Shown here: one piece after another, positions 1 through 32,000 of the stretch
How the letters are laid out: each line of letters starts with the position of its first letter
How positions within the stretch are numbered: the first letter of the stretch is position 1
Assembly: GCF_014138605.1 (NCBI RefSeq)
Contig: NZ_JACJHX010000008.1
Coordinates: 155,933-187,932 of the forward strand
DNA: 32,000 nt
Source of the DNA: Peribacillus huizhouensis
GTDB taxonomy: Bacteria; Bacillota; Bacilli; Bacillales; DSM-1321
Direction: 5' to 3'
Notes under the pieces: generated by a model
The model's database searches: none
What the model saw: only the letters and a program-made list of their open reading frames with translations
Told to the model about the DNA's origin: nothing
Program-made: the position numbers and the translations under genes

Positions 1-900
1 TTCAATGTGTTTCCAAGTGGTGCCCAGACTTATATTGGTGATAGTTGAAGATGCGACATTAAAATTTTTGGCGATTTGTTCATGTGTCAAATTTCCTTGA
101 ACAAGAAGTTTCTTAATTTCAGTAGCATCCTTATCTTTTAGTTTTCTGTATGATGTACTAATGGGAGTGTCAGTAGGGATATGACTAAAGTTCCTTCCTC
201 TGGATATGGCACTAACAGTAGTTATACCCACATTAAATATTTCAGCAATCTCTTTCTGTTTTAATTTCCCTTCTGCTAATAGGTTCTTTATCTGCTTACC
301 TCTTTCTTCTCTTTGTTGTATCCTTGCTTCAATGAAATTCTCTTCGAAGAGGTACTTCCACTTCCTCCCAGTTCCGATTTCATAAACTGCTATTGGAGAT
401 ATACCAAAGGTTTCAGCAATTTGACTACAAAACAGTCCTTCCTTCAAAAGCTCATGGATTTCAAGTACCTGTGAAGCAGTTAGTTTGGAACTACTACTGT
501 TCTCTCCTTGATTTGCTTCTCTTATTTTTCGTCTAGTTTCCTCTGTGACTAATCTGCCTATACCTGCTTCTGCTATCTTTTTCCTTGCTTCTTCTGTGTG
601 GGACCTTCCAAGCATTAAAGCACTTCCACCAAATGTCATGTTGTATCCATTGTTATAAGAATCATAGTGGTTAATCCAATACATTTCCTTCTCATTTAGC
701 TCATCAAGAGTATCTGCTTTATCAATGACTTTCCACTTGAATGATTCCTCACCATATCTTCTGATTGCTCGATGGAAAATAAATTCACTACCACTTCTAG
801 CATCTAACAAGTGTCTTTTCTTTCTTGTCTGTAATGTCCTTATTGTCAACCCAATATACACTTTACGATTAACTGTATTAGTTGCTTTATAAATAATCAA
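1..900 (-). CDS. GIY-YIG homing-endonuclease-like protein with NUMOD3-like and tandem HTH modules (partial, C-terminus beyond window edge)
   Basis: Absent from the ORF track because it runs off the window. My own minus-strand translation from TTG at 900 (AGGTGGA 6 nt upstream) stays open for 300 codons down to position 1. It reads MIIYKATNTVNRKVYIGLTIRTLQTRKKRHLLDARSGSEFIFHRAIRRYGEESFKWKVID..EKEMYWINHYDSYNNGYNMTFGG, giving the GIY..YIG, Arg, Glu and Asn motifs. This is followed by HTEEARKKIAEA and TEETRRKIREA (NUMOD3-like) and three HTH-like repeats (SQIAETFGISPIAVYEI, KEIAEIFNVGITTVSAI, EQIAKNFNVASSTITNI). Confidence 0.8.
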   Translation of the reverse strand, partial: MIIYKATNTVNRKVYIGLTIRTLQTRKKRHLLDARSGSEFIFHRAIRRYGEESFKWKVIDKADTLDELNEKEMYWINHYDSYNNGYNMTFGGSALMLGRSHTEEARKKIAEAGIGRLVTEETRRKIREANQGENSSSSKLTASQVLEIHELLKEGLFCSQIAETFGISPIAVYEIGTGRKWKYLFEENFIEARIQQREERGKQIKNLLAEGKLKQKEIAEIFNVGITTVSAISRGRNFSHIPTDTPISTSYRKLKDKDATEIKKLLVQGNLTHEQIAKNFNVASSTITNISLGTTWKHIE

Positions 901-933
901 TTAGCATCCACCTATTCTATAATAAACAGGACA

Positions 934-1521
934 TTAATCCCCTACACGTTCCCTTACAGCTCTATAAAGAGTTGCCCTGCTTATCTTGGTTATCTGTTCA
1001 ATCTCTTTCACAGTCATCTTATTGGTATTTCTATTATTAAATAACTCAAGGGCATACTGTAAACCACTGTTATTCTCCGTGTATTTCTTAGGTCTTCCTT
1101 TATAGACTCCTCTTCGCTTAGCTTCTTCAATGCCCTCCAATTGCCTTTCCTTAATCATATCAGCTTCAAATTCTGCGATACCAGATAATACTGTTATCAT
1201 TAACTTACCAATTGCTGTTCCTGTATCAATTTTATCTCCACCCATATTCAAGACAATAAGCGAAACACCTTTGCCTTTTAAGTACTCAATAGTGTTTAAA
1301 GCATCTTTGGTACTTCTAGCAAACCTATCTAACTTTGTAACAACAATGGTGTCACCTTCTAGCACTGTCTCAAGGAGTAGATTGAATTGCTCTCTTTCTT
1401 CTTTCTTCCTTCCACTGACCTTTTCTTTAAAAATAATGTCACATCCCGCTTCTTGCAGTTGTTTAATTTGTGCGGTTAGATTTTGACCTGCTGACGATAC
1501 ACGACCATACCCATATTTCAT
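934..1521 (-). CDS. serine recombinase (resolvase/invertase family)
   Basis: MKYGYGRVSSAGQNL carries the catalytic Ser motif. Also present: VVTKLDRFARS, GIAEFEADMIKERQLEGI and a C-terminal HTH (MTVKEIEQITKISRATLYRAV). ATG at 1521 is preceded by GAGGGGG; the track start at 1548 looks like an upstream extension. Confidence 0.9.
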   Translation of the reverse strand: MKYGYGRVSSAGQNLTAQIKQLQEAGCDIIFKEKVSGRKKEEREQFNLLLETVLEGDTIVVTKLDRFARSTKDALNTIEYLKGKGVSLIVLNMGGDKIDTGTAIGKLMITVLSGIAEFEADMIKERQLEGIEEAKRRGVYKGRPKKYTENNSGLQYALELFNNRNTNKMTVKEIEQITKISRATLYRAVRERVGD

Positions 1522-1741
1522 ATCAATTCCCCCTCTATTTCGACACATGTATATGAGACAACTTTAACCTAAGTATATCAATCTCCCAACATTGTATCAA
1601 TAGGGTGTACTTAAATGAAACATTATATTACTACTGGAAATTTAACTAACTATCATTTTGAACTAATCTCAAAAAATAAAACTTATATATCTGCTTTTAA
1701 TGTTAAAATTATCCTAAAAGTACTCTTAGGAGAGAAATAAC

Positions 1742-2560
1742 ATGAAACCAAATGAAGAAATTGTTTTACAAAATAAATTACTTATTAGACACGATTTAAT
1801 TGAAGAAGGACTAACATTAACTGAAAGAGAATCATTGATTCAGATGCGGAAAAGATGCGATATTTTATTTAAAGATAAAGAAGGAAGAAACCTTTATATC
1901 GAGGTGAAAGAAGTAGTAGACGACAAAGCTATCGAACAAATGTTAGGTTACAGAACATTTGTTAAAGACAATGATTCAAGGTTCATGTTGATAGCAAATT
2001 ATCCAATAAACGATAATTACCAATCAAAATTACACGAACTACAAATAGAGTATATGGCTAGAAATAAAAACGATATTCAAGTCCAGTTAAAGAATATAGT
2101 TGAAATACCAAAGGGAAATTCTAATTACCGTACTAAAGAAAATGTTATAAAGAAACTAAATAAACAAGGCACAATTGCAAGTGATATTTACAATTACATA
2201 GCTAACAACTTACATACTTTAAACACCTCGATTATCTGTAATATCTCAGATGGAATTATGTTTCAATTAGTACAATGTAATGAGAAATTTTTATCTATTT
2301 CAACCATCGGAAACCGCTTGCTATTTCATTTCCCTAATGGAAATCGTGATAGTATATACGCCAAATATAAAATTACAATTCCAGAACTATACCGTTACAA
2401 AGATAAGTATTTAGAGAATATTGATAAGGATAAATTTAAAGACAAAGAGCCTAATCAAATTGATATTAAATTAAAACATGTTATAAGTTTGGATTATATC
2501 AAACCACTTATTAATGAAGCATATAAACAGTCATTAATAAGCAGTCGGTCACACATCTAA
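1742..2560 (+). CDS. hypothetical protein with N-terminal NucS/DUF91-like PD-(D/E)xK nuclease-fold motif
   Basis: AGGAGAG RBS 8 nt before the ATG. The N-terminus LIEEGLTLTERESLIQMRKRCDILFKDKEGRNLYIEVKEVVDDKAIEQMLGYRTF matches the LIEEGL..RE..D(I/L)L..D..G..IEVK..Q..Y pattern of NucS C-terminal/DUF91 nucleases. I do not recognise the C-terminal ~170 aa. Confidence 0.55.
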   Translation: MKPNEEIVLQNKLLIRHDLIEEGLTLTERESLIQMRKRCDILFKDKEGRNLYIEVKEVVDDKAIEQMLGYRTFVKDNDSRFMLIANYPINDNYQSKLHELQIEYMARNKNDIQVQLKNIVEIPKGNSNYRTKENVIKKLNKQGTIASDIYNYIANNLHTLNTSIICNISDGIMFQLVQCNEKFLSISTIGNRLLFHFPNGNRDSIYAKYKITIPELYRYKDKYLENIDKDKFKDKEPNQIDIKLKHVISLDYIKPLINEAYKQSLISSRSHI

Positions 2561-2736
2561 ACAACATTAAAATAGTACAGAGTTTCCTAGTTATAAAAGG
2601 AAACTCTGTACTAACCCAAAATATTTATAAAGATATACTTCATTTTTCAAACGTTTAAAAAATTTCATCCGCTTTTACAATCAATAAAAACAACTAGTTT
2701 GACACTTCCTTAAAGGTATACCTTTTTAAACTTTAA

Positions 2737-3648
2737 TCAATGTCCAAATGGCTTTTCTTTTTCAACTGATACTGTTAAAGTTGGTAAACTCCCAACATTA
2801 TCTTCATATTCCGCTTTGTAAATAATACCGTTTTGAGTATAAGATAAAGTTTTTTCCTCTACAATTTTTCCATTACTTAAACCTAAATAGTTAATAGCAA
2901 TTTGTTCTTTATTCTCCCCTTTAGGGTCTGCTATTAATATTAGGTTAGCACCTGCTTGATAAACATCTATATAACCTGATTTATTGTCCGTTACATTTCC
3001 TATAACCACAGCATACGATACCTTACCAGTATCCTTTTCTGTGCTAGCACTAACATATAAAGAATTATTTACTTGTCCATCATAACGAATGCCAAAAGGA
3101 ATTTGGCTTTCTCTTTCATTTTTTATCATAAAATATGAATTATCATAATCATCAACAGATTCATTCCAATAATTACTAAAGGTTTTCCAATCCATATTAA
3201 AGATTGTATTTTCGTAGGTATTTTCTGTACTCTCTTCTTGCGCTACAACTTCCTCTTCATTTATTCCATCTTCTTTTTCAATTAAAGCTTCTAACTCTTG
3301 TTTGTAGGACTTAATTTTATTTGTCAAAGCTTTATCACTTATTCCAATTTCTTCAATTTTACCTAAAGAGTTATAAAAGGAAGCTTCTTTATCACTATCT
3401 GCCTTCATTTCTTGATAATCCTTTTGTATATATTCTAAAAGCACTTTTGAAATAGTTTTGTTTAATTCATCTTTCTTTTCCTTTGATGAATCGTTTGTCG
3501 CATCTTCATAGATTTTTTTTGCTGTAAAATAATCTTTTTCTTCAATTGATTCGACTACTTTTTTTGCAGAGTCTTTACTACTTGCGCCACAGCCACTTAA
3601 GATGACCAAGCTTATTCCTAAAATAATAAATAAGAAATTCCTTTGCAT
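2737..3648 (-). CDS. secreted lipoprotein, unknown function
   Basis: ATG at 3648 with GGAGTGGAGAAGG upstream. The signal peptide MQRNFLFIILGISLVILSGC has a canonical lipobox (LSGC). The track start at 3759 is probably an extension. The C-terminal domain is paralogous to 17068-17649. Confidence 0.75.
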   Translation of the reverse strand: MQRNFLFIILGISLVILSGCGASSKDSAKKVVESIEEKDYFTAKKIYEDATNDSSKEKKDELNKTISKVLLEYIQKDYQEMKADSDKEASFYNSLGKIEEIGISDKALTNKIKSYKQELEALIEKEDGINEEEVVAQEESTENTYENTIFNMDWKTFSNYWNESVDDYDNSYFMIKNERESQIPFGIRYDGQVNNSLYVSASTEKDTGKVSYAVVIGNVTDNKSGYIDVYQAGANLILIADPKGENKEQIAINYLGLSNGKIVEEKTLSYTQNGIIYKAEYEDNVGSLPTLTVSVEKEKPFGH

Positions 3649-4061
3649 CCTTCTCCACTCCCCTATTAAACTATATATGTAATCTAGGATAATTTTACCA
3701 TTTGAAAGCAAATTAAAATAGATATATAAGCCCGTGTCGAAAGTTAAAAAATTGCACACGAAACAAGCATGTCAATAAACATACTTTTATGATTATTTTT
3801 ATCAATTATACGTAATGAAATATTTAACATCTGTAGGAGTGGAACACTTATTTTTCGAGTTTATCGTTCATTTGATAAATCCTCTCTTTTATACAGAAAA
3901 ACCCCATCATAGAAATGGGGTTTCAATCTACTTGCTTTGTGTTTGGAATGCTTGATTAGCATTATATGGTATTTGTGTTTTTTATATAAGGTTAATCGAA
4001 AATTCCAAAGTCCTCATATTTTTGTTTTAATAACGTTTCATTAAATTATCGCAAAACCCTT

Positions 4062-5318
4062 TTATTTAAAAGTGTGGCCGTAGTATTCTTGCAACTTCTC
4101 ATATGCTTTTGCGTATAATTCCAAATACATAAATTCCTTGTTTTTATCCCATTTATTTTTGTCATCGTAAGGGTCGTTCTCAACACTTATAACTTTCCTT
4201 TTTCCACCGTAATCTTCAATTGATTCCTTCACTACCTTTATAGGTGTGTTGAATCTCTCTTGCCTTTTTTTCGCTAACCCAACTACATAATCGTTTCTTG
4301 TTTTATGAAAATCGTTTCTGTTCTCTAAAAAATACTGAATCTCGTTACTGTTATAAAATTCAATTGCTTCACGATTATTTTTCTCTAACCATTTGATAAT
4401 CGGATTCTTTCCTGCACGTAAAAATATTGCATGCGCTGTATAAGCTAATACCAGATATAAACGTTCACCGCTTTCATCCGTAATTCTGTTTAATCTGTAT
4501 TTATACTCTTTCCAGTATTCTTGTACAATCTTCATATTTTTAAGGTTGTGAATTTCCTTCAATGAAAGGTGCTTGTATTTGTCTTGGTTTTGCAGTTCTC
4601 TCTGCATTAAAGAAATTTCCCCTACGACATAAGATGATAGCTCAGGATATTCATATCTATAAGAAATGGATTGCTCCGTTTCTCCGCTCTCATCGTCCCA
4701 ACTTTCTGATATAACTGGAATTTTACATTTTCCCATTTCATACGGTACATGTGTGATTATTTTTGCTTTATTTAACCTTGCAACCACCGCCATAAAATAA
4801 TCGTTCAATCTTTGAATCTCTCTTACTACGTAATCTTCAACAACATCATCATAACCTTTTTTAACGACCTCATTTTCAACTAATCTATTAGTCTCGGCTT
4901 CTAACACCCTTGAATCATATTTCAATTTTCTTGCTTCAAACATTTCTTTAGTAATAAAACCCATATCCAATAACCATTTTGGGATTGTTTGTGGCTTCTC
5001 ACTTTGATGCGTTTCTAAATACTCTAACATCATAATTGGAAATGCTTGCTCATACTTCAATGGCACTTGCCCCTTTCCGTTATTTACACGTTTATCTTTA
5101 CGGTCAGCTTCAACATCACGTTTTGCACCCAATATGTATTTAGTCTTCTTTCCACCCTTACCTATCGTCTCAACACTTTCATATCTTTGGTCTAAATCCG
5201 TAACAAATCGATTAAATATATTTATCATCAACTTATTATTTTTAGCCATATGCTCCTTGATTATGTCGTCACCTTCGATTGCTACAATTTCTTCCTGTGT
5301 AAATTCTGTTTTATTCAC
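4062..5318 (-). CDS. hypothetical protein (418 aa), no recognisable family
   Basis: Long open frame with a GTG start and AAAGGAG about 10 nt upstream. Composition is charged and protein-like. I could not find any catalytic or binding motif. Confidence 0.7.
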   Translation of the reverse strand: MNKTEFTQEEIVAIEGDDIIKEHMAKNNKLMINIFNRFVTDLDQRYESVETIGKGGKKTKYILGAKRDVEADRKDKRVNNGKGQVPLKYEQAFPIMMLEYLETHQSEKPQTIPKWLLDMGFITKEMFEARKLKYDSRVLEAETNRLVENEVVKKGYDDVVEDYVVREIQRLNDYFMAVVARLNKAKIITHVPYEMGKCKIPVISESWDDESGETEQSISYRYEYPELSSYVVGEISLMQRELQNQDKYKHLSLKEIHNLKNMKIVQEYWKEYKYRLNRITDESGERLYLVLAYTAHAIFLRAGKNPIIKWLEKNNREAIEFYNSNEIQYFLENRNDFHKTRNDYVVGLAKKRQERFNTPIKVVKESIEDYGGKRKVISVENDPYDDKNKWDKNKEFMYLELYAKAYEKLQEYYGHTFK

Positions 5319-5900
5319 TTAAAACAAACTCCTTTTATTTTGAAATTCATACTTTCTTAAAAAAGATACATAATTGCCTTATGATAATATATATAATTTA
5401 TTATAGGTCGATATTGTATCTTTTTTCTTCCTTAACCAAAACCCAAGCCGTTAAATCTCCGCTATCGCTCCGATTCACCGACTCCACATCCACAACTTCG
5501 TTGTGTCTGTGCAACAAATACTTTTCTTTCACATTAACAATTGAGTGGAGGAGCGAGCTGTTAAGCTTGCTTTTGAAAATCAACCTCATGGAGTTATCAA
5601 CGAAACGGAATAGCGTAATGAGTGGATTTGCCTTTCATCAATTTATTACCTATTTAATTTATCTTAAATACCCACCTGATAATCCCTCACCTTCAAATAT
5701 AAATGGTTTCTCATATCAAAAGACCACAGATATGTCAACCATTTATATTTAAATTATACCATATTTTTTTATTCCAGTCCAAAAACCTCTTAATTAGTAC
5801 GTTAATTCATTAAAGTGTCGTATCTTTATTTTGATTTTCCTACAAAACAAAAAAAACAGAAAATCGGTCTTTATTATCGAAATAGTTCTTGTTTGTCTAT

Positions 5901-6205
5901 GGAGTGATGAAATGGAGTTTCAACCACAAGTGGGAGCTCTAATATGCTTATCATCACAAATAGCATTTCAAGTGAGGCCGATGGAAGTGCCACTCATTGA
6001 TTCTGAAGGGGAAACCCATGTTATGGTGATAAGCGCCCCGACACATCAAGAAACACACCCATTATTAGTGAGCGCGTTTCTTTGCATCTTAATGCGAGGG
6101 AAAATCCTTAGACTCTTCGTTCTCTCTTCTTTCTTTGACTTTCTGAATACTTGGCTAGATTTTATAAGAAGGAGCAGAAAACGAGGTTGCAGCCGCTAGT
6201 ATTTA
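5901..6205. repeat. long copy of a modular dispersed repeat, RNA-like (GC-richer, helix-rich), non-coding
   Basis: Contains module X (GGAGTGATGAAATGGAGTTTCAACCACAAGTG, 5901-5932) and module Y (ATGGTGATAAGCGCCCCGACACATCAAGAAACACACCCATTATTAGTGAG, about 6023-6072). A second X-like module is GGAGCAGAAAACGAGGTTGCAGCCGCTAG (6171-6199). Related modules recur at 18928-19092 and 22603-22695. The ORF at 5831..6199 is not protein-like. Confidence 0.6.
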
Positions 6206-6331
6206 CAAATTCATTAAAGGACTCGCTTTAAAGCTGCTTTAAAACCTTTTTTATAATCTTTTAATTAAAGTAGCGCTTCATATTTAAACTAGCTCTTTCA
6301 AATTAAGTAATAGTTTTTTATAGTAGATAGC

Positions 6332-6479
6332 TTACAAATAAGAACGAAGGTTTTTTACTAGCTCATCAACATCTAAATGCAAATATTTAGTTGTTACCGA
6401 AATATCACTATGACCTAAAGCCTTTGAAATCACAGCAACATTCGCCCCTTTATCTAACAAGGATTTAGCAAAACCTCTT
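6332..6479 (-). pseudogene. tyrosine recombinase/integrase C-terminal remnant
   Basis: The minus-strand translation gives RGFAKSLLDKGANVAVISKALGHSDISVTTKYLHLDVDELVKNLRSYL*. This is the conserved C-terminal box II region (LGHSD..TT..Y.H with the catalytic Tyr). No upstream continuation exists beyond 6480. Confidence 0.75.
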
Positions 6480-6845
6480 CAATATTTAGATACAACGCTT
6501 AATAAATATTTTCAAAGGGACTGAAGCAGCCACTATTAGTAAAAACATATTTACAGTCTGGTGTGAGACATACATAGACTTATAAGCATTTTGTGAAATG
6601 CAGCTTTTAGTTGTCTTCAGATAGAATGTCAACTTTGGTAATAATGCAGTTTCGCAATACTTTATGTCACAGAATCTTATGTGTCATCAATTGAGGTTCA
6701 GAAACTGATTTCTTTAAAATTTGGTAATATAAGTAAAAAATTGTATTAATTGATATTTCCAAATACGACATAACTTTATCAATCCCAAAAATCCCTATTA
6801 CAATTTCTACCGTATTAAAATATATATGTATTTTTTCTAAATTAA

Positions 6846-6876
6846 ACACCTCGCCAGATTGACGAGGTGTTTTTTC
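6846..6876. terminator. stem-loop terminator downstream of the methyltransferase gene (bidirectional-looking)
   Basis: ACACCTCG (6846-6853) pairs with CGAGGTGT (6863-6870) around a 9-nt loop. It has a TTTTTC run on the + side and a TTTAATTT run on the - side. It lies immediately after the MTase stop at 6877-6879. Confidence 0.6.
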
Positions 6877-8289
6877 TTAGTTTTTATATTCTAACTTCTT
6901 TTCAGCATCCACTTTAGAAGGTTTAGAAAATTCTTTATTTACCATTTCTTGTTTTAATAAACCGATTCGTTTAGTTACTGCTTCTTGTTGCATTTCAAGT
7001 TTATTTATTTCCCCTTCATAATGTTCAGGAACTGATAATAGCTGAGTTTCCCCTAGATAAATTTCTTTAATTTTATTACCCATCTTTTCAATAAGCCCGA
7101 CCACTAATGCATTTCCCATACAGAAGTAACGCATTCTTTCTGGCATAGTATTAGTCCAATTAGGAGGAAAATCATTTAGTATTTCACATTCAATTGGTGT
7201 TAGTATTCTTAATCTTCCAGTATCCAAATCCGACACTACGTGAGTACTTCTGTTTTTAGTACCTTCACTAGTTAACATCGTTCTTCCAGGGCTGTCCAAA
7301 TCATCTGGAAAATTCATACCTCCTTCGGAATAAGTATACACATGGCCCGATTGAGAAGTTCTCTCTATTTTCTTCGACCCTTTTAAATATTTAAAGTGTT
7401 CAAGTGCCGTTTTCCCATTTTTCCCAACTTTATCTATATCTAAATAATACCTTTCATCTATTACTTGTCCATACTCTTTTGCTTCTCTTAATACTTGTCC
7501 CAATGTTTTTGAAGGAATAGTCTTAGGAATTACTTCTTCAGTATAGAAATTTCCGTTTCTCATTATTCCAGAGTTTCTAAAATTAGCTGTAAATGTATCT
7601 GACACCTCTACAATATCAAGAGGTAGTGTATCGTCAGAAACTGGATGTTTTAAAGAAGTGCCTTCCAATGGAAACTCTGACGCAAAGAAACCTTTTTCAT
7701 GAATTAATTCTTGTGGAGAATAGCCAGATTCTTCTTGTTTTTTTGCAAATTGTGTTTCATTTTTATAGGCAAAAATAAATACTCTTCTCCTCTTTTGTGC
7801 CATACCATAATCTGCTGCATTAATCATTCGCCATTCAACGCTATATCCTAAATCTCTAAAGCTTGCTAACATAACAGCAAAGTCTCTCCCCTTTCGTTTT
7901 GAAGGAGACTTTAATAATCGGTCAACATTTTCCAAGAGGACAAACGATGGAGTATTCATTCTTATAATATCCATTATTTCCCAAAATAAAACACCCTTTT
8001 TTCCTTGAATACCCGCTTCCCCATTTAATGTACGTGCGACAGAGTAATCTTGGCACGGAAATCCCCCTACTAATAAATCATGTTTAGGAATTTCATATTT
8101 TGCTATTGCGATATCTTCATTACTATGGAAGCCTCTATCTTCAAAGCGTTTATCATAGCAATTGAAGGCGTGTTGTGTCTTATGTGATGGTTCCCATTGG
8201 TTTCCCCAAAGGACATTGAATCCTTCATTTCGTTCTAAACCTAATCGGAATCCTCCTACTCCTGCAAAAAGTTCTACTACATCTATCAT
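6877..8289 (-). CDS. DNA (cytosine-5)-methyltransferase, Sau3AI-methylase-like subfamily
   Basis: All canonical C5-MTase motifs are present: VVELFAGVGGFRLGL (I), GGFPCQDYS (IV), LLENVDRLL (VI), QKRRRVFIF (VIII), MGNALVVGL (X). The NQWEPS, GIQGKKGVLFW and RLLKSPS..RGRDFAVML strings resemble what I recall of M.Sau3AI-type enzymes; that is recollection, not a search. Confidence 0.95.
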   Translation of the reverse strand: MIDVVELFAGVGGFRLGLERNEGFNVLWGNQWEPSHKTQHAFNCYDKRFEDRGFHSNEDIAIAKYEIPKHDLLVGGFPCQDYSVARTLNGEAGIQGKKGVLFWEIMDIIRMNTPSFVLLENVDRLLKSPSKRKGRDFAVMLASFRDLGYSVEWRMINAADYGMAQKRRRVFIFAYKNETQFAKKQEESGYSPQELIHEKGFFASEFPLEGTSLKHPVSDDTLPLDIVEVSDTFTANFRNSGIMRNGNFYTEEVIPKTIPSKTLGQVLREAKEYGQVIDERYYLDIDKVGKNGKTALEHFKYLKGSKKIERTSQSGHVYTYSEGGMNFPDDLDSPGRTMLTSEGTKNRSTHVVSDLDTGRLRILTPIECEILNDFPPNWTNTMPERMRYFCMGNALVVGLIEKMGNKIKEIYLGETQLLSVPEHYEGEINKLEMQQEAVTKRIGLLKQEMVNKEFSKPSKVDAEKKLEYKN

Positions 8290-8575
8290 AAAAATAAGGA
8301 CATCCTTTCGATATATATTTATCTAATTATTATTATAATAAATACTTAAATAAAGATCAACCATAATAACTATGGTAAATGAGGGCATATAATAACTCCC
8401 AAAATAAAATTTCAAAACAGATTCTACTATAATAAGACATTTTTATTATTCTTTATCTCTATGAAAAAGAAAAACATGAACTTGATTATACCATATTCAC
8501 TCAAGATTATTTCAACTTCCAGAATAGGGAGATTCAAAAAATCACAATGACTTATAAACATAAATATTAATTATT

Positions 8576-8610
8576 AAAAAGAATAGAGGTTAACCCTCTA
8601 CTCTTTTTCT
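8576..8610. terminator. stem-loop terminator downstream of the recombinase pseudogene
   Basis: TAGAGG (8584-8589), loop TTAAC, then CCTCTA (8595-8600). An A-run lies upstream and a T-run downstream, so it is usable on either strand. Confidence 0.5.
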
Positions 8611-8745
8611 TCATATTTAGTAATATTATTATATCAGTAGTCTGAATCTCATTTCTTATATCCTATAAATCAATTTGAATTTATTAGTGATGGTCAACTG
8701 TTAATAAAACTCATTATTTTCATCGTAAATCTATTACATAGAAAC

Positions 8746-9360
8746 TCATTTTTTCCCCTCGTATTCCTTCACTTTTCTGTAAAATGTAGCCTTAGACATT
8801 CCCATTGTCTCCATAAATTTCACCGCTGATATCTCCCCTGCTTTCCACTGACTGTAATACTTTTTCCATTCTGTTGGTATTGCTACTGCCGGCCTTCCGA
8901 ACTTGACTCCATTCTTCATTGCTATTGCGATACCCTCTGCCGGCCTTGTCTTTATTCCTTCTCTTTCCTTCTCAGCAAATGCAGTAAGCAATGTAAGGAT
9001 GATTTTTTGAATTGCCTGTTTCATAATGTCGTCCTGCTAGTTACTTGTATTAATCATAGGCTCTTTTATGAAACAAAGCTTGACACCATTTTTAACAAAC
9101 CAATCATATTCAATTAATGTCTCATTCATATTTCTACCCATTCGAGAGATAGAATCAAATACGACTGTATCCCCTTCACGAACCATCTGCTTAAGTAGTA
9201 GATACTTAGGTCTTACAAAGTCTTTTCCGCTTGCCTTATCGATAAAAATATCACGTTCACCTATTCCTTTGTCTTTCATTGTCTCAACTTGTCTTGCCTC
9301 GTTCTGCTCCTTAGAGGATACACGAACAGAGGTTAGTTTCATAGCAACTGACAATAACAT
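8746..9360 (-). pseudogene. serine recombinase inactivated by one in-frame amber codon
   Basis: ORFs 9037..9360 (VRVSSKEQNEARQ, catalytic Ser region) and 8746..9024 (FAEKEREGIKTRPAEGIAIA plus HTH MSKATFYRKV) share one frame. They are separated only by TAG at 9037-9039: ..INTSN*QDDIMKQAIQ... No convincing RBS precedes either candidate start. Confidence 0.85.
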
Positions 9361-9421
9361 ACTTGATTAAATAAATTACAAATAAGCTACCGCTAGTTTT
9401 ACAGACTTATGGTAGCTTATT

Positions 9422-10417
9422 TTATAACTTCGCCCTATAAACAGTTGGTTTTAAGTTCAATGAGTCTTTAAGGTCACCTTCGACTCTATAGAACTTTCCT
9501 GAATTAGAATTATGGTCATATTCATAGACTCTATATAACTCATAGTTATTTGTATATTCTAAAGAAAACGCCAATTCATTAGCAGTTATTATAAACGGGG
9601 TATTAATTCCACCTTTTGTAGTTTTAACCTCTATGTATAATGAAGTACCATCCTCTTTAAAGGCTTCTATGTCATAGCCTGCTCCATCTCCTTCTATGAC
9701 TGAAGTATGAATAGTGTCATATCCTAAAACATTCTTGAGATGGTTAACAACTAATAATTCCCCTTTTAATCCAAGCTCAGAATTTCTTTTGCTGTTCTCA
9801 GCATAATCAACCTTGGTAGCATAAAAGCTTCTTGATTCTTTTGCTTTATCAGGCATCAAACTTGGTCGCTGAGTTTCGACTAAATGGTCTTTAACTAAAT
9901 CCTCTTGATTGATTAAGGGTTCTAATGTTAAATCCATTCTATCTAATACATTCGAAGGAGGTACCTCCCAATCTATAATCTGCCACTTAAAATAAACTGG
10001 TTGTTCCCTAGTTGTATCATGTGTAAGATACGCTAGTCTCCCCAAGTAAGTAAAGGGTTCAACTTGTTTAGTTAGACTATTCTTCTTTTTAGTTCTTAAA
10101 AATAGGTATATATTCTCTATTAAATGATTATGACTAATCAATTGCTTTATCACTTTATTATCCAGCGTCTGTTTAGGCTGAGATTGCCAAGTTAATATAC
10201 CATCTTCAGTTATACTTTCATCAAAATCATGGCCTAGTTGTTTTTGTCCAAATGTTACAAAAAACACAAAGTCCTTTTTCCTTTTCGGAATCTTTACAAG
10301 TCCATGAAGTCCCCAATTTCCCGCTCCTATTGTAAATGGAGTTACACCATCAAAGATTTTATATACATCATCTCTAGAGTATTGGTCATATAAGTTGAGA
10401 CGCTTAATTGACACCAT
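9422..10417 (-). CDS. DUF3427-like (SauUSI-type modified-DNA reader) fused to DUF3883-like PD-(D/E)xK nuclease domain; candidate type IV restriction enzyme
   Basis: The N-terminal half (YSRDDVYKIF..FVFFVTFGQ..ITEDGILTWQSQPKQ..IYLFLRTKK..FTYLGRLAY..QPVYFKWQIIDW) matches the DUF3427 pattern I recall. The C-terminal half (LGLKGELLVVNHL..GAGYDIEAFKEDGTSLYIEVKTTKG..FIITANELAF..YELYRVY) matches DUF3883. ATG at 10417 has AGGAG 5 nt upstream; the track GTG at 10423 overlaps the RBS. Confidence 0.8.
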   Translation of the reverse strand: MVSIKRLNLYDQYSRDDVYKIFDGVTPFTIGAGNWGLHGLVKIPKRKKDFVFFVTFGQKQLGHDFDESITEDGILTWQSQPKQTLDNKVIKQLISHNHLIENIYLFLRTKKKNSLTKQVEPFTYLGRLAYLTHDTTREQPVYFKWQIIDWEVPPSNVLDRMDLTLEPLINQEDLVKDHLVETQRPSLMPDKAKESRSFYATKVDYAENSKRNSELGLKGELLVVNHLKNVLGYDTIHTSVIEGDGAGYDIEAFKEDGTSLYIEVKTTKGGINTPFIITANELAFSLEYTNNYELYRVYEYDHNSNSGKFYRVEGDLKDSLNLKPTVYRAKL

Positions 10418-10432
10418 TTTCACTCCTAAACT

Positions 10433-11056
10433 CTATATCATTTGAATATTTTGAATTATAACTCTATCAATCTGATTATATTGTTGCTCATTAACGATTC
10501 CGTTTAAACATAGAGGAGGTCTTTGATTCCTAATTTTCGCTCGTTGTACAACAGTATCTGTATTAAAGAAACCGTATATTACAGAAACAATTGCTTCATG
10601 ATACCTAGTTATTGGCAACCTGACGCCTATCTTCCCTCTAATCCTAGGATAGTTTATTTCTTCCTGGCCTATTAACCAATACACTAGTTGTACAAATTGT
10701 CTCCCATTATAAGTGACATTACCAAATTCAATAGTAAATTGTGGATTCACTTGGGTATCTAAACCACTAATCAATATATCCATTAAAGTATTACTTAATT
10801 CTATCGCTTTGTCTAATCTTTGGTTCAGCGGAAACGAAAGTAAATAGTGCTCAATTGCATATATAATATCCCCATGAGAAAAGCTGTTACCATTAACACT
10901 TAATCTATAGTCTCCTCTCCCTTTATAAGTCGGATATTCTAAAATTAAATTTTCTACATCACACTCTGGTCGATATGTTAAATCATAATTGTTAGTATTT
11001 TGGGGTACATTTCGGTAATTATTTTGCATTGTATCAATTAAAAAACTAAAAGGCAT
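10433..11056 (-). CDS. hypothetical protein (207 aa), operon partner of the DUF3427/DUF3883 gene
   Basis: ATG with GGGAGATGGA upstream. Its TAG stop (10433-10435) lies 15 nt before the next ATG, and that gene's RBS sits in the gap. I recognise no motif. Confidence 0.7.
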   Translation of the reverse strand: MPFSFLIDTMQNNYRNVPQNTNNYDLTYRPECDVENLILEYPTYKGRGDYRLSVNGNSFSHGDIIYAIEHYLLSFPLNQRLDKAIELSNTLMDILISGLDTQVNPQFTIEFGNVTYNGRQFVQLVYWLIGQEEINYPRIRGKIGVRLPITRYHEAIVSVIYGFFNTDTVVQRAKIRNQRPPLCLNGIVNEQQYNQIDRVIIQNIQMI

Positions 11057-11485
11057 TAGCTTCCATCTCCCATTTCTTTAGTTCAATTGTATATCCAATT
11101 ATTTACTAAAACAACTACATTACTAACTATCTAGCATTTATAGGGAACAAACGGTAACAGAAAAAAATTTTATTACCCCACCCCGTGCCGAATGTTCCCT
11201 TTAGTGACCAATAAAACATGGTAACGCTCGTTAACAAGCGAGAAAAATTCGAAAATTTATCAAGATACATACGAATCAAACTACTTTTCTATTACAATTT
11301 TCTAGAGAATATTACAAGTTTCGAACTTTGTTCGTATATCTCAAGATTATTATATTCTTTGATTTTTCATTAGGCATAGATTTATTCTTGGTTATACAAA
11401 TGTGCTAGTGGCAATTCTAAGGATTCTTCTCTTAATCACCTAAACTCCCCATATAAATAGTACATTATAATCAACTAATATTTTT

Positions 11486-12958
11486 TTATTCAATAAACGG
11501 CTGTTCGTGTAATAATGCTACTAAAGTGCTCCCCTTCACCCAAACGTTTTGACGATACATCGCAATGTTATTTATCGTCACCGGCTTAATAGTTGAATCT
11601 TTTCCTGAGCCTCGAATAAATATGTCGTAATCTTTTGATTTTGGAAAATTAACAGACGTTTTCAATGTACCCGATTTATTTATTTGGGGTTTTCCATCCT
11701 TTCCATATTCAATTTCGTCTCGTAATTCGTTGTAATGAATTAAACGTCTTACTTCAAGCCATACTTGCTGCAAGTCTTGTTCAATTATTGAATCTGGAAA
11801 TACAAATCGTTTAAATCCTTGAAATTTGTTATCTAATAACTTCGCATCTGAGGACGGCTCCTCAAATAAAATAAATAATAATTGCTGTAATTTAAACGCT
11901 TGATACACCGCGGATTGTTCAAAAGTTGTATTCACTTCTGTCCACTCCTCAAAGTCGATAGGAAATAGTTTCGTATCTTCTGTACGTGTACCATTTTTCG
12001 TCATCGTCAAGGTTTTCGGTAAAAGCCCAATTTTATGAAACAACTCAATTTTACTTAGCTTTTTTGCTTTTCCTCCAAACATGCGCACTATAATTTGCTC
12101 CGCGATAGATTTTGATACATCATTTTTTTTATTTAGTTTTATCGGAATTTGTAACTCATCCATTAGCTCACGAATCGTTTTCCCACGATGCGACTTGGTT
12201 ATTTGCTTTAACTTTTCATCAATTTGTGCAAACGATGTATAACTTTCCGTTAATTGCTCTAGCTTTTGACCGAAATGATTTTGCACAATCGTTGAAACGG
12301 TAGTACGCTTTAAACGGAAACGTGGTCGGTTCGGCCATTTCGGTGCGATATCAATTAGCATTAACTGCTTGCGCAATTCAGAAGAAATGCTGTGATATAG
12401 CTTCTCAGGCTTGGAGTAATTTTGCTGTAAGAATTCAATAAATGTTCGAACAAGTTCCCAGTCGTTTTGAAGCGTTTTTCTATCCTCTTCTGAAAAAGTA
12501 TGGAAATGATAATCCTCAATAATGAAGTTGGCATATTCAAGAGCCGGTACTGTTTGTTCTGCTGCGTAATGATAGTAAACTAGCAATAAATTCTGAAGCT
12601 TATGCCAAAAATTTGAGCTTTCAAAGTACTCCTCCACAATTCGTTCCGGCGAAACAGCCGTAATCGACATCGGCTCCTTCGCCTCAAATTCATGCTCACT
12701 TTTCTTTTTTGGTTTACGAATACCAGTTGTTTTCAGCTCAACAGGGACTCCATCTACAAGTAAATCAGCCTCTTGTTTCGAATCTGCAGGGTAACCTAGC
12801 ACAGATTGTTCAATGACATCACCTGCGATTCCTGTAATTTTAGGTGAAATACGCGCACGGTCAAAAACTCGATTTTTATCAACTTCTCCTAACGATTTCC
12901 CTACAACATTATCCAAGATTTGATGCAACTGAGACTTTTTAAAAACATGTCCAGCCAT
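11486..12958 (-). CDS. Sau3AI/MutH-family type II restriction endonuclease
   Basis: The N-terminus GKSLGEVDKN..ITGIAGDVIEQSVLGYPADSKQEADLLVDGVPVELKTTG fits the MutH/Sau3AI G..G..E..LG....D...(E-x-K) catalytic pattern. Length is 490 aa from ATG 12958 (AAGGAGTG 6 nt upstream), about the length I recall for R.Sau3AI. The track GTG at 12967 abuts the RBS. Confidence 0.85.
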   Translation of the reverse strand: MAGHVFKKSQLHQILDNVVGKSLGEVDKNRVFDRARISPKITGIAGDVIEQSVLGYPADSKQEADLLVDGVPVELKTTGIRKPKKKSEHEFEAKEPMSITAVSPERIVEEYFESSNFWHKLQNLLLVYYHYAAEQTVPALEYANFIIEDYHFHTFSEEDRKTLQNDWELVRTFIEFLQQNYSKPEKLYHSISSELRKQLMLIDIAPKWPNRPRFRLKRTTVSTIVQNHFGQKLEQLTESYTSFAQIDEKLKQITKSHRGKTIRELMDELQIPIKLNKKNDVSKSIAEQIIVRMFGGKAKKLSKIELFHKIGLLPKTLTMTKNGTRTEDTKLFPIDFEEWTEVNTTFEQSAVYQAFKLQQLLFILFEEPSSDAKLLDNKFQGFKRFVFPDSIIEQDLQQVWLEVRRLIHYNELRDEIEYGKDGKPQINKSGTLKTSVNFPKSKDYDIFIRGSGKDSTIKPVTINNIAMYRQNVWVKGSTLVALLHEQPFIE

Positions 12959-13178
12959 GTAACTCACTCCTTTTTAGTCTAGATATCTTATCAAAAAGAA
13001 AGACACCTTTTTAACACACATAATTAAATACAGTCCCATAAATTCAATTAAAATATCGTTTTGTTCTCGCTATTTTATTTTCGATACAATATTTCTTCAT
13101 AAGTCGTATAAAATACCCTCGATTATATATAGCTGCATTCACTTTTAAGTAATCTAATATTATCCGTATTGTATACGT

Positions 13179-13775
13179 CTACCTAAATCTCCGATATTTC
13201 GTTATTAATGTGACCCATCTTTCAATTGCATTTTTATTGTAAATTTTAATGATACCCTTGCTATTAATATTAGCCTTGTATTCTAAATTTTGAGGAATAC
13301 TTAGATTAGCAAAAGTCTCCAAAGCCGTATAACCAAATACAATTGCAACTTGTACGGTTTCTATGAAATTATACATTACCCTTAGATTTCATAATTATTG
13401 ATTCATTACGGCTCATATCCCCAAAATCTTCTAAACGATTTACAGCATCTAGGTTTATCTCTTTCTTATAAATTTCTTTAGCATTCAATTATACTTTGTT
13501 TGCAACTGATAATAGTATCCCAACATTATTAGGAGCATAGTAGTCAATCGTCTTTATTCTACCGTTTATGCTTGTTTGAAATTCAAAAGTTTCACCTCTT
13601 GTAGTACCATAGAGCCTGTCTCTCCATATAGAGCATTATACTTATAACAATTAGGTTTATTGGCTCGTATGTCAAAAGATGTATAGTTCTTTGGGTTTCT
13701 TGTAATAACTAAAGACTCTTTACCATTCTTGGTTTCATTTTGTTTTTTGGGGGGATTTTTTCTTTTTGTTATCAA
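13179..13775 (-). pseudogene. decayed gene remnants (several frames), possibly HEPN-like
   Basis: Protein-like pieces occur in different frames. These are ..NALYGETGSMV / LYGTTRGETFEFQTSINGRIKTIDYYAPNNVGILLSVANKV* / LNAKEIYKKEINLDAVNRLEDFGDMSRNESIIMKSKGNV* / MYNFIETVQVAIVFGYTALETFANLSIP... At least two frameshifts and one stop are present. The family call is weak. Confidence 0.35.
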
Positions 13776-14562
13776 AATTCCCTCCCACCTGCTGAAATTC
13801 TATTTCTCTTTTCTTATTTTCAAAAATAATATCTAACCTCTCTACCCAATTCATACCTAAATGAGCATTTAGTAGGACGTTAAGAGCTTCATAAGACCAT
13901 ATTTGAATTCTTTCATCATAATTCCTTAATTTATCGTTGACATAGCCTGTACAAAAGATAACTCCTCTATTTACCTTGTCATTAATAATTGTAAAACCTA
14001 GACTTCGGACATCATTGATTGTTAACTTAGTAGTTCTATATAATTTACATTCAACGTATACTTTTTCGTTCCCATCTGGTCTCTTGATAGACGCCATTAT
14101 ATCTTTTCCTCCATCACGGGTTGCAGGAGTCCAAGCAGTTTGGTAACCCATCCTTCTATACAATTCTTCTATTAACCATTCAAATTCAGTAGGTTTCAAT
14201 TTCGCCAACTTTTCTAATGGATTTTCGAAATAGATAAACTTTTCCATTATGATTTCCGCACACTGTTCAATTCCAGTATTCCTATCGTCTGGTATACTCG
14301 GCTCAGAAATAATGTAATTCTCAAGTGCTATAATTGCTTTATATGGTCGATAGGGTAAAAATTCCAAAATCCAAGTTAATCCTTCCCATGCTTCCTGTCT
14401 ATTTTCAATTCTATGATACAGTTCTATTTTTGGGTTGTTACCAATGATGGTATTAGTATTAGACTCAGAGTTAGCCTGACTCATAAGGTTAATATCCTCG
14501 TAAGTTCTTATATCTAATTCTCTAGAAAAAGGAACTAGTAAACATCTTAATAAGTCTTTCAC
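13735..14562 (-). CDS. Mrr-cat (type IV restriction endonuclease-like) domain protein with unknown N-terminal domain
   Basis: The C-terminal half PTEFEWLIEELYRRMGYQTAWTPATRDGGKDIMAS..KVYVECKLYRTTKLTINDVRSLGFTI..NRGVIFCTGYV matches the Mrr_cat pattern (FE..V..L...GY.....DGG.D......QCK.y). The start is ambiguous: GTG 14562 or ATG 14484 (the latter has GAGGA upstream). Confidence 0.8.
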   Translation of the reverse strand: MKDLLRCLLVPFSRELDIRTYEDINLMSQANSESNTNTIIGNNPKIELYHRIENRQEAWEGLTWILEFLPYRPYKAIIALENYIISEPSIPDDRNTGIEQCAEIIMEKFIYFENPLEKLAKLKPTEFEWLIEELYRRMGYQTAWTPATRDGGKDIMASIKRPDGNEKVYVECKLYRTTKLTINDVRSLGFTIINDKVNRGVIFCTGYVNDKLRNYDERIQIWSYEALNVLLNAHLGMNWVERLDIIFENKKREIEFQQVGGNFDNKKKKSPQKTK

Positions 14563-15117
14563 TTCTTATACTGACCTATTATGAATTCTTTCTAGTTAAT
14601 CATCTAGCCACTCCCTGTCCCTGTAAGAAATCATACAAAAGGGAACAACCAATTCATTACTATCAGAAACTAGAGAGAACCATTCATCAAAACTAGTGTA
14701 ATTATCACTGTAGTACAAACAAACACCTCCAATAGAAATCAGGTAGTACTTCAGTATTATAAATAGGATAATTATACCATGATAATTTATTTTGGGAACA
14801 GAGTATTTTATAATGTACTTCATTCCTGTAGACTGGAAAAGATTTCGGCAGAATGACACTTTGTTTTAGGAGGTGGTAAGTCGTTTTAACAGTCTAAGGC
14901 GGTCAAAACTTCACAAATAAAAAAAGCCCTTCCTGCTTAGCACAGAAAAGCACCTTTTTCGTTGAAAAAGACTAACCAGTGATATTTGCAATAGAAGAAA
15001 AGTGACTGACCCAACAGCCCTCCACCTTCCATTTGTAAATGTATTCCATTTAATTTGAAATATTGTATACTGTTAGTAAGGACTTCCAAATGTGGTATAG
15101 AGGAGTGTTAACTAAAT

Positions 15118-16389
15118 ATGAATGACAGAATTAATGGATGGACAACATCAAGAGACTCTGCTGTTTGCGATGACATTGAATTGAAAAAGACATCTACTAC
15201 TAGACTTATTTTCAGACCTGAAATAGTGAACAATATTAATAATCCTGAGGCATCTGTTAGAGGTTGCTTCATCTTTCAAATGAAAGGTAAAAATGCCTCT
15301 TGGGAAGATTTTAAAGAGTTAGAGTTAAATAAATTAAAAGTTGAGGAATGGATTAAGCTAGAGCTAAACTCTGAGGCTATGCTGCCTCTTACTAGAGAAA
15401 TTCAGAAACATTATGCAGTACATGAAAAGTATGGGGTTATGTAAGGAGGATTTCACCTTTTCAAGAATAGCCCTGATATTGAGAGACTGATTGAAATTTA
15501 TGAGAGTAACACTAATCTATTTACTCAATTAATGAAGGATGATATGAGTGAAGCATTAGAGAAAACATTAGAATTGATTGTTACAAATGATAATCCAGAT
15601 AAAATAATTGACAGGCTTAAAAACCTACAGGAGAAAGATTTAGACCAACTTAATACTCTTGTTGGGATAGCTAACCTAAAAAAAGTATTGTCTGTTTGGG
15701 ATGGCAACAAACTCAATAATACCTCTGAGAAGTTTTGACAAAGTGTCTTGAAAGAAAATACTTGGATTTTGAGTCAGATTTTCTCTAATCCAACCGTTTT
15801 GATAAATGATGAGGCTTATGTAGGAGGAAAGACTATCAACAATGATAGTGGCAAGCTAATTGATTTATTATATGCGAATCCCTTCTCAAAAGATGCTATA
15901 CTTATTGAAATTAAGACTTCCTCAACTCCTCTAATTACTCCCAATGAGTACAGAACAGGAGTATATTCAGTACATAAGGACTTGATGGGAGCAGTTACAC
16001 AAGTATTAACTTATAAGACAAGCCTACAGAGGGAGTATCTAAATACCAAAGGGTTTTGATGTTCCATTTTAGTATATCTAGGAAGTTACCTGTACTCCGC
16101 AAGGTATGGACTCTTTAGAGAGACCTTTGTATCTCATATTTCACTTCATAGCGTGGGGGCGGTAAAGCTTGGACACTCTAATCCACTTCAAATCATTTAT
16201 CTTAGTGATAAGCACCTGATAGATATTCCTTATTTTTGCATACGTAAAATTCATGTTAATAGAGCGGATAATTTAAATAATCGTACGGCGCATATTATTT
16301 ATGATTGCGCGGCTGTAACACTAACAAACGTTCATTTGAGTAAACCGCCCATTTATAAAATGAATTATCTAGTTACAATTCATATTTAA
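15118..16389 (+). pseudogene. sduA: Shedu (DUF4263) nuclease gene interrupted by three in-frame stop codons
   Basis: ORFs 15118..15444, 15532..15738, 15748..16059 and 16153..16389 all sit in frame 1. The frame is broken only by TAA 15442-15444, TGA 15736-15738 and TGA 16057-16059. The core LKENTWILSQIF..GKLIDLLYANPFSKDAILIEIKTSSTPL..YSVHKDLMGAVTQVLTYK fits the DUF4263 PD-(D/E)xK pattern. Whether the tail beyond 16059 is Shedu-derived is uncertain. Confidence 0.75.
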
Positions 16390-16520
16390 TTGGTATCAGA
16401 TAACGAGGAATGGTTTTATCCATATAGTCACCTAATGTAGGAATTTAAACTTTTATTCAGTGATTACTCTTCATAACAACGATTATCCTGTCCGTCTACC
16501 TCTTTATCTAGACACCCTAC

Positions 16521-17027
16521 TTAATCCTTTGTCCACTGATTTTGCTCTTCTCCATTCATCATTGACCATTCATATTGGTCGATGAAACTGTTACCATCCA
16601 AATCATTACCTTGAGCTTTTTTTTCTCCCTGTTGAGACTGAGATGCCTGCTCTTGTTGTTGTCTCTGTTGTGCTTTCCGTTCGGATGCTTTTCTTTCTGC
16701 TTCTTGCTGTTGAGCAATAGGTTGTTTTTCAGTAATTTCCTCTTGACGCTGTTTCTCTGCGACATCCGATTGTCGTTTTTGCTCTGCTAACTCAACTTGA
16801 CGTTTGCGTTCTTCTTCACGCTTTTCAGCTTCTCTTTTAGCTACTATTAAATCTTGCTTTTCATTTTCAAGTTGTTCTATTTCAGATTTTTCTGGTGTTT
16901 GTTTTATATGAGATTGATTTTCAGTTTCGCTTGTAGTCTTTTCTTCTTTTTCTTTACCTTCCTCACAAGCAGGTATAATTAAACTTAAAGATAATAAAAC
17001 ACTGCCAACTAACAATGATTTCTTCAT
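16521..17027 (-). CDS. lipoprotein with E/K/Q-rich low-complexity region and C-terminal EF-hand-like loop
   Basis: Signal peptide MKKSLLVGSVLLSLSLIIPAC ends in a lipobox Cys, followed by a long charged repeat-like region. DLDGNSFIDQYE (16569-16604) matches the 12-residue EF-hand loop (D-x-D-x-N-x-x-I-D-x-x-E). Confidence 0.8.
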   Translation of the reverse strand: MKKSLLVGSVLLSLSLIIPACEEGKEKEEKTTSETENQSHIKQTPEKSEIEQLENEKQDLIVAKREAEKREEERKRQVELAEQKRQSDVAEKQRQEEITEKQPIAQQQEAERKASERKAQQRQQQEQASQSQQGEKKAQGNDLDGNSFIDQYEWSMMNGEEQNQWTKD

Positions 17028-17067
17028 TGTATTCTCCCTTTGTTTAAATTCAATATATTATTCGATA

Positions 17068-17649
17068 TTATTCTTTTTCTACAGTTAAAGTAAAAATTCC
17101 ATTATCAGGATGTTTATCATCAGCTGTATACTCAGCCGTATACTTAACACCTTTATACGAATACGTTTTTTTAGTTCCATCAACTAAGAACTCTTCTCCA
17201 AGTCCTAAGTGACCGTATGCAATTTCTTTTACCATTTCTATTGAAATATTAGGGTTTGCTATTTGGATTAATTTAACGCCAGCGACAAGTGTATTATAAT
17301 CGCTATTCTGTTTTTCAGGGCTAATAAATCCAACAACTGATACAGAGCGAAATTTCTTAGACTTCATACTTTTTGTTTCTGCTCCAACAAAAAGATAACT
17401 TCGAACCTCTCCCTTATAAAACATACCTGGGTAACTTTCTTCTTTTCCCTTAAATTCAACTATACTTAAGTTCCGATGATTCGGATTCATCGCTTTCTCC
17501 CACTTTTTCTTAAAATTTTTCCATCCCTTATCAAACAATGTCTTCTCTTCTTGTTTTGCTTCGGCTACTATTACCGAGTTTGTTGTACAGACATTAATGA
17601 CAGTCGATAATCCAAAAACTATAATTATACTCAACATCATCTTTTTCAT
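17068..17649 (-). CDS. secreted protein/lipoprotein, paralog of 2737-3648 C-terminal domain
   Basis: ATG at 17649 has GGGAGAGGA upstream. The signal peptide is MKKMMLSIIIVFGLSTVINVC. The C-terminus LIQIANPN..HLGLGEEFLVDGTKKTYSYKGVKYTAEYTADD..GIFTLTVEKE parallels LILIADPK..YLGLSNGKIVEEKTLSYTQNGIIYKAEYEDN..PTLTVSVEKE in the other gene. Confidence 0.75.
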   Translation of the reverse strand: MKKMMLSIIIVFGLSTVINVCTTNSVIVAEAKQEEKTLFDKGWKNFKKKWEKAMNPNHRNLSIVEFKGKEESYPGMFYKGEVRSYLFVGAETKSMKSKKFRSVSVVGFISPEKQNSDYNTLVAGVKLIQIANPNISIEMVKEIAYGHLGLGEEFLVDGTKKTYSYKGVKYTAEYTADDKHPDNGIFTLTVEKE

Positions 17650-18120
17650 AATGTCCTCTCCCTTGTTTAATCTATATAAGGTACTGAATGTACTTAAACT
17701 CTGCATTTATTTCTTTCTGTAATAAATCCTCTATTCTTTTAGAATTCATTCAAATTCCCTTTATAAGTAAGTAATACCACACGCGGATTTTCTTCCTATT
17801 TTTTGGTTCTTTTTATACTTTTGATTTGCATTCTTGTTAAATTCGTCATCTTATCTTCTATTACTTCTAACAAGTCCTTACTCTGCTATTTTTTAAACAA
17901 ACCGCATTAGCTAACTTCTTTCCTTTTCTACCTTTCTATCACTACATATGGTGTCTTCAATTACTAATCACAACAATCAGACTAAGTGTCTTAAAAGAAA
18001 TGTCTGTTACGAGAGATTACCTCCAAACGATGAACAATCCTCAAAAAATGCCTTTTAGTTCTTTTTGTAAAGAATTTATGGTCATTTCTTTACTATTAAG
18101 TTAATAAAATCACAATTTTA

Positions 18121-18705
18121 TCAACTAACAAAGTTGTTCTTTTCACTATTTCCCATCTCTTCATCAATATCACTAAATTCCACTACCCCCTCGTCTAAAG
18201 CAGGTCTCCGAAACTGCTTAAAAAAAGTGTATTCAACTAAAGGTGTGTTATAATCTACCCCTAGAGGATGTTTTGGTTGATTGTTTGCAATCTCTCGAAA
18301 ACAGTACAGAGGGAAGTACGAAAACAAAGATTTAAGAGAATCATCCATATAGCGTTTTTGAATTTTACCATGTTCACCCCAAGCTACAACTATCTTATCT
18401 GCATTCTGTAAGGCATTCTGTAAGAAACTATGATTATGTACTCCAACCATTTTTTTATAATCTTTTACTTTTTTGAGGTCTGTTGGGTAAGTTGCTCGAA
18501 AAGCAAACAGATTAACAATTTGTAGAGAACCATATCCCCATTTTTTTGCAAATTCAATACATACCTTAGTTGTTTGGTCATCTCCTTCATCATCTGCTGT
18601 ACTTGGATTCAGCAAAACAAAGACAACTCTTTGAGCATTTGATTCATCCCATTCCCTTATTAAGGAATAACGATACTCCCCATCTATAACTGCTTCTCTT
18701 CTCAT
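18121..18705 (-). CDS. DUF1643 domain protein (uracil-DNA-glycosylase-like fold family)
   Basis: YRYSLIREWDESNAQRVVFVLLNPSTADDEGDDQTTKVCIEFAKKWGYGSLQIVNLFAFRATYPTDL matches the DUF1643 pattern (YRY.L.R.W...NPStAd...D.T...c..fa...GyG....NLfa.R). The likely start is ATG 18705 (GAGGGAG 8 nt upstream) rather than the track GTG at 18714. Confidence 0.8.
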   Translation of the reverse strand: MRREAVIDGEYRYSLIREWDESNAQRVVFVLLNPSTADDEGDDQTTKVCIEFAKKWGYGSLQIVNLFAFRATYPTDLKKVKDYKKMVGVHNHSFLQNALQNADKIVVAWGEHGKIQKRYMDDSLKSLFSYFPLYCFREIANNQPKHPLGVDYNTPLVEYTFFKQFRRPALDEGVVEFSDIDEEMGNSEKNNFVS

Positions 18706-18927
18706 ACTTTTCACTCCCTCATTAGACTTTAGACTTCAATATAATCAAGAAAAGTTTTGATAAAAACTCTAGGTTAATCTCAATGTTATTTAATGTTATC
18801 CACGTTTTCCTAATACACTAAATTTCAGGATTATTTTACCATGAATATCAGTGTACAACTGTCATGTTTTGTCGAGTAAAATCAATCCATTTAACAATAT
18901 TTTTTACCACTTTTTTAGAATATATAG

Positions 18928-19092
18928 GAAGGAGCGGGAAAACGTAGTTTCAACCGCAAGTGAAGAAAAATCTAATGAGGAGAAAAAGGTTAGATTGCGA
19001 GGATTGCAGCGCTACTAACTTTATTGAATAACCTTTCCCTTGAAATGGTGATATGGTTCCCCTGCTAAAGAAACGCACTTACTTAATAGTGA
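18928..19092. repeat. copy of modular dispersed repeat (left boundary of resolvase/GIY-YIG/HNH cassette)
   Basis: Modules in order: GGAGCGGGAAAACGTAGTTTCAACCGCAAGTG (X), CGAGGATTGCAGCGCTAC (X-like), then TTGAAATGGTGATATGGTTCCCCTGCTAAAGAAACGCACTTACTTAATAGTGAG (Y). The stretch 18995-19092 aligns in direct orientation with 22603-22695. Confidence 0.6.
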
Positions 19093-19443
19093 GTTTTCTC
19101 TTTGAAAATCTATGGTGTACTGTTCAACTTTCTTTTCCTATCTGCTAAAAATACAAATAAGTTTCCCTCCATGTATAAGGAAAACCCATTGCAAGGGAAC
19201 TATATTCTCTGTTTAGCTCTACTGAAATTCAACTACTTGAAGTATTCATTTTCAATGACTATTTGCAATGTGGTAAAGGTAGGGTTATTCGATTTTTTAT
19301 AGTACTTGTATCGGAAGTATTAAAAATCTATGGTGTTTAAGTCCACCTACTACACCCATTATCAGTAACGAGGTAACTCCAAAATGTTGAAATACACCCC
19401 CATACTAAAGATAAATCCTTCCTTTAAAAATTGAAAACCCAAA

Positions 19444-19470
19444 GAAAAAAAGGATTCCTGTATGGAATCC
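19444..19470 (-). terminator. intrinsic terminator of the resolvase/small-ORF transcript
   Basis: GGATTCC (19452-19458) pairs with GGAATCC (19464-19470) around a 5-nt loop. On the minus strand it is followed by a run of T (the A-run at 19444-19451). Confidence 0.65.
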
Positions 19471-19484
19471 CAATTTATATATAA

Positions 19485-19676
19485 CTATTTTGTTAGTTCT
19501 TCTTTCCATTCTTTTAAATCTGATATTACTTCTCTAAAATCTTTATCAAACGGATACTTTTCTGCAAGTTTATCTGAATGCGTTGTTTCAACTTTTTCCC
19601 ATTCATCGCTTAATTTAATCCATGCTGCAATTGCTTCGTCTAACGCTTTTTTAAACTCATCCATTATACCTTTCAC
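19485..19676 (-). CDS. small acidic hypothetical protein co-transcribed with the resolvase
   Basis: A 59-63 aa helical-looking ORF (DEFKKALDEAIAAWIKLSDEWEKVE..). GGTGAAAGG lies just upstream of the internal ATG at 19664. It sits between the resolvase stop and the terminator. Confidence 0.5.
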   Translation of the reverse strand: MKGIMDEFKKALDEAIAAWIKLSDEWEKVETTHSDKLAEKYPFDKDFREVISDLKEWKEELTK

Positions 19677-19740
19677 CTACTTTTATTTATAGTATTATAC
19701 GTAAAATTCTACCATTTTTATTTATTAAGGTAAAACCATT

Positions 19741-20310
19741 TTAACATTCTCTATCCTTTACTTCTTGTTCATTCTTTCTTCTAATCAGAGTTCTCTTCGT
19801 GATACCAGTCAGCGCTTCAACTTCCTTGTATGTATGATTTTCAAGAAGCTTTAAGGCATGTTGTACTTGTTGCTTAGAATGTTTTCTTGGTCTACCTTCA
19901 CGAAAATCGTCTCGCTGTTTTGCAATTACTTTTCCTTCTTGAGTACGTTCAACTATTAGATTTCTTTCCATCTCAGCTACTGCAAGAAGCGTTTGTAAGA
20001 AAAATCTCCCAATTGTAGTGTTTTCCAATAACCCTACATTCAACACATGAACCTTTACATCCTTTTGGAATAGGCTCTCGATTATCTCAATACCTTCCTT
20101 AGTATTACGAGCAAGGCGGTCTAATTTTGTCACCACCAAAGTATCACCCGCTTGCATTTCCCTGAGTAACTTCTTAAACTGCGGTCTATCTGTTTTTGTA
20201 CCTGTAAACTTCTCTTCAAAGATGACTTCGCATTCTTCTTTTTTGAGTTCTTCATTTTGTACTGTTAAATCTTGTGCCACTGTGGATACCCTTGCATATC
20301 CATATTTCAT
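19741..20310 (-). CDS. serine recombinase (resolvase/invertase family)
   Basis: Motifs present: [44 protein letters not shown], and a C-terminal HTH ([18 protein letters not shown]). GAGGGGAAA lies upstream of the ATG. Confidence 0.92.
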
Positions 20311-20330
20311 GTCATTTTCCCCTCTAATTT

Positions 20331-20418
20331 ATGTCACTATGTTTTGTCACCATTCAATACCTTGATTTTACTACATCACAAAAATGGTGTCAATACTATT
20401 AGGATGTGACACCATTTT
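20331..20418. promoter_or_regulatory. res-like recombinase binding region upstream of the resolvase gene
   Basis: A perfect 12-bp inverted repeat, AAAATGGTGTCA (20381-20392) and TGACACCATTTT (20407-20418), has a 14-bp spacer. Extra half-site-like copies are TGTCACCATT (20346-20355) and TGTCACTATG (20333-20342). The position matches res sites of small serine resolvases. Confidence 0.5.
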
Positions 20419-20492
20419 AATAATAAGAAGTTTATAATTATCTTATAGATTTAAAAACGTTTTTAAATTAACTATATCACCTTAATAAACGT

Positions 20493-20517
20493 AAAAAAGG
20501 ACTGTTTTTTTACAGTC
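20493..20517 (-). terminator. intrinsic terminator after the GIY-YIG gene
   Basis: GACTGT (20500-20505) pairs with ACAGTC (20512-20517). On the minus strand it is followed by CTTTTTTAC. Confidence 0.6.
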
Positions 20518-20592
20518 TCAAAAGTATACTTTTAAAAACATTATTCTAAAGAAAATTTTAAAACACCCTCCATAAGGGCGCTTAAAATAAAG

Positions 20593-21363
20593 TTACTTAT
20601 TCCACAACATATAAGCACCATTTATCTCAATTACATTTCCTTCTGTAGCAAACTGTTCTAAATCTTTCCTTGACTTTTCATGTGCTTCCTTATAATAATC
20701 ACACTTTTTATGCATACCTATATGTTTTTCTTTTTCAGAAAGTTGCACAGTTTCAAAAGAGACCTTTTTCAATAGCTCATGATATTTTTCTCTAATAAGG
20801 ATTTCTGCTTCTTTTAATTCTATCAACTCTTGTTGGAGTTCTTCAATTCTGTCATAGATTTCAGTAGGAAGTTTTCTTGTACTTAGCATTTTATCTATCT
20901 TTTCAGTCATCATCTCTATCACAAAACTGTTAGTAGACTTGGATAGTTTGATATCATTGTTTAATACTGGTTCAAGAGTATATATAAAATATCTTTCTAA
21001 AACAGCAATTTTTCCAGGGTCATCTTTTGCTAAATCGTCACAAAAGAAGACCAGGAGTTCTTTAGCGTTAAATAATTCAAATAGATGTTTTTTTTCATGT
21101 TTACTATGCCTTTCGAATAAACCCTTTTGACCGTTGGCTAAACCTACATAAATAACCTTGTCATTATTATCTTTAACAAAGTAAAAACCAATCCGTTTAG
21201 GTAGGCCTAAATGAACAGACTTACTCCATGGATATACATCTTCATGCTGTGAGAAATCGAATGAAAGTGTTTTAATATTTGCTGATTGCTCCTTATTCAA
21301 ATTATTCATAAAGTTTCCCGAGACTTGTATTTCAATTTTTCCATTGACCTTGGTTGTCGACAT
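20593..21363 (-). CDS. GIY-YIG nuclease-domain protein with C-terminal coiled-coil-like region
   Basis: IGFYFVKDNNDKVIYVGLANGQKGLFERHSKH gives GFY, a 10-aa gap, then YVG, then Arg. VLERYFIYTLEPVLNND supplies the Glu and Asn. The C-terminus EELQQELIELKEAEILIREKYHELLKK is heptad-like. The N-terminal ~50 aa are unassigned. Confidence 0.7.
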   Translation of the reverse strand: MSTTKVNGKIEIQVSGNFMNNLNKEQSANIKTLSFDFSQHEDVYPWSKSVHLGLPKRIGFYFVKDNNDKVIYVGLANGQKGLFERHSKHEKKHLFELFNAKELLVFFCDDLAKDDPGKIAVLERYFIYTLEPVLNNDIKLSKSTNSFVIEMMTEKIDKMLSTRKLPTEIYDRIEELQQELIELKEAEILIREKYHELLKKVSFETVQLSEKEKHIGMHKKCDYYKEAHEKSRKDLEQFATEGNVIEINGAYMLWNK

Positions 21364-21429
21364 ATAATTAAATTCTCCTTAAAATGGAAATTATCCCCAA
21401 TTTATCATTACAAATTTATATTAGAATAA

Positions 21430-21473
21430 AAAATAAAAATAAAGTATTCCTACTACTTTATTTTTATTTTTTT
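21430..21473. terminator. long AT-only hairpin between the HNH and GIY-YIG genes
   Basis: AAAATAAAAATAAAGTA (21430-21446) pairs with TACTTTATTTTTATTTT (21454-21470) around loop TTCCTAC. Flanking A/T runs are present on both sides. Confidence 0.6.
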
Positions 21474-21479
21474 AGAAAC

Positions 21480-22298
21480 TTATTCATTCCAAAAAGGAAC
21501 ATTTACTGAACTAGTATCAGTGTTTCGGTCACCTTTTGTAGTATTACATTTTTCACAAAGTAACTGCATATTTGAAGCGTCATTACTTCCAAAGATATTT
21601 AGTGGCACTATATGGTCAATATGTATTTGATTTTGATTTCTTATTAAATTAGACAAATCACGTCGACAAATAGTACACGTTCCTTTATCTCTATAAAAAA
21701 CCGCTGATTTTAACCATTCAGGAAAATATTGACGTTTCAATCTATCTTTAGAAGTAACAAACTGAGGATACTTCTCTTTAATATTATCTATTTCACCTTC
21801 AATAAAATCAGCCAATTCCACATGAAAATCATGCAAAAATTTTCTGTCTTGGAAAATAAACTGAAATGCTGAATGTATAATTAGTTCATTTACTTTATCT
21901 AAATTATCAGATATATATTCAATCCATGTTTCTATTATTGGCTTACACTTACAATCAAAATGTCCATTGTTATCATCACATTGTTCAAAATCAGGACTTT
22001 GTATATTAGTATTAGGATACAATTTTGCATCTTTTAACATTCTTACCATTAGGTTATATCCTTCTGACATATCATCTAAGTCCTCAAATATACTTTTTAT
22101 CCCTTTTAATCTATACTGTATATCAGCTAAATAATAATGTACAGCAGTTGTTTTATTAGGCTTTAATACACTTTCAATAATTTCATCTCTATATTCGAAA
22201 AATGAACTTTGAGCTACATCCCGATAAAAGTAATCTACTGCTATTCCTGCTAGACTTAATCCTGAAGTTAGAGCTAAATGTTCTTCTTTAAGAGTCAT
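21480..22298 (-). CDS. HNH endonuclease-domain protein with unknown ~200-aa N-terminal domain
   Basis: The C-terminus is GTCTICRRDLSNLIRNQNQIHIDHIVPLNIFGSNDASNMQLLCEKCNTTKGDR (Cys pair, H-N-H core). ATG at 22298 has AAGGAG 8 nt upstream; the track TTG at 22304 is too close to the RBS. Confidence 0.85.
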   Translation of the reverse strand: MTLKEEHLALTSGLSLAGIAVDYFYRDVAQSSFFEYRDEIIESVLKPNKTTAVHYYLADIQYRLKGIKSIFEDLDDMSEGYNLMVRMLKDAKLYPNTNIQSPDFEQCDDNNGHFDCKCKPIIETWIEYISDNLDKVNELIIHSAFQFIFQDRKFLHDFHVELADFIEGEIDNIKEKYPQFVTSKDRLKRQYFPEWLKSAVFYRDKGTCTICRRDLSNLIRNQNQIHIDHIVPLNIFGSNDASNMQLLCEKCNTTKGDRNTDTSSVNVPFWNE

Positions 22299-22602
22299 TC
22301 CCAATTCTCCTTATAATTTGAATAGTTATTATATGCACCAAATTATAACAGTTTTTGTATAATCAACATATAACCGGATAACTAAACTTTAACCTCAAAA
22401 ACTAATTTTTTCACGGCTATTTATAAACATATATTAATATCTCAACTTTTGATTCTGCTTGATTATTAGCGAATACATATCTTTTTCTACTTTTACCTGA
22501 ATTGTTTGTAACTACAAATATATTAACTTTCCACAAATTCTTAAGTATCTTTTCTTCTTGTCTTTTTAGAAAATTAGAAAACTCGTACTTATTATATATC
22601 AC

Positions 22603-22695
22603 CTTGCGGGTGCGGAACTGCTCCCCTCTTTATACACTCACACTTCCTTCGTAATGGTGATATGGTAGCCCATCTAAATAAACACACCCACTATA
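22603..22695. repeat. copy of modular dispersed repeat (right boundary of cassette, about 230 bp upstream of the integrase)
   Basis: CTTGCGGGTGCGGAACTGCTCCCC (X-like) is followed by TCGTAATGGTGATATGGTAGCCCATCTAAATAAACACACCCACTATATTA (Y). It is in direct orientation relative to 18995-19092. Confidence 0.6.
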
Positions 22696-22921
22696 TTATA
22701 TAGTAATTCGTGAGAAAATGACTTTGTCTCTTAACCTTATGATAAATACTTCCTCACAGGAGAATATTTGTTATGTTGCTTATTGATATGCTCTGTTTCC
22801 ATCTACAAATACCTACGTGTCGTTTTTATCATAATGGTCAACAACCCTACATTTCATGGTAAAATATAGGTAAGGAAACCTTCACAGACTAAGGGTAACT
22901 TCCAAGGAGGTTGTTCTTACT

Positions 22922-24052
22922 GTGACAGGTAGTATCAATAAAAATAAACAAACAGGAAAATGGGATTTTATATTTAATGGTGGCATAGACCCCATGACTG
23001 GTAAACGGAAACAAATCAGAAGACGAGGATTTGAATCAAAACGTCATGCCCTTGATGAAATGACAAAGCTAAGAGCAGAAGTATTAGAAGACGAGTTCCT
23101 AGACCTGACAAAAATGACTTACGAACGCTATATGGAGGAGTGGTTTCAAGAAAGGAAGAATACACTACAAAAGACTACTTTTGAAATTCATTTTATCTAT
23201 TATAGAAATGTCATAAAACCAAAACTGGGTCAGTTAAAAGTACAGCAGATTGCACCAATACAAATTCAAAAGTTTATCAATGAATTAGTAAACGACACGA
23301 GCTATTCAGCAAACACCATCCATCTAATTTTCCGAATTGTTAGTGCTTCATTAAAAAAAGCAAAAGTTTTGAAACTAATAAAGCAAAACCCTACTGATGG
23401 AATCACTCTTCCGAAGATTAAGAAAAGAGAAATGAGTATTTGGTCGCTCAAACAAGTCAATCATTTCATCAGCGAAGCTAGTAATGTTAATAGGTTGACT
23501 CGCTGTTACATCGGATTTCTAATTTCTATCTTTACAGGAATGAGACAAGGAGAGATTTTAGGTATGCGTTGGAAAGATGTAGATTTTGAAACACAGACAA
23601 TATTTGTTCGGCAAACATTAACACAAAATGCTGAAATAAAATCGGGTGCAAAGAATGAAGCGAGCGTCCGTTCCATACACATCCCTAGTAAATTAGTAGA
23701 CGAGTTAAGGACTTACAGGAAACATGTCTTACAGGAAAAGTTGACTCATGGGCAAAGTTACTATGACAACGATTTAGTTGTTTGTACAAGGGCCGGTAAA
23801 CCCATGATACCGAGAAACTTCCGCAAAGAGTTCTATAATTTAGTAGAGAAGGTCGGCTTACCTAAGATTCGTTTTCACGACCTTAGACATACTCATGCTA
23901 CTATCTTGATTCAACAAAATGTAAATGTGAAGCTTATCTCGGAACGGCTAGGTCACTCAGATATTGAAACAACACTTAACACATATAGCCACGTTCTTCC
24001 AGACATGCAGAAATCTGTATCAGATAAATTAGATAAAATCATTGGAATGTGA
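22922..24052 (+). CDS. int: tyrosine recombinase, phage-integrase family
   Basis: GTG start with AAGGAGG upstream. The SAM-like N-domain is followed by the catalytic region: GMRQGEILGMRWKDVD (Arg), IRFHDLRHTHATILI (H-x-x-R), LGHSDIETTLNTYSHV (catalytic Tyr). Confidence 0.92.
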   Translation: MTGSINKNKQTGKWDFIFNGGIDPMTGKRKQIRRRGFESKRHALDEMTKLRAEVLEDEFLDLTKMTYERYMEEWFQERKNTLQKTTFEIHFIYYRNVIKPKLGQLKVQQIAPIQIQKFINELVNDTSYSANTIHLIFRIVSASLKKAKVLKLIKQNPTDGITLPKIKKREMSIWSLKQVNHFISEASNVNRLTRCYIGFLISIFTGMRQGEILGMRWKDVDFETQTIFVRQTLTQNAEIKSGAKNEASVRSIHIPSKLVDELRTYRKHVLQEKLTHGQSYYDNDLVVCTRAGKPMIPRNFRKEFYNLVEKVGLPKIRFHDLRHTHATILIQQNVNVKLISERLGHSDIETTLNTYSHVLPDMQKSVSDKLDKIIGM

Positions 24053-24089
24053 CCAAATTAGTGACCGCTACACATCGACATTGCCTTAA

Positions 24090-24647
24090 ATGCAGTCATA
24101 TCAATGTTTCAGCTACCTTCACCCCTACATGCCTGAAGAAGGAATGGTTGAAACTGGCGAACTAAAAATCCATCAAGCATCACATGCTCGTTATTTCGAA
24201 GACTTCTTGAAATTCGTTGATTATGGTGAATCAATGCCAGAAATTATGAAAGCACAAGTCATGAATATGGTGCATGAGCATGTTCAAGAAACATACGCTG
24301 ATAACAGCGAAGAGTTGCAGCAATTTGAACAGGCAATGGAAGTTTGGGAAGCAAGTGAAAAACGGGAGATTCAAGAGCGTCTCGATACGCATCAAGTGAT
24401 TGAAGCCACAGCACAAATTGTTGAACATACGCCTGATGCAGAAATGCGAATGACGCTTGGCAATACTTCTGTGAAAGGATTGCTTTCCGATTTCGGCGAA
24501 AATGTCCATTTAGGGAAAATTAACGGACGGTATGTTTTGCTTGTGGATGCAGAGTCGATTGTGTTTGAAAAAGGCGTCTCACCGATTGAATTTCATAAAC
24601 CAGAAGATGTCATGTCGATATTGGAGCGGATCAGGCAGAAGGAATAA
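24090..24647 (+). CDS. acidic hypothetical protein, visibly GC-richer than surroundings
   Basis: A 185-aa ORF directly after int with protein-like composition (EELQQFEQAMEVWEASEKREIQERL). No convincing RBS precedes any of the first three Met codons, so the start is uncertain. It is followed by a terminator. Confidence 0.55.
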   Translation: MQSYQCFSYLHPYMPEEGMVETGELKIHQASHARYFEDFLKFVDYGESMPEIMKAQVMNMVHEHVQETYADNSEELQQFEQAMEVWEASEKREIQERLDTHQVIEATAQIVEHTPDAEMRMTLGNTSVKGLLSDFGENVHLGKINGRYVLLVDAESIVFEKGVSPIEFHKPEDVMSILERIRQKE

Positions 24648-24733
24648 GTGGAGATTTTTAAACGAGTCACACAAAAATATGATGATTTGTTACTCTAGTG
24701 TCACAACTAATACCTGTGCATATCCTGATTTAT

Positions 24734-24758
24734 AGCGGTCTTTGCGACTGCTTTTTTT
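24734..24758 (+). terminator. intrinsic terminator after 24090-24647
   Basis: AGCGGTC (24734-24740), loop TTTGC, GACTGCT (24746-24752, with one G-T pair), then TTTTTTT. Confidence 0.65.
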
Positions 24759-24930
24759 ATTTGTGACTCCCAGTGTCACATCAATCGATCCCACTAAACT
24801 AAACCCATCCTCAGTGATATCCTCAAAATATTCACCAGCACACCATATAAGTATCCAAACTTGTCCTTCACATTCTTAACCTTCAATGCCCTAATCAATT
24901 GTCTAAGACTTACAACTCCTACTTGAATTT

Positions 24931-25146
24931 TCATATATCATTATCAAAACAAAATGGATAGGCTGCCTTGTTAACCTTTGACCATAACTTTTCAATTGTT
25001 CTCGCATCTTTGAACTGGATTGATGCTAAATCTTTAAAATCTTGCGGTACTCTATCACTAGTAATTTCAGCAGATAGTGTTTCAGTACGTTTGTTATCTT
25101 TTATGTTGCTAGTTTTAGAAAGATTAATAGATTCTTGTTGGTTCAA
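24931..25146 (-). CDS. hypothetical small protein (71 aa) overlapping the YolD-like stop
   Basis: The TTG start overlaps the TGA of the upstream YolD-like frame. Its own TGA overlaps the ATG (ATGA) of a further 46-codon ORF (24794-24934) that is not in the track. No family is recognised, so this may be a remnant. Confidence 0.35.
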   Translation of the reverse strand: MNQQESINLSKTSNIKDNKRTETLSAEITSDRVPQDFKDLASIQFKDARTIEKLWSKVNKAAYPFCFDNDI

Positions 25147-25436
25147 TTTTCCTGTTTAGATGATTCAACGTGATTTGAAAAAGAATCTTGACAGACTCTA
25201 TGCACTATTCCCATATAATTCTTGAAATAACCACCCTCCCACACTGTTAATTTAATGGGCAAAGTAAGTGTCATGGCGTAGTGGATTTTCTCGTCGAATT
25301 CTTGCCATTGATATTCATCTAATATAGGGTTCTAAATCCGCTCAATTTCATCATAAAAGTAGTCCTGAAGCATTTTTACATGTTCAGTAAGCATGATGGA
25401 AATCCATTTAATTGTTCCTCTATCACGAATAGTCAT
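25143..25436 (-). pseudogene. YolD-like protein gene with one in-frame amber codon
   Basis: AAGGAG sits upstream of ATG 25436. MTIRDRGTIKWISIMLTEHVKMLQDYFYDEIERI*NPILDEYQWQEFDEKIHYAM.. matches the YolD-like RG.IKW...ML.EH...L signature. TAG at 25332-25334 is in frame (codon 35), and the frame ends at TGA 25143-25145. Confidence 0.7.
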
Positions 25437-25829
25437 AAGATCATCTCCTTAGAAAACCTCATTATAGAACAAGTGTTCTATTTTATACAATATAAAAGAC
25501 CACTTTGAAAGTAGTCATAGTTAATCATTTATGTTCATCTAGCCACATTAATAAAATCTCTTTTGTTTTTTCAACCGGAAAATACCACTTGAAGCCTACC
25601 TTTCTTTTGGGAAATCGAGGATTATAGAAGAACTCTTTTTGTTTACAGGCGTTCTATTATCCTGCCTAAATTCCCTTTAAACTCCTTCAAACGCTTCTCC
25701 CCTTTTTTTAAATAATTTTATAAAGTCGTTTTATGAAGATATGAAGTGTATTCAAGATATAAATTAGCTTGTTTCATATCTTCATAATTTGAATTAGCAA
25801 GTCGATAAATTTTGTATAAATCTAACTCC

Positions 25830-26018
25830 TTAAACAACTACTACGTTAACTTCAATCAATTCCAAGTTATCATCATGTTCTTTTATATTGATTGCTTCTA
25901 CTTCAGGATAAATGTGAGCATAGTCGAAGTTCAAAGTTTGTGTGTTATCCGCTTTGAGAAATACTTGCTTCCCTGTGATTTGACTTGAGTTATTATCTTT
26001 GATTATGTATTTCTTCAT
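25830..26018 (-). CDS. small hypothetical protein (62 aa)
   Basis: AAAGGAG lies 8 nt upstream of the ATG. No family is recognised. Confidence 0.45.
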   Translation of the reverse strand: MKKYIIKDNNSSQITGKQVFLKADNTQTLNFDYAHIYPEVEAINIKEHDDNLELIEVNVVVV

Positions 26019-26292
26019 GTTACTTTACTCCTTTAATTATATTGTTGGATTTTGTATTTTTATGTCGACACTATTATGATACCATAGCAGCGTATGCTTT
26101 CTCTAGCCCTAATTCCGATTATTTTTAATAATTAGTAAATTAAAGTGATGTTAAAGTATACTAATTGCAATCCTAATTGTTTCTCTATTAAAGATTACTT
26201 TCTTTAATTTTATTTTTAAACTTTTTGAATTATTACGTTAAAGGATTTAACTTTGATTTGAAGAATAGGTAATACGAGGAAGTGATCTAAAT

Positions 26293-26490
26293 ATGATTTT
26301 GAAAACAGAATCGATTATTGGATGGATTAAAAAGGGTTGAGGAATAGAACACTAGCTATGATGTAGAGTGACTGAACAAACATTTTCGAAGTGGAGAAAT
26401 AATAAATCTCAACCTAATTTATATCAGGCAACTATCATGGCTAAAGAGTTAGGTATAAGTGTCGATGAATTGATTAAATGGGAAGATTAA
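26293..26490 (+). pseudogene. decayed XRE/Cro-CI-type HTH regulator
   Basis: The 3' part reads VTEQTFSKWRNNKSQPNLYQATIMAKELGISVDELIKWED*, the typical second half of an XRE HTH domain. The 5' part (MILKTESIIGWIKKG*) is broken by stops and frameshifts. Confidence 0.5.
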
Positions 26491-26710
26491 TTGCAATAAG
26501 TAAAAAACGAAAAAAGGCTTCCACCATTACCAAATAATAGGTAAAACGGCTAAAACCTTTGTTGTTGAAGGTATCTTTGGAATACACCTTTTCACTTCCT
26601 AATTTATTCTTAAGTATAAGCCAAAGATTAAGATGGGAATAGTAGAGTATCTACCCCATTACAATAGTTAATGTTGCAAGGAATGCTATACTCATCTTTA
26701 ATTTTGAGTA

Positions 26711-28181
26711 TCAATTTAACCTAATATTTTCAGCTTCAATTAAAACTGATGTGGCTGTTTGATTTATCAAAGATGCAACTATATTACCATTAAAATCTGA
26801 TAGACTCACTTTAGAGGATATCAGCCCTGCCTGAACACTTAATGCCCCCCTCAGCACTTTGAATCCTGGAATCAAGCCCGCTAATGTTTGAATTAACGGC
26901 TCCAACCTGACCATCTACATAATTTACAGAAGCTTTAAGAGCCACTGTTCCGGCAACTACGTTTATGGATGCCTCTACAGATTCAATTTGACCGTCAAAA
27001 TAATTATAAGCTTCATCTATGCCAGTATCCGTGTCAGCTTTAGATTCAATTAAAACACCTTCTGCCCTCACGTCTATTTGCGATATAGCCTCTTCTACTT
27101 CGCCGTCAAGTCTCAACCTGCATGTTAATATTTTCATTTGTCTGCTCAAACTTTGATCGGTATTCTTTTTTATTCTCATCAATTTCAATTCGAGCTACTG
27201 TAAGCACATCTGTATAGTTACGCTTTTTATTACCTAGAGTGACAACAGGACTTTTATTGCTAAAAGGATACCATTTTCGAGCGATCACCCTTGTTTTAAA
27301 GTCAATATTCATTGGCTCGTATATGGTCCATTGCAGATCACCTAAACCAACATCAAACCCAAGCTGGGTTACTTCTAATTCAAACCTGATCTCTAGAACA
27401 TCATTCAACTCTTGTTTAATTCGTTAAATCATAGATTCAGTAATCGTGTAACGATCATCTCTGACAGGTTCTGCGTGACGTTTTCCGTATACCTCTACCA
27501 TAGACGATCTGCACGTTACCTCTAATCCATTACCACCAAAACCTTTTATTACTGTACATAGATTGGTAGTATCCACTGTTTTTATGAGTGTTTTGTCATT
27601 ATGTTTGTACGTAAATTGATGATCCGTCTCCATGCCAATTTTTCTTATAAATCTTGATGTGCATATTAGGCATAATCTTAATTTCACATTCAAGTTTAGA
27701 ACAAGCATCCCAATTTAATGAAAGAACATTATTTTCACTGAAATTAGCGAATAATGCATAATCCGTTACATCAACAGATTCGAAAGTCCAACCGGTACCC
27801 GATAACACGAAAGAAAAAATATCATTTGCATTCCTTGTACCACCAATAATCCCATAAACTTGATGTTCGATTAGATCCAAATAGACATGTTGCGCTGCAA
27901 CTGACTTTTGATTTCGGATCTCTGTCATATTTTTAACTCTAAATTCGTGTCCATCTAATTCGACTGTGCTTTCTTCCTAGTGGATACGAGTGAGCATTAT
28001 TGGCAGAAAAAATAGAGGGAAATGAATTTGAAAAATCTCCGTTTACCTCTTCGTTTATTTCACAATTTTTTATGTTCGATAATAATTCTTTATCCCCTGC
28101 TAGATTTTTAACTACAAGCAATAGCATCGCCTCCTTTCGGTATAATAAAAGATCCCTTATTGGACTTGTGTAATTAATCAA
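26711..28181 (-). pseudogene. prophage tail protein (minor structural protein / tail endopeptidase-type N-terminus) broken by multiple frameshifts
   Basis: Six overlapping ORF pieces lie on one strand: 27939..28181, 27599..27928, 27424..27708, 27106..27408, 26811..27188 and 26711..26914. The N-terminal piece LLVVKNLAGDKELLSNIKNCEINEEVNGDFSNSF resembles siphovirus tail-tip N-terminal regions. The later pieces SINVVAGTVALKASVNYVDGQV and LSDFNGNIVASLINQTATSVLIEAENIRLN look fibre-like. No neighbouring tail genes are present. Confidence 0.7.
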
Positions 28182-28292
28182 TATTAATTAATTCCGTTAC
28201 AATCCCCCCAACGCATTTCCTAATTTAACCTATTTTTTTCATTTATTTTCCTATATACTAATATAGATTTCACTATATAGGAGGTAATTTGA

Positions 28293-29192
28293 ATGAAAAG
28301 GATATTTAAAGCCTCATTGTTATTTTCTATAGCAATAGCATTATTAATCTCATTATCTTTTGCTACTAATTCAGTAGAAGCTGCATCCACTTCAAAAGCT
28401 ACGGTTATTGTGAACAAACTTGAAATCAGAAATGGTGCAGGGACAAAGTATAAAGTGGTTGGATACTTGAAAAAGGGTGACAATATCACCATTTTTTCTA
28501 AAACTAAGTCAGGTTGGTCTGAAGTTAAATACAACAAGAAAAAAGCCTATGTTACGACTAAATCCCTAAAGTTTGATGCAGCTAAAACAATTATAGCTAA
28601 AGTAGGGAAAACAACGGTTCAAGCAGATAAAGAATTAGTTTATCCACAAATTTCTGGATTATCGACAAAGTCAGTTCAAGATAAGATTAATAATATTCTT
28701 CGAAATCACATTAAAAATTCAATAAAATACAAACAATTAATGTTAGCAGATTTAGAAGAGTGGAAGTTAGAAGATGATGGGACTTATCCTGACTTCGTAT
28801 TCCAATGGGAGTATCTGACTTCGTATGAAATTGCTTACAATAAAAACAACACTCTAAGCATTATCATGTATGATTACAGATACATGGGCGGTGCTCATGG
28901 AAGTACAGTTGCTACTACTTATAACTTCAGTCTTAGTACTGGGAATCGTATAGTTATCCATGATGTACTAAAAAAGAGAGACAACTATTTAAAAGTTAAA
29001 AGACATGCTTATAAAACAATGGTCAGTAACGAAAACTTTTTTGTTGGTTCTCTGAGTGATTTCGATATTACTAGAGATACTCAGTTTGTATATGCTGATG
29101 GTGGAATTCGATTAGTTTTCCAAGAGTATGAGGTAGCTGCATATGCTTATGGCCATCCTAAAGTAAATATTCCGTATACCGTTTATAAGTAA
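28293..29192 (+). CDS. secreted SH3b-domain protein with DUF4163/DUF3298 (PdaC/RsiV-like) C-terminal domains
   Basis: Signal peptide MKRIFKASLLFSIAIALLISLSFATNSVEA. SH3b-like region ATVIVNKLEIRNGAGTKYKVVGYLKKGDNITIFSKTKSGWSEVKYNKKKAYV. VYPQISGLSTKSVQDKINNIL and YMGGAHGS..NFSLSTGNRI..IRLVFQEYEVAAYAYG match the DUF4163/DUF3298 patterns. GGAGG RBS is present. Confidence 0.8.
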   Translation: MKRIFKASLLFSIAIALLISLSFATNSVEAASTSKATVIVNKLEIRNGAGTKYKVVGYLKKGDNITIFSKTKSGWSEVKYNKKKAYVTTKSLKFDAAKTIIAKVGKTTVQADKELVYPQISGLSTKSVQDKINNILRNHIKNSIKYKQLMLADLEEWKLEDDGTYPDFVFQWEYLTSYEIAYNKNNTLSIIMYDYRYMGGAHGSTVATTYNFSLSTGNRIVIHDVLKKRDNYLKVKRHAYKTMVSNENFFVGSLSDFDITRDTQFVYADGGIRLVFQEYEVAAYAYGHPKVNIPYTVYK

Positions 29193-29197
29193 GATTG

Positions 29198-29235
29198 AAC
29201 AGACCTAATTATTGATGTTGGGTCTGTTTTCTATT
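29198..29235 (+). terminator. intrinsic terminator after the SH3b gene
   Basis: AACAGACC (29198-29205) pairs with GGTCTGTT (29221-29228), followed by TTTTCTATT. Confidence 0.7.
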
Positions 29236-29311
29236 AAGCTGTGAATTTATTCAGTCGGATATCCAAGGGAGGAGACAAAGGAAAAGAGACTAGCTAATTG
29301 CTAATCTCTGA

Positions 29312-30131
29312 TTAAACTAATAGACAGTTTTCACCGACCGAGGGAATACCTTGTCCACTACTCGACCCCAAAACCAAGTTTGTTCCATGAACTAAATCAA
29401 CTGGATTATCAACAAATACCGAGTAAATATATCCACTTTCAAGTTTCATAGCTCCGATATGCCATAAACCACCTTGCCTTGGGAGTGATGATTGCGAAAT
29501 CAACTTGAAAGTCGTTCCGTCACTCGATTCAGTGTAGGCAAACGCTCCTCAGTATTGACCGATTGCTATAAATTTATTTGTTTTTACTTTAAAAACTTGT
29601 GGCGAAAGGGAGGCCGCTGACGCTCCTACTATTGGACATTCAATCTCTTCTGACCAGGTTTTTCCATCACGCGTTGTCTTTTTAACAAGTTTTGATGAAC
29701 CACTTATTACAGGGCGATAATAACAAACCAATTGCTTAGCTTGACGGTCATAGGTTAACGTTGGGTCACTGTTATATCCTTTTCCAGGAGCAGTTGTAAC
29801 AGGATTTGTTAATCCAACAGGTACAATTCTAGTTTTTGCCGTCGTGTGAACAATAGATAGATGGATTTTCATGCTGATTATTGCCATTAGGATAAGGAGT
29901 AATCGCCATCCAATATTTATATCCTGCAAAACCTACTGGAAGATAGACCACAAAATGATGACAAACTTCTCCTGATCCGTCATAAGTTGTAAGATTGATT
30001 TTTTGTAACTCACCTTTAAATTTAACCTTATGTTGATTATTAATGGTCGGTTGTATATTTTCTATAACAACAGGAATTGGCTCTGAAGCATCATTCCTTA
30101 CTTTTATGTTTGTAAATAACTGTTAACTCAT
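29312..30131 (-). pseudogene. BNR/sialidase-like beta-propeller protein gene (phage-associated type), decayed
   Basis: ATG at 30131 is followed by TAA at codon 3 (30123-30125). Then comes ..FAGYKYWMAITPYPNGNNQHENPSIYCSHDGKN, a frameshift near 29840-29930, TTRDGKTWSEE (Asp-box/BNR motif), an in-frame TGA at 29549-29551, and then GAFAYTESSDGTTF (a second Asp-box-like motif). Confidence 0.65.
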
Positions 30132-30586
30132 TATAAATTGTTTGCTTTTAATATATTATTTCTATGCATCTCTTTGAGCTCAATAGGCATTTCTTTATCC
30201 AATAACCATTCAGCTTGCTGTTTTTGAAATTTCAACAAGACATCCTGTGGCAATTCTAAATCAACAATATCCGATAACTTAGTAACTCTCAGTGCCACCA
30301 TAAGAGCAATTAGCTGAGTTTTATTGAGACTAACACCTGTCTTACCGTTGACCAATTGAGAAATAGTACCTACCCTCATACCCGTCATCGACGCAAGGTC
30401 CTTTTGAGTTATGTTTCTCTCATTCAATAACTCATCAATTTTATAGACAAAATTAGCATTTGAAAGGATACTAGCAGTATCAGTTACAACTTGATTCATA
30501 AGTTTATGTGATTCTCCAATGATGGCTGAAACTTTTTCTTTGCGCAATTCTGATATCCTCCTAGAAATATTAAAAAGACAAGACAT
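30131..30586 (-). CDS. XRE-family HTH transcriptional regulator
   Basis: IDELLNERNITQKDLASMTGMRVGTISQLVNGKTGVSLNKTQLIALMVAL is a typical XRE HTH. Its stop overlaps the ATG of the downstream BNR-like pseudogene (TAATG). The true start is uncertain: 30586 or the internal Met at codon 30. Confidence 0.75.
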   Translation of the reverse strand: MSCLFNISRRISELRKEKVSAIIGESHKLMNQVVTDTASILSNANFVYKIDELLNERNITQKDLASMTGMRVGTISQLVNGKTGVSLNKTQLIALMVALRVTKLSDIVDLELPQDVLLKFQKQQAEWLLDKEMPIELKEMHRNNILKANNL

Positions 30587-30809
30587 ACTTTAAAAAATGA
30601 AATTTAAGAATGATTTTTTATACATGTGGCATACCTCTCGATTAATATTTTATCACCTGAATCTTTTTCTAACGATGGAAATATTATCTTTTAATATTTC
30701 CTTTTATACGTATTTAGTTTTTCTTTCTTCGAGTTTCAGAGTTTATAAATTAATGTAAACATATTACCGCTAACAATCTTGGTTCCATTGTATTATTATT
30801 CAAACTTGA

Positions 30810-30911
30810 TTATCTCTCCCCTGCCCAATTGGCAGCGTGGAGAGATAACTTGCTCAGATGCAAAGTTGGCTATCTATGTTTGAAGGAAAAAAATCAAACT
30901 TAGATAGCCAA
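30810..30911. repeat. two adjacent long hairpins in an intergenic region
   Basis: TTATCTCTCC (30810-30819) pairs with GGAGAGATAA (30839-30848), with an inner CTGCC/GGCAG pair. TTGGCTATCTA (30866-30876) pairs with TAGATAGCCAA (30901-30911). Each 3' stem arm is directly preceded by TCAAACTT (30800-30807, 30893-30900). Confidence 0.4.
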
Positions 30912-30986
30912 ATGATCATTTGAATAGCTTAATAAAGGTATCCGTGTCATCTCCCCTATTGTCCTTATATAGTTAAACAAGATTAC

Positions 30987-31010
30987 AAATAAAAGCACCC
31001 GAAATGGGTG
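30987..31010 (-). terminator. intrinsic terminator after the membrane-protein gene
   Basis: CACCC (30996-31000), loop GAAAT, GGGTG (31006-31010). On the minus strand it is followed by CTTTTATTTG. Confidence 0.55.
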
Positions 31011-31036
31011 ATATTTCTCATTATAAATATTAAAGA

Positions 31037-31465
31037 TTAACTTTTTCTAATAGAATCTTTATCAGTAAAACTATTTATTAACCTTTTAATTAGTAAAAAT
31101 ATTGATGAAATTATCACAAAACCTATAAAAAATACAACGAATCCCCATAATCCCACAACAGCATCTTGAAATTCCATATTTCCTCTTTTGGTAAGGGCTT
31201 GTTGTATTTCAATGGCAAAAACTAAAACGATCATAATCGTGAAACTATATATGAATGATAGTATTGTAATTCCAAAAGGCAGTTTAGAAATAAATTTTGA
31301 TACAACTAGCACAAAAAGAAATATCAAGATCCCAATAATACCCATAATCCAAAAATGTAAATCTTTATCATTTAAACCTAGATTTAAATGATTGCTAACG
31401 TAGATTTGAATAAAATCATGGATATTATTGAGTAATTCTGCCAACTTGAGAATTGTTTCTTTCAT
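31037..31465 (-). CDS. multi-pass membrane protein, candidate immunity protein for the upstream toxin tip
   Basis: The ORF is 142 aa with AAAGGAGAG upstream. It has 3-4 hydrophobic spans (IMGIIGILIFLFVLVV, ITILSFIYSFTIMIVLVFAI, LWGFVVFFIGFVIISSIFLLI). It lies 52 nt downstream of the RHS-tip ORF. Confidence 0.7.
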   Translation of the reverse strand: MKETILKLAELLNNIHDFIQIYVSNHLNLGLNDKDLHFWIMGIIGILIFLFVLVVSKFISKLPFGITILSFIYSFTIMIVLVFAIEIQQALTKRGNMEFQDAVVGLWGFVVFFIGFVIISSIFLLIKRLINSFTDKDSIRKS

Positions 31466-31517
31466 TTTATACTCTCCTTTACTGATTACTCATTTGCTAT
31501 TATAACAGTAAAAGAAA

Positions 31518-31982
31518 TCATCTTCCTGAATAACTTCTCTCTAAAGTTTTCACAATAGTACCATATATAATGCTTTTATTCGGACTGAAAAGAGATAAAA
31601 ATTGATTTTCTATAAAGCCACGTCTACTGTACTTTCCACCTAAATTACTGAAAAAATATGCTGCAGGAGCTAGTTGAAAGCTCATAATTAGAACACCAAC
31701 CTTATCAAATACTCCTATTTTTTGCCAGTATCTCACTATACCAATTGACCCTGCAACCGCTCCTCTAAGCATTGTTATAGTAAGAGCTCTTCCAGAGATA
31801 TGCTTTTTGTAATTCTTAAAGCCATATTTAAAAACTAAGTTAGCATAATAAATTACCGCATTCACAAACGCGCCTAACACAGCGCCCACTAAGATCTGAG
31901 CAAACGTTCCATCGGGATCAACAAACATCACTGGGTTATTATTAGCATAATTATACCCATTCAGCGTATCTGCAACAGTTCC
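31518..31982 (-). CDS. orphan RHS/YD-type polymorphic-toxin C-terminal module (hydrophobic tip)
   Basis: The frame is open from 31982 and reads GTVADTLNGYNYANNNPVMFVDPDGTFA. This is the conserved NNNPV..DPxG junction that ends RHS/YD cores and precedes variable toxin tips. TAA at 31983-31985 lies just upstream, and the only in-frame starts are the GTG/ATG inside the motif. The tip itself is glycine/alanine-rich and hydrophobic. Confidence 0.6.
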   Translation of the reverse strand, partial: GTVADTLNGYNYANNNPVMFVDPDGTFAQILVGAVLGAFVNAVIYYANLVFKYGFKNYKKHISGRALTITMLRGAVAGSIGIVRYWQKIGVFDKVGVLIMSFQLAPAAYFFSNLGGKYSRRGFIENQFLSLFSPNKSIIYGTIVKTLERSYSGR

Positions 31983-32000
31983 TTAAACCATTTGACGCAC

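Follow-up and report, generated by a model that had tools for sequence, protein, structure and literature searches.

A probable McaZI-group modification-dependent nuclease and an adjoining, previously unannotated protein family within a Sau3AI-like restriction-modification cassette of Peribacillus huizhouensis

The window, that is, the whole stretch of 32,000 nucleotides of Peribacillus huizhouensis DNA that was analysed, contains a unit of two genes within a restriction-modification (R-M) cassette. The downstream gene encodes a 331-aa protein in which a DUF3427 domain is fused to a DUF3883-type nuclease domain, and the upstream gene encodes a 207-aa protein whose family is here called FAM207. 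Both genes are real and conserved, the fusion having 1064 homologues and FAM207 having 16 close ones. They are probably best explained as a known kind of Type IV nuclease, of the McaZI group, nested in a Sau3AI-like cassette, with FAM207 as a separate module and not as a dedicated subunit of the nuclease. The DUF3427 SRA-like domain would recognize 5mC or 5hmC, flipping the base out of the DNA if it works like analogous domains, and the DUF3883/NOV_C domain (D249, E263-x-K265) would be the nuclease; judging from its homologues, the fusion would need neither an ATPase nor a partner, and it would restrict DNA whose cytosine modification falls outside the host's own methylated context. FAM207, in turn, would be a module with its own promoter, behind which the nuclease gene follows at 15 nt in one small Bacillaceae subclade, and which elsewhere would accompany R-M cassettes or stand alone in defence islands.

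The fusion protein consists of just two domains according to Pfam, which finds in it no helicase/ATPase, no PLD nuclease and no extra PUA domain; moreover, neither Pfam nor PADLOC gives an ATPase domain in the fusion protein or in the operon. In the N-terminal domain PF11907 scores 43.4 bits (E 3.4e-11), where 27.7 would suffice, and the match spans positions 126-265 of the 280-position profile. The C-terminal domain matches PF13020 (E 1.6e-18), that is, NOV_C, the former DUF3883, with the PD-(D/E)xK catalytic residues D249 and E263-V-K265; in 56 fusion homologues D249 and K265 never vary, and at least 90% of them have E263. In the AF2 model of the fusion (pLDDT 86.9), the N-terminal part resembles the SUVH5 SRA domain (3q0b, target TM 0.60, Foldseek), and its further fold matches include MspJI, AspBHI, the ScoMcrA SRA domain, UHRF1 and AbaSI, while the C-terminal fold resembles the Hjc resolvase (2wj0, target TM 0.49). 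The original prediction had assigned DUF3427 and DUF3883 from short strings of residues (YSRDDV, FFVTFGQ, EDGILTWQSQ, IYLFLR, FTYLGRL, VYFKWQIIDW, GYDIEA, YIEVKTT, ANE and YELYRV), all of which occur in the translation, and both assignments are borne out by the Pfam matches and the SRA-like fold. The DUF3427 domain is probably an SRA-like reader with presumed specificity for 5mC/5hmC in the present copy, and the compact 5mC reader-nuclease that had been proposed is likewise supported. The best 120 of the homologues all have the same two-domain architecture and are 320-345 aa long.

This architecture, which had been put forward as a candidate for a new kind of system, turned out to be a published one: modification-dependent restriction enzymes composed of DUF3427 and DUF3883 without an ATPase constitute the McaZI/BwiMMI/EfaL9I group (Lutz et al. 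2019, NAR 47:9761, PMC6765204), for which 439 UniProt members were counted in 2019. Three members of the group, each as a single gene, bound 5mC/5hmC DNA and restricted phage T4gt, E. coli being the host in which the characterised single-gene members work, and Dcm-dependent toxicity was also shown for single genes (PMC6765204). The same paper already describes the genes of this group beside a GATC C5-methyltransferase and Sau3AI/MutH-like endonucleases. Over 99% of its length, the fusion of the window shares 53% identity with P0032, the representative of a cluster of 53 members, which are 336-aa proteins of the B. cereus group and B. wiedmannii; BwiMMI (WP_000732259) is likewise a 336-aa B. 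wiedmannii protein, although this accession is not among the 15 listed members of that cluster. The window protein shares with the McaZI group the two-domain architecture, the size (331 aa vs 323-338 aa), the lack of an ATPase and the setting by C5 methyltransferase and Sau3AI/MutH-like genes (organisation type 2), but it differs in that a FAM207 gene precedes it, which is absent from the description in the paper of Lutz et al. and from the BwiMMI-type locus L014. The 331-aa gene is thus predicted to encode a McaZI/BwiMMI-type modification-dependent restriction enzyme, a new member with a known architecture. By itself it changes little, since both the Type IV family and the context in which the gene occurs have been published.

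Several other restriction enzymes resemble the fusion in part. SauUSI, a Type IV enzyme, is composed of a PLD nuclease, an SF2 helicase, a coupler and a DUF3427/SRA target-recognition domain, and the region covered by DUF3427 has an SRA fold (PMC7913695). The reader, with presumed 5mC/5hmC recognition, is shared with the window protein, which however lacks the PLD nuclease, the helicase/ATPase and the coupler, has a PD-(D/E)xK nuclease and contains a DUF3427 domain covering profile positions 126-265 alone. Since the fusion sequence profile reached no PDB chain, the SauUSI chain included, the link to SauUSI is drawn through Pfam DUF3427 and the SRA fold. MspJI and AspBHI (Type IIM/IV) share the design of an N-terminal SRA-like reader and a C-terminal PD-(D/E)xK nuclease and are the best Foldseek matches of the fusion model (4f0p, E 5e-5, and 4oc8), but the whole chains superpose poorly (query TM 0.22), and because Pfam assigns DUF3427 and NOV_C to the window protein, it has no sequence-family relationship to them. 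YenY4I has the DUF3427-DUF3883 core in common with the window protein and differs from it by an additional N-terminal PUA-superfamily domain. In addition, the C-terminal half of the window protein matches PDC-S36 and the C-termini of TmtA and PD-T4-1; PADLOC PDC-S36 is matched by residues 178-330 alone (E 1.6e-38, profile positions 119-278 of 280), so that the match is not a full-length one and the N-terminal reader lies outside it, and a literature search on PDC-S36 returned nothing.

The pair had been placed in a defence island between a C5 methyltransferase and a Sau3AI-like endonuclease, and these two genes do flank it (Table 1). The endonuclease, R, matches PADLOC REase_II over its full length (E 7e-148) and scores 179 bits with the NCBIfam Sau3AI model NF040973, under the equivalog cutoff of 300. 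The context of R, the methyltransferase M and a fusion gene was recovered in further loci (L014-16 and L078-79), and the divergence among cassette loci is similar for the three genes: the R genes flanking fusion homologues in L014 and L078 are 55-59% identical to that of the window and the M genes 56-64%, the fusions being 53-67% identical, whereas M is 45-53% identical to the methyltransferases beside distant FAM207 genes. At positions 1-15000 the sequence GATC occurs once against about 43 times expected, a strong depletion, and the surrounding cassette probably recognizes GATC. A Sau3AI-like R-M cassette is the usual place for a nuclease of the McaZI group, and the window adds weight to the view that cassettes of the Sau3AI type and 5mC-dependent nucleases move as companions, forming a layered defence. 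The resolvase pseudogene between the fusion gene and M has an in-frame stop (...MINTSN*QDDIMKQ...), with its Pfam Resolvase matches split across two open reading frames (ORFs).

Table 1. Features of the two-gene unit and of the cassette around it (window coordinates)
Feature	Position	Strand	Basis and remarks
R, Sau3AI-like MutH-domain type II endonuclease	11486-12967	(-)	Pfam MutH, E 7.7e-25
Promoter-like region 5' of FAM207	11131-11057	(-)	TGgaTATACAAT inside; cross-locus DNA homology
FAM207 gene, 207 aa	11056-10433	(-)	ORF; ATG start, TAG stop 10435-10433
Ribosome-binding site AGGAG	10427-10423	(-)	Inside the 15-nt intergenic gap; read from sequence
DUF3427-NOV_C fusion gene, 331 aa	10417-9422	(-)	ORF; ATG 10417, alternative GTG start 10423
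DUF3427 domain, residues 6-145	9983-10402	(-)	Pfam PF11907; SRA-like reader
NOV_C/DUF3883 nuclease core, residues 219-304	9506-9763	(-)	Pfam PF13020, E 1.6e-18
Terminator-like hairpin, 12-bp stem and U-rich tail	9380-9422	(-)	Closes the two-gene unit
Serine recombinase (resolvase) pseudogene	8746-9360	(-)	Between fusion gene and M
M, C5 cytosine DNA methyltransferase	6877-8289	(-)	Pfam DNA_methylase, E 1.4e-65

The tight linkage of the two genes is as had been described, with respect to the 15-nt gap, the AGGAG and the stop and start positions, and no terminator lies within the gap. The hairpin behind the fusion gene folds at -17.4 kcal/mol as RNA (z = -4.6), and the DNA homology of two other genomes that carry the pair (L008 and L009) crosses it and reaches 9319. 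On the other side, 73-75 bp 5' of the FAM207 ATG are homologous at the DNA level in the window, L001 and L008, and alignment between loci gives a conserved promoter-like block at about 11131-11086 as the upstream border of the unit. The region 11131-11057 presumably acts as the FAM207 promoter, and FAM207 and the nuclease gene are probably co-transcribed in the small Bacillaceae subclade. The cross-locus alignment of the promoter region contains no convincing operator-like palindrome. Two 25-nt stretches that form an imperfect inverted repeat (9319-9343 / 11487-11511) were considered as cassette ends and rejected, because their perfectly complementary core is just 11 nt, for which about 10 chance matches are expected per 9 kb by our own estimate, and because the homology block stops at about 11131 and not at 11511.

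FAM207 is a real, previously unannotated protein family. No motif had been recognized in the 207-aa protein, and indeed it has no match in Pfam, NCBIfam, PADLOC or PDB sequences, its profile has no match among PDB sequences, and its fold, taken from a good AF2 model (pLDDT 86, pTM 0.86), retrieves just noise from PDB and BFVD with Foldseek (TM <=0.26). Scans of 66 members with Pfam and PHROGs gave no shared family and, with Pfam, no HTH or other DNA-binding signature; hhalign gave no relationship to the fusion family, and the idea of a MutH-like or PD-(D/E)xK domain was dropped, with fold and profile both unsupportive. Besides the 16 close homologues there are 186 representatives at 50% identity in the profile search, and the names returned by the profile in a large protein search are all "hypothetical protein". 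The members are about 170-210 aa long, with isoelectric points that span 4.9-9.7, and are characterized by the signature motifs YPxxKxxGDY, H61, WLIGQEEINYP and RLPIxRYxEA and by invariant or near-invariant polar residues (D49, H61, Q131, E132, N135, R151, E154 and R172), which suggest an active or binding site.

One way to read the linkage is that the two proteins constitute an obligate two-component modification-dependent system, in which the 207-aa protein would regulate or inhibit the nuclease or set its specificity; we consider this quite improbable. Such a system would agree with the short gap containing a ribosome-binding site and no terminator, and with the finding that the pair is a single conserved 1.75-kb DNA block in three genomes with differing flanks (the window, L008 and L009), where the genes are 9-18 nt apart or overlap shortly according to the start that is called. 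In addition, the fusion-linked FAM207 proteins group in one subclade. Since the pair is inherited as one block in three genomes, a clade-specific functional link is possible, and since cleavage by McaZI-group enzymes in vitro is poor and missing cofactors are suspected (PMC6765204), a partner protein is not an absurd idea. However, the characterised members function as single genes in E. coli (PMC6765204), and FAM207 precedes the fusion in only 3/8 close-family settings, the context being readable for just 8. Seven further fusion contexts lack it, including those of fusions 78% and 80% identical to that of the window, and no FAM207 gene is present in the fusion loci L010-L016 and L076-L079; the fusion contexts come mainly from exact-protein look-ups because a contig scan with the single fusion protein gave just 4 loci. 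Furthermore, more than 1000 fusion homologues (n=1064) stand against 16 close FAM207 relatives.

What follows FAM207 is also exchanged. The downstream gene is PDC-M62A/B in L001/2 and a 491-aa unknown in L003/4, a group of 195/228/220-aa proteins and then PDC-S56 follow in L005, nothing stands behind FAM207 in L007/L072, and plasmid FAM207 genes are often monocistronic. In L001 a FAM207 protein of 76-82% identity, which nests within the fusion-linked subclade, heads PDC-M62 in place of the fusion: the DNA homology to the window covers FAM207 and 73 bp upstream alone, and the ribosome-binding site and about 10 fusion codons persist behind FAM207 before the replaced cargo begins. In L010, conversely, the DNA homology to the window covers the fusion gene alone. 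FAM207 is thus not a regular partner of the fusion and the two modules are separable: FAM207 stays put, and the defence genes behind it change. The original reading as a new defence pair does not hold; conservation of the 207-aa family beside such fusions had been its own test, and in general the family is not conserved there.

FAM207 associates instead with R-M cassettes, mainly those of the Sau3AI type, which is a modest lead. A C5 methyltransferase, MutH-like or Vsr gene is found in the locus for 15/33 FAM207 clusters and is immediately adjacent for 10/33, gene calls in the metagenome loci being crude; where at least 5 kb of flank are available, such an R-M gene is present in 12/24 and within 300 bp in 8. 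Among the neighbours, MutH, DNA_methylase, UvrD and Vsr are the families met most often. FAM207 might be a third working part of R-M cassettes, those of the Sau3AI type and others. It would be linked to the methyltransferase or to how the cassette becomes established: it could, for instance, control how strongly the R-M genes are expressed or act, aid a methylating cassette in establishing itself, or shield methylated DNA from Type IV enzymes such as the McaZI-type nuclease encoded right behind it in the window. Its adjacency to the nuclease would then be a by-product of the shared cassette. This reading is held tentatively, short of likely. It would account for the recurrence of FAM207, in very diverse metagenomic lineages and with many gene orders, directly beside C5 methyltransferase, MutH-like and Vsr genes, for a methyltransferase-FAM207 fusion ORF on a single contig (L058), for D12 adenine methyltransferases and HsdM as neighbours, and for the remnants of R-M genes (C5 methyltransferase or MutH fragments) which adjoin close homologues. 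On the other hand, about half of the informative FAM207 loci are without a nearby R-M gene (e.g., a human-gut cluster between IS30 and TctA) and many Sau3AI-like cassettes are without FAM207 (L014, L078).

The known accessory genes of type II systems, the controller C proteins and Vsr, are similarly small genes beside M and R, and FAM207 is often next to Vsr. They differ from FAM207, which has no HTH, Vsr or PD-(D/E)xK signature and no fold match and which stands without an R-M system in about half of its loci; controller proteins have an HTH and are found at a constant position upstream of R, while the position and orientation of FAM207 relative to R or M are variable. The absence of any HTH or DNA-binding signature and the wide span of isoelectric points also speak against the third-component reading. 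Our best guess is nevertheless that FAM207 has an accessory function which would concern the methyltransferase or the R-M cassette rather than the nuclease. In any case the family is a useful by-product of the analysis, being conserved, unannotated, unmatched in fold in PDB and BFVD and recurrent beside GATC-type M and R genes. If it modulates R-M establishment or methyl-dependent restriction, it would be a new accessory class for type II systems, and such modulation might also help to explain the poor behaviour of McaZI-group enzymes in vitro.

Finally, FAM207 may be an autonomous single-gene defence protein, or a counter-defence one with which methylating cassettes inhibit, for example, Type IV methyl-dependent nucleases, and may simply cluster with immunity genes in islands; this seems rather doubtful. 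No PADLOC model matches FAM207, no homologue occurs in 50,697 phage records, no effector activity is indicated, and the enrichment beside one type of R-M cassette exceeds what is expected from co-location in islands. Nevertheless, FAM207 comes with a promoter-like region to itself and often forms a monocistronic unit with a convergent gene behind it, its neighbours in defence islands include McrBC-like, HNH, PDC-M62 and PDC-S56 genes, its near-invariant polar residues would suit an active or binding site, and in one locus (L057) it is present as tandem copies.

The reading that best accounts for the evidence is that the two genes are a known single-gene Type IV enzyme, the 331-aa DUF3427-NOV_C protein (the fusion), behind an independent gene which is associated with restriction-modification cassettes and whose 207-aa product belongs to a family called FAM207 here. 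The gene linkage in the original prediction is borne out, with the 207-aa ORF, AGGAG and the 331-aa ORF all present on the minus strand, all of its peptide strings occur in the fusion translation, and the C5 methyltransferase (M) and Sau3AI-like endonuclease (R) genes adjoin the pair according to Pfam and PADLOC. R matches PADLOC REase_II over its full length (E 7e-148) and scores under the equivalog cutoff of NCBIfam Sau3AI. The gene order is R, FAM207, fusion, interrupted resolvase and M, and FAM207 and the fusion are both guests of one Sau3AI-type cassette. In addition, a promoter-like block conserved between loci precedes the FAM207 gene (DNA comparison), RNA folding places a strong hairpin and a U-rich tail behind the fusion gene, and the two genes are probably co-transcribed.

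Features in and around the cassette
Feature	Position	Strand	Basis
Resolvase, intact	934-1548	minus	
272-aa nuclease with NucS_C-like domain	1742-2560	plus	
C5 methyltransferase (M)	6877-8289		Pfam
Resolvase with in-frame stop	8746-9360	minus	Pfam + translation
Fusion gene, 331 aa	ATG 10417, end 9422	minus	ORF; alternative GTG start 10423
AGGAG between FAM207 and fusion genes	10427-10423	minus	sequence
FAM207 gene, 207 aa	11056-10433	minus	ORF; TAG stop 10435-10433
Sau3AI-like MutH-domain endonuclease (R)	11486-12967		PADLOC + NCBIfam
Mrr-type nuclease (Mrr_cat), 275 aa	13735-14562	minus	Pfam
108-aa ORF	15118-15444	plus	Shedu SduA N-terminal domain, E 1.2e-35
103-aa ORF	15748-16059	plus	

Pfam assigns fusion residues 6-145 to DUF3427 (E 3.4e-11) and 219-304 to NOV_C, formerly DUF3883 (E 1.6e-18), in support of the predicted domains. 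A large protein search gave 1064 homologues, and all of the best 120 of them contain both PF11907 and PF13020, most being 320-345 aa long, and are named "DUF3427 domain-containing protein" by NCBI. The fusion had been proposed as new, but Lutz et al. 2019 screened for fusions of DUF3427 with PD-(D/E)xK and defined the "McaZI group" (PMC6765204), which had 439 members in UniProt in 2019 (PMC6765204); the present protein is a further member. McaZI (338 aa), BwiMMI (336 aa, from B. wiedmannii) and EfaL9I (323 aa), each expressed as a single gene, bind 5mC/5hmC DNA tightly, attenuate T4gt and are toxic or mildly toxic in Dcm+ cells, and their in-vitro cleavage is poor (PMC6765204). The fusion is 53% identical to a 336-aa B. 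cereus-group cluster whose members include B. wiedmannii sequences. With this architecture already in print, the remaining interest centres on FAM207.

Structural comparison of the fusion by AF2 (pLDDT 86.9, alignment of 56 sequences) and Foldseek likewise upholds the prediction, giving SRA-like and Hjc-like matches in the PDB: MspJI (E 5e-5), the SUVH5 SRA domain with 5mC or 5hmC DNA (target TM 0.55-0.60), AspBHI, the SRA domains of ScoMcrA and UHRF1/2, AbaSI and, for the C-terminus, the Hjc Holliday-junction resolvase (target TM 0.45-0.49). The target-recognition domain (806-953) in the SauUSI crystal structure, the region covered by DUF3427, has an SRA fold (PMC7913695), and this location explains why the match in the fusion is limited to DUF3427 profile positions 126-265. 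Among 56 homologues, D249 and K265 never vary and E263 rarely does. By homology, the SRA-like pocket would read 5mC/5hmC and the PD-(D/E)xK domain would then cut or stall the DNA without an ATPase.

The 207-aa gene does not behave as the regular partner that had been expected: co-occurrence holds in one small subclade (the window and the homologous loci L008 and L009) and fails in all other fusion contexts examined. A family HMM search found no FAM207 in seven fusion contexts, that is, L010 (fusion 78% identical), L076/77 (80%), L078/79 (67%), L014-16, L011, L012 and L013, and other cargo stands behind FAM207 elsewhere. The 207-aa protein has 16 close relatives, all in Bacillaceae, and in the few readable loci behind this comparison FAM207 is followed by the fusion gene (window, L008, L009), the PADLOC candidate system PDC-M62A/B (L001/2), a 491-aa protein without known function (L003/4), 195/228/220-aa genes and then PDC-S56 (L005), a 64-aa MutH fragment (L006, where the FAM207 relative is distant, 33-34% identical) or nothing, with a LacI gene 557 bp downstream (L007, the same region as B. 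thuringiensis plasmid pH3-552). DNA homology to the window covers both genes in L008 and L009 (11055/11070 to 9319), FAM207 plus 73 bp upstream only in L001, and the fusion gene only in L010. Moreover, L001 (2750-2810) and L002 retain, 3' of FAM207, the fusion gene's ribosome-binding site and some 10 of its codons, after which both loci change to the PDC-M62A/B cassette beside a phage integrase. The FAM207 of L001 is still 82% identical to a fusion-linked one, so the effector behind FAM207 was exchanged and FAM207 stayed in place with its promoter. That FAM207 modulates the nuclease in this clade, as the linkage within the subclade might suggest, is improbable. Proteins of about 200 aa, 82% identical to each other, are encoded downstream of FAM207 in L003 (4429-5040) and L005 (6600-7199) in differing gene orders, and have no Pfam or PADLOC match.

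The FAM207 proteins form a genuine family. A profile run against 1.84 billion representatives gave 186 at E <= 1e-3, mostly of 170-250 aa, with the conserved motifs YPGxKxxGDY, H61, NG98, W..LQEEINYP, G144..LP..RYxEA and R172, and the AF2 model is mixed alpha/beta (pLDDT 86, pTM 0.86). No motif had been recognized in the 207-aa protein, and the searches agree, with zero matches in Pfam, NCBIfam, PADLOC and PDB sequences; the model has no Foldseek match in the PDB or BFVD, the profile none in the PDB, and no Pfam or PHROG family is common to 66 members, all FAM207 proteins being named "hypothetical protein" at source.

Scans of metagenomes, where ORF calling is crude, and of viruses added 55 FAM207 loci, making 33 clusters at 85% identity together with the earlier ones. 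The recurring neighbours are C5 DNA methyltransferases, MutH/Sau3AI-like endonucleases and Vsr; a C5 methyltransferase, MutH-like or Vsr gene occurs somewhere in the locus in 15/33 clusters, immediately adjacent in 10/33, and in 12 of the 24 clusters with flanks of at least 5 kb, lying within 300 bp of FAM207 in 8 of those 12. MutH (8), DNA_methylase (5), UvrD (3) and Vsr (3) are the top Pfam families among 76 neighbours within two genes, in diverse orders (FAM>M>R, R<FAM>M<, FAM>R>M<, R>FAM>FAM>, M>R<Vsr<FAM>). Furthermore, a 659-aa ORF on one metagenome contig (L058, 4498-6477) joins a C5 methyltransferase (1-460) to a complete FAM207 domain (480-649), and M of the window is 45-53% identical to methyltransferases adjoining distant FAM207 genes. 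Close homologues also keep restriction-modification remnants, namely methyltransferase fragments immediately 5' of FAM207 in L007/L072 (which also have a full dcm gene 4.4 kb away) and near it in L003, and the MutH fragment of L006. From these neighbours it can be proposed tentatively that FAM207 serves the methyltransferase or the cassette in an accessory role. Other members adjoin D12 adenine methyltransferases or HsdM, plasmid members lie beside an McrBC-like pair or an HNH gene, and some have IS30 on one side and a transporter gene on the other. A slightly less likely proposal is that FAM207 acts autonomously in defence or counter-defence. A controller-protein role is disfavoured by the lack of an HTH, the variable position and a spread of isoelectric points between 4.9 and 9.7. 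The methyltransferase-FAM207 ORF has a Sau3AI-like gene 60 bp 5' of it, and tandem FAM207 genes (179 aa, 299 aa) stand right behind a Sau3AI-like gene in L057 (1585-3027).

The fusion in L014-16, the B. cereus-group cluster locus, is flanked by two MutH-like genes and a C5 methyltransferase near a GmrSD-like gene, and L078/79 has the same setting. Across the window and these two groups of loci the identities are similar (R 55-59%, M 56-64%, fusion 53-67%), so R, M and the fusion diverged together. Each of these Sau3AI-type cassettes has two MutH-like genes, and further Type IV genes are close by (a GmrSD_N protein in L014, a PLD + SNF2/helicase SauUSI-like gene in L078).

GATC occurs 21 times in the window, where base composition predicts about 95, and is scarcest in 1-15000 (1 against about 43), a pattern consistent with prolonged action of a GATC-specific restriction-modification system. 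The serine recombinase between the fusion and M is broken by an in-frame stop (…MINTSN*QDDIMKQ…) and is probably a pseudogene remaining from the event that carried cargo into the cassette. The Mrr-type gene neighbours R, and the Shedu gene seems fragmented, as the SduA-matching ORF is followed by the distinct 103-aa ORF.

Follow-up and report, generated by a model that had tools for sequence, protein, structure and literature searches.

The direct repeats that bracket a 3.6-kb cassette in an integrative anti-phage defence island carried by Peribacillus huizhouensis are diverged copies of a non-coding element, here named E (~190 nt, or ~215 nt with its flank), and not attachment sites of the neighbouring integrase; the island itself is made up of at least three stacked cargo blocks, each closed on the integrase side by an E copy. 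We give about an even chance to the whole explanation, in which E serves as a boundary for recombination or insertion, at which cargo blocks carrying E become stacked in the island. The window, that is, the whole 32,000-nt stretch of DNA analysed, carries the integrase-proximal part of the island (at least 24 kb), which is inserted in a DUF3900/DUF3898 gene and has its integrase at the right end. Its cargo genes are restriction, Shedu, Mrr, MutH-like, HNH and GIY-YIG genes, those of relatives' islands SIR2/NB-ARC, MmeI, AbiTii, AIPR, Schlafen and TIR genes, and gene content behind the conserved integrase is very variable from strain to strain.

The repeats originally predicted at 18995-19092 and 22603-22695 proved to be real by repeat search, MAFFT, self-BLAST (E = 4.8e-4) and an nhmmer profile. 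Their identity is about 67-75%, with 62 of 93 nt identical in the ungapped comparison and 74% identity in the longest ungapped stretch found by the repeat search (65 nt, 19019-19083 vs 22628-22692); the MAFFT alignment starts at TTGCG and runs for ~95 nt to CAC..ACT. Both repeats contain the 14-mer AATGGTGATATGGT without mismatch, and nothing longer is identical; at two or fewer mismatches the 14-mer has five matches in the window, 0.23 being expected. As both repeats match the E profile, which was built from copies in other genomes, their similarity is far beyond chance. The window contains three E copies and the following blocks and remnants:

up to 5318: block 1, followed by w3
5897..6084, plus strand: third E copy, w3 (nhmmer E = 5e-40)
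6111-6158, minus strand: coding remnant of the C-terminal tail of an Xer-like recombinase, right of w3 (tblastn, weak)
6359-6472: further remnant right of w3 (tblastn, weak)
6100-18714: block 2, followed by wL
18121..18714, minus strand: DUF1643 gene, the last of block 2 (PF07799, E = 9e-39)
18927..19103, plus strand: left E copy, wL (nhmmer E = 7e-40, alignments)
19485-22602: block 3, the cassette, followed by wR and the integrase
22568..22714, plus strand: right, integrase-proximal E copy, wR (nhmmer E = 1e-21)

The left copy has its core AATGGTGATATGGT at 19044-19057, a 5' box (AGGAGCGGGAAAACGTAGTTTCAACCGCAAGTG) and, at ~19068-19103, a degenerate terminator hairpin; over the 75 nt to the left of its core it shares 89% identity with the integrase-proximal copy at locus L012. 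An apparent breakpoint at the wL core may be mere decay of the hairpin half of this copy. The right copy is truncated at the 5' end (it begins at profile position 38), has its core at 22653-22666 and has lost the 3' arm of the hairpin; it is followed, as far as 22921, by the conserved integrase-upstream region, and this right flank shares 84-91% identity with its counterparts in L012, L016, L039, L041 and L042.

Strong E copies number 14 in nine loci, plus the L040 duplicate of one of them, a small sample from one genus cluster, and every copy is on the strand of the integrase. Among the ten close loci of Peribacillus and Metabacillus islands (integrase at least 80% identical and enough upstream sequence), eight have a proximal copy ~190-350 bp upstream of the integrase (the window, L007, L012, L016, L039, L041, L042 and L043). 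There it forms the border between the integrase and the cargo. The element also recurs inside islands, at cargo-block boundaries. The closest relative of each copy is a copy from another genome: wL is 72% identical to L007d of P. butanolivorans and 60% to wR, and w3 is 74% identical to L042p. Since copies from the same island are not mutual closest relatives, they are not an insertion duplication, and the expectation that the two repeats arose as one duplication was not borne out, wL and wR being of different lineages. E is a mosaic, in which 5' subtypes and 3' flanks are freely combined; wL and wR have in common six extra bases around the family-conserved TGGTGATA that are absent from other copies. 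The identity of wL to the L007 copies (~72-79%, local BLAST) is about that of the linked integrases (77% coding identity), which suggests selection on E.

Comparison of islands points to the cassette as a gained unit at a polymorphic position beside the integrase, as originally proposed. In P. butanolivorans (L007) and P. simplex (L039/L040) we observe the empty state, with DUF1643, E and the integrase in this order and nothing between, the DUF1643 gene directly adjoining the integrase-proximal E copy, whereas the window has the filled state, DUF1643-E-cassette-E-integrase. The DUF1643 gene region is 82% identical at the DNA level to positions 8854-9394 of L007. In three genomes (the window, L007 and L039) the block to the right of a distal E copy ends with DUF1643 beside the next E. 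A right flank of 60 nt is common to the distal copies; in L039 it overlaps the 3' end of an Xer-like gene, and in the window it matches the C-terminal tail of an Xer-like recombinase. The right flank of w3 occurs also at L007d and L039d. The L039 recombinase matches the window over 16 aa at 6158-6111 (87.5%, E = 0.38 alone) and over 38 aa at 6472-6359 (34%, E = 0.50), and the window's own integrase (residues 329-351) matches 6460-6392 (E = 0.004). We read these remnants as Xer-like because the flank in which the weak matches fall is the one common to w3, L007d and L039d.

The attachment site of the integrase lies downstream of its gene, inside the DUF3900/DUF3898 gene, with the core at ~24122:

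22922..24052, plus strand: tyrosine integrase, the island's own, intact (Pfam arm-binding, SAM-like and catalytic domains)
24090..24647, plus strand: displaced 3' fragment of the target gene (Pfam DUF3900 profile positions 175-253 and DUF3898)
24118..24142, plus strand: right junction, the attR core region (left/right comparison in L016, L029 and L010; window vs the intact gene of L031)

The integrase, intact as had been noted, starts 227 bp (originally ~230 bp) to the right of the right repeat; it is 100% identical to a P. huizhouensis protein and has many 60-95% homologues in Bacillaceae. In all related loci the 3' part of the DUF3900/DUF3898 gene, from approximately residue 166-184 of 356, comes next after the integrase, and in the window the intact 356-aa target protein matches over residues 179-356 with 94% identity (tblastn). 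L010, L016 and L029 also have an intact gene, and there the homology between the left and right sides sets in at CC(C/A)TACATGCC, corresponding to ~24122 in the window; in the right junction, CCCTACATGCCTGAAGAAGG is the point from which the sequence is homologous to the intact target gene. No publication on the DUF3900/DUF3898 gene itself turned up in a literature search.

Integrative islands that accrete in tandem at a single att site are known from Streptococcus thermophilus (CIME/ICE elements) and Prochlorococcus (tycheposon arrays), and these resemble the present family in having an integrase island in a fixed target gene, modular variable cargo and direct repeats between modules. If the island integrase simply inserted islands in tandem into the DUF3900/DUF3898 att site, E would be a passive passenger, and the inner integrase, att fragment and 3' gene part borne by the island would have been lost in later deletions, so that the remaining direct repeat would be the integrase-upstream module of each former island. 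Such accretion does occur in the family, as L010 and L025 carry several target-gene fragments in series, and it would automatically give E copies of the same orientation. The length of retained upstream region varies among native islands (L006, L008, L009 and L021), and in L037 another block follows E and 160 nt of integrase-upstream sequence; this block has a partial integrase-upstream region as well, which overlaps the first piece but has diverged from it. However, accretion would need six clean deletions of ~1.8 kb or more, as an integrase coding remnant or DUF3900 target-gene fragment was found beside none of the six distal E copies; the D-class copies abut an opposite-strand Xer-like gene instead. 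Moreover, the repeats between CIME, ICE or tycheposon modules are att or target-gene fragments, whereas here they are a non-coding module 5' of the integrase, and tblastn found no internal target-gene fragment between the blocks in the window's 24 kb of island. We consider plain accretion rather unlikely. Accretive integration had been part of the original prediction: its stacked blocks are retained here, while its repeats as duplicated att sites are not, given the position of the att core.

Alternatively, E could be a cis-acting transfer or regulatory site (an origin of transfer for hitch-hiking with conjugative elements, a site for packaging, or a regulator of the integrase in the form of an sRNA or operator) that plays no role in block insertion, the extra copies being by-products of island shuffling. 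Approximately coding-level identity, orientation specificity, a hairpin adjoining conserved blocks and the position beside the integrase in islands with no other mobility genes would all agree with this. Islands with just an integrase and an origin of transfer (iOriT), with defence genes near oriT, have been outlined in a preprint (bioRxiv 10.64898/2026.01.13.699239); as outlined there, they are similar to the present ones in combining an integrase and a conserved non-coding site with nearby defence genes and no relaxase or mating genes. But E has no similarity to 72,556 plasmids or 50,697 phages and no Rfam match, and an oriT function would be pure conjecture. The suggested derivation of the repeat from an RNA gene was not borne out, and no relaxase-linked copy was seen among the E copies found. 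The sole conserved structure is a bidirectional terminator hairpin (L041d lacks it), with modest folding z-scores and no conserved RNA structure beyond it. An exclusively cis-acting role seems quite improbable.

The cassette between wL and wR contains the predicted resolvase, GIY-YIG-like and HNH genes, together with the terminators and the res-like site, and the ORF list agrees that all its genes are on the minus strand:

19451-19471: terminator-like hairpin after the small ORF and resolvase gene
19485..19676, minus strand: 63-aa small ORF, 3' of the resolvase gene (ORF list)
19741..20310, minus strand: small serine recombinase of resolvase/invertase type (PF00239, E = 1e-36; HTH_49, E = 3e-13)
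20345-20354, minus strand: additional res-like half-site AATGGTGACA (motif search)
20382..20417, no strand assigned: res-like inverted repeat AAATGGTGTCA-N14-TGACACCATTT upstream of the resolvase gene (read from the sequence)
20500-20517: terminator-like hairpin after the GIY-YIG-like gene
20593..21363, minus strand: 256-aa GIY-YIG-like nuclease (Pfam GIY-YIG, sub-threshold, E = 0.031)
21428-21472: perfect AT-rich 19-bp hairpin after the HNH gene
21480..22304, minus strand: HNH endonuclease, ~270 aa (PF01844, E = 3e-10; PF14279)
22417..22602, minus strand: 61-aa ORF abutting the right repeat, a doubtful gene (ORF list)

The resolvase has an N-terminal catalytic domain and a C-terminal HTH. The 256-aa protein shows, by eye, the pattern GFY-x10-YVG ... 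RxxxH ... E ... N, and an identical protein is named 'GIY-YIG nuclease family protein' by NCBI. Neither small ORF had a family match in domain searches; in an independent assembly the 63-aa one is annotated as a 59-aa gene and the 61-aa one is not annotated. The three main genes are not a conserved unit: GIY-YIG-like homologues occur alone, as single-gene cargo, in other mobile elements, and HNH homologues have different neighbours in L043 and L044 of the same island family, in which the HNH gene is frequent cargo. Hence we infer that the cassette is an assembly of independent single-gene nuclease cargos and a resolvase, not a functional operon.

The resolvase might itself recognise the repeat cores and have inserted the block, or be able to excise it. 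The wL/wR core AATGGTGATA, the AA prefix of which is specific to these two copies, is one base off the half-site AATGGTGACA, and the gene is close to the block's left edge and points its 3' end toward E, like the Xer-like gene in block 2. Against this, each repeat has one half-site with neither an inverted partner nor a three-subsite res architecture, only one res-like site is present, the match covers just 8-9 bases, the window has a general excess of AATGGTG (13 occurrences), and resolvase/invertase-type enzymes are not known to integrate DNA; this origin is highly improbable. Finally, that the repeats are attL/attR-type duplicates from which the neighbouring integrase could excise the cassette as a circle, as direct repeats with an identical 14-mer core so close to an intact integrase gene might suggest, is contradicted by the data, as the E copies are only 60-67% identical and of different lineages, the real att site is on the other, downstream side of the integrase, the putative arm-type GTGACC repeats lie between its stop codon and the att core and not in E, and neither repeat has an att-like core, the E core TGGTGATA bearing no resemblance to the att core CCCTACATGCC.

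Stacking at E has partial parallels. Hotspot defence islands on integrative elements similarly carry defence cargo of variable content behind a conserved integrase, but here a specific conserved non-coding element delimits the blocks. As in integrons (attI/attC), the integrase is transcribed away from the upstream site, cargo is on the opposite strand and same-orientation repeats delimit the added units; however, this integrase is phage-type, with an arm-binding domain, and falls far below integron-integrase cut-offs, each unit comprises several genes and has promoters and terminators of its own, and E is conserved in sequence, not a structure-defined imperfect palindrome.

If E is such a boundary, blocks would be gained when the resident island recombines, in E or beside it, with incoming DNA that has its own E-like sequence, and every gain would thus leave one extra E copy. 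For block 2 the likely agent would be the Xer-like tyrosine recombinase, as its gene abuts E in L039 and the window has its putative remnants beside E; in the case of the 3.6-kb cassette, the encoded small resolvase would be the sole candidate enzyme. Block edges are not at one fixed nucleotide of E (wR and L041d). The 3.5-kb SIR2/TPR block of L037, which has no recombinase, is bracketed not by two E copies but by the integrase-upstream region that lies downstream of E, present in overlapping copies; untidy recombination or deletion fits this pattern better than a precise site-specific reaction. In the resulting stack, the bidirectional terminator hairpin of E probably shields the integrase from cargo transcription.

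The two stretches flanking the 3.6-kb cassette of the window (18995–19092 and 22603–22695) align in direct orientation, as originally predicted: an ungapped block of 65 nt is 74% identical, and the MAFFT alignment extends over ~95 nt. In the ungapped register the identity is 62/93, a perfect 14-mer AATGGTGATATGGT is present in the middle of the alignment in both repeats, and the pair is recovered by self-BLAST of the window with an E-value of 4.8e-4. The ORFs between the repeats are all on the minus strand, and comprise a 63-aa ORF, a small serine recombinase, a 256-aa protein, an HNH endonuclease, and a doubtful 61-aa ORF. The recombinase matches the Resolvase domain (E-value 1e-36) and has a C-terminal HTH; the predicted res-like inverted repeat, AAATGGTGTCA-N14-TGACACCATTT, lies upstream of its gene. 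For the 256-aa protein the top match is GIY-YIG (PF01541), at a sub-threshold level (E-value 0.031; 15 bits vs the cut-off of 22.6); the pattern GFY-x10-YVG / RxxxH / E / N was read by eye, and an identical protein is named GIY-YIG family nuclease by NCBI. The integrase gene beside the right repeat (22922–24052) is intact, its product being 100% identical to a Peribacillus huizhouensis protein.

The repeats had been interpreted as the result of integration into a single att site of this integrase, but the actual target site is elsewhere. The ORF immediately following the integrase (24090–24647) covers DUF3898 and, of DUF3900, no more than the last third; the same 3' fragment, starting from residue 166–184 of 356, follows the integrase in all related loci retrieved with the integrase protein. 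The intact target gene is situated 5.6–9 kb upstream in L010, L016 and L029, and the loci L043 and L044 are whole islands bounded by an intact DUF3900/DUF3898 gene. Thus, the integrase with an abutting truncated target is found at one end of the island, and in these five loci an intact copy is found at the other. When the left and right copies are aligned, homology starts at CC(C/A)TACATGCC, that is, at window position ~24122; the island therefore lies to the left of that point and continues outside the window, and the att core and the repeat are different sequences. The left end of the window's own island is outside the 32 kb. In an att pair of a tyrosine integrase, the repeats would be expected at the junctions of the element and the target, one of them near the att-proximal end of the integrase, whereas here the junction is downstream of the integrase and the repeats are upstream, at distances of 227 bp and 3.8 kb. 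Nor is there any relation between the att core CCCTACATGCC and the core of the repeats.

The segment that separates the integrase stop codon from the att core contains two GTGACC direct repeats (GTGACCAAATTAGTGACC; 24049–24066). Both are conserved in L016 and L029, whereas L010 has the first alone; the integrase may use them as arm-type binding sites. In an independent assembly of this strain from short reads (SRR12224765; loci L001 and L002), a break falls within the DUF3900 fragment, at window positions ~24183–24617; a second similar copy elsewhere in the genome would have this effect, e.g. the 3' part of the gene that the island would carry at its left end. Fragments of prophage-tail domains and a gene resembling HTH repressors (27106–27708 and 30131–30586, minus strand) lie beyond the right end of the island and suggest a decayed prophage beside the target gene.

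In a BLAST search of related loci with both repeats, L012 had one homologue immediately upstream of the integrase and L007 (P. butanolivorans) had two. With a profile search the number rose to 14 strong copies in nine loci, plus a duplicate of one of them in L040 (P. simplex), all on the integrase strand. These copies define a non-coding element of ~190 nt, denoted E; the copies proximal and distal to the integrase are marked p and d, respectively.

Copies of the element E found by the profile search
5897–6084, plus strand: window copy w3
18927–19103, plus strand: window copy wL, containing the left repeat
22568–22714, plus strand: window copy wR, containing the right repeat
L012, L042, L043, integrase strand: one proximal copy each
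L007, L039, L041, integrase strand: one proximal and one distal copy each
L016, integrase strand: one proximal copy and one beyond the island
L037, integrase strand: one copy, 3.7 kb away from the integrase

Parts of the element E
5' box: AGGAG..GAAAACG.AGTTTCAACCGCAAGTG
5' part: two alternative subtypes
Conserved blocks: AGTGCTACT and TGGTGATAAGCACCCCC
Core: TGGTGATA
3' hairpin: AAGAAACACACCCA...TGGGTGTGTTTCTT, with T-runs on both strands

The proximal copy is located 190–350 bp upstream of the integrase in eight of the ten loci with an integrase at least 80% identical, and is absent from more distant relatives; loci of metagenomic relatives (integrase identity at most 74%) lack E. The identity of wL to the L007 copies (~72–79% by local BLAST) is comparable to the coding identity of the linked integrases (77%), which suggests that E is probably under selection. 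The hairpin stem is retained in L039d via changes on both sides, and in L039 the hairpin ends a convergent Xer-like gene; a role as a bidirectional terminator is plausible, and the hairpin would then shield the integrase from transcription of the cargo. No convincing sigma-70 promoter pair was seen in E by eye or by a scan. Parts of E were also seen elsewhere. The 5' box recurs at 6165–6200 (AAGGAGCAGAAAACGAGGTTGCAGCCGCTAGT), ~80 nt past w3, and hence w3 is flanked by 5'-box sequence on both sides. A weak, partial fourth copy at 19262–19345, situated after the left repeat and before the first gene of the cassette, consists of the 3' end of E and the first bases of the integrase-upstream flank, TTAAAAATCTATGGTGT at 19320 repeating TTGAAAATCTATGGTGT at 19102.

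Several other identities of E were considered and rejected. The proposal that the repeat is the end of an RNA gene failed, as ARAGORN detected neither a tRNA nor a tmRNA, and Rfam gave no match at the gathering score and only chance-level ones at E-values up to 5. A structured RNA was ruled out by modest folding z-scores (−1.2 to +0.5 for single copies; a mean of ~−1.7 for full elements, on either strand) and by the pairing being confined to the terminal hairpin, besides which RNAalifold found no conserved pairing. Peptides shared on both strands made a coding relic tempting, but the mismatches are even over codon positions (8, 10 and 13 of 31), and the lengths of the indels that distinguish the copies are not divisible by three; a 95-codon ATG-started frame over w3, within the ORF 5831–6199, is not kept in the other copies. 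The only match to a fragment of DUF1643 is weak (E-value 1.7) and contains a stop, and comparison with the intact DUF3900/DUF3898 gene rejected an origin from the 5' part of the target. Nor is E a common genome-wide repeat: a 22-base pattern was absent from 185,579 species-representative genomes, a set evidently excluding this genome. Neither the region nor E matched plasmids (PLSDB for E) or phages, and a search of viral contigs gave no match to E or chance matches only; few Peribacillus conjugative elements are to be expected in PLSDB.

The window can be read as a series of three blocks of cargo, with a copy of E closing each on the integrase side; the cassette is block 3. Block 2 (~6100–18714) is bounded in the same way as blocks of L007 and L039. 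In all three, the E copy on the left is followed by a common right flank of 60 nt, which in L039 overlaps the 3' end of a minus-strand gene of an Xer-like tyrosine recombinase, intact at 1549–2502; in the window the Xer-like remnants are weak (6111–6158 and 6359–6472), and beside L007d none was found. On the right, all three blocks end with DUF1643 beside the next E. That the ends are conserved and the cargo varies suggests a discrete element inserting at E. The block boundaries are not uniform, since wR is devoid of the first 37 profile positions and L041d of the hairpin, and in L037 a SIR2/NB-ARC + TPR block (6370–9911), inserted ~90 nt upstream of the integrase, is flanked not by two E copies but by two pieces (~59 nt) of the region upstream of the integrase, which are diverged and overlap each other.

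The gene order in L007 and L039/L040 is DUF1643, E, integrase, and in the window DUF1643, wL, the 3.6-kb block, wR, integrase; the DUF1643 gene of these loci is 82% identical to that of the window at the DNA level. Hence, related species show precisely this position in its empty state. The original prediction is thus retained in regarding the cassette as a gained, polymorphic unit of a stacked island, and abandoned in regarding its repeats as integrase att sites or the end of an RNA gene.

The repeats do not stem from one recombination event either. The window copies are 60–67% identical, each being closer or equally close to copies from other genomes: wL is 72% identical to L007d, 69% to L012p, and 60% to wR, and the nearest relative of w3 is L042p. 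Judged by these identities, wL and wR are not a fresh duplication. They have in common six bases around the family core that are absent from the other copies. In L039 the proximal and distal copies are of different subtypes, and E subtypes and flanks are re-assorted among genomes. To the left of the core wL is 89% identical to L012p, and to the right its best match to any copy is 67%; this right half looks decayed, and the apparent breakpoint at the core may reflect decay rather than exchange.

The cargo consists mostly of anti-phage and restriction genes that vary between relatives (Pfam and PADLOC; gene tables of L037 and L039–L044). A conserved three-gene system in the cassette was rejected, since homologues of the HNH and GIY-YIG-like proteins have different neighbours: the former occur in the same island family in other contexts (L043, L044), and the latter, a rare protein, alone in a groEL-linked satellite-like island and also beside an AbrB-family gene. 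DNA homology of the cassette genes ends at gene borders, and by this comparison they are independent cargos. The remaining cargo of the window includes two further resolvase genes (one broken), a C5 methylase, MutH-like, Mrr-like, NOV_C/DUF3427, a fragmented Shedu, and DUF1643. One resolvase gene (8746–9360, minus strand) is split into two ORFs (profile positions 5–106 and 107–144), and therefore is probably a pseudogene; the other (934–1548, minus strand) is intact, its 5' end showing 71% DNA identity to the cassette resolvase (1420–1540 vs 20209–20329). The Shedu (SduA) gene (15118–16059, plus strand) is broken up into an ORF for the N-terminal part and an incomplete one for the C-terminal part, and this defence gene is therefore probably inactive. 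Among other repeats, the heptamer AATGGTG occurs 13 times in the window, and ATGGTGTCA five times, including sites inside two resolvase genes (1346, 9081) and at 10409; two long AT-rich palindromes lie between the genes of block 1 at 5359–5426 (68 nt, 76% self-complementarity) and 2573–2613 (42 nt, 90%).

Our preferred reading, to which we give about an even chance, is that E is a recombination-prone boundary where E-bearing DNA joins the island. The reaction at E would be either site-specific, carried out by the Xer-like enzyme or conceivably by the resolvase, or driven by homology.

The main rival, which we regard as rather unlikely, is plain accretion at the att site with loss of the inner integrase. 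Target fragments do stand in series in two loci (DUF3900/DUF3898 3' fragments at 14140–14229 in L010, and at 4880–5389, 6710–6853 and 9729–10078 in L025), and therefore repeated integration, or tandem accretion, at the att site occurs in this island family. However, a tandem array should contain att or target fragments between its units, whereas the window has a single DUF3900 fragment, internal ones being confined to the related L010 and L025. Neither integrase coding sequence nor target-gene remnants were found beside any of the six distal E copies, which argues against simple integrase-mediated accretion with random deletion; beside the left repeat, likewise, there is no integrase remnant.

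A more specific version, doubtful in our view, makes E a dedicated capture site, with modules carrying their own recombinase inserting site-specifically just upstream of the island integrase. The enzymes would be the Xer-like tyrosine recombinase for block 2 and possibly the small serine resolvase for the cassette; E would be regenerated at each insertion, so that further modules could be stacked. The window does not fit an integron, where an IntI-type integrase is expected (the window integrase scores 63 and 44 bits vs NCBIfam integron-integrase cut-offs of 265 and 435) and where attC sites are imperfect palindromes conserved in structure, whereas E is conserved in sequence and its sole conserved pairing is the terminal hairpin.

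That the resolvase drives the cassette is most improbable: the core shared by wL and wR, AATGGTGATA, is one base off the half-site AATGGTGACA of the res-like site, but each repeat has a single such 10-mer, the window contains one res-like site (20345–20417) and no second, whereas two directly repeated sites with several inverted-repeat subsites are expected, and resolvases of this type are not known to integrate DNA. Finally, E may have an oriT or packaging role, as in the described integrase-plus-oriT islands (bioRxiv 10.64898/2026.01.13.699239), but sequence matches lend this no support, E having none in PLSDB.

Returning to E as a recombination-prone boundary, the finding is a form of island accretion in which an undescribed non-coding element marks the boundaries. 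Defence islands are mosaic, and the way in which new modules slot into them is mostly unexplained. An orientation-specific, conserved non-coding element at every block boundary of one island family, together with empty and filled states in related species and recombinase genes beside some of its copies, provides a testable handle on this process. If E is only a passenger, the finding shrinks to an ordinary composite island. If it is a recombination site, it would explain the build-up of anti-phage genes in these islands and serve as a sequence tag for locating module boundaries; and if it is a capture site, it would constitute a nested, integron-like platform for multi-gene defence modules within a mobile island.
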